The notes: a model not told the origin generated them from the letters alone. DNA of 59,670 bases from an uncultured Bacilli bacterium (GCA_947627805.1 CANQXB010000002.1:1-59670), one strand, 5' to 3'. Shown: positions 1 through 59,670, counted from the first letter of the stretch. Numbers and translations are program-made.

Positions 1-1
1 T

Positions 2-871
2 TCTGCTAAAACTACAATTTCTGGTGGTAAATTAGAAGCATCTGTTGAAGGAGCTATTAAATCACAAGGAGATGCTCAAAGCGATTACAATATAACTGGT
101 GGTGAATTTGATAAAAAAGTAGATAAAAAATTACTTCCAGAAACGGCACTTGAAGTTAAATCTGGAAATAGTTATTATGTAGGTGCTTCTGCTGAAAAAG
201 TTGTAGAAGATGCTACAAGTGGAACAACAATTGATGTATTACAAGGAACTTTAACAGCTGAAGATGTTAAAGAAGGAGTAACTGTTAAAAATAGTGGTAA
301 TGGTAAAGTAACTGTTAATGGAACAGAACTTCAAAATAATCAAGAAATAACAATTCCTACTTCTTCAAGTAGTAGTTCAAGTGGTTCAAGTAGTAGTAAG
401 AAAGATTATACTATTGTCGAAAATGTTGTATATGCTGATAATGGTGAAAACATTGAAATAGATGGTAAGATTGTCGAAAATACCGATGAAACATATAAAG
501 CAATGCTTAAAATGGCTGAAGATAAAGGTTATAAAACATTATATAATATGTATGATTTCTGGGTAAAAGATAATAAAAGTTTAAATAAACCAGTAACAAT
601 TACCTTTAACTTAGGAGAAAGTTATAATGGTAAGATGGCTTATATAATTCATAAACTACATGATGAAACATATCAAGAATTAGAAGCTGAAGTAGTAGAT
701 GGTAAAGTAAGTATAACTGTTAAAGAATTATCACCATTTACCTTATCATTAAAAGATAATGCTGTTGTAGATAACCCCCAAACATCATCAATGAATATAA
801 TTGCTAGTGGAATACTTACAACAATGTCATTAGTAGGAATCATTGTCTTAGTTAAAAAAAGAAATGCTTAA
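2..871 (+). CDS. Cell-wall-sorted surface protein, C-terminal part (5' end cut by window edge)
   Basis: Frame 2 is open from nt 2 to TAA 869-871 (the track only shows it from the internal Met at 503). There is a Ser-rich linker. The C-terminus VVDNPQTSSMNIIASGILTTMSLVGIIVLVKKRNA is a sortase-B-type motif followed by a hydrophobic helix and a basic tail. It is paralogous to 1035..2603. Confidence 0.8.
   Translation, partial: SAKTTISGGKLEASVEGAIKSQGDAQSDYNITGGEFDKKVDKKLLPETALEVKSGNSYYVGASAEKVVEDATSGTTIDVLQGTLTAEDVKEGVTVKNSGNGKVTVNGTELQNNQEITIPTSSSSSSSGSSSSKKDYTIVENVVYADNGENIEIDGKIVENTDETYKAMLKMAEDKGYKTLYNMYDFWVKDNKSLNKPVTITFNLGESYNGKMAYIIHKLHDETYQELEAEVVDGKVSITVKELSPFTLSLKDNAVVDNPQTSSMNIIASGILTTMSLVGIIVLVKKRNA
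401..871 (+). repeat. Dispersed DNA repeat: 3' part of surface-protein gene, paralogous to 2130..2603
   Basis: Read by eye, 401..871 and 2130..2603 align over their full length with high nucleotide identity. An example is aaagattata(c/a)tattgt(c/g)gaaaatgttgtatatgctga(t/c)aatggtgaa. Confidence 0.8.
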
Positions 872-896
872 TAAACATAAAATAAGATAATGAATT

Positions 897-930
897 AAAG
901 ACCTAAGCAAAAAAATGTTGGGTCTTTTTG
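897..930 (+). terminator. Rho-independent terminator candidate
   Basis: AAAGACCTAA ... TTGGGTCTTT stem (one G-U pair) followed by a T-run, directly after the stop at 871. Confidence 0.6.
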
Positions 931-1034
931 ATTGTAAAAATTTCGACAAATTTCAAAAAATGAAATGTTAATTTATTGCAATAAATTGTAAAGTTTATTA
1001 TGATTATAATAAGTAAAGAAGGAGTGAAACAAAC

Positions 1035-2603
1035 GTGAAGAAAAAACTAATATTTACAATGATGGCATTAACAATGTTTATGGGTAGTGCCAAAGCAATT
1101 ACAGTTGAAGGTTTAAAAAACTATGAAGGTAGAGAAGAAGCAAGTCATATTAAAGTAGAATGTACAGGAGAAGATACTAAAAATTGTGCCTTAACTTTAA
1201 TAGATGATGCTGTTCAAGATATTGTCATTTCTAAGGATGAAAAAGTTACTATTGATTTAGCTGGTCATAAGTTAACTAATTATTGTGAAGGTTGTTCAGT
1301 TATCGCATTTGGCGAAAATGTTACAGGAGCCAGCCTAACTATTAAAGATAGTAAAGGAACGGGAGTTATTACCGCTAAAGAAGGTACTAATGAAAATATT
1401 CCTTTAGTAAACGTTGCTAAAGGTAACACTTTACTAGTGGAAGGTGGTATATTTGAAGTAACTAAAAAAGGTAGTACAGGAATTTATAATGCTGGTACTT
1501 TAACAATCAATAATATAACTGTTAAAACCAAAGTTGATGGAGCTTGGGGAGTTACGAATATAAATAATGCCACAATTAAAAATGGTAATTTTGTTCAAGG
1601 AGCTGATTTTTCAGTAATTATGAACTCTGGTAAAATGGACATTGCTGATGGTTCATTTACGGTTGAGGGTACTGGTAATCATTACTCCTTATTAACAAAT
1701 ACAAAAAATGATGCTGGCACTTTAGCTAAAGCTGACTTAACTATTACAGGTGGTGAATTTGTAAGTGCGGAAGGGGCTAAAATATTAAGTATTGGTAAAG
1801 AAGATGCTAGTACCGTTGTTGCTAGTGTAAAAGGTGGCTTATTTACGGAAAAAGTAGATTCTGCTAAAGATGCTATTAGTAATTATGTAACTGCTAGTAA
1901 TTTAGTCAAATTAAATGATACTTTCTATGTTGGTGAAGATACTAAAGAAGTTGTTAAAGATGCCAAAGCTGGCGATACAATAGATGTATTAAAAGGTAGT
2001 TATATTGAAGAAGAAATGCCTGAGGGTGTTATTGTTAAAAATAGTGGTGATGGTGAAGTAACTGTTAATGGTGTTACTGTTTTAAAAGATAAAGCTTGGG
2101 TTACTGAAGAATTAAAGGAAGAAAATCAAAAAGATTATAATATTGTGGAAAATGTTGTATATGCTGACAATGGTGAAGATATAGATATTGATGGTAAAAT
2201 AGTTAAAGAAGAAGATGAAACATATAAAGCAATGCTTAAGATGGCTGAAGATAAAGGTTATAAAATTCTTTACAATATGTATGATTTCTGGGTAAAAGAT
2301 GAAAAAACTTTAACTAAACCATTAACAATTACTTTTAACTTAGGAGAAAGTTATAATGGTAAAGAAGCATATATTATTCATAGATTACATGATGGAACAT
2401 ATCAAGAAGAAGAAACAGAAGTAAAAGATGGAAAGATAAGTATCACGGTTCAAGAATTATCTCCATTTACAGTTAGTTTAAGAGAAAAAGAAGTAGTTGA
2501 TAATGTTCAAACATCTTCTATGAATATAATTAGAACAGGTATCTTAACAGGTATTTCGCTAATTGGTATAATAGTTTTAGTTAGAAAGAGAAAAGATGCT
2601 TAA
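1035..2603 (+). CDS. Cell-wall-sorted surface protein (beta-helix-like repeats, NVQTS sorting signal)
   Basis: GTG start sits 10 nt after AAGGAG. The signal peptide is MKKKLIFTMMALTMFMGSAKA. Gly/Thr/Asn-rich repeats are present. The C-terminus VVDNVQTSSMNIIRTGILTGISLIGIIVLVRKRKDA is a sorting motif followed by a TM helix and a basic tail. Confidence 0.85.
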   Translation: MKKKLIFTMMALTMFMGSAKAITVEGLKNYEGREEASHIKVECTGEDTKNCALTLIDDAVQDIVISKDEKVTIDLAGHKLTNYCEGCSVIAFGENVTGASLTIKDSKGTGVITAKEGTNENIPLVNVAKGNTLLVEGGIFEVTKKGSTGIYNAGTLTINNITVKTKVDGAWGVTNINNATIKNGNFVQGADFSVIMNSGKMDIADGSFTVEGTGNHYSLLTNTKNDAGTLAKADLTITGGEFVSAEGAKILSIGKEDASTVVASVKGGLFTEKVDSAKDAISNYVTASNLVKLNDTFYVGEDTKEVVKDAKAGDTIDVLKGSYIEEEMPEGVIVKNSGDGEVTVNGVTVLKDKAWVTEELKEENQKDYNIVENVVYADNGEDIDIDGKIVKEEDETYKAMLKMAEDKGYKILYNMYDFWVKDEKTLTKPLTITFNLGESYNGKEAYIIHRLHDGTYQEEETEVKDGKISITVQELSPFTVSLREKEVVDNVQTSSMNIIRTGILTGISLIGIIVLVRKRKDA

Positions 2604-2626
2604 TAGCATCTTTCTTTATTTAGAAA

Positions 2627-3397
2627 ATGAAAAAGAAAAATAATAAAAATAAAACATTATATATAATTATTTTAGTTAGTTTAATAGTTATCTTTTTAGC
2701 TGATTTTCCCAAAGTATATACTTATGTAAAAGATATGAATGCTAATAATAAGTTAAAAGTCTTTTTATTAAATGATGTTATTGATGTTAAATTAGATGTT
2801 AATAATAAAGAACAAATGCTAGTGGATTTTGAAAAACTAATTAATATGAATAAAGATACGGTAGGATGGATTAAATTTAATGATGGTAAAATAAATTACC
2901 CTATTGTTCAGTCAACAGATAATGATTATTATTTAGATAAATCCTTTGATGGTAAGAAAAATCAAAATGGTAGTATCTTTATGGATTATCGTAATAAGGC
3001 CTTTAATGATAGAAATACCGTTTTATTTGGGCATTCCATGCTTGATGGTAGTATGTTTGGCTCTTTAAGAGATGTCTTTAAAGATAACTTCTTCAAGAAA
3101 GAGGAAAATAATTATATTAAAATATATACCAAAGAAGAAGGCGAAATAACCTATCAAATCTTTAGCTATTATATAACAGATGCAGAAGATTATTATATTA
3201 CAACTTCTTTTGAAGATCGAGATTTTGAAATATTTATCAATAATATTAAAAGAAGAAGTGAAAAAGATTTTAATGTTGATGTTGGCTTAGATGATAAAAT
3301 ATTAACTTTATCTACTTGTTATGGAACTGGAGGTACTTCGAAAAGAAAAGTGGTGCATGCTAAAAGAATAACTCCAAGTAACGAAATAAATTATTAA
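2627..3397 (+). CDS. srtB: Class B sortase
   Basis: It has an N-terminal TM anchor. Its motifs are NTVLFGHSM (catalytic His), LTLSTC (TLxTC Cys) and KRKVVHAKR (Arg). It is about 250 aa, which is typical of SrtB. It lies adjacent to NPxTx-type substrates. Confidence 0.85.
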   Translation: MKKKNNKNKTLYIIILVSLIVIFLADFPKVYTYVKDMNANNKLKVFLLNDVIDVKLDVNNKEQMLVDFEKLINMNKDTVGWIKFNDGKINYPIVQSTDNDYYLDKSFDGKKNQNGSIFMDYRNKAFNDRNTVLFGHSMLDGSMFGSLRDVFKDNFFKKEENNYIKIYTKEEGEITYQIFSYYITDAEDYYITTSFEDRDFEIFINNIKRRSEKDFNVDVGLDDKILTLSTCYGTGGTSKRKVVHAKRITPSNEINY

Positions 3398-3401
3398 AAA
3401 G

Positions 3402-3430
3402 GTGAGAGAAATCTCATTTTTTTAATTTTT
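3402..3430 (+). terminator. Rho-independent terminator candidate
   Basis: GTGAGA-GAAA-TCTCAT hairpin followed by TTTTTTTAATTTTTT, just after the sortase stop codon. Confidence 0.6.
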
Positions 3431-3587
3431 TTAAAAAAATTTTCCTGAAAAAAAAGGAAATTGAGGGGTGAGTGCACTATATATATAAGTGAAAGGAGGA
3501 AAAAATGCCTTAAAAAAATTTAATTAAAAAAGAATAAAAAGTAGGATTAGTGTAAGTACTAAATTATAAAACGAAAGGAGGAATTAG

Positions 3588-4463
3588 ATGATTGAAGAAA
3601 GAAATAAGTTTTATAATTTAAAGTACGATAGAGTATTTAAGACTATTGTCCAAAATAATCCTCGAGTATTGGAAGTAATCTTAAGTGACATATTAGATTG
3701 TGAAGTAGAGATAGTAACTTTTGTACCAACAGAGTTACCTATAAAGAATAAAAGGAGTAAGGTAAATACATTAGATATTTTATTAAAGACAAAAGATAAC
3801 AAAATTCTTAATGTGGAGTTAAATACTAATTTTGATAAGTCAACTAAAGAGAGGAACTTAGTTTATTATACTTCCTTATATTCGCAAAAGAAATTAAGAG
3901 GAAGTAATTTAGAAGAGATAGATGAAGAATTAGAAGTAATACATATCGATATAAATTTTAATGAGAGTAAAAAAGAAGAAGCAAAAAGAATATATTATGT
4001 TCAAGATAAAAGTGGAAAAAAATATAGTGAAAATTTTAAAATAATCACAGTAAATATTGCGAAATATAAAGAGGAATGGTATGATAAAAATATCAAAGGG
4101 AATAATAAACATATATATTTAGTGATGTTAGATGCAAATGAAGAAGAGTTAGGGAAATTAGGAAAGATAGATAAAATAATAGAAGGGATAAATAAAGAAG
4201 TGGAAAAATTAAATGATGACTTTGTGTTCAAAAGAGAGATAAGCAGGGAAGAGGAAAATGAGATAAGAACCAAGATGCGCATAAAAGAAGCCATGCAAAA
4301 AGGAATTACTCAAGGAATCTCTCAAGGTATTTCTCAAGGAATCACTCAAGGAAAAATAGAAGCTGCCAAAAATTTTCTCACTTTAGGTATAGATGAAGAG
4401 ACAATAATGAAGGCTACTGGATTATCTAATGAAGATATGGAAAAGATAAAGGAAGAAAATTAA
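3588..4463 (+). CDS. Rpn/YhgA-like PD-(D/E)XK nuclease family protein (putative recombination-promoting nuclease/'transposase')
   Basis: The N-terminus YDRVFKTIV...LDILL...NVELN matches my recollection of the Rpn/PD-(D/E)XK 'transposase' family. The C-terminal QGITQGISQGISQGITQG repeat is typical of that family's tail. AGGAGG lies 7 nt upstream of the ATG. Confidence 0.65.
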   Translation: MIEERNKFYNLKYDRVFKTIVQNNPRVLEVILSDILDCEVEIVTFVPTELPIKNKRSKVNTLDILLKTKDNKILNVELNTNFDKSTKERNLVYYTSLYSQKKLRGSNLEEIDEELEVIHIDINFNESKKEEAKRIYYVQDKSGKKYSENFKIITVNIAKYKEEWYDKNIKGNNKHIYLVMLDANEEELGKLGKIDKIIEGINKEVEKLNDDFVFKREISREEENEIRTKMRIKEAMQKGITQGISQGISQGITQGKIEAAKNFLTLGIDEETIMKATGLSNEDMEKIKEEN

Positions 4464-4485
4464 AATAATAGGTAATTAACTTTTT

Positions 4486-4516
4486 GAAAAGTATCAAGCG
4501 ATACTTTTTTCTTTTG
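4486..4516 (+). terminator. Rho-independent terminator
   Basis: GAAAAGTATC-AAGC-GATACTTTTT hairpin followed by TCTTTT. Confidence 0.65.
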
Positions 4517-4772
4517 GAATTATTTAAAGAAACTTTAATATAATATATATGAAATTATACTTTTTTTGTAAAAAAATATATTTTGTCAGAAATTAGTAAA
4601 AATATATCTTGACAAAGGCAATACGGGGGGGAGAAAAACTCTTATACCCAAAATATGATATATATTGAAAATGTCTTATAATATGGGGCTTCGGAGGGTG
4701 TGCAAAGAAAAATTAAAATAAGAATTATTGCTTTTTAAGATAGTTAAAATATTATAAAATGTATATTTATTT

Positions 4773-4806
4773 AAAGAACTTCAAAAAATGGAGTTCTTTT
4801 TTGTTG
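4773..4806 (+). terminator. Terminator-like hairpin upstream of the methyltransferase gene
   Basis: AAAGAACT-(11 nt)-AGTTCTTT followed by TTTTGTTG. It closes a 318-bp non-coding gap. Confidence 0.45.
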
Positions 4807-4834
4807 TCATTAAAAAATAAAGGGGGTTGATAAA

Positions 4835-5704
4835 ATGACAAAACAAATAGTTAAAGTTGGTTCCTTTTTTAGTGGAATAGGTGCTCCAGAAAAAGCGCTA
4901 AGTTTATTAAAGAAAGAAAAAGTAATAAAAGATTATGAAGTAATGTTTTTTTCCGAAATAGACGAGAAAGCTGTGAATAGTTATTGTTTATTACATAATA
5001 TTGATAAAAAACTAAATTTAGGAGATATTACAAAAATAAAAGGAATTGATTTACCATATTGTGATTTATGGATAGGTGGATTCCCATGTCAAGATATTTC
5101 TACTGCAGGTGTTATGAGAGGTTTTGAAGCAGAAAGTAATACTCGATCAAGTTTAGGTTGGGAAATGATTAGATTGTTAAAAGAAGTTAAACAAAAACCA
5201 AATTATGTTGTTTTTGAAAACGTTACAAATATAGCTAGTAAAAAATTCAAACCAACATTAGATTTATTTAAAAAAGACTTAATTAATTTAGGATACACTT
5301 TATATGATAGTATTTTAGATGCTACTGACTTTGGAATACCTCAAATGAGAAAGAGGTATTTTTTAGTTGCAATTTTAGATTCAAATAAAACATTTAATTT
5401 TCCTCTACCAATTAAAAACAATGTTATTTTTAAAGATTATTCAGAAGATAATGTGGATGAGAAATATTATTTATCAAGTAATGAATATGATGAATTTGAA
5501 AATAAGAGGATATTCTATAAGAAAACAAATAAAAATACAAAGTATATAATTGATATGGATAAATATAAAACTGGTGGATTATGTGGAAATGTTCCAAATT
5601 GCAAATTTTATCAATCAGCAAGAATTTATTCAGAAAATGGAGTTGTGCCAACAATAACAGCTAGTAATACAGCAGATAATTGGAAACTTGTAGTAAGGGG
5701 GTAA
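4835..5704 (+). CDS. DNA (cytosine-5) methyltransferase, N-terminal part (motifs I-VIII and target-recognition region)
   Basis: The motifs present are FFSGIGAPE (I, FxGxG), GFPCQDIS (IV, PCQ), FENV (VI) and QMRKRYFLVA (VIII, QxRxR). The ORF ends at TAA before motifs IX and X. Confidence 0.85.
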   Translation: MTKQIVKVGSFFSGIGAPEKALSLLKKEKVIKDYEVMFFSEIDEKAVNSYCLLHNIDKKLNLGDITKIKGIDLPYCDLWIGGFPCQDISTAGVMRGFEAESNTRSSLGWEMIRLLKEVKQKPNYVVFENVTNIASKKFKPTLDLFKKDLINLGYTLYDSILDATDFGIPQMRKRYFLVAILDSNKTFNFPLPIKNNVIFKDYSEDNVDEKYYLSSNEYDEFENKRIFYKKTNKNTKYIIDMDKYKTGGLCGNVPNCKFYQSARIYSENGVVPTITASNTADNWKLVVRG

Positions 5705-5711
5705 ATAATTT

Positions 5712-5882
5712 ATGAGAGTAAGAAAAATCACACCAAGAGAAGCTTGGAAAATAATGGGATTCACAGATGAAGATTATAATAAAGTTTCTAAAATTAATTG
5801 TGAAACAGCTTTATATCATCAAGCAGGGAATTCTATTGTTGTTAATGTAATTTATAATGTTTTAAAAGAATTGTTAAAATAA
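5712..5882 (+). CDS. DNA (cytosine-5) methyltransferase, C-terminal part (motifs IX-X), separate 56-aa ORF
   Basis: My own translation is MRVRKITPREAWKIMGFTDEDY...QAGNSIVVNV. It contains motif IX (R.ITPRE...MGF) and motif X (GNS). It is in a different frame from 4835..5704. AGGGGG lies 9 nt upstream of the ATG. It is below the 60-aa cutoff of the ORF track. Confidence 0.75.
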   Translation: MRVRKITPREAWKIMGFTDEDYNKVSKINCETALYHQAGNSIVVNVIYNVLKELLK

Positions 5883-5953
5883 TAAAAAATAATTTAAAAC
5901 TTTTATTAAATATATTATAATTAACTTATATAGTAAAAGATTGGAGATTTATT

Positions 5954-6181
5954 ATGAAAATAGTGATTAAAGATAAAAATAATAAAGAAGTAAATTTATA
6001 TGGTCCTTTAGAAAGCATTAGACTATTAGAGTGCAAAGTTTTTGTGGATGATTCACTAATGTATGAGGGTAATATAGATGATTTGCCAAAAGATATGAAG
6101 AATTATAAATATCACAAATCATGTCAAGATGGAAAAGTAACAGAATTTTTTATAAGTAGCGAATACAATAATTTAAATTAA
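5954..6181 (+). CDS. Hypothetical small protein
   Basis: 75-aa ORF with GGAG 7-8 nt upstream of the ATG. No motif recognised. Confidence 0.5.
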   Translation: MKIVIKDKNNKEVNLYGPLESIRLLECKVFVDDSLMYEGNIDDLPKDMKNYKYHKSCQDGKVTEFFISSEYNNLN

Positions 6182-6184
6182 AAT

Positions 6185-6215
6185 AAAAAACTTCTCGCTT
6201 TTGAGAAGTTTAAAT
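6185..6215. terminator. Bidirectional terminator between convergent genes
   Basis: AACTTCTC-GCTTTT-GAGAAGTT hairpin flanked by an A-run and a T-run. It sits between the stops at 6181 (+) and 6230 (-). Confidence 0.65.
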
Positions 6216-6229
6216 TATTATTTTAATCT

Positions 6230-7582
6230 TTATTTATTTGTAATCATTCTTTTTATTGATAAATATATACCAACCGCACTTATCATAACTGTACTTATCA
6301 TAAAGTATATACTATCATTAGTTTTAGGATTATTAATATTAGAAGAATTTATTTTTCTATCTACATATCCAACAGCATAAACAGAAAACTTATCACTACT
6401 AAATGTTATTGTTTTACCATCTTCACTTACTTTAGAATCTAATCTTTCAATATTACCATCATGTTCTCTTAATACATAATATTCTCTATAATAACCATTT
6501 TCTACGGCTGGAGCAGGAGGAATAGTTAAGGCTAATTCAATTTTATCTTTTAAATTAGTAATTGGATAATCTTGATTGTTTGATTGTAGATTAATTTTAA
6601 TATCGACATAATCTAAAATCATACCACCTTGAATTACAGCTTTAAAAGAATTTTGGGAACGTTCACTTACGGGAGCTTTTTCTCCTTTAATTACTACATT
6701 AGCCCCATTTGCTAATTTATCTTTTAAATTTTCATCACTAGCGATTGTATCTTTAATTACATCTTCGTATTTACTACTAGGAATTGATAAACTTTGACTA
6801 ACAATTTCTTGTTTAAACTCAACAACTTCTTTAGAAGTATTGTTACTACTAGAACTATTAGATGAGCTTGTACTAGTACTTGGCGTTGGTAATGGTGTAT
6901 TGTGTACCTCTTTACTAGTAAAGATATAACCACCAAATAAGCTTGTATCAGCTACTTCCAAACTATTATTAGAAACGGTTAGGGAAGTAGTTTTTACTGT
7001 ATAATAATCTTTCCCAAGAACTCCGTATGTCCCATTTTCTAGAATTCCTGTAGCATCAATTTTATATGTTGCATTTAAAATATTTTCATTAGCGGCTTTT
7101 AAAGAAGCAAGACCATTATATCCTTGTTCCTCTAATTTAGCGCTATCTTGACTAGATAATTCTTCTAACCATACTGTAACATTATAACTCTTACCATCAT
7201 TAATAATATCTTTTGGTGTTATAGTAGCAGTATATAATTCTTTGTTATTATTATCTTTGGCTTTAATTACTAAAGTTAAACCTTCACTTTCTGCTTTTTT
7301 TAATAAACTATTAGTTACCCACACTGCATCTTTTGAATCATGTTCATAAATAAGTTCAATAATAGCCGTATTATTTTTATAACAATCTGCCGAAAATATA
7401 CGACCTTCATATAAAAAAGTATCATTTTCCGTTACTTTTATTTCATATACTCCATCTTCACCTAAAATAGTTTTACAAGCATTTTCGGGTTTAGTTACTG
7501 AACCTTCTGCGAACACATTAGGGCAATAAACCATTATTGTTGAAATTAAGATTGCTAAAGTAAATTTTACCATTTTTTTCAT
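6230..7582 (-). CDS. Cell-wall-sorted surface protein (NPKTN sorting signal)
   Basis: The signal peptide is MKKMVKFTLAILISTIMVYCPNVFA. A Ser/Thr-rich linker PTPSTSTSSSNSSSSNNTS is present. The C-terminus NNPKTNDSIYFMISTVMISAVGIYLSIKRMITNK is a SrtB-type motif followed by a TM helix and a basic tail. I prefer the start at 7582 (AGGAG 9 nt upstream) over the track start at 7591. Confidence 0.8.
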   Translation of the reverse strand: MKKMVKFTLAILISTIMVYCPNVFAEGSVTKPENACKTILGEDGVYEIKVTENDTFLYEGRIFSADCYKNNTAIIELIYEHDSKDAVWVTNSLLKKAESEGLTLVIKAKDNNNKELYTATITPKDIINDGKSYNVTVWLEELSSQDSAKLEEQGYNGLASLKAANENILNATYKIDATGILENGTYGVLGKDYYTVKTTSLTVSNNSLEVADTSLFGGYIFTSKEVHNTPLPTPSTSTSSSNSSSSNNTSKEVVEFKQEIVSQSLSIPSSKYEDVIKDTIASDENLKDKLANGANVVIKGEKAPVSERSQNSFKAVIQGGMILDYVDIKINLQSNNQDYPITNLKDKIELALTIPPAPAVENGYYREYYVLREHDGNIERLDSKVSEDGKTITFSSDKFSVYAVGYVDRKINSSNINNPKTNDSIYFMISTVMISAVGIYLSIKRMITNK

Positions 7583-7835
7583 TTCATTCATCTCCTATTA
7601 ATATATTACTACTTCTAAATTATGAGTGTCAAACAATTTTATTATAAGATGTTTAAAAATTTTGAAGCTTATAGTAAGTTTGTAGATGATTTGCTGATTC
7701 TATAATTATTACTAACGAAAGAATGATTGATAAATTAGAGAAGTTATTAAAGAAATTTAAAAAAGATTAAAATCAACATAAATTATTAATCACAAATTTC
7801 TATTTATTAGAGTAGATTCTGAATTTTTTGGAAAA

Positions 7836-8297
7836 TTATATTTTTAATTCATCTATTTTTGGGCTGCTTTTTCTACCAACAAGCCAATCCATTGAAACAT
7901 TATAAGTTTTACAAATTGTATATAACGTTAAAGTTGTTATTAAACTTAATCCAATTTCATAATGGCTATATGCAGAACGTGATATGGAACAAATATCTGC
8001 AATTTTTTGTTGAGATAATTTAAGTTTGTTTCTTAAATATTTTAAATTTTTTCCAATTAGATTATTATCAATTTTTATTTTATGATTATATTCTTTGTTC
8101 TTTCTAGTAAATCCAACAACATAGTCTAGTGAATAGTTATATAAATTACAAAATCTAACTAATTTTTTCAATGGTATTGTATCATAAGCATTTTCCCAAC
8201 CTCTAACAGTTGAATCACTTACCCCAAATATATTTCCTAATTCTTTTTGAGTCATTTCTAATTCTTCCCGACAGGCTTTTAGATTATTTTCTATCAT
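7836..8297 (-). CDS. XRE-family transcriptional regulator with two tandem HTH domains
   Basis: There are two Cro/C1-type HTH units, MTQKELGNIFGVSDSTVRGWEN and LSQQKIADICSISRSAYSHYE. I prefer the ATG at 8297 with GGTGA upstream. The track start at 8309 is a TTG. Confidence 0.8.
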   Translation of the reverse strand: MIENNLKACREELEMTQKELGNIFGVSDSTVRGWENAYDTIPLKKLVRFCNLYNYSLDYVVGFTRKNKEYNHKIKIDNNLIGKNLKYLRNKLKLSQQKIADICSISRSAYSHYEIGLSLITTLTLYTICKTYNVSMDWLVGRKSSPKIDELKI

Positions 8298-8433
8298 TTT
8301 AATCACCAATATTATTTTCCCATTAAATAAAGTTTTGTTACGAAAATAGCGGGTAATATATCAAAATGTTCTATAATTTGTTATAATTAATATTAAGGTA
8401 AGTTTAGGAGTTGGTAGAAATGAGGATCAGATA

Positions 8434-8976
8434 ATGAAAAAAACTACTAATACAGTAGAAGAAATTAGCAAGGTAATTATTAAAAATGCTAGTGATGAAA
8501 TATTAAAAATACTTGAAGTATTAGATTTAGAATTTGAAGATTTATATTGTTTAATTGAAAATTTGCCTGATAATGATAAGGATAAAGTAATAAATATTAC
8601 CATAAACAAATTATTAAAAAAATTAAAATTAAACTTTGATATGGATTTGTACAATGAAATTTCTATGGAAATAGAAAGAATAATTAATTATTACGCTAGC
8701 AAAAAAAATGAATTTGATGCAGTAATAAAAGAAGGTAATCGAGTTGCAACTGATATATTGTTTAAGGTAGTAGGGTATAAAGGGCAACAATTTGATTTAC
8801 CAATAGATATATCTTGTATTAAAAGGTATTGTTTATCAGCAGAAATAAAAAAAGAACAAGTTTATGATGTTCTTATGTGGATTATAATTAGATATATTGC
8901 AATAGATAAACGTATGGCTTGGCAAGAATACCTAGAAGATTTGAAAAAGAATAGAGAAAACAATAAAGTAGTATAA
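8434..8976 (+). CDS. Hypothetical protein
   Basis: 180-aa ORF divergent from the XRE gene. No motif recognised. Confidence 0.55.
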   Translation: MKKTTNTVEEISKVIIKNASDEILKILEVLDLEFEDLYCLIENLPDNDKDKVINITINKLLKKLKLNFDMDLYNEISMEIERIINYYASKKNEFDAVIKEGNRVATDILFKVVGYKGQQFDLPIDISCIKRYCLSAEIKKEQVYDVLMWIIIRYIAIDKRMAWQEYLEDLKKNRENNKVV

Positions 8977-9018
8977 GTAGTATGTAGTGAATTTTGTAGT
9001 TTCCCTAAACTTACCTAG

Positions 9019-9264
9019 TTATTTTTTATATTTTAGAATATCACTAACTTCACAATTAAGTGCATAACATATTCTTGCGATAATATCTAAATCAATTCTT
9101 ACAACTTTGTTATTATAATATCTATTTACTAAATTATAATTAGCTGCAATCATTGTTGATAATTTATTTCTGTTAATACCTTTTTTATCAAGTATATTTT
9201 TTAAACAAATTTCAACTTTGCCGTAGTTTTTTAACGTATAAATATTTGTATCCATATTCACCAC
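9019..9264 (-). CDS. XRE-family HTH transcriptional regulator
   Basis: 81-aa protein. KGINRNKLSTMIAANYNLVNRYYNN...LDIIARICYALNCEVSDIL is a Cro/C1-type HTH. Confidence 0.8.
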   Translation of the reverse strand: MVNMDTNIYTLKNYGKVEICLKNILDKKGINRNKLSTMIAANYNLVNRYYNNKVVRIDLDIIARICYALNCEVSDILKYKK

Positions 9265-9418
9265 CCCGCAGACTAATATTTCTTACAAATATATTATATA
9301 TGATTATCAATAATTAAAAAATTATACAAAAATGTATTTACATACAATATATAAATAATAAATGATTAATTATTTAATAAAAAATACATAATAAAATATT
9401 TAAAGTATAAGAGAATTG

Positions 9419-9427
9419 TGATATAAT
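9419..9427 (+). promoter_or_regulatory. Extended -10 promoter element (TGATATAAT) for the lipoprotein operon
   Basis: TGnTATAAT match about 43 nt upstream of the ATG at 9470, in the divergent intergenic region. Confidence 0.35.
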
Positions 9428-9469
9428 TTTATTGACATCTATCATTTAATTTAGTGTGGGAGTGTGATT

Positions 9470-10330
9470 ATGAAAAAGAAAATATTAAGTATATTGTTTT
9501 TAGGAATTTTACTTCTTGGAATAACAGGCTGTGGAAATGATGTATCTTCTAATGAAGAAAAATCTAATGATAGTGTAATGCCAAATAATGATAATAACGA
9601 TACCCAAAAAGTAGAAAATAGTAAAATGACCTTAGAAAATTTTAGGAAAGTAATGAGTGAACAAGGTCTTAGTATTATAGAGGGAAATTGTACAGAAAAA
9701 AGTATAAATTGTGTTTATACAGCCGTTGATGAAACAGATGATAGTAGAACTACTTATACATTTGAAACTTATAGAGATGAAGATTCTGCTACAAGACTTT
9801 GGAATAATCAAATAAGTAGTATTTATGAACATTATGATAGTTATAATTCTGTATTTAAAGATGATGAAAATAAAATATTAGAATATACTACTGGAGAAAG
9901 AGGTATAACAATAGTTTATTATTATAAAACTACTTCTCTTGAGGTAATTAGTGATGAGTTTAGTGATGCCGTTAGTTTTAGTAAGGTTATGAAAGTATTA
10001 GAGGAATTTGACTATACACTTAATACTAAATTAGATAATACTAATAATACTAATAATACTAGTTCTAGTGATGAGAAAATAAAATTAAAAGATTATACAG
10101 TTAGCTATGGAACATACAAAGGAACCGCTACTAGTGGAGGTTATACCTTAACTGAAACAGTTATTATTTCTAAAGATAAGATGCAAATAGATGATTGGGA
10201 AACTTGTGAGTATGAAGTACAAGATAATATTATACATTGTAAACAAGCTGATGCCATAAAGCTTAAAGTAATTGGTAATAATAAGTTTACTAATGCATCT
10301 GGTATTTTTACTTTTGAATTGGAGGGTTAA
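9470..10330 (+). CDS. Lipoprotein, function unknown
   Basis: Lipobox LLGITGC follows a hydrophobic signal. GGGAG lies 7 nt before the ATG at 9470. The track start at 9464 is a GTG. Confidence 0.75.
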   Translation: MKKKILSILFLGILLLGITGCGNDVSSNEEKSNDSVMPNNDNNDTQKVENSKMTLENFRKVMSEQGLSIIEGNCTEKSINCVYTAVDETDDSRTTYTFETYRDEDSATRLWNNQISSIYEHYDSYNSVFKDDENKILEYTTGERGITIVYYYKTTSLEVISDEFSDAVSFSKVMKVLEEFDYTLNTKLDNTNNTNNTSSSDEKIKLKDYTVSYGTYKGTATSGGYTLTETVIISKDKMQIDDWETCEYEVQDNIIHCKQADAIKLKVIGNNKFTNASGIFTFELEG

Positions 10331-10332
10331 TT

Positions 10333-10731
10333 ATGAAAAATAAATTTTTAAGTATTTTAATTTTATGTTTCTTAGTAATAGGAATTACTGGTTGTGGTAA
10401 ATCAGAAAGTGATAAAAATATTAGTGATAATCTTAACAAACTAATAGATAGTTTAGAAAAAGAAAGCAATGATTTTGAAGTAAGTACAATCCAAAAATAT
10501 TTCGAAAAAAATAGTGATTATCGACTTCTTGCAGGACAAGATGAAGAATTTACCGAAAAGCCAAGTAGCGCCGAAAATCAATATACTTATGTTCAAGGAA
10601 ATGAACAATTAATTAATACCAATAGTCTTTATGTACTTATATATGATACTAAGAGTGATAAATATTATAGTATATCGGTTACTTATTTTAGTTATAAGCC
10701 TTACTTTAATGAAGCAAGAGAATTAAAATAA
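10333..10731 (+). CDS. Lipoprotein, function unknown
   Basis: The signal peptide is MKNKFLSILILCFLVIGITGCGK (lipobox). GGAGGG lies upstream. Confidence 0.75.
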   Translation: MKNKFLSILILCFLVIGITGCGKSESDKNISDNLNKLIDSLEKESNDFEVSTIQKYFEKNSDYRLLAGQDEEFTEKPSSAENQYTYVQGNEQLINTNSLYVLIYDTKSDKYYSISVTYFSYKPYFNEARELK

Positions 10732-10771
10732 CTGTTAAAATACTATAAAATGAAAGAGTGGAGTATTTGGT

Positions 10772-11749
10772 ATGAAAAATAAATTTTTAAATATTTTGTT
10801 ATTAGTTTTAATACTTATTGGAATTGCTGGTTGTGGTAAAACAGAACAAGAATTAAAAGATGAAGAAAGTCTAAAAATAATTAATAAATATGTAAGTTTT
10901 ATTGAAAAAGAAGAACAGAGTGTTGGTAAAACAAAAAGTTTATTCCTAGATATAAATAATGACCAAAAAATTGAAATGCTTTTATCTTATAATAAAGATG
11001 ATACCAATTATGTAACAGTTCTTTATTTAAACGATGATAATGAAGTTGTTAATCCTGGTTACTTAAAAGGTGTAAGTAGTTATGCTGTAGCAACTCAAAA
11101 TATTGATGGAGAACTTAATTGGGTATTTTATACTGGTTTAGATATGTATACTAATCCGGATAATATTTATTATAATGCCAATGATTTTTTAAAAAGTGAT
11201 TTTAAAGTCGAGGAAATAACCCCAATAGGTAATTATCGAGTATTAAAAGAAAACTATGCTTTTAATGGAACTAGTTTATCTTTTAACGATTTAGATAAAG
11301 ATATGTTATTAGTAGATTATAATAATGGTCTTAATTATAAAGATAGAATGAATCAAAGCGTTTTAGAAAGTCAACTAGAAGAATTAAAGAAAGTCCAATC
11401 TAATCCAAGTGAACTTCAAGTAGGTAAATATAAAGTTAAGTATGGCGATTATGAATTTTATCAAGATGGTAAAAAAACAGGGCAATTTACTCTCAATAGA
11501 GATGGAACTTATATTGCTACTGGAGAAAGGTTTGGAGGTTCTGGGGGTAGATATATAAAGTCAATGGGAAATTATGAAATAGCTACTTTAGATGTCTCTC
11601 AAGATATTAATCCGGAATATGAAGAAGCTTTCTGCTTTGAAAGTACTTATAAGGGTGAAAAAATAAATGATAATATAAATTGTTTTCCTGTTTATGATAA
11701 TTATAAATTTATATTAGGTGTTAATGAAGAAGTTAAATATTTAGGATAG
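10772..11749 (+). CDS. Lipoprotein, function unknown
   Basis: The signal peptide MKNKFLNILLLVLILIGIAGCGK is nearly identical to that of 10333..10731. Confidence 0.75.
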   Translation: MKNKFLNILLLVLILIGIAGCGKTEQELKDEESLKIINKYVSFIEKEEQSVGKTKSLFLDINNDQKIEMLLSYNKDDTNYVTVLYLNDDNEVVNPGYLKGVSSYAVATQNIDGELNWVFYTGLDMYTNPDNIYYNANDFLKSDFKVEEITPIGNYRVLKENYAFNGTSLSFNDLDKDMLLVDYNNGLNYKDRMNQSVLESQLEELKKVQSNPSELQVGKYKVKYGDYEFYQDGKKTGQFTLNRDGTYIATGERFGGSGGRYIKSMGNYEIATLDVSQDINPEYEEAFCFESTYKGEKINDNINCFPVYDNYKFILGVNEEVKYLG

Positions 11750-11758
11750 AGGCAAGAT

Positions 11759-12145
11759 ATGAAATTTAATAGTTTAATACCAGAACTTAGTGTATCAAAT
11801 ATTGAGGCAAGTAAAGAATTTTATCTTAATATTGGATTTGAAATTAAATATGAACGTCCTAAAGATAAATTCATTTTTTTCGAATTTGAGGATAATCAAA
11901 TAATGATTGAAGAAATAAATAATAATTGGAATACTGGTGAATTAGAATATCCTTTTGGTAGAGGAATAAATTTAAGTATGACTATCAAAGATTTAGAAAA
12001 ATACTACAATGATTTATTAAATAAAAATATTAAATTTTTTAAAAAATTAATGATAAACGAATATGAAATGAATAATGATATATTTTTTGACAAAGAATTT
12101 TTAATTCAAGATCCAGATGGATATTTATTAAGATTTAATTCGTAA
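11759..12145 (+). CDS. VOC-family (glyoxalase/bleomycin-resistance-like) protein
   Basis: 128-aa protein. IPELSVSNIEASKEFYLNIGFE ... IQDPDGYLLRFN matches the glyoxalase/bleomycin-resistance fold signature. Confidence 0.65.
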   Translation: MKFNSLIPELSVSNIEASKEFYLNIGFEIKYERPKDKFIFFEFEDNQIMIEEINNNWNTGELEYPFGRGINLSMTIKDLEKYYNDLLNKNIKFFKKLMINEYEMNNDIFFDKEFLIQDPDGYLLRFNS

Positions 12146-12165
12146 AAGAAATGGGGGAATTAAAA

Positions 12166-13449
12166 ATGAAAAAGTTAAGTTATTTGATAATTGGAATTTT
12201 ATTAATATTTATAGGTTTAGATAATGTTTCTGCAGCATTTTTCTCTGATCCTATTTCTATAACTTTTTATCTTAATGATTCTCACAATGCTTTAAATACT
12301 AGACCAGAAGAATGGGAATTTTGTTTTGAAGATTCCGCTAGTGCTTCATATTATAAGATTTCTAAAGTTTGCTTAAAAATTAGTAATGATAAAAAAGTGT
12401 ATTCAATTCTAGATGATAGTCCTATACAAGATGATGTTACTCAATATGTAGAATTCATTTATGAAAAAAATGAGGATTCAATGGATGTATATAAATTAAA
12501 ATTTGATTGGGTAGATATTACAAAAACTAGTTTACATACTCAAGATAATTACAAAGTTACAATCAAAGGAATTTCAGATAATAATCTATATAATCTTGTA
12601 TTGGGAACACCTACCAATATTACTAGCGATACATTGAATTATACTGCTACTTTTTCTTTATCCGGTTTAAAACATATTAAAGGTAATATTACTTTTAATG
12701 ATGAAAATGATCGTGATGGTATTAGAGAGGGTTTATTAAGTGATTTTTATTTATCTTATGATGGATTTGATATCGATTCTTTAACTAGTGAAAACTTCTT
12801 AAGATTAATTCACGATGTATATGATAGTAATCATTATACTTTTGAAGAATATGTGGCAGAGTATTATTATGATGAATATGGAGGGAATGATTTTACAAGA
12901 CCAATAACTTATAATTTAAAATTCTTTGGTGGAGAATTAAAAGATGATGATATTATTGTAAATGTAATCCCAATTAGTGGAGGAGAACAGTGGAATATAA
13001 CAATTAATCATATTCCTGAAAAAATAAGTCCTGTTAAGGTTAAAGTTAATTGGCTTGATAGTAATAGTAGTAAAAGGCCAACATCATTAAGTATTGATGT
13101 TATTGGTAATGAAGGGTTTATAGAAAGAACTGTTGAATTAACTGATGATAATTGGGAAACAACTTTAGAAGATTTATTTAAAAACTATAAAGGTGAAGAA
13201 ATAAATTATTCTTTAAAAGTAAATAGTGTGAATAATTATACTTTTACAGTAATAGGTAATCAAGTTGATGGTTTTGTAATTAATGCGGAATATAAAACAA
13301 ATACAAGTAGTTCATCTAGTCATAGTTCTGGAAGTAGTAATAAAACAAATAATAAAGAAGAAGTAGATAAAGAAGAATTAAATAATAATAAAGAAAATAT
13401 TGATAATGTGGAAATTCCTAATACAGGAGATAGTATTATATCCATATGA
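12166..13449 (+). CDS. Cna-B-domain surface adhesin, sorting signal truncated by an in-frame TGA
   Basis: It has a signal peptide. Cna-B-type segments are present (VKVNWLDSNSSKRPTSLSIDV...NW...INYSLKV). The protein ends ...EIPNTGDSIISI at a TGA, with the remainder of the sorting signal encoded in frame downstream (see findings). Confidence 0.75.
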   Translation: MKKLSYLIIGILLIFIGLDNVSAAFFSDPISITFYLNDSHNALNTRPEEWEFCFEDSASASYYKISKVCLKISNDKKVYSILDDSPIQDDVTQYVEFIYEKNEDSMDVYKLKFDWVDITKTSLHTQDNYKVTIKGISDNNLYNLVLGTPTNITSDTLNYTATFSLSGLKHIKGNITFNDENDRDGIREGLLSDFYLSYDGFDIDSLTSENFLRLIHDVYDSNHYTFEEYVAEYYYDEYGGNDFTRPITYNLKFFGGELKDDDIIVNVIPISGGEQWNITINHIPEKISPVKVKVNWLDSNSSKRPTSLSIDVIGNEGFIERTVELTDDNWETTLEDLFKNYKGEEINYSLKVNSVNNYTFTVIGNQVDGFVINAEYKTNTSSSSSHSSGSSNKTNNKEEVDKEELNNNKENIDNVEIPNTGDSIISI

Positions 13450-13507
13450 AATATATTTGTAATTTGTTTAATATTATTATTGTATATTATTAGTAAAGGA
13501 GTAAGGT

Positions 13508-14812
13508 ATGGAAGAGTTAGATAAGAATATTAAAAAAGAAAAGAAAAATAATAAAAAGAAAATAATAATTATTGTTGTTTGTGTGCTTGCAATTATCTTA
13601 ATTGCGTTAGGGGTATTTCTTTTTGTAAATAAGAAAGAAAATAAAGATGTAAAAGAAACTCCAAAAATTAAATTAATAGATAATTTAGAAGTGGAGGTAA
13701 ATAGTGAAGTTAATTTATTATCATTTATAAGTGATAGTAAAGATGTAGAAATTTTAAGTAGTGATGAGAATATTGATACTAGTACTTTAGGAGAAAAAGA
13801 ATTAGTAGTTAAATATAAAGATAGAGATAAAGAAAAAGAATATAAATTTACCATTAATGTAAAAGATAGTACTATTCCAGTTATTGAATATCAAAAAGAA
13901 TTAAGTACAACGGTGGGAGCGAAAATTGATTTATTAAAAGATGTTAAAGTAACCGATAATTCTAAAGAAGAAATTACAGCTACTGTTGAAGGAGAATATG
14001 ATTTTAGCAAAGAAGGAACTTATACTTTAAAATATGTGGCTACTGATAGTAGTAATAATAAAGTAGAAGAAGAATTTACTTTAAAAGTAAATAAAAAAGA
14101 AGAGAAGAAAACTACAACTACCAGTAAAAATACCACCACAAATAAAAACACAACAAGTAATAGTGGAACCACTAATAATACTACTAGTAGTAAAAAAGTA
14201 GTTAAAACTGATACTAAAACAGTTTTAGGAGATACCGTTAATCAATATGGTATTACAATAGAAATATATGATGTTTATAATGTATATACTTATGCTGATG
14301 GGACAACTCAAGAAGAATATGACCATTCATATAATAAGTTCGATTCTAGTGGTTTTAATGCTACCAGTAAAGATTTACTTTATGAAGCTACTAAATTTGT
14401 TATTGATGAACCAGATTCTACTTATATTGAAATGATGACTATTTTAAATAATTATCGAAGTGAAGTAGGAGTATCACCATTAGAATTAGATACTGAACTA
14501 TCTGTTGCTGCTACTGTAAGAGCTATGGAAATGGCTTATTCTGGTAAATTTTCTCATGAAAGACCTAATATGAGTGGTGATGATAGTTGTTTTACGGTTT
14601 TAACTGATCTTCAAATTGGGCGTTCTGCAAATGGTGAAAATATTGCCGCAGGAGTGTCTTCAGTTAAGGGTGTAATGAATGGATGGCGAAATAGTCAAGG
14701 ACATTATGAGAATATGATTAATCCAGTTTATAAAAAAGTTGGATTTGCCTTAGTATCATTAAGTGGTTCAAAATATGGTTATTATGCAGTTCAAATATTC
14801 AGTGATAAATAG
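13508..14812 (+). CDS. Membrane-anchored protein with Ig-like repeats and C-terminal CAP/SCP (YkwD-like) domain
   Basis: It has an N-terminal TM helix and two repeats of the (E/D)Y...VTDNS/ATDSSNN type. The C-terminal NNYRSEVGVSPLELD...GENIAAG...GWRNSQGHYENMINPVYKKVGFA is a CAP-domain signature. Confidence 0.75.
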   Translation: MEELDKNIKKEKKNNKKKIIIIVVCVLAIILIALGVFLFVNKKENKDVKETPKIKLIDNLEVEVNSEVNLLSFISDSKDVEILSSDENIDTSTLGEKELVVKYKDRDKEKEYKFTINVKDSTIPVIEYQKELSTTVGAKIDLLKDVKVTDNSKEEITATVEGEYDFSKEGTYTLKYVATDSSNNKVEEEFTLKVNKKEEKKTTTTSKNTTTNKNTTSNSGTTNNTTSSKKVVKTDTKTVLGDTVNQYGITIEIYDVYNVYTYADGTTQEEYDHSYNKFDSSGFNATSKDLLYEATKFVIDEPDSTYIEMMTILNNYRSEVGVSPLELDTELSVAATVRAMEMAYSGKFSHERPNMSGDDSCFTVLTDLQIGRSANGENIAAGVSSVKGVMNGWRNSQGHYENMINPVYKKVGFALVSLSGSKYGYYAVQIFSDK

Positions 14813-14856
14813 ATTAAAAATAAAAAAATAATTTTGATAGAAAGAAGATATTTAAA

Positions 14857-15801
14857 ATGAAAAGATTATTAAGCATAATGCTATGTATCACATTATTATT
14901 TTGTTTAACTGGATGTGGTAATACTGACAGTAACTCAAGTAATAGTGGTGGTTCAAAAAATGTAGGAATACTTACAGAAAAAATATTAAATGATAATAAC
15001 GTTATAGAAACAGAAGTAAATCTTCAAATGGGAATTGCCGATTCTAATGAGGAAAGTGGATTATATAAATCTACGGACACGAATAATAATGAACCAACTT
15101 ATTATTTTAGAGGTAATGTTTTAAATAATTATGTTGATTTTGCTAATATGACATGGAGAATAATTAGAATAAATGAAGATGGAACAGTTAGATTATTATT
15201 AAATGATTATATAAAAGAAAATGATGCTGCTTTTTATATTAAATTTAATGAAGAACAAATGACTAATGATGGAATGTATTATTCTAATAGTGATGTTAAA
15301 AAATATTTAGATGATTGGTTTAATAAAAATTTAGATAAATATAAAGATAAAATTGCTAAAGGAAAATATTTTTGTGAACAAGCAAGAGTAGTATTGGGTT
15401 ATAGTAATGCAACAGATGATATTGCTTGGACTTATGCCGAAAACTATATTCCAACTTTTAAATGTGAAACTGATAAAAATGGTTATGGTTTAGTAGATAC
15501 TAATATTGCCCTTATTACTTATGATGAAGCCAATTTTGCGGGTTCTTATTTAAATAATAAAGTTCAAAGTTCTAATAATGGTAAGTTATATTTACCACAT
15601 TCTTCTGCACATTTTTATTGGACAATGTCTCCAGCAGGTAAAATTATAAATGACTATTTTATGTGGCAAATTAGTGCTTCAGGAGATTTAATGGATATTT
15701 ATGCTATTAATGATGGAGTGCTTCATCCCGTAATTAATTTAAAATCAGATTTAAAAGCTAGTGGTAATGGAACTGAAAGTAATCCTTATGTTATAGAATA
15801 A
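14857..15801 (+). CDS. Lipoprotein, function unknown
   Basis: Lipobox LFCLTGCGN is present. MTWRIIRINEDGTVRLL and YWTMSP motifs recall an uncharacterised Firmicute surface-protein family. Confidence 0.7.
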   Translation: MKRLLSIMLCITLLFCLTGCGNTDSNSSNSGGSKNVGILTEKILNDNNVIETEVNLQMGIADSNEESGLYKSTDTNNNEPTYYFRGNVLNNYVDFANMTWRIIRINEDGTVRLLLNDYIKENDAAFYIKFNEEQMTNDGMYYSNSDVKKYLDDWFNKNLDKYKDKIAKGKYFCEQARVVLGYSNATDDIAWTYAENYIPTFKCETDKNGYGLVDTNIALITYDEANFAGSYLNNKVQSSNNGKLYLPHSSAHFYWTMSPAGKIINDYFMWQISASGDLMDIYAINDGVLHPVINLKSDLKASGNGTESNPYVIE

Positions 15802-15817
15802 AGAAAGGAAATAGTTT

Positions 15818-16276
15818 ATGTATTGTAAAAAATGTGGTGCAAAATTAGAAGAAGATAGTGCTTTTTGCCCTAAATGTGGCAATAAAATTAAAAAGATGGA
15901 AAAAGAAGTAAGTAATTCTAAATTAATAAAAAAAGAAGTTAAAAGGCCATTTATGAAATCATTGTATTTAATATTAAGGCCTTTAGCAATAATTATAATA
16001 TCATTGGGTCTTATATTTTTAAGTTATTATGAGATGGATGTTCTAGATTTAAAAAATAAATCATCTGATGAATGGGGAACAGAGCGTTATTCTGGTTTAT
16101 GTGGAATTGAACACAATCCGGGGTTATGTTCTGATTATGAAGAATATAAAGAAAAAGTTTGGGAAAGAGAATATGCTCCAATGCATATTGAAATTATCTT
16201 ACCAACAGGTATTATATTATTAATAGTTAGTTTTGTTGCTTACAAGTCTTACAAAATTGGACAGGAGGAAGAATAA
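15818..16276 (+). CDS. Zinc-ribbon membrane protein
   Basis: The N-terminal MYCKKCGAKLEEDSAFCPKCGNKI is a CxxC...CxxC ribbon. Two predicted TM helices follow. Confidence 0.65.
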   Translation: MYCKKCGAKLEEDSAFCPKCGNKIKKMEKEVSNSKLIKKEVKRPFMKSLYLILRPLAIIIISLGLIFLSYYEMDVLDLKNKSSDEWGTERYSGLCGIEHNPGLCSDYEEYKEKVWEREYAPMHIEIILPTGIILLIVSFVAYKSYKIGQEEE

Positions 16277-16479
16277 TGGTTGTATTTTTTGGAATTATAG
16301 TACTAATTAGTATAATAGCTTTAATTTCTAATGCTATAATCTTAATTCTTAATATTTATGAAGCTATTGCTTATTATAGAAAGCCAGAATATTATTGTGC
16401 TAAATGTGGTAAGGAAGTAAATTTAAAAGTGGAAAAATGTCCTAAATGTAAAACTATTTTAAAGGAAGGAAAGGTGTAA
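16276..16479 (+). CDS. Small membrane protein with C-terminal zinc ribbon
   Basis: TAATG start/stop overlap with the upstream gene. One TM helix is followed by CAKCGKEVNLKVEKCPKCK. Confidence 0.55.
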   Translation: MVVFFGIIVLISIIALISNAIILILNIYEAIAYYRKPEYYCAKCGKEVNLKVEKCPKCKTILKEGKV

Positions 16480-16480
16480 A

Positions 16481-17359
16481 ATGAATCAAAAAAGAAATAT
16501 TATTATTGCTGTAGTATCAATACTTGTAGTAGTTTTTATTGGTTTTGGAGTGGTAGCGTTTATGAATTATGCTTCTCTAAGTAGAAATAGAAATGTAATT
16601 CCCGAAGAAGTAAATAATAGTTCCTTTGAAGAATCATTTGATTGGTCAGAATATACAACACACGGAGAATTTGGTCCAGATGGTATAGCTTGGGTTTGTA
16701 TTGATAATTATACAGGAAGTAACTGTGGATATATCAATAAAAATAAAGAATACGTTTTTGATTTAATGGACAAAAATCGTTTTGATCCAGTTAAAACTGT
16801 TGGATTTGAATATTTGTTAGATGACTATCAAGATGGTACAGCAGTAATTGTTTATACAAATGATGAAACTGATATGGACCACGGATGTTTTATTGGGGTT
16901 TATGATACCAATGGTAAAGTAATCGACGAAGTTGAGCAAAGCAGAGTTCGTTGTAATTACGAAGTTAAACATTTAGATAATGGTAATATAGTAATTTATG
17001 GTGGAGATTTTACTCCAGATTATTATTACATGTATGGTGCTAAGTCTAAAAAAATAAAAGAACTAGAGATAAGTTTTATTGATAATGTAGATGAGTTAGA
17101 ATATAGTGATGGACTTCTTTATATTTATGATCGAGATGTTATCGGTACTCCAGGTCCTCGTTATTTTGATGAAAGTGGTAATTTAGTTTTAAAAATTACA
17201 ACAGAAAGTAATGAAAACTTTACTAGAGTTAATTCGGGAACACCATTTGAAAACGGAAAAGCTACGATTAATTTTAAAGGAAAAGATAATAATAATTATA
17301 CAGTTACCATTGATAAAAAAGGTAAATGGTTAGATGAACCAGTTAGAGCAGAAGATTAA
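16481..17359 (+). CDS. Membrane-anchored hypothetical protein
   Basis: 292-aa ORF that starts 2 nt after the previous stop. It has an N-terminal TM helix. No catalytic motif recognised. Confidence 0.6.
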   Translation: MNQKRNIIIAVVSILVVVFIGFGVVAFMNYASLSRNRNVIPEEVNNSSFEESFDWSEYTTHGEFGPDGIAWVCIDNYTGSNCGYINKNKEYVFDLMDKNRFDPVKTVGFEYLLDDYQDGTAVIVYTNDETDMDHGCFIGVYDTNGKVIDEVEQSRVRCNYEVKHLDNGNIVIYGGDFTPDYYYMYGAKSKKIKELEISFIDNVDELEYSDGLLYIYDRDVIGTPGPRYFDESGNLVLKITTESNENFTRVNSGTPFENGKATINFKGKDNNNYTVTIDKKGKWLDEPVRAED

Positions 17360-17451
17360 AAAATTATATTATATTTTAAAAGTAGTTAATAAAAAATGAC
17401 AAAATTTATTTTTAATTATTGTGTAAAGTTTAAAAAGAATTCTTGATGAGT

Positions 17452-17480
17452 TTGACTTTTTTTGTAAAATAATGTATTAT
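17452..17480 (+). promoter_or_regulatory. Sigma-A-type promoter candidate (TTGACT-17 nt-TATTAT)
   Basis: The -35 TTGACT is at 17452-17457, the spacer is 17 nt, and the -10 TATTAT is at 17475-17480. It lies 30 nt upstream of the LysR-family gene. Confidence 0.45.
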
Positions 17481-17509
17481 ATATCCCAAGTTTTAGGGGG
17501 ATTTATAAT

Positions 17510-18406
17510 ATGAATATAAAAGAAAATTTTAATTTATATTATAGTTTTTATATTGTGGCTAGTGAAATGAGTTTTTCTAAAGCAGCATCTAAATATTTAG
17601 TTGATCAATCAAATTTAAGTCATGATGTAAAAGAATTAGAAAATAATTTAAATTTAAATTTGTTAAATAGAAATAATAAAGGCATAAAAAATCTAACAAC
17701 TGATGGTTTAAGATTATTTAATTATTTAGATAAATTATTTCAAGAACATGATAACTTTATAAAGGATTATTTAAATAAAGGTGATGATATAACTGGGGAG
17801 TTAGTTATAGGGACAACAAGAAATATTGCTGATAATAGACTTTCAAAGTATTTAAGTGAATTTTATAAATTGTATCCAAAAGTTAAAATAAATGTTTTTA
17901 CTGATAGTGCGAATAACTTAAATGAATTTTTATTATCCCATAAGATTGATATTTTAATAGATTATTTACCAAATATTAATTTTAGTAAAAAAGAAAACAT
18001 GGAAATTGAAACAATAAGTAAATTTGAAACTGCCTTTGCTTGTTCTAAAAAGTATTATGATAAATATACAAAAGATATTAAATCATTAAAAGATTTAAAT
18101 AAATATAAATTAGTTATTCCTGGTTCATCAAGAAGAAAGCAAATGTTAGATGAAGTATTACAACCTCTTAATATAAAATTGAAACCGATAATTGAGATGC
18201 CTGATTCTAAGTGTATGGCTGAATTTATAAAAGAAAATGACTGCATAGGATATTTTATTAAAGAAGAAATAGAAGAATATGAATTAGTAGCATTAAATTT
18301 AAAAGAATCAATGCCGGTTAATTATATTGGAATAATTTATCCTAAAAACACTATAAACAACGTTTCTAAAAAATTTATTGAACTGGTTTTAAGAAATAAT
18401 AATTAA
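17510..18406 (+). CDS. LysR-family transcriptional regulator
   Basis: The N-terminal wHTH is YSFYIVASEMSFSKAASKYLVDQSNLSHDVKELENNL. The size (298 aa) and the C-terminal substrate-binding-type region fit the LysR family. Confidence 0.85.
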   Translation: MNIKENFNLYYSFYIVASEMSFSKAASKYLVDQSNLSHDVKELENNLNLNLLNRNNKGIKNLTTDGLRLFNYLDKLFQEHDNFIKDYLNKGDDITGELVIGTTRNIADNRLSKYLSEFYKLYPKVKINVFTDSANNLNEFLLSHKIDILIDYLPNINFSKKENMEIETISKFETAFACSKKYYDKYTKDIKSLKDLNKYKLVIPGSSRRKQMLDEVLQPLNIKLKPIIEMPDSKCMAEFIKENDCIGYFIKEEIEEYELVALNLKESMPVNYIGIIYPKNTINNVSKKFIELVLRNNN

Positions 18407-18451
18407 AACTAGTTTTTTTATGTTATAATAGTGTATATTGTGGTGATTAGT

Positions 18452-18994
18452 ATGAGATGTATTGGAAAACTTACTGATGAAGATTTTAATTTAGAAAGTG
18501 TACCTTTAGATAATCCAAGAATTAGATATGCCGCACGAGGAATTATTTTTAATGAAGATGGTAAAGTAGCTATATTATATAAGCAAAAGAAAAATGAATT
18601 TAAACTAATTGGTGGCGGAATTGAAGAAGATGAAGATCCAAAAGAGGCATTTGAAAGAGAAGCATTAGAGGAAACTGGTTATAAAATAGAAATATATGAG
18701 TGTTTGGGTACTTTTGAAGAAATAAAATCTCGTGATAATTTTAAGCAAACATCTTATGTGTTTGTATCAAGAGCATTAAAAAAAGTTAGTAATCCCCACT
18801 ATACTGAAAAAGAATTAAAAGAAAATTCTCAATTCCTATGGTTAGATTTAGAAAAAGCACTTAAAATAATAAAAGCTTGTCAAAAAAATATTTTACCTTC
18901 TGAATTTGAAAGCAGATTAAGTCTATATCATACTAAATTTGTTGTAAGAAGAGATTACTTGATATTAAAATATTATAAACACAACTATTATTAA
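18452..18994 (+). CDS. NUDIX hydrolase
   Basis: The Nudix box is GGGIEEDEDPKEAFEREALEETGY (GX5EX7REUXEEXGU). I prefer the ATG at 18452 with GGTGA upstream. The track start at 18431 is a GTG. Confidence 0.85.
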   Translation: MRCIGKLTDEDFNLESVPLDNPRIRYAARGIIFNEDGKVAILYKQKKNEFKLIGGGIEEDEDPKEAFEREALEETGYKIEIYECLGTFEEIKSRDNFKQTSYVFVSRALKKVSNPHYTEKELKENSQFLWLDLEKALKIIKACQKNILPSEFESRLSLYHTKFVVRRDYLILKYYKHNYY

Positions 18995-19062
18995 GAGTTA
19001 GGTAAATAATACATAACGTTATGTAAAATAAACCTTTTACTTAAATTTGATTTTAAAATATA

Positions 19063-19096
19063 ATAAGACCATTAAAAAAGGAGGTCTTATTTTATT
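19063..19096 (+). terminator. Terminator-like hairpin overlapping the RBS of the next gene
   Basis: ATAAGACC-(12 nt containing AAGGA)-GGTCTTAT followed by TTTATT. The right arm includes part of the AAGGAGG Shine-Dalgarno of 19097. Confidence 0.5.
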
Positions 19097-20917
19097 ATGA
19101 ATAATTTATCAAGTAAAGCTACTGATATTGTTTTAAATGGCTTAAATAGTATTAGTATAAAAGAAAATAAGGCCTTTAAAGATATAAATGTAGCATTAGT
19201 AGGATTAGGTCCTCATGCAAAAAGAATATATTTAAATTATTTAAGAAAACATAAAATAGAATTAAGCTTATTGGTAGAATTAGAATCTAATAAACAAAAT
19301 TCTCGAAAATATCTTGATGAAAACGGATTTAAAAGAACTAAAATTTTTACTATTGATGATAAATATAAAGATTTAGAACATTTACCAGTTAAAGTTGCTG
19401 ATAACTTACACGCGGTATTTAAAACTCTTGAAATAACCCATTTATTGATTTCAACAGAGCCAAAAGCTCACAATATGTATATAGAGTTTGGTTTAAAGAA
19501 TAATATTCACACATTAACTGATAAACCTATAACTGTTACTAAAAATATGACAAGTTTAAGAAGTATAGAAAAGGTTAGAAAACAATATTATAATATAGTT
19601 AAACTTGCCGAAAGTTCTAGTGCTATGTGTAAAGTTATGTGTCAAAGACAATATCATAAGGGATATGAATATATCAAAAATTTATTAAATGAAGTTGTTT
19701 CTAAATATCAAATGCCGATTACTTATATTGATATTTATCATTGTGATGGCAACTGGGAAATGCCCCACGATTTAAAAAAAGAAAATCACCCATATAAGTA
19801 TGGATATGGAAAACTTTTTCATAGTGGATATCATTTTATAGATTTATTAAGTGATTTTTTAAAAATTAATATGCAATTAAATGATACAAAAAGAATAACA
19901 AAGGGTGAAATTAATAGCAGATGCTTTACTCCAAATGATGAAATTAATGTATTTAATATCGAAGATTATAAAAGAATATTTAAAAATCAAGATATACCTG
20001 ATTATTATTTTGAAAATGATGATCCTAAATTTAAAAAGTATGGTGAGAAAAATTTTTATGGATTGTTGGAGTTTAGAAATAAAAACAATCAAATAATTAC
20101 CAATGCTAATTTAAACTTATTACACTATGGTTTTTCTCGTAGAGGTTGGATTGAGTCAAAAGATTATTATAAAAAGAATGGCCGCATAAGACATGAAAGA
20201 ATAAATATTCAAGTAGGACCTCTTTTAAACATTCAAGTCCATAGTTATCAAAGTAAAGAAATAAAAGATAGAGATCCAAACAATTTATTAGAAGAACAAG
20301 TTGGTGGATTAGAACATTTTGATATAGATATATATAGAAATGTTGATGTTATTGGAGGAAAACCTTTTGAAAGAATTAGCTTGGGTAGTTTATATACTGA
20401 TAAAGAAAGAAAAGAATTTTTAGGATATAACGAATTATCAAGAGAAGTTTATTTAAATAATTTCTTTAAAGGTAAATGTGATAAGGGAGATATAAAAGAT
20501 CAAGCTTTAGCAATTGAAATATTATATAGTTGTGCTAAAGGAATCCATAATTATTACAATAATAAAGAGATAACTGAAAAGATAAATGTTTGTAATGAGT
20601 ATACATATCCATTTATTGCAAAAAGATTAAAAAGTTATTCTAATAAATCCACTATAAATTTAGACAAAGAAATTGTTAAATATAATGAATATTCTAACAA
20701 TATTTATACTGTATATAATTATATGAAATATGTTCCTTCAAATAACAATTATGAAGTATTCATATCTATCGAAGATACTAAAAGTGTCGCTGGATCACTA
20801 TTATTTAAGGCATTTAAGAATAAATTTATAGCTTACATTTATTATAAACATATAGAATATATTGCTAAACATAAGAAAATAACATATCTTGAAAAACTAA
20901 TCGAAAAAACTAAATAG
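19097..20917 (+). CDS. Protein with Gfo/Idh/MocA-like NAD(P)-binding N-terminal domain and long uncharacterised C-terminal region
   Basis: The N-terminus VALVGLGPHAKRIY ... LISTEPKAHNMY...HTLTDKPI resembles the Rossmann GxGxxxxxxH and EKP-like motifs of Gfo/Idh/MocA oxidoreductases. The remaining ~400 aa or so are unrecognised. Confidence 0.5.
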   Translation: MNNLSSKATDIVLNGLNSISIKENKAFKDINVALVGLGPHAKRIYLNYLRKHKIELSLLVELESNKQNSRKYLDENGFKRTKIFTIDDKYKDLEHLPVKVADNLHAVFKTLEITHLLISTEPKAHNMYIEFGLKNNIHTLTDKPITVTKNMTSLRSIEKVRKQYYNIVKLAESSSAMCKVMCQRQYHKGYEYIKNLLNEVVSKYQMPITYIDIYHCDGNWEMPHDLKKENHPYKYGYGKLFHSGYHFIDLLSDFLKINMQLNDTKRITKGEINSRCFTPNDEINVFNIEDYKRIFKNQDIPDYYFENDDPKFKKYGEKNFYGLLEFRNKNNQIITNANLNLLHYGFSRRGWIESKDYYKKNGRIRHERINIQVGPLLNIQVHSYQSKEIKDRDPNNLLEEQVGGLEHFDIDIYRNVDVIGGKPFERISLGSLYTDKERKEFLGYNELSREVYLNNFFKGKCDKGDIKDQALAIEILYSCAKGIHNYYNNKEITEKINVCNEYTYPFIAKRLKSYSNKSTINLDKEIVKYNEYSNNIYTVYNYMKYVPSNNNYEVFISIEDTKSVAGSLLFKAFKNKFIAYIYYKHIEYIAKHKKITYLEKLIEKTK

Positions 20918-21069
20918 TTTACTTTTTAAATACTTTTTGCGTACTAAATTTATACGATTTAGTTTATTGATTTATCATTGTCAAGGTTTATAATGTAGTA
21001 AAATGAGTTAATTCTGTAAGAAGAAATAGCTCATTTATTTATTATTAGAAAATATTGTTGTTACATCTC

Positions 21070-21098
21070 TTGACAAAAATTGCCATTTGAAATAAAAT
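21070..21098 (+). promoter_or_regulatory. Sigma-A-type promoter candidate (TTGACA-17 nt-TAAAAT) at the head of the transfer region
   Basis: The -35 TTGACA is at 21070-21075, the spacer is 17 nt, and the -10 TAAAAT is at 21093-21098. Confidence 0.5.
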
Positions 21099-21124
21099 AA
21101 ATGACAATTCTTGAGGTGATGATT

Positions 21125-21193
21125 ATGTACTCAGTAGAAAGATGCAAATTTAACAATATTAAATTAGTAATAAATTATAAAGAGATTTTATAG
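21125..21193 (+). CDS. Candidate 22-aa leader peptide (MYSVERCKFNNIKLVINYKEIL)
   Basis: GAGGTGA lies 5 nt upstream of the ATG. The ORF runs through the left arm of the 12-bp terminator stem, and its TAG stop is the first loop codon. Confidence 0.3.
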   Translation: MYSVERCKFNNIKLVINYKEIL

Positions 21194-21226
21194 TTAGAAT
21201 TTTCTGCCTTTAAAATCTCTTTTTAA
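21179..21226 (+). terminator. Intrinsic terminator/attenuator upstream of the regulator gene
   Basis: Perfect 12-bp inverted repeat AAAGAGATTTTA (21179-21190) / TAAAATCTCTTT (21211-21222), with a 20-nt loop and a following T-run. Confidence 0.55.
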
Positions 21227-21245
21227 ATGAAAGGAGTGAGTCTTA

Positions 21246-21779
21246 ATGGATAATGTTGTAACAATAGATCAGTTGCTAAATGTTAGTAAAACAGTAACTG
21301 AACATGCAAAAGAAGAAACAGAAAATAATCAACTTTTAGATGAATATATTTGCAACCGATACAATATTTTAAATGAAAAAAAGAAACTTATAAAATTGTT
21401 TTCAATTTTTAAATCAGCTAAATATTTATATAGTTTTCCTATTGAAGAAAGTATTAAGACAACTCCAGTATATGAAAAGAGGTTAGGAACTGCTCAAAGA
21501 ATTACCCCAAGTCAAGTAGATAGTACAGTAGAAAGACATTTAGATAAGATGATATTTATAACAGAATTATATAATACATTAATTATTTTAAGTTATAAAC
21601 TTACCATAAGTGAAGCTATTTATTTGATAAATACATTTTTAACTCATAAATCAGAAGATGATATCGCGGAAATAATTGGCATTTCAAAAACATATCTTCA
21701 AAAGATTAAAAAGAGTTGCATAGTAAAGATGTGGACAGATTTTAATAAATATTGTAAAAATGATTATTGGAATGATTAA
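21246..21779 (+). CDS. Sigma-70 region-4-like HTH regulator (ArpU / Tn916-Orf7-like)
   Basis: 177-aa protein. The C-terminal SEDDIAEIIGISKTYLQKIKKSCIVKM resembles a sigma region 4 HTH. It is the first gene of the single-strand transfer block. Confidence 0.5.
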   Translation: MDNVVTIDQLLNVSKTVTEHAKEETENNQLLDEYICNRYNILNEKKKLIKLFSIFKSAKYLYSFPIEESIKTTPVYEKRLGTAQRITPSQVDSTVERHLDKMIFITELYNTLIILSYKLTISEAIYLINTFLTHKSEDDIAEIIGISKTYLQKIKKSCIVKMWTDFNKYCKNDYWND

Positions 21780-21797
21780 ATAAATCATTCTTTTTTT
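21771..21797 (+). terminator. Rho-independent terminator candidate
   Basis: AATGATT-AAATA-AATCATT hairpin overlapping the stop codon, followed by CTTTTTTT. Confidence 0.55.
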
Positions 21798-21854
21798 GAG
21801 TTTATAGGGATCTCATTATAAAAAAACTATTTTTTTATGGGAAGGAGGTTTGAA

Positions 21855-22094
21855 ATGGATATTAGATTATCTTTAACTAGAGAATTAGGCGATTTAGTAA
21901 AGGAAAGAGCAGAAGAACTTAAGATTTCTAATCAAGACTATTTAAGAATGTTAATAAGACTTGATTTAGCAGTTAAAAGATATCAAAAGTTATCTGCTTA
22001 TGTTGATGTTCTATATGAAAAGATTAATGAATATCATGATAAGTTAGGTATTTATGCAACACCTTTACAAGATTATCCTATTGTCAATTTCTAA
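21855..22094 (+). CDS. Ribbon-helix-helix (CopG/MetJ-like) small DNA-binding protein
   Basis: The MDIRLSLTRELGDLVKERAEELKISNQDYLRMLI pattern is beta-strand, helix, helix. GGAAGGAGG lies 6 nt before the ATG at 21855. The track start at 21837 falls inside that SD. Confidence 0.5.
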   Translation: MDIRLSLTRELGDLVKERAEELKISNQDYLRMLIRLDLAVKRYQKLSAYVDVLYEKINEYHDKLGIYATPLQDYPIVNF

Positions 22095-22152
22095 AAATAG
22101 ACGCTGACTTTTTATTTATAACGTGATAATATAGTTGTAATAAATAAAAGGA

Positions 22153-22851
22153 GTGATTTATACGAAAAAAACATTTATTATTTTTTTAATAGTTTTCTTA
22201 TTATGTGGCTGTGGTAAAGAAAATAAAGTTACAGAAAACAAAGTTTTACAAAATGTAGTTGAATCAGAGCAAGAAAAAGAAATTGAAGAAAATAATAAAA
22301 ATGTTGATGTTCAAGAACAAGTTGAGGAAAAAAATGAAACTGATTCAGACACAAATGAAAAAGTAGAAAGTAAAGATACAAATAATAAGAATAACATGAA
22401 TACAAATAACAATACTAATACAAATAAACAAGAAACTAATACAAATGCAAGTGAGAATGTTGAAAGTAATGTAGAAGTAAAAAAAGAAGAAGAAACAAAT
22501 ACAAAGCATACTTGCACAGATGCTGATTCAGGATTTGTTATTTGGAAAAATAATTATTTAAAAACTAATAATACCTCGAGATTATATGATTCTTTTGATA
22601 TAGCTTATGCGGCAGGGTATGAAATAGCATCTAAATATTCTTATGGTTATATTGTAGATAAATCACCATCAAGATATTCTGATGATACTTGTACAAAAGA
22701 AGTTTATATTTTAGAGATTTATGTTCCACAAGGCATTTGTGAAAACAATCCAATGTTGTATGTTCCTAATAATATAAATATTGAGGGACAACATTTAACA
22801 TCAGTAGGATATTTAAAGCAATTAGGTTATGAATGTGTAGGTAAAAGTTAA
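22153..22851 (+). CDS. Lipoprotein with Asn/Glu-rich linker
   Basis: Lipobox LLCGCGK is present, followed by a low-complexity N/E/T-rich region and a Cys-containing C-terminal domain. The start codon is uncertain because the GTG at 22153 overlaps the GGAG. Confidence 0.6.
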   Translation: MIYTKKTFIIFLIVFLLCGCGKENKVTENKVLQNVVESEQEKEIEENNKNVDVQEQVEEKNETDSDTNEKVESKDTNNKNNMNTNNNTNTNKQETNTNASENVESNVEVKKEEETNTKHTCTDADSGFVIWKNNYLKTNNTSRLYDSFDIAYAAGYEIASKYSYGYIVDKSPSRYSDDTCTKEVYILEIYVPQGICENNPMLYVPNNINIEGQHLTSVGYLKQLGYECVGKS

Positions 22852-22863
22852 AATGATATTATG

Positions 22864-22886
22864 GTAAGCAAATGCTTACTTTTTTA
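22864..22886 (+). terminator. Rho-independent terminator candidate
   Basis: GTAAGC-AAAT-GCTTAC hairpin followed by TTTTTTAATT. Confidence 0.6.
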
Positions 22887-22912
22887 ATTGGAAAAAATGA
22901 AAGGGTGGTTTA

Positions 22913-25900
22913 ATGGTAAAAAGAAAAAATTTAGTATATATTTTATTTTTGCTTATGCTTTTATTATTTGGTCAAGAAAAAGTTAATGCAGAAACCGCAA
23001 AGGTTACTGCAACAAATGTAGGAAGTTATTTTCATGCTCACATGGAATCAAGTTCTCATTTTAATCATTATGGTCAAATTTTAAACACTAAAATTACTGA
23101 TGGTACTTCAATTGGAGCCCAAGCATATTGTATAGCACCAGGAGAAGTAGCTCATAGAAGTAGATATTATAATGTTTATGATTATAATACAAATGATATT
23201 TTAAATTTGATTAATAATACCCAAGAAAAGGATACAAATAAATTAACTAGAGAACAATTAAATAAAATGCAATTGTATGCCCACTATGGATACGGATATG
23301 GAAGTCATTCTGATAGCGTATATATAGTTGCTACCCAAATGTTAATTTATAGAGTAATTGAACCGACAGTGTTTACTACGGGATTATGTGATGAAAGTGG
23401 ATGTACGAAAGTAAATGATCCAGCTGCTGTCACTAATGCTATGAATGAAATTCAAGCACTCGTAGATAATCATTCTATGACTCCAAGCTTTAATGGAACA
23501 GAAATAAAATTAAAGAAAGGGGAAACATTAGAATTAGAAGATACTAACAACGTTTTAAGTAGCTTTGTCGTAAAACAATGTGATAATTGTAATGCCCAAA
23601 TCAATGGCAATAAATTATCAATATCTACAGATAAAGGCGGAGAAGTATCTGTTGTACTAGAAAAGAATATAAATACATTTAATAATTCAGTTTTATTTTT
23701 AACTTTGGAAGATTCCCAAAACTTTATTACAAGTGGTAATGTAGATCCAATCTTTGCTAGAGTTTCTGGAGAATTAAGTGAAGGTTATATTGAAATTAAT
23801 AAAGTTGATTCTGAAACTAATAGTTGTGAAGCGCAAGGGGATGCCAAACTAGTTGGAGCTGTTTATGGTATTTATAATGAAGAAGGCGAAGAAGTTGACA
23901 CATTAACAATTGGAAGTGATTGTAAAGCTAAATCAAGAGCTTTAGAAGTAGGAGAATATACAGTAAAAGAAAAATCTCCAAATGTTGGATATAAAATAGA
24001 CACGAGATCCTATAATGTTTCAATAGAAGAACATGAACAAGTTGTTTCCGTAACTTCTAGGGAAGATGTCTATAAATTTGACTTTCATTTGTTTAAAGTT
24101 AAAAGTGATGGTACGACCGGAGAAATTGAAACAGAGCCGAACGCAGTATTTGATGTAACTTTAATAAGTAAAGGTAAAAAGATGGGTACTATTACTACTG
24201 ATGATAAGGGAAGAGCAAAAATAACTTTGCCTTATGGTAAATACAGTGTCTGTCAAACTAAAGGTGCAGAAGATTCTGAAGATGCTAAATGTTTTGAAAT
24301 AGACATTAAAAATAAAGACGTTGATAAGGTAATAAACAATGGTCCAATTAAAGCTAGGATTAAAGTTGTAAAAGTTGATTCAAAAACAGAAGAAACTTTA
24401 CCTATTGCGGGAATAAAGTTTAAAATTAAAAATTTAGACACAAACGAATATATCTGTCAAACAATTAGCTATCCAAATGCTGAAAAAGTATGTGTCTTTG
24501 AGACAACAAGCGAAGGAATACTATATACACCTTATCCACTAGAAGTTGGCCATTATCAATTAGAAGAACTTGATCAAGTTATTTATGGATACTTGTGGAA
24601 TAGCGAACCTTTAAAATTTGAAATCAAGAAAGATGCTGATTTTACTTATGATGATGAATTAGGAGTAATCTTAGAAGTTAAATTTGCTAATCAAGAGGTA
24701 CGTGGTAAAATTGTTATTTATAAAAAAGGAGAAGAATTTGTTATTCAAGATGGCAGTTTTACTTATGAAGAAATTGTTTTAAAAGGGATTAAATTTGGCC
24801 TTTATGATGAAGAAGGCAATTTAATTGGAACAGTTATTACTAATGAGGATGGATATGCCGAGTTTACAGATTTGAAATTAGGAAAGTATATTCTAAAAGA
24901 AATTGAAACAGTTGATGGTTATGTTCTGGATAATAAAGAATATGAATTCAACTTAGAATATAAAGATCAATATACACCAATTATTGAACAGGAAATAACT
25001 TTAAAAAATTATTTAAAGAAAGGTAAAGTGGAAATTACTAAAGTTGATATATCAAATGGTAAACCTTTACCTAACACTTTAATTGAGGTTTACACCATTA
25101 ATGATGAATTAATATTTAGTGGCAGAACTGATAGATATGGTAAAGTTATTATTGAAAATTTAAAAGCTGGTAAATATTACTTTTTAGAAAAAGAAGCTCC
25201 ACGAGGATATCTTCTAAACAAAGATAAAATGTTTTTTGAAATTAAAGAAAATGGGGAAATAATTAAGTCAAAAATGAAAGATGTTCCAATAACTGGAAAA
25301 CTAGAATTTACCAAGACCGATTTATCAACTGGTGAACCACTACCAAACACTTTAATTGAAATTTATAATTATAGAGGAAAATTAGTGTTTAGAGGAAGAA
25401 CAGATGAAAATGGTAAAATCGTTATTAGAAGATTAAGATATGGTAGATACTATATTTTAGAAAAAGAGGCCCCAGAAGGATACGTTTTAAATACAGAAAA
25501 AATGTTCTTTAGAATCAAAAGGAATGGAGAAGTTGTTAAAGCTAACATGGAAAACAAATTAATAACTGGTACTTTAGAATTTACGAAAGTTGATATTTCA
25601 ACTGGTGAACCTTTGCCAAACACTTTAATCGAAATATATACGGATAAAGATGAGTTAATCTTTAGTGGTTTAACTGATGAAAATGGCAAAGTTATTATTG
25701 AGAATTTAAAATATGGAAAATACTATATTTTAGAAAAACAAGCACCAGAAGGTTATATTTTAAATCCCGAGAAAATGTTCTTTGAAATAAGAGAAGATGG
25801 GGTAATAGTTAAAAGTGAAATGACAGATGAAAAAATACCTATTCCTAACACATTGTCAAATTCATATTTTGTTTATATTCCAATATCATTGTTTATTTTA

Positions 25901-25981
25901 TCAAGTGGAATTTTAATTGTAACTTCAACATTAAGTAAGAAAAAAGAAAGAGAGGTAAAAAATGACAAAAAGTCAAAATAG
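22913..25981 (+). CDS. Large surface adhesin with Cna-B/SpaA-type (prealbumin-like) repeats and C-terminal membrane anchor
   Basis: It has a signal peptide ending in ...VNA. There are many units of the form G.(I/L)E(I/F)(N/T)K.D...G..L.GA.F.(I/L). These include three tandem 91-aa repeats. The C-terminus is PIPNTLSNSYFVYIPISLFILSSGILIVTSTLSKKKER. Confidence 0.85.
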   Translation: MVKRKNLVYILFLLMLLLFGQEKVNAETAKVTATNVGSYFHAHMESSSHFNHYGQILNTKITDGTSIGAQAYCIAPGEVAHRSRYYNVYDYNTNDILNLINNTQEKDTNKLTREQLNKMQLYAHYGYGYGSHSDSVYIVATQMLIYRVIEPTVFTTGLCDESGCTKVNDPAAVTNAMNEIQALVDNHSMTPSFNGTEIKLKKGETLELEDTNNVLSSFVVKQCDNCNAQINGNKLSISTDKGGEVSVVLEKNINTFNNSVLFLTLEDSQNFITSGNVDPIFARVSGELSEGYIEINKVDSETNSCEAQGDAKLVGAVYGIYNEEGEEVDTLTIGSDCKAKSRALEVGEYTVKEKSPNVGYKIDTRSYNVSIEEHEQVVSVTSREDVYKFDFHLFKVKSDGTTGEIETEPNAVFDVTLISKGKKMGTITTDDKGRAKITLPYGKYSVCQTKGAEDSEDAKCFEIDIKNKDVDKVINNGPIKARIKVVKVDSKTEETLPIAGIKFKIKNLDTNEYICQTISYPNAEKVCVFETTSEGILYTPYPLEVGHYQLEELDQVIYGYLWNSEPLKFEIKKDADFTYDDELGVILEVKFANQEVRGKIVIYKKGEEFVIQDGSFTYEEIVLKGIKFGLYDEEGNLIGTVITNEDGYAEFTDLKLGKYILKEIETVDGYVLDNKEYEFNLEYKDQYTPIIEQEITLKNYLKKGKVEITKVDISNGKPLPNTLIEVYTINDELIFSGRTDRYGKVIIENLKAGKYYFLEKEAPRGYLLNKDKMFFEIKENGEIIKSKMKDVPITGKLEFTKTDLSTGEPLPNTLIEIYNYRGKLVFRGRTDENGKIVIRRLRYGRYYILEKEAPEGYVLNTEKMFFRIKRNGEVVKANMENKLITGTLEFTKVDISTGEPLPNTLIEIYTDKDELIFSGLTDENGKVIIENLKYGKYYILEKQAPEGYILNPEKMFFEIREDGVIVKSEMTDEKIPIPNTLSNSYFVYIPISLFILSSGILIVTSTLSKKKEREVKNDKKSK
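25022..25840 (+). repeat. Three tandem 273-bp (91-aa) repeats inside the adhesin gene
   Basis: The units start at 25022, 25295 and 25568, giving an exact 273-nt period. Each encodes G.(V/L)E(I/F)TK.D(I/L)S.G.PLPNTLIE.Y...(E/K)L(I/V)F.G.TD..GK(I/V)(I/V)I..L..G.YY.LEK.AP.GY.LN. Confidence 0.85.
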
Positions 25982-26384
25982 TGATAAAACTAAAAAAAGT
26001 GTGAAAAGTAACGAAAAGGAAGAAAAGAAAACTACTAAAGATAATGAATTTTATACAATTGGCAAATTAACAAAGGATCCTGAATTAAGGGAAACATCAA
26101 GTGGTATAAAATATGTTAATATTACTTTAGCAGTTAATGATAAAAATCCTAGATATTTGTATTATACTTTATGGGCAGAAAGAGCTGAAGAATTATGTAA
26201 TACATCTAAAAAGGGTTCTAAAGTTTGTTTAAAAGGTCATAGTGTTGGAAAGAAAGCTGACATAGTAAAAGATGATAAAACATTTACTATTTTCTATAAT
26301 GAAGATAGGGTAGAAGAATGTTTAAATCTTGAAAATTCAAAAGAAGAAGTTACTACCACAAAAGATGAAGAAATGGTTAAATAA
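25962..26384 (+). CDS. ssb: Single-stranded DNA-binding protein (OB-fold), atypical termini
   Basis: FYTIGKLTKDPELRETSSGIKYVNITLAVND...LWAERAEEL is an SSB OB-fold signature. A Lys-rich N-terminal extension is present. I did not see a canonical acidic D-D-D-(I/L)-P-F tip. Confidence 0.7.
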   Translation: MTKSQNSDKTKKSVKSNEKEEKKTTKDNEFYTIGKLTKDPELRETSSGIKYVNITLAVNDKNPRYLYYTLWAERAEELCNTSKKGSKVCLKGHSVGKKADIVKDDKTFTIFYNEDRVEECLNLENSKEEVTTTKDEEMVK

Positions 26385-26959
26385 TGATTGATAAGAATAA
26401 AATTTATACATTAAAAGAATTAATTAATTTGTATAATTTATATAATTTGGAATTTAAATTTTATGGTAATAATGATAAAGGAGATTTAGAATTATACTTA
26501 AAAACAGACATTGATAAGATGTCTGTTTTTAAAACCATAAAAGAACAAACTAAATATGAATATTTGAAATTAGATGAGGAAAAAGCAAAAGATATAAAAT
26601 TTCAATTTGATAGGGAGGTTGAAGAGTTGGATTTAGATATAGTAGCAATAGTTATTAGAACTAGTGATGTAAACATTCCATCTGGAAAATATAAATTAGA
26701 AACATTAGATAAATTAACCAAAGAGCAAGATTTAGAAGATAGAAAAGATTCTAATGGAGAAGATGGTATATCATTTCTTATAGTAGATCAAAACTTATCT
26801 TGCCCTTTATATGATGATGTTTATATGTTTGGAAAAGATGAAGGGGGATTAATTAATTATCTTGAAAAAAGATTAGAAGAACAAACAGATAATTTATTAT
26901 ATAATAATTTAAAAATGATTTTAGATTATTATAACAATATCAAAGAAAAAAGTTTATAA
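26384..26959 (+). CDS. Hypothetical protein
   Basis: 191-aa acidic ORF with a TAATG overlap with ssb. No motif recognised. Confidence 0.55.
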   Translation: MIDKNKIYTLKELINLYNLYNLEFKFYGNNDKGDLELYLKTDIDKMSVFKTIKEQTKYEYLKLDEEKAKDIKFQFDREVEELDLDIVAIVIRTSDVNIPSGKYKLETLDKLTKEQDLEDRKDSNGEDGISFLIVDQNLSCPLYDDVYMFGKDEGGLINYLEKRLEEQTDNLLYNNLKMILDYYNNIKEKSL

Positions 26960-26988
26960 AAGAAATAAAAGGGGGTTTTTATATAGAT

Positions 26989-27336
26989 ATGAAATTAAAA
27001 ATTAAAAATAAAAAAGAACAAATTTCATTTTTGTTTTTTTCATTACTATCTTGCTTATTAAATATAAATACTGTATATGCAATAGAAAAAATCGAAGGTG
27101 GTAATGTAACGATTGAAAGTTTAGGAACTATAATAAAGAATCTAGCTACAAAAGTACAGATTTTTGGAATAGTTATAGCTTTCATTGCACTTGTTGTTTT
27201 TGTTATTCAATTTATTATAGGAGATGATGAAACAAAGCAAAGAAGAAAAAAGACAATTTTATATACATTAGGTGGTGTCGCATTATTAATATTAGTGCCT
27301 TCAATTATAAATTTTGTAATTGATACATTGGGGTAG
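26989..27336 (+). CDS. VirB2/TrbC-like pilin-type small membrane protein (candidate)
   Basis: 115-aa protein. A signal peptide ending ...NTVYA is followed by two hydrophobic helices separated by the charged loop GDDETKQRRKK. This is VirB2-like topology. The gene sits immediately upstream of the VirB6/B3/B4-like genes. Confidence 0.5.
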   Translation: MKLKIKNKKEQISFLFFSLLSCLLNINTVYAIEKIEGGNVTIESLGTIIKNLATKVQIFGIVIAFIALVVFVIQFIIGDDETKQRRKKTILYTLGGVALLILVPSIINFVIDTLG

Positions 27337-27340
27337 AATA

Positions 27341-29002
27341 ATGCTACTACTAAGTATAGGAAGTGATATAAAATATGGTGTTTTAGATATTTTAAGAGGA
27401 ATTGGTATGGCAATTGTAAACATTATATTTTCGACTGTTGATACTCTTTATAATGTGGCTCAAAAAATAAATGGGTTAAACTTTATAAATATGTTAGAAA
27501 ATATAGACAATTCGCCTTTTACAAAAATATTTAATGCGTTTTTTATATTAGCATTTGTTTTATTACTATTATTTGCAATATGGAAAATAACATTTAGAAT
27601 ATTAGATGCCGATAATAATGAAACACCATTATTTGAAATAGTTAAAGAAATATTTAAATGTGGCTTTTTGATATTTAGTGTTTATTTAATATTTAATACA
27701 AGTATTGACATTGGTATTAATTTATCTAATGCTATATATGATTCTTTTAATAATTCTGAATCAACTATAGGAGATAAAATGAAAAGTTCATATTTAAGTA
27801 TTAATGAATCTTGTTATGCAGTAGAAGATGGAGAATCAATAGATAGTGATAATGTAAATGAAATAAAAGATTATTTAGAAGGTTATTCAAGTGTTGAAAG
27901 TGTTTCAACAATGGAAGATTATGAAGAATTAATTAGAAATGGAACAATAACCGCAAGTGATGTTTCTGATTCTGGAGCATTTTCTTATAGATGCACAATA
28001 TATAAACCTGGAATATGGAATGATAGTGAAGATTATGCGTTTAGCTATAATTTTTTATTTGGGATAGTAATTGGAATAATATTTCTATTTGCCATTAGTT
28101 TTGCAGTATTAATGTTAGGAAAACGACAATTAGAATTAGCATTTTTAATGATGATATCTCCACTTGTTATAGCGACATCAATAGGAAGAAAAGAACAACG
28201 ATCCGCCTTATATCAACAATTAACTTCTCTTGTTTTACAAGCAGGAGCAATGATGCTTTTAATTGGTTTAACATCAATAATGTTTAATGCAATTCAAAAT
28301 AGTGTTGATATAAATAATTTAAATTATTTTACCAAAACAGTAGCCCAAAGTGTATTATATCTAGGATGTGCTATGATGCTTATGACAGGTTGTACTTCAC
28401 TTAATAGATTTATTGGTGATAATGTATCTGCAAATAGTGGTAAAGATATGATGCTTGCTATGGGTGGATTAATCGGTGGAATAAATGCCGCTGGACATCT
28501 TGGTGTTGGAGCAGTTGGAGCAGCTAAAAACACTTTAGTTGGTGGTTTTAAAGCTGGAAAGGGTTTAGCCCAACTTGCAAAAGGTGGTTTCCAAACAGCA
28601 AAAGGAATGTATCATGGTGTTGCTAGTGCGAGTGAAAAAACTCATTCTGGAATTTCCAATAGAATGAATAAAGCAATGGAGAAGAATTTAGCAAATATAT
28701 CAAGAGGTGGTATGATGCAACAAAGTGCCAATCCTTTTGTTAGAGCATATGGTAGAATTCTTGAATCACAAGGAGAAAGTAAAGTTAAGGATCTTGCTTC
28801 TAAATGGAATTTTGGCGAAGATAGATATAATAGTGATTATATTAAGGGTGGAATTAATTTGGCCCAAGCTGGAATTAACAATATAAAAGAAGGTCTTGGT
28901 GAAGCTTTTAATAGTATTAGAAATATTGGAAATCCACATAGTTCAAGATATAGAACAAGAAGTAAAATAAGAAATTATGGAAGAGAATCAGATAGTGTAT
29001 AA
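27341..29002 (+). CDS. VirB6/TrbL-like polytopic T4SS membrane protein
   Basis: It has multiple TM helices and a Gly/Ala-rich C-terminal tail. It lies between the pilin-like and VirB3/VirB4-like genes. I prefer the ATG at 27341 (GGGG 7 nt upstream) over the TTG at 27320. Confidence 0.6.
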   Translation: MLLLSIGSDIKYGVLDILRGIGMAIVNIIFSTVDTLYNVAQKINGLNFINMLENIDNSPFTKIFNAFFILAFVLLLLFAIWKITFRILDADNNETPLFEIVKEIFKCGFLIFSVYLIFNTSIDIGINLSNAIYDSFNNSESTIGDKMKSSYLSINESCYAVEDGESIDSDNVNEIKDYLEGYSSVESVSTMEDYEELIRNGTITASDVSDSGAFSYRCTIYKPGIWNDSEDYAFSYNFLFGIVIGIIFLFAISFAVLMLGKRQLELAFLMMISPLVIATSIGRKEQRSALYQQLTSLVLQAGAMMLLIGLTSIMFNAIQNSVDINNLNYFTKTVAQSVLYLGCAMMLMTGCTSLNRFIGDNVSANSGKDMMLAMGGLIGGINAAGHLGVGAVGAAKNTLVGGFKAGKGLAQLAKGGFQTAKGMYHGVASASEKTHSGISNRMNKAMEKNLANISRGGMMQQSANPFVRAYGRILESQGESKVKDLASKWNFGEDRYNSDYIKGGINLAQAGINNIKEGLGEAFNSIRNIGNPHSSRYRTRSKIRNYGRESDSV

Positions 29003-29017
29003 AAAGGGGGAAATTTA

Positions 29018-29284
29018 ATGTATATAACATTACAAAGTATAAAAAGAAATTTAGGACTATTTAATTTAGAATTTGAAGATCTAATAATAGGTTCAACATT
29101 TGCATTACTTTTTACCATTTTATTTTTACTACATTGTTATACATTTGCTATAGTTGTCCTGTTATTAGGAATTATAGGATTAATTCCAGTTGATTTTTCT
29201 AAATGTAATAGAATGTATAAACTATTTATTTTGTTTACAAAATTTATATTTAAAAATAAAAGCTATTATTTTTATAAGAATTAA
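29018..29284 (+). CDS. VirB3/PrgI-like small membrane protein (candidate)
   Basis: 88-aa protein with a two-helix hairpin, directly upstream of the VirB4-like ATPase. Confidence 0.45.
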   Translation: MYITLQSIKRNLGLFNLEFEDLIIGSTFALLFTILFLLHCYTFAIVVLLLGIIGLIPVDFSKCNRMYKLFILFTKFIFKNKSYYFYKN

Positions 29285-29299
29285 AAGGGGGATAAAATA

Positions 29300-31801
29300 T
29301 TGTTAAAAAGAATAAAAGAATTAATACAAAAGAGAAGAAAAAATAAAGAAATTAAACTTGTGAATAAAGCAAAGTTAAATCATAAAGATACATATATAAC
29401 AAAATCAATGTTAAAAAAGAAACTTCAAAATTCACAAAGTTTTACAAATATAAGAAGTATAAATGATAATGGAGTAATAACTTTAAAGACAAATCAATAT
29501 GCGATTTTTTATAAAGTTAGTCCAATTGATTTATCATTAACTAATAAAAATGAACAAGAATTATTTTTTCATACATTGTCAAAATTATATAGATTGCCTT
29601 TTACTATTAAGGCCTATAAATTTGATGAAAAAATAAATCTTAACATAAATAAAGAAAATTATTTAAAATTAATTGATGAAGAAAAAGATAAAGCGAGAAG
29701 AGATTTACTTACTAATAATTATGGATTCATTGATACAATAGAAAGCGAAGATTTAACATCAGCTAGTTCATATTATTTAGCAATAATTTCTAAAAATAAA
29801 GAAGCTTTAGAAAAGAATAAAGAAAAATTTGAACTGGCATGTTCAGGAATTATTCCTAAATTAGAATTAGAACTAATTACAAACAAGAAGAATCTTATTA
29901 AAATATTTTGTAATATGTATTTTTCTAATAATAGTTTAGATCAGATAATTTATTATGATTTTATGGATTTAGTAACACCATTAAAAATAAATGAATTAAT
30001 ATCTCATTTAAAATTTGATGATGAAGAAGTTCAGTTATTATCAATAAAAAATTATCCCTTATTTATTGAACATGGATTTTTAGATAGAATAATAAATCTT
30101 CCGTATGTAAAAGCATCAATAACTATTAATGAGTCAATAGAACAATATAAGTTAATTAATGTTTTAAATAGTAGTTTTAAAGCCGTATTGGCAGATTATA
30201 ATTCAAGTAAAAATTTAAGTGATGTTACAGAAATGCAAACATTAATGAATAATTATAAGTTGTTAATCGAGCAAATATCTGCGAATGATGAAAAGATAAA
30301 AGATGTGTCAATAATATTAGCTATTAGTGGTAATAAAAAGCAAAGAGATGAATTAATCAAAGAAATAAAAAGAAATGCTGAATTATACCAAATAAAAGTT
30401 GATATACCTAGAATGCGACAAATGGAAGCATGGCAAAGTTATGATTTAACAGATAAAAATTTTAAAGATTATAGTATGTATTTGCCAACTATAACATTAG
30501 CATCCACTTTCTTTTTTACAGAAAACTATCATAATGATTCAACAGGTTATTTAATTGGGGAAGATAGTAGTTATGGTTTACCAATATTTTATGATCCATA
30601 TTATTTAAGTAAAGCAAGAACTAATCATAATATAGGAATTATTGGTACTAGTGGAAGTGGTAAAAGTTATCTTTTAAAATTACTTATTACAAATGAATTT
30701 GCAAGAGGTACAAAATTATTCTTATTTGATATTGAGAATGAACTTCAAAAATTATGTAATAGATGCGGTGGAGAATATATAGATTTGTCTAGCAAGTCAT
30801 TAATTAATCCATTACAAGTAAGATATGTTATTAGTGATGAAGATGATGAAAGTTCTATATTAGGAAAGCATCTGGGTTTTTTGGAAAACTTCTTTACAAC
30901 AGCTTTTGAGGATATTTCTGAAAAGGAACTTGTTGTATTAATAGATATAGTAGAAAAATTCTATAATAGTAGAGGAATTAGTAAAAAAACAACTTTAGAA
31001 GAATTTGAAAATATGTCAGCAAAAGATTATCCAATTTTTTCAGATTTATATGCTTTTTTACTTGAAGAACAAAGATCATGTGAAAATAAAGAATTAGCAA
31101 AAATATTAGTTAATATCGAAGTCTTATTAAAAAGAATGGTTGTTGGACAAGATAGTAATTTATTTAATGGTATTACTACTATAGATTTAAGCAATGATTT
31201 AGTTGCTTTTAATTTACAAGAATTATTATTTAATTCAAGTAAAAGGTTAATTAATACTCAAATGATTAATCTTTTAACGTATTTGAGTAATGAAATAATT
31301 GATAATAAGAAAAGAAATGCCAAATATGGTGAAAATAAACGAATGATGATTGTATTAGATGAGTTTCATAATTATATTGATGAAGATAATCCAACATTAT
31401 TAAGATATTTTGACCAATTAAATAGAAGAGCTAGAAAATACAATTTATCAATTGCAGTTGCAAGCCAACAACCTAATGATTTTACTAGTAGATCAAATAT
31501 TTTAAGACATGCTTCGGCAATATTTAATGATTGTCAATATCAATTTACAGGAATGTTAAAAGACACAGATGTTGAAGCAGTAGAAAAATTGTATTCTAAT
31601 ACACCATTAACAGAAACTCAAAAAGTATTTTTAAGTCATTGTAATCAAGGACAATTCTTACTTAATATAACAAATAAGAATCGGTTAAGAGTTAATGTGT
31701 TTGCTACCCAAAACCAAATGTATTATATGGGTGAAAGTGATGAGTTGCCTACTAGTATGGTAAATAAAAATGAAGATGATAAAAAAACTAATAACTACTA
31801 A
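29300..31801 (+). CDS. VirB4-family T4SS ATPase
   Basis: 833-aa protein. Walker A is GIIGTSGSGKSYLLK and Walker B is MMIVLDEFHNY. A TTG start follows AAAGGGGG. Confidence 0.85.
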   Translation: MLKRIKELIQKRRKNKEIKLVNKAKLNHKDTYITKSMLKKKLQNSQSFTNIRSINDNGVITLKTNQYAIFYKVSPIDLSLTNKNEQELFFHTLSKLYRLPFTIKAYKFDEKINLNINKENYLKLIDEEKDKARRDLLTNNYGFIDTIESEDLTSASSYYLAIISKNKEALEKNKEKFELACSGIIPKLELELITNKKNLIKIFCNMYFSNNSLDQIIYYDFMDLVTPLKINELISHLKFDDEEVQLLSIKNYPLFIEHGFLDRIINLPYVKASITINESIEQYKLINVLNSSFKAVLADYNSSKNLSDVTEMQTLMNNYKLLIEQISANDEKIKDVSIILAISGNKKQRDELIKEIKRNAELYQIKVDIPRMRQMEAWQSYDLTDKNFKDYSMYLPTITLASTFFFTENYHNDSTGYLIGEDSSYGLPIFYDPYYLSKARTNHNIGIIGTSGSGKSYLLKLLITNEFARGTKLFLFDIENELQKLCNRCGGEYIDLSSKSLINPLQVRYVISDEDDESSILGKHLGFLENFFTTAFEDISEKELVVLIDIVEKFYNSRGISKKTTLEEFENMSAKDYPIFSDLYAFLLEEQRSCENKELAKILVNIEVLLKRMVVGQDSNLFNGITTIDLSNDLVAFNLQELLFNSSKRLINTQMINLLTYLSNEIIDNKKRNAKYGENKRMMIVLDEFHNYIDEDNPTLLRYFDQLNRRARKYNLSIAVASQQPNDFTSRSNILRHASAIFNDCQYQFTGMLKDTDVEAVEKLYSNTPLTETQKVFLSHCNQGQFLLNITNKNRLRVNVFATQNQMYYMGESDELPTSMVNKNEDDKKTNNY

Positions 31802-32780
31802 AATCATTTTAATTGTAGGAACTATTATTGTCTTTGTGGCCATTTTAATTGGTATAATTTCAAGTATTTGTGGAGTAGCAATGGGATACGAAGCTACAAT
31901 AAGACAAGCTGTTAATGCTAAAGAAGTAAGAGCCATAGTAAATAATCAAATTTATGCTGATAGATATAGAAAAATATTAGATAAATATTTAATAGAAAAA
32001 GGTTATGTATCATTAGAAAGATTATTGTTTTATTTACAAAGAAAAAACAATATATTAGACATTACAACTTTATCTGATAATGAATGGGAACAAGCATATT
32101 TAGAAAATTTAAATGAAAAAGAAAAACAAATGATACCAATAAAAACAATTTGTAAAGATTTTAAAAACGATTCGACATTGCCAAGTTATACAGTAGAAAG
32201 TGGTTTAAATAGTAAAGGGGTATATATTGAAGCTTTAAATTTATGTTTAGTTGAAAATGTTGATATTACTACTTCAAATGACTATACGGAAGATTATCCA
32301 TATCTTCCATTTGTTTTTCCATTAGAAAGTAATTTTACTGTTACATCTATGGTTTTTGAAAGTAGAGATATTGATTTAGGACTAACAGGAAATCAAAAAG
32401 ATAATGTTAATTTTCATTCTGGATGGGATTTTGCAGTACCTATTGGAACAAACTTTTATAGTATATGTAATGGAACAGTATTAAATATTGTTAATACTCA
32501 ATATAATGATGTTCCTTATAAACAATCAGGAAACTCAACAGGAAATTATATAACTGTTAAATGTGATAACGAATTAAAAGTATCCTATTATCATATTCAA
32601 GCAAATAGTGTGCCATATGGTACCAGAGAAGGTTCTTTAGTTAGAGAAGGAGAACTGTTGGGAAGAACTTCAACAACAGGATTATCAACTGGACCACATT
32701 TACATTTAGGATTACAAAATAGTGATGGATCTAATTTAGATGCACTAGAATATATCAATTTTAATTATAAAAAAGGATAA
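31770..32780 (+). CDS. Membrane-anchored M23-family peptidoglycan hydrolase (T4SS cell-wall hydrolase)
   Basis: It has an N-terminal TM helix. The M23 motifs are HSGWD (HxxxD) and GPHLHLG (HxH). Confidence 0.85.
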   Translation: MKMIKKLITTKIILIVGTIIVFVAILIGIISSICGVAMGYEATIRQAVNAKEVRAIVNNQIYADRYRKILDKYLIEKGYVSLERLLFYLQRKNNILDITTLSDNEWEQAYLENLNEKEKQMIPIKTICKDFKNDSTLPSYTVESGLNSKGVYIEALNLCLVENVDITTSNDYTEDYPYLPFVFPLESNFTVTSMVFESRDIDLGLTGNQKDNVNFHSGWDFAVPIGTNFYSICNGTVLNIVNTQYNDVPYKQSGNSTGNYITVKCDNELKVSYYHIQANSVPYGTREGSLVREGELLGRTSTTGLSTGPHLHLGLQNSDGSNLDALEYINFNYKKG

Positions 32781-32843
32781 GTAAAGCAAAAAAATTTTCA
32801 AAGCCAAAAAAGAAAATAATGAAAAATAGTAAAGGGGGTTAAA

Positions 32844-33188
32844 ATGTATAAGGAAGATTTAGGAGATAGAATAAAATTTCAAAGAAAAAATGTATGTGGT
32901 TATTCCAGAAGAAAATTAGCAAAACTTGTTAATGAAGATTTAGAAACAATAATGATGTTAGAAAATGGAGAGTTAAAGAATCCACAACCGCAATTAATTT
33001 TAAAAATTGCGGATGTACTGGATTCTTTTTATATGAATTTTGTTAATGAGGAATATGAAGAAGAATTTTTATACTATCTTGATTGGGGAACAAAAAATCG
33101 TGAAAGTATTATTGCTTTAAAGAATCTAACTAAATTGTTAAGTAATATAGCAATTCATATATATAGGAGAAAACATGGAATTAGCTAA
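32844..33188 (+). CDS. XRE-family HTH protein
   Basis: LGDRIKFQRKNVCGYSRRKLAKLVNEDLETIMMLENGE is a Cro/C1-type HTH. Confidence 0.65.
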   Translation: MYKEDLGDRIKFQRKNVCGYSRRKLAKLVNEDLETIMMLENGELKNPQPQLILKIADVLDSFYMNFVNEEYEEEFLYYLDWGTKNRESIIALKNLTKLLSNIAIHIYRRKHGIS

Positions 33189-33265
33189 ATATTTTATAAA
33201 AAATAACATTATAAAATTAGAAAATCAAGCAAGGTTTAATCCAGATAGAGAAAAGGATGAAGAAT

Positions 33266-34030
33266 ATGAATAATAAATTAAATTGTCAGTTAGTTAACAT
33301 TTTATTAGATAAGAACAATACTTTTTCTAATAAATATACTTCAATTATAAGTGGTGATTTAGATTATGACATGTTATTAAATGATTATTATAATAATAAA
33401 GATATGAGAACAATAATGATTGATAATAACACTCAATCAATTTGTTTTACAAATCAAAAAGAATTAGTAAGTGTATATAATAGTGAAACAAAAAGATATG
33501 ATCAATATTATGAAGAAGTTCATATTCATTGTAATAATTTAAGTATGTTTGAAAAATTTACGGATTATTTAAAAGTGAGCAAGTATAAAGATGCAATAGA
33601 TGAAACAAGTAATATTCCACATTATGATTCTATTAATATTTCAAATTTAAAAAATTGTGAATTAGTAATGGAACCAATGACTAATGAAGTAACAAAGACT
33701 AAAGGTTTACTTAATTTGTTAGAAAAGAATAGTGATGAAACTATATTTAGAGCTATTTCTATTCATTTTGGCAATTTAGTAAGTAATAATAACAAAATAA
33801 ATTTTGAATTAATCCATAAATTAAATTCTATTTATAAAAAATATGTTGAAAACAATGATTATTCTTTTTTTTCTAAAGAATTAAGCGATAAGTTTTTAAA
33901 TTTTTATAATGATGAGAATTCACACGAAACTAAAATATCAAATGATAGTTTTCAAAATTCTAAAACAAATGATAATAAATATACAATTTATGAAAAAGAA
34001 ACCAATGATTATGAAATATATCGAGAATAA
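33266..34030 (+). CDS. Hypothetical protein
   Basis: Asn-rich ORF with no motif recognised. I prefer the ATG at 33266 (AAGGA 9 nt upstream) over 33257. Confidence 0.5.
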   Translation: MNNKLNCQLVNILLDKNNTFSNKYTSIISGDLDYDMLLNDYYNNKDMRTIMIDNNTQSICFTNQKELVSVYNSETKRYDQYYEEVHIHCNNLSMFEKFTDYLKVSKYKDAIDETSNIPHYDSINISNLKNCELVMEPMTNEVTKTKGLLNLLEKNSDETIFRAISIHFGNLVSNNNKINFELIHKLNSIYKKYVENNDYSFFSKELSDKFLNFYNDENSHETKISNDSFQNSKTNDNKYTIYEKETNDYEIYRE

Positions 34031-34109
34031 TAATTATACAAATTGTTTGTATTGTAATAGAAATCATATTAAAATTAGAAATTAATATAGAAAAGAAGGA
34101 GTTGATTTA

Positions 34110-35105
34110 ATGAATTTAGAGAAGGAATTACTTAATTATTTAAAAAGTAATGATGTTTTTTTAAATGTTAAAGTAGATGATCGTTATTTTAATTTTGTAA
34201 AAGTCCCGTATAACAAAAAAATTGATTTATTATATATGACTTATAATTATAATCATTTTATAACATCTAATGATACACTTGAATATTGTGGTTTTTACGA
34301 CAAAGAAAACAAAAAATTATATGATATAAATGATTATTTAAAAAGAAATGTATTAGGTTATAATTATTATGATGAACCATATCCTAGTATGGATAAATTA
34401 AATGATGAACTTAATGATAAAGTTAATGAATGTATAACAGATTATGTGTTAAAAAACAAAAAAGATTTTTATGAAAGTGCAAATGGTTATACTCCAAATA
34501 TATGGCCAAGTGATGTTGCAAAAAAATTTGTTGAAAATTATAAAAATATAGAATATAAAGCTGATTATGAATTTAATAGTAATATTAATGTATTAGAATA
34601 TATAACAAATAGAGATGATTATGTTTATAATAAAGCATTTGAAATCTATACAAATGAAAACCAAAAAGCAAAAATTGGTAGAAAACTATATGATATTGAT
34701 AAAGAAAATGAACTTTTAGCTAGCATTTGGAATGATAAAGATAACTCTTTACATAAAATTAGAGATATTAGAAATAAATTAATAAATAGTAATTATGGTC
34801 AAATTCATGTTTATATATGTAAAAATGGATTGAATTTTGATTTTAAATATAATGCAAATTTACTTATAGATGAATGTTGGAAAGATTATGGATTAACTGT
34901 ATATGGTTTGTCTGTTCAAAAAAGAAAAGAATTTGAAAATCTTTTTGGAAAAAATTCAAAATATCGTTATAATGATATAACAAAAATTGAATATAGAAAT
35001 AACCCAATATATATTGATAAAAATTTTAAAGAGAATGTCAAAGATGAAGATTCAGAAAAAATTGAAATTGATAATCAAAATGAAGAGGAAGAATTAGTCT
35101 TATGA
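34110..35105 (+). CDS. Hypothetical protein
   Basis: 331-aa ORF with GAAGGAG upstream. It has an ATGA overlap with the primase gene. Confidence 0.55.
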   Translation: MNLEKELLNYLKSNDVFLNVKVDDRYFNFVKVPYNKKIDLLYMTYNYNHFITSNDTLEYCGFYDKENKKLYDINDYLKRNVLGYNYYDEPYPSMDKLNDELNDKVNECITDYVLKNKKDFYESANGYTPNIWPSDVAKKFVENYKNIEYKADYEFNSNINVLEYITNRDDYVYNKAFEIYTNENQKAKIGRKLYDIDKENELLASIWNDKDNSLHKIRDIRNKLINSNYGQIHVYICKNGLNFDFKYNANLLIDECWKDYGLTVYGLSVQKRKEFENLFGKNSKYRYNDITKIEYRNNPIYIDKNFKENVKDEDSEKIEIDNQNEEEELVL

Positions 35106-36067
35106 ATCTAGTTTCTCAGTATAGAAATTATTTATGGGATTATTTAGAAAGATATCATGGATTAAAAAATCCTAAACAATTTTTTCGGTGTTTGAATCCA
35201 AATCATATAGATAATCACCCAAGTATGATATATACCCAAAAATATAATATTTGTAAATGTTTTGCTTGTGGTGTAAGCTATGATATATTCGATTTAGTAG
35301 GTTTAGATTATAATATAAGTAATTTTAGGGACCAATTACTAAAGTTAGGAGAACTATATAATTGTTATGTTCCAGATAATTTAGAGTCCAATGATTATGT
35401 TGATAACAGCAAATATGATTATACTAATTACTATAAAAAATGTGTTAAAAACATTTCTAAAACAAATTATTTACAAGATAGAGGAATTCCAAACGAATTA
35501 ATAACAAAATATAATATTGGTTATGATAAAGATAAAAAGTTAGTAATATTCCCCATAAATAAACATTGTTACTTTGCAAGAAGTGTAATGAATAATAGTA
35601 AAATTAAGAGTAAAGGGAAGAGTGATATTTGGAATAAAGATAATATAAAAAGAAGTAATAAAGACACTATTGTTTATGTAACTGAAAGCATAATTGATGG
35701 ACTATCATTGGAGACTGTTGATCCCAATATTAAAACAGTTAGTATTAATGGTGTAGGCAATATTCATAATTTTGCAAAAGAATTAAAAGATGCTAAATTT
35801 AAAGGAAGTGTTGTTATTTCTTTTGATAATGATAAAGCTGGAAAGGAAGCATCAAATAAGTTAAAAGAAGAGTTGATAAATTTGAATATCAATTCTTTTT
35901 CTAATACATTAATAGATAATTTTGATGCTAAAAATTGCAAAGATTTAAATCAAGCTTTAATCATCAATAAAGACCAATTAAAAGATAATCTTAAATATTT
36001 TAACAGGGCATATCTAAAATATATTAATAAACAGGAAGGTGAGAATAAAGATTATGAACTTGAGTAA
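35102..36067 (+). CDS. DNA primase (CHC2 zinc finger + Toprim)
   Basis: The zinc finger is CLNPNHIDNHPSM...CKCFACG. The Toprim motifs are VYVTESIIDGLS (Glu) and SFDNDKAGKEA (DxD). Confidence 0.8.
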   Translation: MNLVSQYRNYLWDYLERYHGLKNPKQFFRCLNPNHIDNHPSMIYTQKYNICKCFACGVSYDIFDLVGLDYNISNFRDQLLKLGELYNCYVPDNLESNDYVDNSKYDYTNYYKKCVKNISKTNYLQDRGIPNELITKYNIGYDKDKKLVIFPINKHCYFARSVMNNSKIKSKGKSDIWNKDNIKRSNKDTIVYVTESIIDGLSLETVDPNIKTVSINGVGNIHNFAKELKDAKFKGSVVISFDNDKAGKEASNKLKEELINLNINSFSNTLIDNFDAKNCKDLNQALIINKDQLKDNLKYFNRAYLKYINKQEGENKDYELE

Positions 36068-36521
36068 TGAAGAATTAACTAAAAAAATTATTGAAGAGAA
36101 AGATAAAGTAAAATTAAAATATCGCCAAAAATTAAATAGTATTAAACAACATTATGGTGTAGAATTTGATGTCGATTATTATGCAAATAATAAAATAAAA
36201 AACATCATTTTTGAAAATTTAAAATATAAAAATTTATCTAATAATATTACCATATCCTATAATGCTGATTCCAGAAAATTCGATTGTATTGATTATGAGT
36301 TTTTAGATATTCGATTTGTTAGGAAAGTTAATCATAAAAGATTATTATCTAATTTAAATATTCAATATAAGTTAAAAATAATAGTATCAGAAATTGATAG
36401 AATTAATACTGACTATATTGCTGAACTAGAAGAATTGGAAAAAAATTTAAAAGAATTAAATATAAACAGTATTGATAAAGAAAAAGTCTTAGTAAATAAC
36501 AAAAATGATGAAGAAGAGTAA
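36054..36521 (+). CDS. Hypothetical coiled-coil protein
   Basis: The ORF overlaps the primase 3' end. I prefer the ATG at 36054 over the GTG at 36039. No motif recognised. Confidence 0.5.
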   Translation: MNLSNEELTKKIIEEKDKVKLKYRQKLNSIKQHYGVEFDVDYYANNKIKNIIFENLKYKNLSNNITISYNADSRKFDCIDYEFLDIRFVRKVNHKRLLSNLNIQYKLKIIVSEIDRINTDYIAELEELEKNLKELNINSIDKEKVLVNNKNDEEE

Positions 36522-36605
36522 TTTTAAAATAAGTTGCATATCATTTTTTCTTTTAAATAAAGGGAATGATTAAAAATTGCATATCATTTGCATATAATTA
36601 TACTC

Positions 36606-36690
36606 GTTTTCGCAAGTGCGAAAACATTTTTGCACCACAAAACTTGGAAAAATCCCTTATATTATAAGGGGGTTTGTTTTAAAGTGGTGC
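36606..36690 (+). promoter_or_regulatory. Hairpin-rich non-coding DNA: candidate oriT / single-strand structure
   Basis: The perfect palindrome GTTTTCGCAAGTGCGAAAAC lies at 36606-36625. A nested imperfect hairpin follows at 36632-36690: GCACCAC-AAAAC...CCCTTATA-T-TATAAGGG...GTTTT-AAA-GTGGTGC. Confidence 0.4.
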
Positions 36691-36759
36691 CATCTCATAT
36701 CCTGTTTAAAATTATGGAATATAAAAAAACTAAAAATTTATAGAAAAGAGGGTGGTTTT

Positions 36760-36900
36760 ATGAATAAATGGTTAATGATATTTTTAGTCATCTTATCTAT
36801 GCTGGCATTAATTATTGAGCAAAGTTCAAATTATCAGATAATAGTTGTGGGATTGCTATTTATTATTGTTTCTTGTTTAAGCATTAAAACAGAAAAATAA
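36760..36900 (+). CDS. Small membrane protein (46 aa)
   Basis: MNKWLMIFLVILSMLALIIEQSSNYQIIVVGLLFIIVSCLSIKTEK forms two hydrophobic helices. GAGGGTGG lies 5 nt upstream. The longer track ORF from 36616 runs through the hairpin DNA and is unlikely to be real. Confidence 0.45.
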   Translation: MNKWLMIFLVILSMLALIIEQSSNYQIIVVGLLFIIVSCLSIKTEK

Positions 36901-36920
36901 TTTTCAAAGGGGGTATGTAT

Positions 36921-37325
36921 ATGCAGAATAAAGCTTATTTTTTTGTTAATGGAAATTTGTTTAAAAAGGAAGATAATTTGAAAGATTCTAATATTGATGA
37001 TGAATATATATTAAATTTAGATTCTAAATATAATTATGAAGTTTATAATTTTGGTGTATCAAGAAATTTTAATGATTGTAAAATTGGTGCTTTAAAAGAT
37101 GTTGTTACTGATGTCTCAGGAAATAGAATGATTATTCCAAATACCTATGTTGCTATTTTTGAAATAGCGTTAAACGAAAGTGAATACCAAAATATTGATG
37201 AAGAATCTATGTTGGCAGAATTTGATATATTAGACAAAATAAAAAATTTAGAATCTAAAATTGCTTATAATTGTATGTTTGATAAAAATAAAAATTTAAT
37301 AGAAAATTTTATTGATATAAAATAA
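36921..37325 (+). CDS. Hypothetical protein
   Basis: ORF with AAAGGGGG upstream. I prefer the ATG at 36921 (7-nt spacing). Confidence 0.55.
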   Translation: MQNKAYFFVNGNLFKKEDNLKDSNIDDEYILNLDSKYNYEVYNFGVSRNFNDCKIGALKDVVTDVSGNRMIIPNTYVAIFEIALNESEYQNIDEESMLAEFDILDKIKNLESKIAYNCMFDKNKNLIENFIDIK

Positions 37326-37343
37326 ATTGGTGCTTTTTATATA

Positions 37344-37697
37344 ATGCAAAGTGAGGTGGTAAAAATAGCAAGATATACTATTTCATTAAATGGTGCATTT
37401 GAAGAAATGTTAAATTCATTTATGAAAGAAAATAACATTAAGTTAAAAAGTGTTGCTATTAAAAAATGTGTTGAAATAGCAACCGATAATAACGAATATA
37501 AAAGTTTTTTATATGAGTTAGATAGTAAGTTAAATAGAATTTTATTTAGACAAAATTTAAATAAAAAAATATTAGAGCAGTTATTTGTTAATATGGGATT
37601 TTTAAATAATGAAAGAATTGAAAAAGATAATTGTTTAAAAGATGTTTATGATGATTATAGAGAGAAATATTTTAAAAGGGGTGAAAGTAATGAATAA
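37344..37697 (+). CDS. Hypothetical protein, possible relaxosome accessory factor
   Basis: 117-aa ORF. The N-terminus IARYTISLNGAFEEMLNSFMKE is compatible with a ribbon-helix-helix. It lies immediately upstream of the RHH and relaxase genes. Confidence 0.45.
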   Translation: MQSEVVKIARYTISLNGAFEEMLNSFMKENNIKLKSVAIKKCVEIATDNNEYKSFLYELDSKLNRILFRQNLNKKILEQLFVNMGFLNNERIEKDNCLKDVYDDYREKYFKRGESNE

Positions 37698-37920
37698 AGA
37701 AATTATTAGGAGAAGTATTTCGATACCAAAAGAGCTTGATGAGAAAATTGGCCTTATGGCAAAAAGATTTTCTTATTCAGTTAAGAATCAATTGATGGTA
37801 GAGTTATTAGAATTAGGTGTTTTAAAATATAATGAAGATTTAGAAATGAAACAATTAATAAATAATCTAATCAAGAAAATAGATGGTGTATGTAATGTTA
37901 TTTTAAACAAACATGAATAA
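37690..37920 (+). CDS. Ribbon-helix-helix protein, likely relaxosome accessory factor
   Basis: MNKEIIRRSISIPKELDEKIGLMAKRFSYSVKNQLMVELLELG is a CopG-like RHH. AAAGGGGTGA lies upstream of the ATG at 37690. It overlaps the relaxase start. Confidence 0.55.
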   Translation: MNKEIIRRSISIPKELDEKIGLMAKRFSYSVKNQLMVELLELGVLKYNEDLEMKQLINNLIKKIDGVCNVILNKHE

Positions 37921-39382
37921 TGATTCTAAGTTGATTTTTATAACTCATCCATACTATGCAGTAAATAATCCAACAAATAATTTAAAGATTTATAAGAAAG
38001 CTAAAAATTCTGATCATTGGATAGTTATTAATTGTAAAGATAAAAACGATTATAGAAAGAAAATTAAAGAATATATAATTGGTTTTTATGAATATTCCAG
38101 AGATGAAGAAAAAGCCCATACTTCTATTAAAGATTATATAAATAAAAATGAAGATTCATTATTTGATTATTTTATGGGTGGTAAAAAATCTGATGAGGTT
38201 ATGAAAGAAAATCAAATGAAGAGGGAAGAAATGGCAATGCTTAAAAACGGCACTTTTTTGTTAGATAAAGATGTTCCAACTATGCAAAAAAGATGGTGTA
38301 ATTATATAGAAGATAGTAATATACAATTAGCAGTATTATCTTTTAATCAAAACTATGTTGATGAAAATATTTCTATTAAAGAACTTCAAAAGAAAATTGC
38401 AGTTGATGTAATGCCTAAATTTTTAAGTTATTGTGGTTACGAGAATCCAAAAGAGAATTTAGAATGGATAGTGGCATTACATAATGATAGAGATAATAAT
38501 TATCATTTCCACATATCTTGGATTGAGAAAAATAAATGTTTTAGAAACAGAGAAAATAAATTAGCTCATAAAATAAGATTAACATTATCAGATAACGAAA
38601 TAAACTTTTTGAAAAGACAAGCTTCTTTAACTATTGAAAGAAAAAAATTATATACACCAGCATTAATTGAATTAGAAAAAGATTTTAAAAATTTAAAACA
38701 ATATTTTAATCCTAAAGATCAGAACTTTACCTTAAAAAAACTTAAAGATTTGAAATTAGAAGAAAAAATAATTAAACTTGGTTTTTTGTTGGATAAAGTT
38801 AGAGATGGAAAAACAAAATATATTAAATATAATTCTTTACCAAAAAATGATATTGGTAAAGAAATAAGAAAATTAACTTCGGAGATAAAAAAAGAATTGT
38901 TTAATGATAATACATTAAAAAAAGCTAAAGAAGAAATATATAATTCAATTGATAAAATAAATAGTATATTGCTTGATATAGATAGAAGAAATAATATTTC
39001 AGATGTTGGCTTTGAAAAGGCAATTAATAACAAAATGATAAGAGAAAAATTAGATAAGAATGAAAATTATATATTAAATGCAATTGTGAATCATGCTTTA
39101 TATAATTTTAATAATAGAAAGCGAAAAATAAAAAAGGATAATTTTACTTTGGAAGATGCAATAAATCAATTTATTTATGAAGAATATAAAAAAGATTTTG
39201 CTTCCAAAAAGAATAAGACTATTAAGTATCTTAAAATAAATTTATTAAGAAATTTTTTAAAAGGAAAAACTTATAAAAATAAAATAATGTATGCTTTAGA
39301 TCGTTTAAGCTATGAACAAGATAAAGCTGCTGAAGAATTTTATAAAATGTTTTATGAAAATGAAAATAATTATGAAAAGTGA
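37913..39382 (+). CDS. Conjugative relaxase (HUH-type, MobA/VirD2-like nuclease domain)
   Basis: The three-His motif is LHNDRDNNYHFHISW (HxDx..HxH). N-terminal Tyr candidates lie in HPYYAVNN...IYKK. A long Lys-rich helical C-terminus follows. The context is accessory RHH genes plus a T4SS. Confidence 0.7.
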   Translation: MNNDSKLIFITHPYYAVNNPTNNLKIYKKAKNSDHWIVINCKDKNDYRKKIKEYIIGFYEYSRDEEKAHTSIKDYINKNEDSLFDYFMGGKKSDEVMKENQMKREEMAMLKNGTFLLDKDVPTMQKRWCNYIEDSNIQLAVLSFNQNYVDENISIKELQKKIAVDVMPKFLSYCGYENPKENLEWIVALHNDRDNNYHFHISWIEKNKCFRNRENKLAHKIRLTLSDNEINFLKRQASLTIERKKLYTPALIELEKDFKNLKQYFNPKDQNFTLKKLKDLKLEEKIIKLGFLLDKVRDGKTKYIKYNSLPKNDIGKEIRKLTSEIKKELFNDNTLKKAKEEIYNSIDKINSILLDIDRRNNISDVGFEKAINNKMIREKLDKNENYILNAIVNHALYNFNNRKRKIKKDNFTLEDAINQFIYEEYKKDFASKKNKTIKYLKINLLRNFLKGKTYKNKIMYALDRLSYEQDKAAEEFYKMFYENENNYEK

Positions 39383-39453
39383 GATATTAAAAATGAATTA
39401 GGTGATTTATTGTTTTTATTATTTTTACAAAATATAAATTGATTTTTCAAGAG

Positions 39454-39545
39454 AAAAAAATGAACGCATCGTGAACGCATGAAATGCTTTAAAATGGGCC
39501 TAAAATCAAAAAATCAATCAAAAAAATGAACGCATCGTGAACGCA
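39454..39545. repeat. Two perfect 26-bp direct repeats, each holding two TGAACGCA boxes
   Basis: AAAAAAATGAACGCATCGTGAACGCA occurs at 39454-39479 and 39520-39545 (66-bp period). The boxes within each copy are 11 bp apart. This is a GC-rich island in AT-rich spacer DNA. Confidence 0.85.
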
Positions 39546-39605
39546 CGAATAATTAAATTGCTATTTTATTAATTAAATATTATAATAATTATTGGAGGTA
39601 ATAAT

Positions 39606-40874
39606 ATGGTTGAAACCGAAAAATTAGAATTTAAAAGACAATCAAATGATTCAATAATTAAAGAAGTAATAGCATTTTGCAATACCAATGGTGGAACAAT
39701 CATAATTGGATATGATGATAATGGAAAAGTCTATGGATTAGAAAATGCAAAAAAAGACTTAGATGCTATTAGTGATAGTATTCATGCTGCAATATCGCCT
39801 GATATTAGTTTTTTAGTATCTTTAAAAATAGCACAAGAGGAAGAAAAAGATATAATAATTATTGAAGTATTGCAAGGTACTAATAAACCATATTATATAA
39901 AATCTAAAGGAATGACTTCTGATGGCGTTTATGTAAGAGTAGGAGCTACTACTCAAAAAGCGAGCGAGTCTTTAATAAAGGAAATGATAGTAGAATCTTC
40001 TGGAATTACCTTTGAAAAAAATTTAAGTATTAATCAAGAATTAACTTTTAATTATACTGAAGATGTCTTTAAAGCAAAAAAACTTAAATTTGGTAAAATT
40101 GAAAAGAAAAATTTAGGACTAATTAATGAAAACGGAAAATATACTAATTTAGCATTATTATTATCTGATCAATGTCCTTATACTATAAAAATGGCCATTT
40201 ATACTAATAATACTAAAACAGAATTTTTAGATAAAAAAGAAACATCTATTGGTAGCATACTTAAACAATTAGAAGAAGCATACGAATATTTAAAAGTAAA
40301 TAATAAAACCAATGCAAAAATAATTGGACTTGAAAGAATAGAAACATTAGAATATAGTGATGAAGTATTAAGAGAATGTTTGCTAAACAGTATCGGGCAT
40401 AGAGATTACGAAATATTTGGAAGTAATTTAGTTCACATATTTAAAGATTGTATTGAATTTTTAAGTTTAGGTGGTTTAGTAAATGGCTTAACAATAGAAG
40501 ATATAAAAATAGGTAGTTCTGCTTCAAGAAATCCAAAATTAATTAATATCTTTCATAGATTGGGATTAGTAGAAGCTTATGGAAGTGGAATACCAAGAAT
40601 TTTAGATATTTATAGAGTTAGTGAAAATCAGCCAAAAATAGTTGTTGCTCCACATAGTTTTTTAATAACAATACCAAAGTTGAAAATTATACCTGAATAT
40701 TCTACAATTATAGAATATTTAAGAACTAATGATGGATTAACTCGTGAAAAAGCCGAAGAATTACTTAATACAAAGAAAGTAAAAACACTATCTATTTTAA
40801 ATAAACTAATAAATATGCAAATAATAGAAAAAACAGGAACTTCTAAAGAAATAATATATAATCTAAAAAAGTAA
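39606..40874 (+). CDS. AlbA_2 (Schlafen-like) domain protein with C-terminal HATPase-like/wHTH region (putative DNA-binding regulator)
   Basis: ETEKLEFKRQ...IIKEVIAFCNTNGGTIIIGYDDNGKVYGLE is an AlbA_2/'divergent AAA' signature. CLLNSIGHRDY and ASRNPKLINIFHRLGLVEAYGSGIPRI are typical of RecG-C-terminal-like 'putative transcriptional regulator' proteins. Confidence 0.7.
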   Translation: MVETEKLEFKRQSNDSIIKEVIAFCNTNGGTIIIGYDDNGKVYGLENAKKDLDAISDSIHAAISPDISFLVSLKIAQEEEKDIIIIEVLQGTNKPYYIKSKGMTSDGVYVRVGATTQKASESLIKEMIVESSGITFEKNLSINQELTFNYTEDVFKAKKLKFGKIEKKNLGLINENGKYTNLALLLSDQCPYTIKMAIYTNNTKTEFLDKKETSIGSILKQLEEAYEYLKVNNKTNAKIIGLERIETLEYSDEVLRECLLNSIGHRDYEIFGSNLVHIFKDCIEFLSLGGLVNGLTIEDIKIGSSASRNPKLINIFHRLGLVEAYGSGIPRILDIYRVSENQPKIVVAPHSFLITIPKLKIIPEYSTIIEYLRTNDGLTREKAEELLNTKKVKTLSILNKLINMQIIEKTGTSKEIIYNLKK

Positions 40875-40887
40875 ATATTTATTAAAA

Positions 40888-40919
40888 GTTGCCAAATAAT
40901 TTGGTGGCTTTTTATTTTG
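40888..40919 (+). terminator. Rho-independent terminator
   Basis: GTTGCCAAA-TAA-TTTGGTGGC stem (with G-U pairs) followed by TTTTTATTTT. Confidence 0.6.
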
Positions 40920-40939
40920 TGTATAAAGGGGGATTTGAT

Positions 40940-41722
40940 ATGAGTATTTTACAAGAATATGAAGAAATAAAAAAAGAAATAGGTAATAGAAAATTCAATA
41001 TGATTGAAGATTATTTAGATGAGATATGCCCACCAAGAGAAATGAAAAAGTATGAAAAAGAATTAGCAAAAATTAATGGAGAAGATTTTTATTATTGGTT
41101 AAAACAAAAAGAAAAATTAGAAAAGAAATATGGTGTACTATTTTTAAGTGATGTTCTTTATAAAAAAGAAGAATGGGAAAAATTTGAAAAATGGTATAAA
41201 GAACAAAATAAAGATAAAGAAATAAATATACTAAATATTTGGTGGTTATCAGATCATGATATGGTAAGATGTAATGCAATTATTAAAATTAATAATATAG
41301 AGATTGCTAATATTGTTGCTAGTTATTATGCAGCAGATTTTTATAAATTCGAGGATGACAATGAAATTATTAATATAAAAGATGTTCTTAAAAATTTAAT
41401 ATTAGATGATTTAGATAAATATTTAAAACTACCAAAAGTTAGTGAATGTTCAAGATTATTACAAAGTATCTATGATGATGTATGTGCTTCTGATTCTTCG
41501 ATGTGTCATATAACAGAAGAAGATTGGGAAAATTTTTATTCTGATGATTATACAAACGAAGATTTTGAAATTCTAAAATCAGAAGTCGAAAAATTTGGCT
41601 TAGAAAATGTAGTAAGTATAAATAAAGGAGAATACAAAATTATAGGATATGGTAATTTAGAAACAACGTTTAATGATGATAGAAATTTAAATAAAGAAAA
41701 ATCAGAGGAAAAGACAATATGA
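40940..41722 (+). CDS. Hypothetical acidic protein
   Basis: AAAGGGGG lies 7 nt before the ATG at 40940. The track start at 40889 (TTG) lies inside the terminator. Confidence 0.55.
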   Translation: MSILQEYEEIKKEIGNRKFNMIEDYLDEICPPREMKKYEKELAKINGEDFYYWLKQKEKLEKKYGVLFLSDVLYKKEEWEKFEKWYKEQNKDKEINILNIWWLSDHDMVRCNAIIKINNIEIANIVASYYAADFYKFEDDNEIINIKDVLKNLILDDLDKYLKLPKVSECSRLLQSIYDDVCASDSSMCHITEEDWENFYSDDYTNEDFEILKSEVEKFGLENVVSINKGEYKIIGYGNLETTFNDDRNLNKEKSEEKTI

Positions 41723-42108
41723 TTAGAATAGAAAAGCTTGATAATTCAATTTATCATCATAAATATAAAGAAATATATAAATTAATTTTTGAAGCAGATA
41801 TTGATACTATTACTGACCATTCTTATTGGATGAAAATGGGAAAAAAAGATTATGTTGAAGTTAATATGCCATTATGGATAATAATGGAAAGTAAAAAAGT
41901 AAATAAAAGAATATGGATATGCCATGATTTTGGACAACTATCAATTACAACAGCACAATTAGATTTAGATATAAATAGTAGTGCATATCAAGAAAGTTAT
42001 AAATATTATTATTTTAAAAATCAAAGAGATCTAGTTGATGAATTAAAAAAAATAATAAAACCTTGTTTAGCAAAAGGACAAGATAAAGAAGGTGAATTAG
42101 AATTATGA
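41719..42108 (+). CDS. Hypothetical protein
   Basis: 129-aa ORF with ATGA start/stop overlaps on both sides. Confidence 0.55.
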   Translation: MIRIEKLDNSIYHHKYKEIYKLIFEADIDTITDHSYWMKMGKKDYVEVNMPLWIIMESKKVNKRIWICHDFGQLSITTAQLDLDINSSAYQESYKYYYFKNQRDLVDELKKIIKPCLAKGQDKEGELEL

Positions 42109-42962
42109 CAAACATTAAACAACTTTGTAAAAAAATTGATAGCGAGTTTAAAAAATGTGATATAAGAAATTATAGTGCTTTGGAGGATATTTGCCAAAAT
42201 AATAATATAAAAGTTTTTGATTTTTTGAAAAATGTTGGATATCGTAGTTATTTTAATTATAAAGATTCTTTGAAAAATTTATCGAGAAAAGAATTACCGA
42301 TAAATGAAATCTTAAGTAAAATTCCTAAATCAATAAAAGAATATCTTGATTATCCTGTTGAAGATATAAAAAAAGAAATCCAAAAAAGTAATTCGTTATG
42401 TGATTCACAAGATGATTTAGTATATGCTGATAATGAAATTTGTTATTATGATTGTCATGATGGGGATTATGTATATATAGATACTCATGAAGCTATTGGG
42501 ATAAAAATAGAAACCGATAGTTCATATTTTAAAGGTAAAGTTTTATATGTTAATAACTTGTCAGCTAATTTATTATTAGTTGATGATAATAAAACTTTAT
42601 ATAACGAAATATGTATAAAATATAATTTATATGATTGTATAAAAGAAAATTGCTATATAGATGAAAATTTTAAGAAAGATATAGATGATGTACAAGAAAT
42701 TAATGATTATAAGATTCTAACTAGTTGTATTGATTATCAAGTATTAAAAGAAAATCTTTCAGAAGAAAAACTAAAAAAAATAGAAAAATGTCTTGAAAGT
42801 TTTCAATACTATGAAAGTATTTATGATGATGGTGATATTGATATTATAGGGGACTATGAAAGAAATTATGGTAATGGTTATATAATTGATTGGTATGAAG
42901 GCTTGATGGAAACTGATGAATTTATTGAATCACAAAATTGTGATGTAGAAAATGAAATATAG
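42105..42962 (+). CDS. Hypothetical acidic protein
   Basis: 285-aa Asp/Glu/Cys-rich ORF with an ATGA overlap upstream. Confidence 0.55.
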   Translation: MTNIKQLCKKIDSEFKKCDIRNYSALEDICQNNNIKVFDFLKNVGYRSYFNYKDSLKNLSRKELPINEILSKIPKSIKEYLDYPVEDIKKEIQKSNSLCDSQDDLVYADNEICYYDCHDGDYVYIDTHEAIGIKIETDSSYFKGKVLYVNNLSANLLLVDDNKTLYNEICIKYNLYDCIKENCYIDENFKKDIDDVQEINDYKILTSCIDYQVLKENLSEEKLKKIEKCLESFQYYESIYDDGDIDIIGDYERNYGNGYIIDWYEGLMETDEFIESQNCDVENEI

Positions 42963-42973
42963 AAGAAATAAAA

Positions 42974-43129
42974 ATGAATAATATTTTATATAAATTTAAA
43001 GTAATGTTAGAAGGTGTATATTCAAAATATGGAAAGTATAATAAAAGCAATAGATTAGATTTTGCATTTAATGAAATGAAAATGGAAAGAAAAGAATTTA
43101 AATTAGAAGAAACTGAAATTAGTTTATAA
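42974..43129 (+). CDS. Small protein (51 aa), paralog of 44023..44163
   Basis: My own translation is MNNILYKFKVMLEGVYSKYGKYNKSNRLDFAFNEMKMERKEFKLEETEISL. It shares the core YSK.NRLDF.FNEMK....FKLE with the second copy. It is below the track cutoff. Confidence 0.45.
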   Translation: MNNILYKFKVMLEGVYSKYGKYNKSNRLDFAFNEMKMERKEFKLEETEISL

Positions 43130-43142
43130 TGGGGGTGTAACA

Positions 43143-44021
43143 ATGAAAGAGAAGTTATGTTATTTAGTAGATATTGTCGAAAACAATAAAAATTGTGTAG
43201 TTTTAAAAGTTAAAGATAATAAAGAAATGGATTTAATTAAATTAGGTTGTTTTGATGGAGATGAACGATTAATTAGATTAACAAAAGGGAAAAATCATAC
43301 TTGTACTGTTTTCTATAATGATAATAGAAAGCCATTTTCTTGGGAGTGGGGAGCAAGTGGTTTTACTTTGGTAAGTGATAATACTAATAAAAAGGGTAAA
43401 TTGATACAAAAGTGTATTACTGAAGATTTTGATATTTATGTAGGAGAAGATGATTCTAAAATAATGGAATCATTATATATAAAGTCATTAGATGATGTAA
43501 AAAATAGAAAACATAAAATAGAAATTATGTATTTTAAAAATAGCTATGATGTTGTAGTACATAAAGATAATGAATATTATAATGCATTTTTAAATGTTAA
43601 CGAAGCAATAAAACATTTTCAAGATTTAAATTATAAAGTGGATTTTAAAAATAAGTATGTTGCAGGAACAGGCTGTATTGTTGAAGAATATAGCATTCAA
43701 AAAAATAAAGAATTATTAAATCATAAAGAAGGAGCATATTATCTTTCTATAACAAATACTAACAAATTAAATGATATTGATTCATTTACTGTTGCAAGAG
43801 TAATAGATGATATAAATTGTGTTGAACTTCATTATAATGGTGGAAAAGCAACAATTGAATATGGCATTAAAATTAATGATGATGAATGGGAAAATGAAGT
43901 TGAAGAAGTAGATTGGTTTAATAAAGAAATGTCAGAAGAAGATATAGAAAAAAAATTATGGGAATTATTTAATGAAAAATTTGAAGCTTTTTTAAATACT
44001 GATGATGGAATGGAAATTTAG
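43143..44021 (+). CDS. Hypothetical protein; C-terminal ~80-aa domain shared with 44803..45789
   Basis: GGGGGTG lies upstream. The C-terminus FTVARVIDDINCVELHYNGGKATIEYGIKINDDEWENEVEEVDWFNKEMSEEDIEKKLWELFNEKF aligns with that of the paralog. Confidence 0.6.
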   Translation: MKEKLCYLVDIVENNKNCVVLKVKDNKEMDLIKLGCFDGDERLIRLTKGKNHTCTVFYNDNRKPFSWEWGASGFTLVSDNTNKKGKLIQKCITEDFDIYVGEDDSKIMESLYIKSLDDVKNRKHKIEIMYFKNSYDVVVHKDNEYYNAFLNVNEAIKHFQDLNYKVDFKNKYVAGTGCIVEEYSIQKNKELLNHKEGAYYLSITNTNKLNDIDSFTVARVIDDINCVELHYNGGKATIEYGIKINDDEWENEVEEVDWFNKEMSEEDIEKKLWELFNEKFEAFLNTDDGMEI

Positions 44022-44022
44022 T

Positions 44023-44163
44023 ATGGGTAGAGAATTGATAAATCGAATAACTAGGAAAAAAGATGGAATATATAGTAAAAGTAATAGATTAGATTTTGTT
44101 TTTAATGAAATGAAAGAAGATGATAAAACATTCAAATTAGAAGATGAAGAAAAAGTCTTATAA
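44023..44163 (+). CDS. Small protein (46 aa), paralog of 42974..43129
   Basis: My own translation is MGRELINRITRKKDGIYSKSNRLDFVFNEMKEDDKTFKLEDEEKVL. It starts 2 nt after the stop of the upstream gene. Confidence 0.45.
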   Translation: MGRELINRITRKKDGIYSKSNRLDFVFNEMKEDDKTFKLEDEEKVL

Positions 44164-44183
44164 AAAGGAGATGAAGATATAGT

Positions 44184-44810
44184 ATGAATAATGAAGTATT
44201 AACTATTTGTGGTGAAAGTTTAAATGTATTTAAAAATATAGAAATGGCTAAAGATTTTTATAAAATTTGTTATATGTATTCTGAAGGATTTGAAAGAGAA
44301 AGATATGCCAATGTTTTATTAAAATTAGATTATTATGATGTTGTGGATGATGAAGCTACAAGTTATTGTGATAGTATATCAATTCAATTAGATAAAAATA
44401 ATTTTATTAATTACGATGTAGAGCATTTATCAATTTCTGAAACTATTGATAATTATAAAGAAAAATTAAAACCAGTTTTGGAAGTGTCAAAAGAATATAA
44501 TATAAATTTTTTATCAAAGATTCCTTTTGAAGATTTTGGTAGTGATGATTCATCCTTAACAACACGTAGTTTTTCCAACTATTATAAAGATTTACTAAAT
44601 AAATTCAATATAAAAATTGAAAAAATAAATACTGATGAAGTATCTGATGGGAAATATAAAATGAATATAAACGATAGTGTTATTGTTGATATTAAATCTT
44701 GGGATGATTTTGAAACGGTAATAAATAATATAAATTCTATAATTGATTTATTAAAAGATAATAATTTAAAAATTGAAGATAATAAGGGGGAATTAGAACT
44801 TTATGACTAA
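44184..44810 (+). CDS. Hypothetical acidic protein
   Basis: 208-aa ORF with AAGGAG upstream. Its 3' end overlaps the next gene by 8 nt. Confidence 0.55.
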   Translation: MNNEVLTICGESLNVFKNIEMAKDFYKICYMYSEGFERERYANVLLKLDYYDVVDDEATSYCDSISIQLDKNNFINYDVEHLSISETIDNYKEKLKPVLEVSKEYNINFLSKIPFEDFGSDDSSLTTRSFSNYYKDLLNKFNIKIEKINTDEVSDGKYKMNINDSVIVDIKSWDDFETVINNINSIIDLLKDNNLKIEDNKGELELYD

Positions 44811-45789
44811 AAAAGAAATTAATAATGCACAAGAAAAATTAGATATGCCTATAAAAAGTTGGTATATATCAAAATATCCTTCTGATGAGTTAGGTAAAAC
44901 ATTATCTCCAACAGTAACTTTTCTTGATTTAAATAATATTTTAAATTCTGGGAAAGGAGATGTTTATACTTTACTCGGTGGTTATGCTGATACTACTATT
45001 CGAGAAAGATGTTTTGAAAAATTATGTGAATTAACAAATCAAAATTCTTATGATATCTATAGTAAATGGATAAAATATGATAACAGCCAAAAAGATGCTT
45101 TAAACCTTTTATACAGGATTAATTTAAAAGAATTTAAACACAATTTTGAAGGCAGTGATTTTGATGGATTAGATTATATAAAAGATTACATAACGCCAGA
45201 TTTAGAAGAGTTGTATTATGAAGTTTTAGAATACAATGAAATATATGCAAATGGTTGGACTATTAAAGATTTATTTAAAAAGGGAAAAAAAGATAAATAT
45301 TGGAGTGATAGAGCACATAATTTTATAAAAAAACATCATGTTCCCAAAAAAGACTATGATGAATATATAAAATATTATGATGATTATTGTGTTCTTAGGA
45401 CTAAACTATTAGATGCTCTGGGTTTATCTGAATACTTAGATAGTGATGTATTTATTGATGAAGTACCAGTACATGGCTTTTTAAATAGTGAAACGATAAC
45501 CAAAGTTAAAGATATAGAAATTGGAAATTCTTATACACTTGCTAGAGTAAATAATTTTGGTAATTGTGTAGAACTTCATTATTATTCTAATGGTGAAGCT
45601 AAAGTAGAATATGGATATAAATATACTCATGATTATTGGGAAAATGAAATTGAAGATGCAGAGTGGTTTAATTTAGAAATGACAGATGAAGAAATTCAAA
45701 AAAAATTATATCAACTTTTTAAAGATAAGTTTGATATAAAAGAAAAAGAACAAAATAGAGAGGATTTAGGGATTGATTATGACAGATAA
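44803..45789 (+). CDS. Hypothetical protein; C-terminal domain shared with 43143..44021
   Basis: The C-terminus YTLARVNNFGNCVELHYYSNGEAKVEYGYKYTHDYWENEIEDAEWFNLEMTDEEIQKKLYQLFKDKF aligns with that of 43143..44021. Confidence 0.6.
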   Translation: MTKKEINNAQEKLDMPIKSWYISKYPSDELGKTLSPTVTFLDLNNILNSGKGDVYTLLGGYADTTIRERCFEKLCELTNQNSYDIYSKWIKYDNSQKDALNLLYRINLKEFKHNFEGSDFDGLDYIKDYITPDLEELYYEVLEYNEIYANGWTIKDLFKKGKKDKYWSDRAHNFIKKHHVPKKDYDEYIKYYDDYCVLRTKLLDALGLSEYLDSDVFIDEVPVHGFLNSETITKVKDIEIGNSYTLARVNNFGNCVELHYYSNGEAKVEYGYKYTHDYWENEIEDAEWFNLEMTDEEIQKKLYQLFKDKFDIKEKEQNREDLGIDYDR

Positions 45790-46135
45790 AGAAATTTTAG
45801 CAGAATTAAAAAAATCTTATGAATATTTAAGTGATATTAGAGAAAATGGTTGTGTTGATCATTGTAATGGTCAGTTAAATAGAAAAATGATAGATATGAT
45901 AAATATTGCAAAAAGTAATATTGAAGATAGCTATTTTGAATTTTATAAAACATTAGATAGAGAAAATTTAAGAGTAAAATCATTAGAAAATAATGAAAAA
46001 GTTTATATTGCGAGAACTATTGACGGTGATTATGAAATAGGTGAAGATTCAGATAATTTAACTTGTATTGATGCCGATTATTTTTGGTATGATGATATAG
46101 ATTTTTTAAATGAGGTTTTAGATTATGAAATATAA
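45779..46135 (+). CDS. Hypothetical acidic protein
   Basis: The ORF overlaps the upstream stop. I prefer the ATG at 45779 over the TTG at 45773. Confidence 0.5.
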   Translation: MTDKEILAELKKSYEYLSDIRENGCVDHCNGQLNRKMIDMINIAKSNIEDSYFEFYKTLDRENLRVKSLENNEKVYIARTIDGDYEIGEDSDNLTCIDADYFWYDDIDFLNEVLDYEI

Positions 46136-46592
46136 TGGTAAAAATAAATATTATGTAAAAATTTGGATAACAGAAGAAGATAGAAATCAGGGATTTGCCG
46201 ATGATTACTATAAAGATTTTAATAGTTTAAAAGAAGCTATTAAAGAAATGAGAAAGTATTTTTATGATGGAAATTGTGTATGTGTTGAAATATACAATTC
46301 TAATAATGAACCTGTATATAATTGTGATAAAGATTCAGAAATGTTTTATGCGAGTACATATAATATAGAAAAAGTTAGTGAAAAAATAGTAAGAAAATAT
46401 ATTGATAATTGGGTTAATAAAAAAGAATTACCAACGAATGAAAAATTAATTTATTGTTATGATGGAAATAAGTATATAGCTGTAGATAATACAACAGATA
46501 ATTGCTTTGTAGAAGAGTTTGACAGTGAAAAAGATGCTTTTGCGTGGTTAATAAAGGCATATGAAAAAGATGATATGGATATTGAAAAATGA
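46125..46592 (+). CDS. Hypothetical protein; its C-terminal segment is duplicated at 48846..49022
   Basis: 155-aa ORF that overlaps the upstream gene. Its C-terminus is NKYIAVDNTTDNCFVEEFDSEKDAFAWL. Confidence 0.55.
   Translation: MKYNGKNKYYVKIWITEEDRNQGFADDYYKDFNSLKEAIKEMRKYFYDGNCVCVEIYNSNNEPVYNCDKDSEMFYASTYNIEKVSEKIVRKYIDNWVNKKELPTNEKLIYCYDGNKYIAVDNTTDNCFVEEFDSEKDAFAWLIKAYEKDDMDIEK
46467..46537 (+). repeat. 71-bp near-identical DNA repeat (copy 1; copy 2 at 48906..48976)
   Basis: aataagtatatagctgtagataatacaaca(gat/ggc)aattgctttgtagaagagtttgacag(t/c)gaaaaagatgc. 68 of 71 nt are identical by my count. Confidence 0.8.
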
Positions 46593-46608
46593 TGGAGGTG
46601 ATAACTTA

Positions 46609-46977
46609 ATGAATAGAGATGATATAAAGTGGTTGGATTTTTTTGGTGGTGTTAATACTATTATTATAAGAAACAAATTAGAGTTTAATAAATTTTATAA
46701 TTTTATGAGTAACCTTGGATTACAAGGCCTTTTTCATAATGATAAAACTTTTGAATCATGGCAGCATTTAGCAGAAATAAATGGTTATGTATCAGATTAT
46801 ATTATTTTTGAATATCAACCGTGTAAAGGAATGACTTTTGGCTATTCAATAGAAACATCAAAAGATTGGTATGATAAAGAACCGTTAACTGTTGATGTAT
46901 TAGATGCTTTTTATTCTAATAGTACATTATTTAAAAATAAAAATGAAATTAATAAAGATTTAGAAATAGAAATATAG
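46609..46977 (+). CDS. Hypothetical protein
   Basis: GGAGGTGA lies 8 nt before the ATG at 46609 (MNRDDIKWLDFF...). The track start at 46561 overlaps the previous gene. Confidence 0.55.
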   Translation: MNRDDIKWLDFFGGVNTIIIRNKLEFNKFYNFMSNLGLQGLFHNDKTFESWQHLAEINGYVSDYIIFEYQPCKGMTFGYSIETSKDWYDKEPLTVDVLDAFYSNSTLFKNKNEINKDLEIEI

Positions 46978-47101
46978 AAAGGAGAAATGAATAGTAATAT
47001 GAATCTAAATGTAAAAGTAATAGTTGAAAATACAATCTTACGTTTAAGAAATAAGTCATATAATCAAGTAAGAAATTTAGATAAGGAGGTTGAACGATAA
47101 A

Positions 47102-47962
47102 ATGGGGCAATATTATAAATTTTTAAATTTAGATAAAAAGCAAAAGTGTGAAAGAGCAAAACCTATGTTAAAACTCACAGAACATTCTTATTTAGGAAAT
47201 GATTATTGTGATGATATTTTATCTTTACTTGCAAACGAATGGAAGGGTGATAGAGTAATTCATGTTGGAGATTATGCAGAAGGAAATGATGGAACCACAA
47301 CAGAAAAATTAATAGATAAACTTGAAACCGAAAATAATTTACTTGATGAAAATTTAACTGTATATGATTGGGGAAACTACTTTACAAATGTTGCACCTAA
47401 AAAAGATATAACTAATATAAGGTATGTTTATAACCTAGACAAGAAAGAGTTTGTCGATCTTTTAAAGCAACCTGTTCAATGGTTTTACTATGAAAAAAAT
47501 AATATACATGCAGTAAAATTCAATTCTTTTGCTCTTCTAATTGGATGTGGTAATGAACAAGGCGGAGGGGATTATTATACTATAAACAAAAATAGAATTG
47601 GATTATGGGCTGGAGATAAGTTTGTATCATCTATTGAAAAAATTAAAGATTATGAAACTTTTACAGAAACAAAATATGTTTTTAATGAAATGTTACCAAT
47701 TAAAAATAAAATAAAAAATTATAATGAACAAGGTGAAAGAAAAATTTTATTAGATGAAGGAGTGGAATTAAAGCATTACTTAGACTATATTCAAAAATAT
47801 GAAAAAATTAATTTTTCAAAATTAAAATTATATAAAGAAAATTTATTGGATGATGAATACAAGTATTTAAATGGTATATTAAATAAGTATATTGATAAAG
47901 AATTTAAAAAAGTGGAATTAAATGAAGATTCAGAAATAGAAACTGATAAAGAATTAGAATAA
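47102..47962 (+). CDS. Hypothetical protein
   Basis: AAGGAGG lies upstream of the ATG at 47102 (MGQYYKFLNLDKK...). The track start at 47090 is a TTG. Confidence 0.55.
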   Translation: MGQYYKFLNLDKKQKCERAKPMLKLTEHSYLGNDYCDDILSLLANEWKGDRVIHVGDYAEGNDGTTTEKLIDKLETENNLLDENLTVYDWGNYFTNVAPKKDITNIRYVYNLDKKEFVDLLKQPVQWFYYEKNNIHAVKFNSFALLIGCGNEQGGGDYYTINKNRIGLWAGDKFVSSIEKIKDYETFTETKYVFNEMLPIKNKIKNYNEQGERKILLDEGVELKHYLDYIQKYEKINFSKLKLYKENLLDDEYKYLNGILNKYIDKEFKKVELNEDSEIETDKELE

Positions 47963-47978
47963 ATAGAAAGAAGTGAGA

Positions 47979-48230
47979 ATGATGGAATCTAATCGAGTGG
48001 CAATGGAAAAACATTTCGATATGTTTGCTACTGTTTTAGTGAAAGAAGTTATGGATATTCCTATTGAATGGGTTAGTGATGAAAGACTAGAAGAAATCAA
48101 AAAATGTATATTTTATAATGAAACTAAAATTTTTAATCAAAGTTTTGTTAAAAAATTAAAAGCAATTGAAGAAAAAATTGAAATTGAAAAAGGTTTGAGA
48201 GAAGCACCTACAGTAGAAAAGACATTGTAA
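47979..48230 (+). CDS. Hypothetical small protein
   Basis: ORF of about 83 aa. The start is uncertain (GTG 47973, ATG 47979 or ATG 47982). Confidence 0.45.
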   Translation: MMESNRVAMEKHFDMFATVLVKEVMDIPIEWVSDERLEEIKKCIFYNETKIFNQSFVKKLKAIEEKIEIEKGLREAPTVEKTL

Positions 48231-48248
48231 AAAGAGGGGGAATGTAAA

Positions 48249-48842
48249 ATGCGTTACAAAGGTAAAATAAAGAAATTAAATCATATAGTTGTTTCGGATC
48301 CTTATTATAATAAAGGCGTTTTGTGCAGATATGAAATTGAAAATTTAAATGAAAAAGATTGGATAGTAAATTTAGATATTATTCGTAAAAAAGAAAAAAT
48401 AGAAGAATTCGATATAAGTTATACCGATTTTTTTATGCTAATCAAAAAAGAAGATAATTTATGTAATTTAATTAAGGATGGAATATCTTATTTAAATGAT
48501 ATTAACTTAAAAGAATATCGAATTGGAATGGATACTGCTTGCGTAGCATTAGGAATAAACGACAATGCAAAAGAAATAATAAATTCCCAAGATGAATGGC
48601 AACCTAGTTGTTCAATTAGAACTGGAACAGATGGATTTTTTGGGGAAGTTAAAGAAGGCAAAGATAAAAATAATAATCTTTGTTTTGTTTATATATATGG
48701 AAGTATTGATGATGATATGGATTATGAATTAGATGATATAAAAGATTATTTAGTAAAACAATTTGAAATAACAGAATTAGAAATTGAATCAAAAAGCTCA
48801 AAAAATGAAGTTGAAAATGCTATCAGTGTAGAGGAGGGATAA
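48249..48842 (+). CDS. Hypothetical acidic protein
   Basis: AGAGGGGG lies upstream. The 197-aa ORF ends with the tandem stops TAA TAA. Confidence 0.55.
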   Translation: MRYKGKIKKLNHIVVSDPYYNKGVLCRYEIENLNEKDWIVNLDIIRKKEKIEEFDISYTDFFMLIKKEDNLCNLIKDGISYLNDINLKEYRIGMDTACVALGINDNAKEIINSQDEWQPSCSIRTGTDGFFGEVKEGKDKNNNLCFVYIYGSIDDDMDYELDDIKDYLVKQFEITELEIESKSSKNEVENAISVEEG

Positions 48843-48845
48843 TAA

Positions 48846-49022
48846 ACGAATTTTGAAGAATTATTTGGTAAATATGATACGAAACCAATTATTAATTATG
48901 ATGAGAATAAGTATATAGCTGTAGATAATACAACAGGCAATTGCTTTGTAGAAGAGTTTGACAGCGAAAAAGATGCCTTAAAGAATTTATCAAATGCGTA
49001 TGAAAACGGAAAAGAATTGTAA
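48846..49022 (+). pseudogene. Start-less remnant of a domain paralogous to the C-terminus of 46125..46592
   Basis: 58 open codons lie in the same frame as 48249..48842, directly after TAA TAA. They encode ...IINYDENKYIAVDNTTGNCFVEEFDSEKDALKNLSNAYENGKEL. I found no in-frame ATG, GTG or TTG. Confidence 0.5.
48906..48976 (+). repeat. 71-bp near-identical DNA repeat (copy 2; copy 1 at 46467..46537)
   Basis: See copy 1. 68 of 71 nt are identical by my count. Confidence 0.8.
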
Positions 49023-49039
49023 AGGAGTTGATGAAATAT

Positions 49040-49771
49040 ATGCCAAATTGGACACAAAATAAAGTAACATGTAATAAAAGATTAGCAAATATACTTTTAA
49101 CAAAAAAAGATGGAAAATATATTTTAGATTTTAACAAATTAGTGCCTATGCCTAAAGAATTAGATTTACCAACCGTGGGTATTGAGAATGAAGCAGTTGC
49201 TTGTTATTATTTATCATTAAACTCTAAAGATAGGGACTATGTTGAAAAGATTTTAAAAAAAACTATTGAAGGTTGGTGTGGCAACTATTGGAATAGATAT
49301 GAAGAAACAATTAATAAATATAAAAAAGATTCAAAAAGTTTAGAAAGTGCTAAAAGTAATTTCAGTGGAAATTTTGATAACTATAATGTTGAGTTTAATT
49401 CACTTGAAGAGTTAGGAAAACAATATTTTGAAAACATAAAAAATTATAAAAGTTCTGAATGGTATGACTGGCGTTTTAGAAATTGGGGAACCAAATGGAA
49501 TGTTGAAGAAAAAGTTGATGTTAATGTTGTTTCTGATGATTGTTATGAAATTTCTTTTTTAACTGCATGGTCTTCGCCAGTAGGAATAGTAATAAAATTT
49601 AGCGAAAATTGTAAAGATGGTGAGTTAAATTGGGAATTTGTTAATGAGGATTATGATGGTTATCATCATCTAAAATTAGAAGATGGTAAAATTGTGGATT
49701 ATGTAACAGATTATCAAAATGAATATGAAGAAGATTCAGATAATGAAAACGAATCTTCTTATATTAATTAG
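49040..49771 (+). CDS. DUF1281-like protein (MPNW... N-terminus, NWGTKWN motif)
   Basis: MPNWTQNKVTC..., RNWGTKWNVEE and FLTAWSSP match my recollection of the plasmid-borne DUF1281/YubB-like family. The start is uncertain (49028, 49031 or 49040). Confidence 0.5.
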   Translation: MPNWTQNKVTCNKRLANILLTKKDGKYILDFNKLVPMPKELDLPTVGIENEAVACYYLSLNSKDRDYVEKILKKTIEGWCGNYWNRYEETINKYKKDSKSLESAKSNFSGNFDNYNVEFNSLEELGKQYFENIKNYKSSEWYDWRFRNWGTKWNVEEKVDVNVVSDDCYEISFLTAWSSPVGIVIKFSENCKDGELNWEFVNEDYDGYHHLKLEDGKIVDYVTDYQNEYEEDSDNENESSYIN

Positions 49772-49794
49772 TAAAAAGTAAGGGGATAAAGATT

Positions 49795-50187
49795 ATGGAA
49801 CTAATTACAAAAGAAATAGAAGAAAAATTTAAAAAATATCCATTAGGAAGTCAAGATGGATTATTAGGAGATTCTAAAGTTGTGGTAAAGTATTTTAATC
49901 CTGTTGGAGTTGGCACATGGTTTATCACAGAAGGTAATAAATTAGAAAATGGCGATTATATAATGTATGGATATTGTCATTTAGGAGATGATGATATGGC
50001 GGAATTTGGGTATGTAAAGTTATCTGAATTAAAAGAAATAAAATTGCCTTTTGGAATGGAAATTGAAAGAGACCTATATTTACCAGATGATTGCACATTA
50101 AAAGATGCGATGGAAAGTATAGATATTTCAATACCTGATTATTTTAATAAAGATTTTTTAGATAATATAGAAGAAACAGAAATATAG
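49795..50187 (+). CDS. DUF2958-like protein
   Basis: KYPLGSQDG...VVVKYFNPVGVGTWFITEG....MYGYCHLG.D.AEFGYVKLSELKEI matches my recollection of the DUF2958 signature, which is common on conjugative elements. Confidence 0.6.
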   Translation: MELITKEIEEKFKKYPLGSQDGLLGDSKVVVKYFNPVGVGTWFITEGNKLENGDYIMYGYCHLGDDDMAEFGYVKLSELKEIKLPFGMEIERDLYLPDDCTLKDAMESIDISIPDYFNKDFLDNIEETEI

Positions 50188-50317
50188 AATGAAAAAGATA
50201 TATTACCAGCCATTTTAAGAAAAGATTTAAGTAAAAATCTTGATATGAAATTAGAATGGAAAAATATGAATTTGATGTTGGAAAAGATAAGGATAATATG
50301 GAGGAGGAATTGGAAAA

Positions 50318-51127
50318 ATGAAAGATTATCTTAATAGAAAAGAATATCCTAATGGTGATATTACTGTTAAATTAGTAAAAATGGGAATGGATATTGACGA
50401 TACAAGAAATCATAGAGTTAGAGGAATTATTCAAACAGAAGATAATAAAAATTTATTTATAGAAATTTTACTAGGAAGAAGAATTCCAAAAAAATATACT
50501 TCTATGACATCTAAAGAATACTTGGAAAAATATCCAAATGAAGAATACATTTGTATAAATGGATGTTTTCGAGTAGATATTCCAGAAGATTATTATAAAA
50601 GTTATACTTCTGAATTTTCTAAATATAAACGTTATAGTTTTAATGAATATAAGCACAACAAGGAAAATATAATTAAAGTTTTACAAATTTTTAATAAGAA
50701 CATTAAAGATGTTGAACTTGTAGATCATAATTATATGGATGAATATTGTAATGAAAATGGTTTTTATGAATTATATGACGAAAGGTTAGAACATACCTTA
50801 AAACCTATTAAAATTATCAATATTTATCATAATGAAATTATTATTGAATTGGAATATCGTTGCATAAACTATGACAAAACTAAAACCTATACTGAAAATA
50901 TACAAAGAACCTATGACTTAGATTTAGATAAATTAAATAAGAAATTCGGTTCAAAAGAAATGAAACTATTATTAAGTGATTATGAAAGGAAATTAGAAAA
51001 AAAGAACAACTTATTCAAAAATGAGAAAAAAGAAATGCAAAAAGAATTAGAAGATAAAAATACTGTGCAAATATCAAATCAACAAGTAGAAGAAGATAAA
51101 GAAGATTTAGATATTAATTTTGTCTAG
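50318..51127 (+). CDS. Hypothetical protein
   Basis: 269-aa ORF with GGAGGAGG upstream. No motif recognised. Confidence 0.55.
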   Translation: MKDYLNRKEYPNGDITVKLVKMGMDIDDTRNHRVRGIIQTEDNKNLFIEILLGRRIPKKYTSMTSKEYLEKYPNEEYICINGCFRVDIPEDYYKSYTSEFSKYKRYSFNEYKHNKENIIKVLQIFNKNIKDVELVDHNYMDEYCNENGFYELYDERLEHTLKPIKIINIYHNEIIIELEYRCINYDKTKTYTENIQRTYDLDLDKLNKKFGSKEMKLLLSDYERKLEKKNNLFKNEKKEMQKELEDKNTVQISNQQVEEDKEDLDINFV

Positions 51128-53168
51128 TTTTTATTTAGAAGGGGGGAAAAATATTCTGGAAATACAAGATTTTGGAGAGAAAATTGGAGGAGCTAAAAAG
51201 GATCTATGGAAAGAACGAGGACTATCTATTGCTGATTTAGTTGGAATGAATGATGCTGAAAAAATAAAACTAATAAAAAAAGATAATGTTTGGAAAAGGC
51301 CAAATTATCAAGAAATGGTTGATAATGGCATGCCTGTTAGAGTAGCTTATTTTATAAAATTGATAAGAGATGCAATTCCAACCAAACCTATTATTACCTA
51401 TCGTGATAGAACTCCAGAATTAATTATGAATAAACAAGAAGGATACGTGGAGTTTGTCGGAAAAATAAGAGATTATGCCATGAATTTATCTAAAGAAGAT
51501 GAAATATTTAATTTTTATAATGATTTTTTAAGTAAGTATGTTACATTTAATAATCCATATTCAGTTTTAAATTCTTCTGAAGCATATGATTATATCAACC
51601 AAAAAATGTTAAATTTACTTAATATTAAAAATTTTTTGAGAATTGATAATGAGATTATAAAAAATCAATTTTGTTTTACTGATGAAGAAAAAATATTATC
51701 AAAATTCGAAATTTTTTATTATTCAAAAGACAACACTAAATTTACAAAGTATAATGATAGAAATACAATAGAGCATAAAGAAAGATTTGTAAAATATTAT
51801 ATTTATCCCAAAGAACAATTTAGTAATCCAGATAATTGGAAAGAAAACACATTTTTTATTTGGAAAAATGGAGAAATAATAAAAAATAATTTAAATAGTA
51901 TAGATGATGCTAAAAAGTATATATTAGATAATTATGAAGTTAGTCCAAAAGTAAATACTAGAAATAGAAAAAAGAAATTTATTCCAAAACAACTAAAAAA
52001 TATTTCTCGTGATGGCGAAGATGTAAGAAATGGAAAAGATATAACTGGAGAAGATATGTTGAAAAGTTTTATTTTTAAAGGTGGAGAGTTTGGTAATTGG
52101 TTGAATGATAATGATAGACACCAATCATTAAATTATGGATTTGAAGCACTAATGGATTTAAGCAAGGCATTAGCTATTTCTCCAGAAGATATATCATTAG
52201 GAAATAGATTGTCTATAGCTTTTGGTTCTCGTGGTAGTGGTTCTGCTTTAGCTCATTATGAACCTGATAGAGAAGTAATAAATATAACAAAAATGAGAGG
52301 TGCAGGCAGTTTAGCTCATGAATGGGGACATGCTTTAGATGATATTGTAGGAAAAAAATTAGGTCTTAATGGTTTTTTAACAGAAAGATATAACTCTACA
52401 GATCCAATTTTAAAAGAAATGAAAGATATTATTGAAACAATGCAATATAAAACAGTTTGTAATAAAGAAACAACTAAGTTGCAAAGAGAGGAATATGAGA
52501 AGGAAATAAATAAAGCAAAAAAATATATTGATTCATTTTTTCCGGAAAAATATCTTACTGAAAATCAAAAAAGCCAAAAAGAAAGTTTAGTACAAAAACT
52601 AATAGATAATTCAGAAACATCATCTAATAATTTAATTGATTATATTTCAAAAGGGATAGGTAATAAAGAGATTGATGAATTATCAAAATTACGATCAGAA
52701 ACGGTAGGAAAAGTTATTCCTAAAATTGAAAGAATTAATTTAGCATATTTACAAAATAATATAAATATAAAGGAAAAAAATATAGGAAGTTCTCAAAAAA
52801 TAAAAACGGATTTTTATAAAAATTCAATTAAATTTGATGATTATTTTTCAAAGACCGATAATGGATATTGGCAAAGCAAAGCAGAAATGTTTGCAAGAGC
52901 ATTTGCTTGTTATGTATATGATAAGTTAGGATATAAAAGTGATTATTTATGTGGACATGCAAATAAAGTAATTAATTCAGTAATAAATGATAAAGGTGAA
53001 ACAGAAGTTATTAAAGCATTTCCAATAGGGGAAGAAAGAAAAGCAATAAATGAAAAAATAGATACTTTTATAAAAGTTTTAAAAGAAAAAGAAATATTAC
53101 ATGATTATAATGAAAACGTTAATATATATGATGAAAAAAAAGAATCAGAAAATGAAATAATCTTATAA
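51120..53168 (+). CDS. Zincin-like (HExxH) domain protein resembling modules of conjugative-element 'polyvalent' proteins
   Basis: The N-terminal motif is IQDFGEKIGGAKKDLW. The metallopeptidase-like site is GSLAHEWGHALDD. The start codon is uncertain. GAAGGGGGG at 51138-51146 is followed by ATT (51153) and CTG (51156), and the TTG at 51120 has no SD. Confidence 0.6.
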   Translation: MSSFYLEGGKNILEIQDFGEKIGGAKKDLWKERGLSIADLVGMNDAEKIKLIKKDNVWKRPNYQEMVDNGMPVRVAYFIKLIRDAIPTKPIITYRDRTPELIMNKQEGYVEFVGKIRDYAMNLSKEDEIFNFYNDFLSKYVTFNNPYSVLNSSEAYDYINQKMLNLLNIKNFLRIDNEIIKNQFCFTDEEKILSKFEIFYYSKDNTKFTKYNDRNTIEHKERFVKYYIYPKEQFSNPDNWKENTFFIWKNGEIIKNNLNSIDDAKKYILDNYEVSPKVNTRNRKKKFIPKQLKNISRDGEDVRNGKDITGEDMLKSFIFKGGEFGNWLNDNDRHQSLNYGFEALMDLSKALAISPEDISLGNRLSIAFGSRGSGSALAHYEPDREVINITKMRGAGSLAHEWGHALDDIVGKKLGLNGFLTERYNSTDPILKEMKDIIETMQYKTVCNKETTKLQREEYEKEINKAKKYIDSFFPEKYLTENQKSQKESLVQKLIDNSETSSNNLIDYISKGIGNKEIDELSKLRSETVGKVIPKIERINLAYLQNNINIKEKNIGSSQKIKTDFYKNSIKFDDYFSKTDNGYWQSKAEMFARAFACYVYDKLGYKSDYLCGHANKVINSVINDKGETEVIKAFPIGEERKAINEKIDTFIKVLKEKEILHDYNENVNIYDEKKESENEIIL

Positions 53169-53200
53169 TTTTATGAAAAGGAAAAAGGAGGTATGGAATT

Positions 53201-53800
53201 ATGAGTTATTATCATATAAAAAATATAAAAATGAATAAAAAAAATAATATTATTTCTGCTGATTTAGCTGATTCTTGCTTGACACCACTAACATACAATC
53301 ATATTAATAATTTATATGAAGGTGAATCTTTTGAAGGAAAATATGAAAAATTAATATCAGACATAATTATTGGAAATTTTCATCCAGCAAAAGGTACTAA
53401 ATTATCAATGCTAACTCTTAATCCACTTTTTAGTAATTATTATGATGATATGCTAGATTTGGGAATAGCAAAAACTTATCAAAAATATAAAAGTGTTATT
53501 CATGGTATTTTAACAGGCAATTTAAAAGAATGTATTAAATTGGAATCAGAAAGAGAAATTAATCCAGAAAAATATTATGTATTACATGAGGTAAATCCAG
53601 AAAAAAGAGAAGAAAATATAAAAAATTATTATGAAAATCAAAAAGGTGAATTATATTGTTTAAAAAATGATGATTTAAAAGTATGCAGTACAAATGAAAA
53701 AAATTATGGATATCCAATGTACACACCTCTTGATCTTGATAAGTTTATAGAATATAACGAATTTTTAAAAGAAAATTATAAAGAATTTGTGGAGTTATAA
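53201..53800 (+). CDS. Hypothetical protein
   Basis: 199-aa ORF with AAAGGAGG upstream. It has a TAATG overlap with the coupling-protein gene. Confidence 0.55.
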   Translation: MSYYHIKNIKMNKKNNIISADLADSCLTPLTYNHINNLYEGESFEGKYEKLISDIIIGNFHPAKGTKLSMLTLNPLFSNYYDDMLDLGIAKTYQKYKSVIHGILTGNLKECIKLESEREINPEKYYVLHEVNPEKREENIKNYYENQKGELYCLKNDDLKVCSTNEKNYGYPMYTPLDLDKFIEYNEFLKENYKEFVEL

Positions 53801-56106
53801 TGGATAGTATTAAATTTGAACCAATGTCGTATCCAATGTTTATTTTGTTATTAATAGTGATTGGAATGATGATTTTTATTGCTATAATTGAACCGCGTAT
53901 TTCTAAAAGAAAGCTGTCTAACAAAAATGAACATGGTAGTAGTAAATTTGCAGATTTAAAAGAAATAAAAAGTAATTTTGATAAAGAAAAAATAAATAAT
54001 ATTAATAAAGTTGGATTCCCAGTGTGGTATGAAAAAATTGGAGATAAATTTGAAAATGTATATTTTGATAATAAATCTCCACATTTTTTATTAGTTGGTT
54101 CTACTGGTTCAGGTAAATCGGCAACAGTTTCTTTAAATATGAGTATTCATTTTGCAACAGCAAAAGAAAAACATTCAGTGGTTTTAACAGATCCTAAAGC
54201 AGAACTATTTAATGCCACAGGTAAAATATTTAAAGATAATGGTTATGATGTTGTTACAATAGATTTTAGAAATCCCACTCAATCAAATAAAATTAATATT
54301 ATGCAACCAATCATAGATGAATGGAAAGAACATTGTCTATATAATAAAAAGATGATGTTCTTTTTAATTCATTTTTTAAAAGTAAATAAGATTTCAATAA
54401 GTAAATTGTTTTCTTCTAAAAAGTATTTAGATGAAGTTAAAAGTAAATATAATTTAGAAAATTATATAATAGAAATAATTAAGAATAATCAAACGAAAAT
54501 AACTAAAGATATAAAAAGCAAAAAATTATATGATATTGATTTTATTAATAAATATAGTGGGGAAAAATTAAAACAATTTTTAGAGAGTAAATCAAATGAT
54601 AAAATATTGGAGGAAATTAAAACTAACCAAAATTTAAGTTCAAAACATCAAGCAGAAACAAATAGATTAGTAATATCTTTAGCTAATTTAATTTTTACTG
54701 AAAAAAATTCAAAGGATCCGTTTTGGATTAATAGTTCAAAACAATTATTTATTGGAATAGTTGGAATCTTTTTAGAAGATTATAAAGTTGGATTAATAGA
54801 TGAAAGTAAGATAAATATTTCAAGTGTAAAAAAATTTCAAACATCTTCATTAATTAAAGAAAATCAAGCATTTTTACAAAAGAATTTATCACAAAGAGAG
54901 TATGGTAGTTTATCAAAAGACTATCTAACTTCAATTTTATCATCCGCAGAAAACACATATAAATCTATAACGGCTGTCTTTGGTGAAAAGATGTCCATTT
55001 TTGATGATTTAAATGTAGAAAATATTACAAGTATTAGTGAATTTAATTTTACAAATATAGGTAAAAGACCAACAGCTTTATATATTATTGTTCCAGATGA
55101 AGATAGAGCATACTTTCAATTAGTTACAATTATAGTTGGAATGTTAATTAAAGACTTAACTAAATTTGCTAATTTAGAAGAAAATAAAGGTATATTACCT
55201 ATAAAAGTTGATTGGATATTAGATGAATTTGCTAACTGTCCTCCTTTAGATGCAATAGAAACAGTAGTATCAGTAGCGAGAAGTAGAGGGATGAGATTTT
55301 ATTTCTTTATTCAATCTTTTAGTCAGTTAGATCAAGTATATGGTAAAGAAATAGCTAACATTATTGAAGATAACTGTGCATTAGTGTATTTAAAAACAAA
55401 TACAGTTGAAACTGCGGAAGTAATAGCTAAGAAGTTAGGAAAAGCTACGATTGAAACTAATTCAATAAGTATGAGTACAGATCCATTTAAAGTTGGAGCT
55501 AATCAAACTAAATCATTAATGGGTAAAGAATTGCTAACTGCAAATGAAATAATTGCATTAAAATATAAAACTATTATTTTTCCTACTTTTGGAAATCCAA
55601 TATTTAGAGATACTTATTTATATAGCGATATTTACCCACAATATAAAAATTATCCAATTTTACATAGAAATACAAAAATATTAAAAAGATTAACTGAAAA
55701 CTATTATACAGTTGAAAAATTAAGAGAGTTAAGAAGTAATGATGAAACTGGAAGTTCTGAAATGATTACAAATGATTTAAAAAAGAACTTTCAAAGAAAT
55801 GTAAATAGACAATTAAGAAAAAGTACAAATAATCATAGTCAAGAAGAAGATATTAATTTTAAAAATTTTTTATCTTATATTCAAAACTTACGAATTTTTT
55901 TAAGAGATAAAATAAGTAATGAAATTAATACGGAAGATGATGTAATTATCTTTGAATTAAATAAAGTGTTAAATAAATTTGAATTAGCTAATATAAAGAG
56001 AATGAAAAACGACTCAGTTGTATTAGAAGTAGCAAGTAATAAAGAATTAAAGAAAACTTTATTAATAATGTGGCAAAATGAAATGGAGATGAGTAGAAAT
56101 ATATGA
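53800..56106 (+). CDS. VirD4/TraG-family type IV coupling protein
   Basis: It has an N-terminal TM helix. Walker A is LLVGSTGSGKSAT and Walker B is DWILDEFANCPP. The size is 768 aa. Confidence 0.85.
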   Translation: MDSIKFEPMSYPMFILLLIVIGMMIFIAIIEPRISKRKLSNKNEHGSSKFADLKEIKSNFDKEKINNINKVGFPVWYEKIGDKFENVYFDNKSPHFLLVGSTGSGKSATVSLNMSIHFATAKEKHSVVLTDPKAELFNATGKIFKDNGYDVVTIDFRNPTQSNKINIMQPIIDEWKEHCLYNKKMMFFLIHFLKVNKISISKLFSSKKYLDEVKSKYNLENYIIEIIKNNQTKITKDIKSKKLYDIDFINKYSGEKLKQFLESKSNDKILEEIKTNQNLSSKHQAETNRLVISLANLIFTEKNSKDPFWINSSKQLFIGIVGIFLEDYKVGLIDESKINISSVKKFQTSSLIKENQAFLQKNLSQREYGSLSKDYLTSILSSAENTYKSITAVFGEKMSIFDDLNVENITSISEFNFTNIGKRPTALYIIVPDEDRAYFQLVTIIVGMLIKDLTKFANLEENKGILPIKVDWILDEFANCPPLDAIETVVSVARSRGMRFYFFIQSFSQLDQVYGKEIANIIEDNCALVYLKTNTVETAEVIAKKLGKATIETNSISMSTDPFKVGANQTKSLMGKELLTANEIIALKYKTIIFPTFGNPIFRDTYLYSDIYPQYKNYPILHRNTKILKRLTENYYTVEKLRELRSNDETGSSEMITNDLKKNFQRNVNRQLRKSTNNHSQEEDINFKNFLSYIQNLRIFLRDKISNEINTEDDVIIFELNKVLNKFELANIKRMKNDSVVLEVASNKELKKTLLIMWQNEMEMSRNI

Positions 56107-56699
56107 AAAGGGTATGTAAAATAATAGCTATATTATCCTTTTTAATGATAGTAATTTATTTTAGCTATATGTTTATAACAAAAGAACAAATGAAAAAAGA
56201 AGTAAATGAATATATAGAGGAAACAAGTTATGTTCAAAATGAAGAAACAGAAAATAGTGAAAAAGAAAATAATAATACAAATAAAAAAGAAATTAATTAT
56301 ACCTCTATATTAGAAATACCTAGTATAAATTTAAAAGAGGGACTTGTTGATAATACTAAAAACTTTAATTCTATTAAATACGCAATAAGTATTGATAATA
56401 GTAGTAAATATCCAGATGTTAATGGGAATTTTATTTTGTATGCTCATTCTGGAAATAGTAAAGTAGCATTTTTTAGAAATTTAGTTAAAGTGAATCTAAA
56501 TGATAAAGTTTACGTTTATTATAATGGAGTTAAATACGAATATGAAATATTTGATAAATATGATATAGAAAAAACAGGAAAGGCAAGTGTATTAGTAACA
56601 GATAAAGAAAGATATATCACCTTAATTACTTGCAATCAAAGTCATAAAGGTTATCAAGTTGTTTTAGTCGGAAAACAAACTAATCAAATTAATTATTAA
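56103..56699 (+). CDS. Sortase-family transpeptidase (atypical: no Arg after the TLxTC Cys)
   Basis: It has an N-terminal TM anchor. FILYAHSG supplies the His and YITLITC the Cys. The sequence after the Cys is NQSHKGYQVVLVGKQTNQINY, which has no Arg. It has an ATGA overlap with the T4CP gene. Confidence 0.7.
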   Translation: MKRVCKIIAILSFLMIVIYFSYMFITKEQMKKEVNEYIEETSYVQNEETENSEKENNNTNKKEINYTSILEIPSINLKEGLVDNTKNFNSIKYAISIDNSSKYPDVNGNFILYAHSGNSKVAFFRNLVKVNLNDKVYVYYNGVKYEYEIFDKYDIEKTGKASVLVTDKERYITLITCNQSHKGYQVVLVGKQTNQINY

Positions 56700-56725
56700 T
56701 TTTTAATATAAAAGGGGGAATTTGT

Positions 56726-56908
56726 GTGAACGAAAATAAAAAGAAAAGAAAATGGACTTGGGAACTAACCGAAGTTATTAATCCTATGTTATCTGAAGGA
56801 GAAATAAGTGATTTAGTTAATCGTAAACTAGCATATATCATTTTAGAATTAGAGCATAATCCAATAAATTATATTAAAGTTGATAAAGTTACGGATAGTA
56901 CGCTGTAA
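56726..56908 (+). CDS. Hypothetical small protein
   Basis: 60-aa ORF with a GTG start 7 nt after AAAGGGGG. Confidence 0.4.
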   Translation: MNENKKKRKWTWELTEVINPMLSEGEISDLVNRKLAYIILELEHNPINYIKVDKVTDSTL

Positions 56909-56922
56909 TTTAAAAAAGGACA

Positions 56923-56931
56923 TGATATAAT
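56923..56931 (+). promoter_or_regulatory. Extended -10 element (TGATATAAT) upstream of the recombinase gene
   Basis: TGnTATAAT match about 90 nt upstream of the ATG at 57020. Confidence 0.35.
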
Positions 56932-57019
56932 GAATGTAGTTATTATAAGACATTTATATATCATTATAAATGCTTTTCTAAAAAGAAATTATAAGTATTT
57001 TTGGAGGAGAGAAAAATAA

Positions 57020-59005
57020 ATGATATTAAATGTAATTAAGGAAGGTGAATATACAAATTATAATAATATTTTAAAAAATGCTAATACGGTACCAGAAGAA
57101 ACAACCGCCGATAAAGTACAATTAAAAAGAATTAAAGAATTAATTGATGAAAAAAATTTAATGTATGTATCGTCCAATGTAAAAAAACTTCTTGGAATAA
57201 CTAAAGTAGATGATCCAGATTGTTTTAAAAAGAAACAAAATGGAACAAGGAGAATTGTTCAAGATGGAGAAAAATTTAGAGTAATTCTATATATAAGATT
57301 ATCCCAAGAAGATGGTGATTTGGAAAATGGAGATGTATCTGGTAGTATAAAAAATCAATTACTTTATTTACTTGATGAGTGTTCAAAAAGAGATTGGACA
57401 GTAGTAGGAATATTTTGTGAAGAAGATATTAGTGGAGTAGATGATAATAGACCAGAGTGGTTAAAATCAATACGATTTGCCGAAGTAGGAAACACAGAAA
57501 TAGTTTTATGCAAAAGTCAATCAAGATTTACTCGTTCAATGGAAATGGTTGAAAAATACTTGCATAAATGCTTTCCAGAATGGAATGTTAGATTTCTAGG
57601 ATTAGTTGATAATTCAGATACTAGTGTAGAAGAAAATAAAAAATCAAGACAAATAAATGGGCTAGTAAATGAATGGGCTGTAGAGGAAACATCTAAAAGT
57701 ACAAGAGCTACACTTAATTCAATGAAAAAGAATGGTGAATTTGTTGGTAGTTTTGCACCTTATGGATATATTATAGATCCTAAAGATAAACATCATCTTA
57801 TTCCAGATTATTATGCAAGAGAGGCAGTAAGGATTATGGCTGGAATGTTAAAACACGGAAAAAGCATGACTGCAATAATTGAAGTCTTAATGAGAAAAAA
57901 ATTTTTAACACCAGCAGATTATAAAACATCGAGAGGAATAAAAGTAAAAAGAGGAAATCCTATAAAGAGTATTAGATATAAAGTTGAAAAAGGAGAAACT
58001 TTAAAATCAATAGCATATAAATTTTATGTTACGGTAGATGAAATAAAAAAAGAAAGTAATCTACAAACTAAAAAGGTTTCCGAAGGTGATATTCTAATAA
58101 TTCCACACAAAAGAAAATGGACATCTCAAATGATAAGAAATATTGTTACTGATGAAACACAAATAGGATCACTTGTACAAGGTAAAGCCGAAAGAACAAG
58201 TTTTAAAAACAAAAAATTGATTTTTAAACCAAAAGAAGAATGGATAGTTGTTCCGCATTGTCATGAGGCAAATTTAGATTTAGAAACATTCCAAATTGTA
58301 AGTGCAATGTTTAAACCTAATAGAAGAAACAGAAGTCAAAAGAATGGGGAATTACCTTTGTTTTCAAAAAAAGTTTATTGCCCTTATTGTGGAAGGCCTT
58401 TTTATAAAAATAATTCAAGAGTAAAATCAGGAAATAAAGAATATTTAAGATGTAAAGGAAATGCAGGAGTTGATGGACATGTATGTGATAATACAGAATC
58501 CATTGATATAGAAGATTTAAAAAGTTATGTTTTAGATTGTATTAAAGCTAAAATAAAAGAATATTTTGATTTAAACAAATTAAATAAAGAATATTATAAA
58601 CAAAATATCTATTCAAATATTGATAACGATATAAAGAATCTTGAAAAGGAAAAAAGCAAAATAGAATCAGATATACAAAATAAAAAGAATATACTTGTTC
58701 AGGTTTATGCTGACAAGGTAAATGGTACTTTAGATATAGCAGAATTTAATATTATAAAAGAAAGCAATACTTCACAAATTAATCAACTTGAAGATAAATT
58801 ATTGGGAATAAATAATGATATAAATAATTTGTTAATTGATAAAGAAAAACAAGTTGATAAAGAAAAAATTTTTGAACAATATAAAGATATTAAAGAATTA
58901 AATAGAGTAATATTAGATACGTTTATTTCAAGAATTGAAATAAGTAAAGTTAATAAAGACACATTAACGAGACCAATTAAAATAGAATGGAATTTCTATA
59001 ATTAA
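57020..59005 (+). CDS. Large serine recombinase with an inserted LysM domain
   Basis: The resolvase catalytic core is VILYIRLSQEDG (Ser), SIKNQ, EDISGVDDNRPE and SQSRFTRS. A recombinase domain (FAPYGY) and a zinc ribbon (CPYCGRPF...CKGNAGVDGHVCDN) are present, followed by a coiled-coil tail. The LysM-like segment YKVEKGETLKSIAYKFYVTVDEIKKESNLQTKKVSEGDILIIP lies at aa 320-362. Confidence 0.85.
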   Translation: MILNVIKEGEYTNYNNILKNANTVPEETTADKVQLKRIKELIDEKNLMYVSSNVKKLLGITKVDDPDCFKKKQNGTRRIVQDGEKFRVILYIRLSQEDGDLENGDVSGSIKNQLLYLLDECSKRDWTVVGIFCEEDISGVDDNRPEWLKSIRFAEVGNTEIVLCKSQSRFTRSMEMVEKYLHKCFPEWNVRFLGLVDNSDTSVEENKKSRQINGLVNEWAVEETSKSTRATLNSMKKNGEFVGSFAPYGYIIDPKDKHHLIPDYYAREAVRIMAGMLKHGKSMTAIIEVLMRKKFLTPADYKTSRGIKVKRGNPIKSIRYKVEKGETLKSIAYKFYVTVDEIKKESNLQTKKVSEGDILIIPHKRKWTSQMIRNIVTDETQIGSLVQGKAERTSFKNKKLIFKPKEEWIVVPHCHEANLDLETFQIVSAMFKPNRRNRSQKNGELPLFSKKVYCPYCGRPFYKNNSRVKSGNKEYLRCKGNAGVDGHVCDNTESIDIEDLKSYVLDCIKAKIKEYFDLNKLNKEYYKQNIYSNIDNDIKNLEKEKSKIESDIQNKKNILVQVYADKVNGTLDIAEFNIIKESNTSQINQLEDKLLGINNDINNLLIDKEKQVDKEKIFEQYKDIKELNRVILDTFISRIEISKVNKDTLTRPIKIEWNFYN

Positions 59006-59114
59006 TAATTTCTTTAACTTTCTATTATTTATTAGAAGAGTATGGATTTTGGGCATAAGAAACATACTGGGGGGGGTATAATTAACACATAGAAAGGAAA
59101 GGTTTGTGAAAAAA

Positions 59115-59670
59115 ATGAAAAATTTAAAAATGTTTGCGATTGCTGTTATGGCTTTTGCTGTAATGGCTATGGGTGTTCATGCCACTTCTGATAATGGCGA
59201 TTACACACATGGAAATTGTACTACTGGTTGCGTTGCTAGTATTGGAAGTTCAAAATTCAAATATTTAGTTGATGCTATTGGTGATGCCAATTCCGGAGAT
59301 ACAATTAAATTACTTGCTAATGTATCTAGTTCAGTAGGTTTAGGTACTACTTCATCAGTATATGCTTTCGATTCATCTAAAGTATTAGATAAAGAACTTA
59401 CAATTAATATTGGAAGTCATGAATTAGATTTATCAAGTGCTGGATTATTTGTTGGAGAAAATGGTTCTTTAACAATAACTGGTGTTAAAGGTGGTAAAGT
59501 TACAACTGCTTCAACTGATTTATTTACAGTAAAAGATGGTGGTTCAGTAGTTACTAAAGGTGCTATAGAATTAGCAGCCACTACTTCTGGAGCTATTGCT
59601 AATGTTAATAATGGTAAGGTTGCTATTGGCGATGAAGCTAAATTAACATTTACTACAAATGCTGTTGTTA
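59115..59670 (+). CDS. Surface protein, N-terminal part (3' end cut by window edge); same family as 2..871 and 1035..2603
   Basis: My own translation is MKNLKMFAIAVMAFAVMAMGVHATSDNGDYTHGNCTTGC...GSLTITGVKGGKVTT...AKLTFTTNAVV. It has a signal peptide and the same Gly/Thr-rich repeat style as 1035..2603. An in-frame GTG at 59106 is an alternative start. Confidence 0.75.
   Translation, partial: MKNLKMFAIAVMAFAVMAMGVHATSDNGDYTHGNCTTGCVASIGSSKFKYLVDAIGDANSGDTIKLLANVSSSVGLGTTSSVYAFDSSKVLDKELTINIGSHELDLSSAGLFVGENGSLTITGVKGGKVTTASTDLFTVKDGGSVVTKGAIELAATTSGAIANVNNGKVAIGDEAKLTFTTNAVV

Follow-up and report, generated by a model that had tools for sequence, protein, structure and literature searches.

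A hypervariable block of acidic genes between the relaxase-like and coupling-protein genes of a conjugative element from gut Bacillota, with a possible role in establishment

The conjugative element and its predicted transfer origin

The window, that is, the whole analysed stretch of 59,670 nucleotides, carries an integrative conjugative element (ICE) of about 50 kb, which comprises genes for an adhesin, SSB, a VirB6-like protein, VirB4, an M23 hydrolase and a primase, an oriT, a relaxase-like gene, the block described here, and genes for the coupling protein (T4CP), a sortase and a large serine recombinase. The ICE family was previously undescribed, and its hosts are uncultured low-GC gut Bacillota. 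In the whole window, 65 of the 67 genes lie on the + strand. The variable slot that holds the block is bounded on the right by the gene for a 199-aa backbone protein (53201-53800, +; 84% identity with the closest relative) and the following gene for the VirD4-type T4CP (53800-56106, +; T4CP profile match 3e-53).

The oriT contains inverted repeat 1, GTTTTCGCAAGTGCGAAAAC (36606..36625, +), which has a perfect 9-bp stem and whose core, TTTCGCAAGTGCGAAA, is kept in nearly all related loci. A composite hairpin, GCACCAC...IR2...GTGGTGC (36632..36690, +), follows, where IR2 is CCCTTATATTATAAGGG at about 36654-36671, an arrangement that relatives share. Folded as DNA, 36590-36720 reaches −22.2 kcal/mol (z = −4.9), a strong structure. 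An invariant MOBP-type nick motif, CATATCCTG/TT (36695-36705, + strand; the slash marks the nick), lies 3' of the conserved inverted repeats, and the predicted nick motif within it, TATCCTG/T (36698..36705, +), agrees with the MOBP consensus YATCCTG/Y, which is known to be accompanied by a 5'-proximal inverted repeat (PMC3772185). The 11-mer CATATCCTGTT occurs as a single + strand copy at the equivalent position in 29 of 32 related loci.

Four small genes on the leading side precede the relaxase-like gene, all on the + strand: a 47-aa membrane peptide (36760-36900), a 136-aa acidic protein (36915-37325), a 117-aa protein (37344-37697) and a protein of about 76 aa (37690-37920), which possibly has a ribbon-helix-helix N-terminus, a reading that found no database match. 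Their order is conserved in relatives at 35-70% identity and none has a Pfam match; they are presumed to be relaxosome accessory proteins, and they diverge among relatives at a speed like that of the block.

The next gene (37913..39382, +) encodes a 489-aa protein of an unannotated family, called relaxase-like here on the basis of its motifs, a weak fold similarity and the conserved oriT. The motif H190-x-D192-x5-H198-x-H200 and Tyr14/Tyr27 show little or no variation. The hhalign alignment with TraI of IncP is limited to the H-x-D-x5-H-x-H motif, which is motif III, and the best sensible Foldseek matches, TrwC and TraI of pCU1, are weak (E = 0.2-0.3). No relaxase family match was obtained in Pfam, NCBIfam, PHROGs or PDB sequences. 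A KamB match in NCBIfam was rejected as spurious, being far below the cut-off. The block, placed between relaxase and T4CP in the earlier note, lies between a relaxase-like gene and the T4CP gene.

The nick is predicted to fall after G36704 on the + strand. When the strand logic was checked against an IncP plasmid, the leader side was the DNA 3' of nic, and the relaxase-like gene and the block are probably the first DNA to enter the recipient. The block lies 2.9-16.5 kb downstream of the predicted nic on the transferred strand. The oriT and nic predicted from the sequence agree with the leading position proposed earlier: because the predicted nick site and polarity place the block just downstream of nic, it would enter early and not last. 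The T-strand is predicted to be the sense strand of the block genes, so F-like transcription from ssDNA promoters would be excluded, and DNA folding of the intergenic regions of the block found no strong ssDNA-promoter-like (Frpo-like) hairpins. We infer the nick position, the polarity and the timing of expression from sequence features.

Gene content and architecture of the block

The block consists of 19 + strand ORFs from 39606 to 53168, followed by 53201-53800 ahead of the coupling-protein gene. Their products have 51-682 aa, and most of them 51-328 aa; antisense ORFs in the block are all 81 aa or shorter, none having a homologue in related loci. Neighbouring ORFs are separated by a median of 12 nt and overlap in eight cases, ATGA-type junctions occur, and this packing is that of the neighbouring T4SS region. 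The block proteins have a median pI of 4.79 and the other proteins of the window one of 6.59 (Mann-Whitney p = 1.7e-4), and the net charge per 100 aa is −5.8 and 0.0, respectively (p = 3e-5). From 40912 to 55900, the + strand has no terminator-like site except a weak 5-bp hairpin inside the ORF at 46713, and the block lies in an apparent single operon between the relaxase-like and T4CP genes. Three duplicated pairs are present: a C-terminal domain of about 85 aa common to 43143-44021 and 44803-45789 (49% aa identity, E = 1e-20), 43024-43129/44058-44163 (75% nt identity) and 46443-46567/48882-49006 (82% nt identity). The earlier description of about 20 co-oriented, tightly packed and acidic ORFs with internally duplicated modules, mostly of uncharacterised families, is borne out; the majority of the window ORFs have no Pfam, NCBIfam or PADLOC match. 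The uniform orientation, which had been read as a leading-region trait, is real but is shared by the whole element, as is the tight packing.

The first gene encodes an AlbA_2 (Schlafen-type) and HATPase_c_4 protein (39606..40874, +; 4.5e-22 and 3.6e-15, respectively), as the earlier note had recognised for the AlbA_2 domain. A candidate operator (39461..39545, +) upstream of it contains two copies of TGAACGCATCGTGAACGCA, which amount to four TGAACGCA boxes, where 0.33 matches are expected, and the gene is flanked by a promoter-like site (39558-39586) and a terminator-like hairpin (40884-40912). It is missing from all related loci compared, and an Abi_2 gene fills its slot in the closest relative. 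The gene appears to be an independent inserted cassette, separately transcribed and of the defence type rather than the anti-defence type, and its earlier assignment to an anti-defence block is not upheld. This cassette bears on the possibility that the block is host-benefit cargo, anti-phage defence included: the position directly after the relaxase-like gene holds a protein with weak PADLOC matches to pAgo-associated models, the closest relative has Abi_2 there, and other relatives have AbiEii and SUFU-like proteins in the slot. However, the AlbA_2 gene is its own transcription unit, none of the nine larger block proteins scanned apart from it (40940 to 51120 families) has a PADLOC match, and the block proteins lack the enzymatic and sensor domains that defence systems usually have. 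Cargo is therefore considered an improbable explanation of the block.

The following genes are all on the + strand. The 260-aa acidic protein at 40940..41722 has three domains and belongs to a family that is part of the syntenic scaffold in most relatives; its 161 homologues are all hypothetical, and its N- and C-terminal parts are found apart and in fusions. The AlphaFold2 model of this family is confident (pLDDT 89.6) and has no fold match in PDB or BFVD, ArdA and Ocr included. It is the one family modelled among the small acidic proteins that the earlier note proposed as candidate DNA mimics. It is followed by a 129-aa ORF (41719..42108) without a homologue in related loci and a 285-aa acidic protein (42105..42962), for which relatives show fusions with DUF2958 or with the C-terminal domain of the 43143 type. 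The C-terminal domain described above is common to the 292-aa protein (43143-44021) and the 328-aa protein (44803-45789). Paralogous module remnants of 51 aa (42974-43129) and 46/53 aa (44002/44023-44163) accompany them, and, for the region 42974..44163, relatives have 148-151-aa or fused versions. A 208-aa protein is encoded at 44184-44810. The 118-aa protein (45779-46135) is fused in one relative (L025) to the next, a 155-aa protein (46125-46592) that matches phrog_27897 (5e-11) and Gp31 of Clostridium phage phi3626, and the 122-aa protein (46609-46977) is fused in another (L014) to the C-terminal half of the 40940 family.

In the second half, a 286-aa protein (47102-47962) with 274 hypothetical homologues and weak phrog_3156/mycobacteriophage similarity precedes a 75/85-aa protein (47973/48003-48230), a 197-aa protein (48249-48842) that is a scaffold member in nine loci, and a startless relic of the 46125-type C-terminal domain (48882..49006; 82% nt identity). 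The protein at 49040-49771 has the NWGTKW motif and is DUF1281/YubB-like; the similarity noted earlier stands through phrog_12644 (3e-17), while DUF1281_C (2.7e-4) is under the Pfam cut-off. DUF1281/YubB appears as family 27 among the families reported to be enriched in leading regions (PMC11541004). The DUF2958 assignment at 49795-50187 is confirmed (2.1e-17), and a 269-aa protein (50318..51127), fused in L009 to the 44803-type protein, leads to the 682-aa polyvalent-protein-type module (51120..53168). The last had been singled out for its HExxH motif, and the reading is supported by LPD1 (4.1e-17), a weak LPD5, a CLCA_X-like HEWGH zincin domain at residues 296-417 (2.1e-32) and matches to giant phage proteins (phrog_616, profile 2793 aa, E = 4e-39); the module is not similar to ArdC.

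Variation of the slot in related elements

The slot was compared in more than 20 related elements from gut Bacilli/Tenericutes MAGs. Modules are shuffled, fused and split between these elements, which makes the slot a mosaic; it has 51 protein families across about 14 loci, 29 of them singletons, and six different fusions of window ORFs occur. In the closest relative, where the relaxase is 81% identical, the block is 8 kb and has no counterpart of nine window ORFs, and the shared block ORFs are 32-71% identical compared with 81-84% for the flanking backbone. The block is thus the hypervariable, fast-changing accessory module of the ICE. Its syntenic scaffold comprises about eight acidic, rapidly evolving families (40940, 42105, 43143, 44184, 45779, 46125 and 48249, ending at 53201), into which the DUF1281/YubB-like, DUF2958 and LPD1/zincin polyvalent-type modules are inserted. 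In some relatives, the slot also holds genuine anti-restriction or establishment genes, namely those for ArdC (1.8e-27), a DpnA-like orphan methylase, a Y-family polymerase and HU and DpnD/PcfM-like proteins; DUF4313 and five DUF2958 members occur there too.

The relics and the very short paralogous ORFs (42974-43129, 44002-44163 and 48882-49006), together with the ORF at 41719-42108, could suggest an AT-rich spacer whose ORFs are decaying or have no function. This is highly improbable and is largely refuted by the conservation of the ORFs in relatives: 15 of the 20 ORFs have same-slot homologues at 28-87% identity, hundreds of homologues exist in databases, and the coding fraction (0.96) and the AlphaFold2 model speak against decay. 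The ORFs are real genes.

The scaffold families may instead be accessory factors of the transfer machinery, namely cytoplasmic relaxosome or T4CP-docking parts or regulators of conjugation. The scaffold order is kept between relaxase and T4CP among relatives whose relaxases are 55-81% identical, the 40940 family occurs only in this slot among the loci examined, and 53201-53800 behaves as backbone. On the other hand, presence and absence are highly variable, singletons are numerous, fusions and relics are common, the T4CP gene is reached after only 5-8 genes in several relatives, block genes have phage homologues, and known cargo and anti-restriction genes are interspersed. Such a role for the block is rather unlikely overall, although the conserved scaffold order could equally fit a role in transfer itself.

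Establishment in the recipient and comparison with known systems

The reading preferred here, held at an even balance between right and wrong, is that the block enters a new host first and helps the ICE to establish against host defences. The relaxase would nick the + strand after G36704, and the strand would be transferred 5' to 3', so that the relaxosome genes and then the block would reach the recipient first. Because the entering strand would be the sense strand, expression must await complementary-strand synthesis; transcription would then proceed from an oriT-proximal promoter through a single long operon, unrepressed in the naive recipient. The products would neutralise or evade nucleic-acid-targeting defences of the recipient and handle the incoming DNA. 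Phage homologues of 46125, 47102, 49040 and 51120 are consistent with functions common to invading elements.

The establishment or anti-defence island proposed in the earlier note is partly supported: the predicted early entry, the hypervariable slot, the ArdC and methylase genes in relatives, the DUF1281/YubB-like protein and the polyvalent-protein-type module speak for it, and its anti-defence function is what we infer. On the other side, no window ORF matched anti-restriction, anti-CRISPR or SOS-inhibitor families in Pfam, NCBIfam or PHROGs. The modelled family without a structural relative, the weak fold match of the relaxase-like protein and the equally fast divergence of the presumed relaxosome accessory proteins also count against this reading. 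Further points speak against establishment. An element of about 50 kb enters the recipient within a minute or two, and therefore position alone gives little head start. Since the genes are sense on the strand predicted to be transferred and hairpins of the ssDNA-promoter type were not found, the main known benefit of a leading position is lost, and ssb (25962-26384) and the primase gene (35102-36067) sit in the predicted last-entering part.

The same strand relation favours donor-made effectors, which would make the block a disaggregated polyvalent-protein array: the proteins would be made in the donor with the relaxase and T4CP, pumped in through the T4SS alongside the DNA and act before the incoming genes are expressed. 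If the T-strand is sense, zygotic transcription from ssDNA is impossible, and the block lies in the apparent operon between relaxase and T4CP. Modules are freely fused and split, LPD1, LPD5, zincin and giant-phage-protein matches are present, and protein delivery has been proposed for such domains, including solo forms beside T4SS genes (Iyer et al., PMC5512222). Moreover, Glu-[ILMV] C-termini occur in 7 of 18 block proteins compared with 0 of 49 elsewhere in the window, and in relatives in 41% compared with 16% (p = 7e-7). However, this bias is raised in backbone genes too (16% against a 3% dipeptide background) and is concentrated in translationally coupled genes, where junction sequence rather than a signal may account for it. 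The block proteins have no secretion signal defined by experiment or by sequence, and known polyvalent domains are absent from most block proteins. Translocated effectors are accordingly judged unlikely, and establishment is retained as the preferred reading.

The block resembles polyvalent proteins and their solo domains (Iyer, Burroughs, Anand, de Souza & Aravind 2017, PMC5512222) in the LPD1, LPD5-like and zincin domains of 51120-53168, placed between relaxase and T4SS/T4CP genes, in its homologues inside giant phage proteins and in the various concatenations of modules in relatives. It differs in that most modules are separate small genes, not one giant polypeptide, and lie outside described LPD or enzymatic domains, and the window has no methylase, SNF2 helicase or ArdC-N domain.

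The oriT is like that of IncP (RP4-type) plasmids in the core nick motif ATCCTG and the inverted repeat 5' of it, and traK, traL and traM of the IncP leader operon, 3' of nic, are also sense on the T-strand. The IncP relaxase operon, however, lies on the other side and other strand of nic and is transferred last, whereas the relaxase-like gene here is 3' of the predicted nic on the same strand.

The leading regions of F and ColIb-P9 carry ssb, psiB and ardA. Leading-region anti-defence islands of conjugative plasmids (Samuel et al. 2024, PMC11541004) share with the block small co-oriented genes adjoining oriT in DNA that is (here by prediction) transferred first, many uncharacterised families with DUF1281/YubB among them, rapid gene turnover, and ArdC and orphan methylases, here in the slot of relatives. 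Unlike those of enterobacterial plasmids, the present block belongs to a Gram-positive ICE, its relaxase gene is on the leading side, against the convention of the leading-region literature, its genes are sense on the predicted T-strand without Frpo-like hairpins found, ssb is in the lagging part, and the window holds no recognised anti-defence gene.

A Gram-positive ICE offers a further comparison. In Tn916, orf18 (ArdA) lies directly downstream of the relaxase gene orf20 and oriT. Tn916 has a Rep_trans (MOBT) relaxase and a single known ArdA, whereas the present element has an HUH-type relaxase-like protein, a MOBP-like nic and a 13.5-kb block of uncharacterised families. In both, the genes just downstream of oriT and relaxase are co-oriented with the conjugation genes, and that of Tn916 is anti-restriction; the function of ArdA is cited in PMC9154091 (ref. 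71 therein).

The conjugative element and its relaxase-like protein

Pfam scans of nearly all ORFs indicate that the window carries a Gram-positive-type integrative conjugative element (ICE), with a GC content of about 24% and 65 of the 67 window genes on the + strand. In order, its parts are a SpaA/thioester adhesin gene (22913-25981) and the genes for SSB (25962-26384), a putative VirB6-like protein of 560 aa, named from its position adjoining VirB4 and without a Pfam match, VirB4 (29300-31801), an M23 hydrolase, and a CHC2/Toprim primase (35102-36067). After some small genes come the gene for a 489-aa relaxase-like protein (37913-39382, + strand), the block of mostly uncharacterized ORFs, a VirD4-type coupling protein (T4CP; 53800-56106, E = 3e-53), a sortase, and a large serine recombinase (57020-59005). 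In one distant relative, the element ends directly after the recombinase gene, and CotE and VanW genes come next. The recombinase also shows a LysM domain match (residues 320-362, E = 6e-8) within the region matched by Pfam Recombinase (residues 340-432), an odd pairing for a DNA recombinase.

Identical or near-identical copies occur in metagenome assemblies only, and the relatives come from metagenome-assembled genomes (MAGs) that carry the labels uncultured Bacilli, Tenericutes or Clostridium sp. CAG:762. A tblastn search of 72,556 plasmids (PLSDB) with the relaxase-like protein and the block protein encoded from 40940 gave no match. In two related loci on one MAG chromosome (L031 and L032, CP091726.1), the genes are split into many short ORFs, whose products still share 40-87% identity with the proteins of the window; decay of these copies, frameshift errors from long reads or a different genetic code may account for this.

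Near the start of the window, the ORF at 503-871 (122 aa) shares 79% identity with the last 120 residues encoded by the ORF at 1035-2603 (522 aa). Both end in a hydrophobic stretch and a basic tail, as sortase substrates do, and a sortase gene is next (2627-3397); the pair may reflect a duplicated or truncated surface-protein gene. The intervals 3588-5704 and 6230-8309 cover genes for a PD-(D/E)XK transposase-like protein and for a C-5 cytosine methylase that lacks an evident partner endonuclease, and after these the sole two minus-strand genes of the window, which encode a 453-aa protein and a double HTH_3 repressor-like protein; the latter could be the regulatory switch of the element.

More than 200 proteins, each annotated as hypothetical, make up the family of the 489-aa protein, and no relaxase-family match was obtained for this protein in Pfam (including Relaxase, PF03432), NCBIfam, PHROGs or PDB sequences. 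A relaxase-profile search of PDB sequences returned matches to influenza NS1 only, which were judged to be due to chance. In this family, the residues of motif III, H190-x-D192-x5-H198-x-H200, show little or no variation, and Tyr14 and Tyr27, both candidates for the catalytic Tyr, are invariant; motif III (HxDxxxxxHxH) together with an N-terminal Tyr is the combination expected of a MOBP-type relaxase. In the hhalign comparison with IncP TraI, WIVALHNDRDNNYHFHISW pairs with motif III of TraI, RVSAVHHDTD-NLHIHIAI (residues 104-121). The AlphaFold2 model has a pLDDT of 78, and its best sensible Foldseek matches are weak, namely TrwC (E = 0.21, probability 0.66) and pCU1 TraI (E = 0.30).

The predicted origin and polarity of transfer

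An oriT site was found on the + strand about 1.2 kb upstream of the relaxase gene, in the gap that follows the primase-adjacent gene. Two hairpins come first, a perfect one, GTTTTCGCAAGTGCGAAAAC (36606-36625), and a composite one, and the segment GTGGTGCCATCTCATATCCTGTTT lies 3' of both, all on the + strand. The predicted nick motif TATCCTGT (36698-36705, + strand) is invariant in the relatives and has inverted repeats on its 5' side. This architecture is wholly kept in relatives with relaxases as low as 38-74% identical. The 11-mer CATATCCTGTT occurs in a single copy on the + strand, at the same position, in 29 of 32 loci, and the oriT region folds far more stably than shuffled sequence (z = −4.9).

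The MOBP nick region as determined by experiment has (C/T)ATCCTG before the nick and (C/T) after it, preceded by an inverted repeat (PMC3772185). Both elements, YATCCTG with the following Y and the 5' inverted repeat, are present at the oriT of the window. Because the conserved hairpins and ATCCTG match the MOBP nick region, nicking is predicted after G36704 of the + strand (nic at 36704/36705). The MOBQ-type nick (GTGCGCCCT) was rejected because it is absent, and a second YATCCTGY at 42351 was attributed to chance, since two occurrences were found against 3.6 expected and its context is not conserved.

In an IncP plasmid, found via the RP4 nicked-strand oligonucleotide and used as a check, the traK-traL-traM 'leader' side lies 3' of nic, and traJ, traI and traG are found on its 5' side and on the opposite strand. 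In the window, by contrast, the relaxase gene and the block are both 3' of nic and on the same strand as nic. We infer that the block, 2.9-16.5 kb 3' of the predicted nic, lies in the first-transferred part of the element, and that the transferred strand would be the sense strand of the block genes. Entry of the block last, on which the earlier note would have given up its reading, is thus not the order that the predicted nic indicates. If the sense strand is transferred, the block genes, unlike the F-type leading regions of Samuel et al., are not transcribable from the incoming single strand, and their expression must follow second-strand synthesis. No Frpo-like ssDNA hairpins were found in the intergenic DNA of the block (fold z-scores −0.5 to +0.7), which agrees with sense-strand transfer.

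The ssb gene lies upstream of the T4SS genes, in the part predicted to enter last. This position is opposite to that in F-like plasmids, whose ssb is a leading-region gene.

The relaxase family and the oriT type escape current profile libraries, which bears on the annotation of the gut mobilome; surveys based on relaxase HMMs would overlook or mis-orient elements of this relaxase family.

Composition and variability of the block

The block consists of 19 ORFs on the + strand (39606-53168), with one more before the T4CP gene, and is tightly packed, with a median gap of 12 nt, eight overlaps and a coding fraction of 0.96. The earlier note had described this packing correctly, but orientation and packing do not set the block apart, because they are no different in the neighboring T4SS region. 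The acidity of the proteins is borne out by a median pI of 4.79 in the block against 6.59 in the rest of the window (p = 1.7e-4), and the internal duplications are also genuine. They include a startless relic of 125 nt (48882-49006) that is 82% identical to the 3' end of the gene at 46125-46592, encoding its C-terminal domain. The relic sits in the gap before the DUF1281-like gene and resembles a remnant of module shuffling; its domain is also found in Gp31 of Clostridium phage phi3626.

Among the families that had been named from the sequence, AlbA_2, DUF2958 and the HExxH protein with LPD1/LPD5 were recovered, and the DUF1281-like assignment holds weakly, below the Pfam cut-off. Searches with essentially every block ORF in Pfam, NCBIfam and PHROGs added only the matches given below. 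NCBIfam matches to KamB, ApyA, mCpol, QWxxN and YPO3983 were far under their cut-offs and were discarded as noise.

The 682-aa protein encoded at 51120-53168 contains a CLCA_X-like HEWGH zincin domain (2e-32), LPD1 (4e-17) and a weak LPD5 and matches segments of giant phage proteins in PHROGs, which makes it a polyvalent-protein-type module; comparisons with ArdC and with PDB sequences revealed no similarity. It is the only block protein with at least two effector/LPD domains in one polypeptide beside the relaxase/T4SS genes. The DUF2958 gene scored 63.9 bits against a Pfam cut-off of 21, and no functional account of this family was found in the literature. The DUF1281-like gene reached 21.2 bits for DUF1281_C against a cut-off of 22.8, has the NWGTKW motif and matches phrog_12644 (3e-17). 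DUF1281_C was also matched at 1.1e-9 by one protein from the relatives' slots, that is, their relaxase-to-T4CP intervals; this protein is probably the 28%-identical homologue in related locus L009. DUF1281/YubB is family 27 of the leading-region-enriched families (supplement of Samuel et al. 2024, PMC11541004). Several further block ORFs have phage homologues that lack an assigned function, and the rest gave no match. The 40940 family gave a confident three-domain AlphaFold2 model (pLDDT 89.6, pTM 0.76), for which no significant match was found in PDB or BFVD.

The gene for the AlbA_2 and HATPase_c_4 protein (39606-40874) is an independent cassette, which is missing from all relatives and has a promoter-like site and a 13-bp terminator-like hairpin of its own. 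PADLOC, applied to ten larger block proteins, returned only weak similarity of this protein to pAgo-associated models, which points to defence-type rather than anti-defence cargo. The explanation that the block is host-benefit cargo is credible for this cassette only. Just upstream of the gene, TGAACGCATCGTGAACGCA occurs in two exact copies (39461-39479 and 39527-39545), within which there are four TGAACGCA boxes against 0.33 expected by chance, unusually GC-rich here. These copies may be an operator for the C-terminal DNA-binding domain of the AlbA_2 protein itself.

The block was compared with 28 related loci from species-representative genomes and with closer metagenomic relatives. The backbone is conserved, with VirB4 70-87% and T4CP 57-75% identical, whereas the slot contains 51 protein families across about 14 loci, 29 of them singletons. 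Every slot gene is on the + strand, and slot length varies between about 5 kb and more than 10 kb. One order of families recurs as a scaffold; named by their window gene starts, they follow one another as 40940, 42105, 43143, 44184, 45779, 46125 and 48249, ending at the backbone gene 53201. This conserved order would speak for a rival explanation, in which the block has a role in the transfer machinery itself. In the closest relative (L033), whose relaxase is 81% identical, the shared block proteins are 32-71% identical, against 84% for 53201, and nine window ORFs are missing. The position directly after the relaxase gene is an insertion hotspot, occupied by AlbA_2 in the window, by an Abi_2 gene in its place in L033 (L033:9571-10506), and by HU in at least two others (L005:7624-7899 and L035:11669-11944).

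The window ORFs occur among the relatives in six fusion combinations: DUF2958 with the body of 42105, 50318 with 44803, 46609 with the C-terminal half of 40940, the C-terminal domain of 43143 with 42105, 45779 with 46125, and 44002 with 44184. Each half of the 40940 family is also found without the other, across 315 representative clusters.

When 123 non-redundant proteins from the slots of relatives were pooled and scanned with Pfam, the families identified included ArdC (ArdcN with MPTase-PolyVal; L025:18911-19894, 1.8e-27 to R388 ArdC), an N6/N4 methylase (DpnA-like, L029:17114-18151), an ImpB-type polymerase (Y-family, L010:16914-18413) and HU. The other families were DpnD/PcfM, DUF4313, SUFU, AbiEii, HTH_3, NUDIX, DUF2958 (five members) and DUF1281_C. 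Another ArdC candidate, L025:19860-20756, gave no match and was dropped. In the window itself, no known anti-restriction, anti-CRISPR or SOS-inhibitor gene was found. Such genes were seen only in the slots of relatives, as ArdC, methylase and ImpB-like polymerase genes.

Proposed role and comparison with known systems

The reading that we favor, to which we give an even chance of being right, takes the block for a hypervariable module that enters early, serves establishment or counter-defence and is made of shuffled small modules, together with a hotspot for defence-type cargo beside the relaxase gene. An establishment function is suggested by the position, variability, modularity and phage sharing of the block and by the known genes in the relatives' slots, with no direct match in the window. 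The block would probably be expressed as one long operon from an oriT-proximal promoter, since no terminator-like site was found from 40912 to 55900 except one weak hairpin within an ORF, and in a naive recipient the operon would be free of repression.

An alternative, which we consider improbable, is that the block encodes T4SS-translocated establishment effectors, which the donor would synthesize and send out along with the DNA via the VirD4-type coupling protein as a 'polyvalent protein in pieces', with recognition that might rest on a recurrent acidic Glu-[Ile/Leu/Met/Val] C-terminus. Such termini are enriched in the block (window 40940-53800; 7/18 proteins against 0/49 elsewhere in the window) and in the relatives (L005-L029; 41% of slot against 16% of backbone proteins, p = 7e-7). 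However, three genes share the terminal sequence GAAATATAG, which recurs at junctions, and the bias is confounded by translational coupling at such junctions. As a secretion signal, the tail is thus only a lead, although its enrichment is real; it may act like a signal peptide, mark a recombination joint or reflect a constraint of translational coupling. If export were true, protein delivery would make up for the untranscribable incoming strand; a Gram-positive ICE would then meet the problem of early defence by delivering proteins, from about ten effector families that are so far undescribed. If instead the establishment module is the correct reading, about a dozen undescribed, fast-evolving families would be counter-defence or establishment candidates in abundant uncultured gut Bacillota, and it would follow that an early-entry accessory island can lie on the same side of oriT as the relaxase gene and be transferred as its sense strand.

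The block is of an already known kind, that of leading-region islands and of polyvalent or solo early-phase domains. Like the islands of Samuel et al. 2024, it lies, by computational inference, in the first-transferred DNA beside oriT. In those islands, the T-strand serves as template and ssDNA promoters (Frpo/ssi) are used, whereas here the nic motif shares its strand with the genes. In comparison with the polyvalent proteins of Iyer et al. 2017, the block ORFs other than that of the 682-aa protein stand as solo modules, with fused versions in relatives. No family match to ArdA or Ocr was found for the block ORFs, among which the 40940 family was the only one modelled; the feature that they share with DNA mimics is bulk acidity (median pI 4.79). 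What is new is an island on the relaxase side of oriT with its sense strand transferred, in a Gram-positive ICE family whose relaxase escapes profile libraries and whose gene families are almost entirely undescribed. Surveys that assume a lagging relaxase would misassign such an island; the exclusion of some MOB types by Samuel et al. (PMC11541004), for want of enrichment, may have the same cause. Nothing in the window contradicts the current understanding of these systems, for which the block is a good candidate source and a caution on polarity assumptions.
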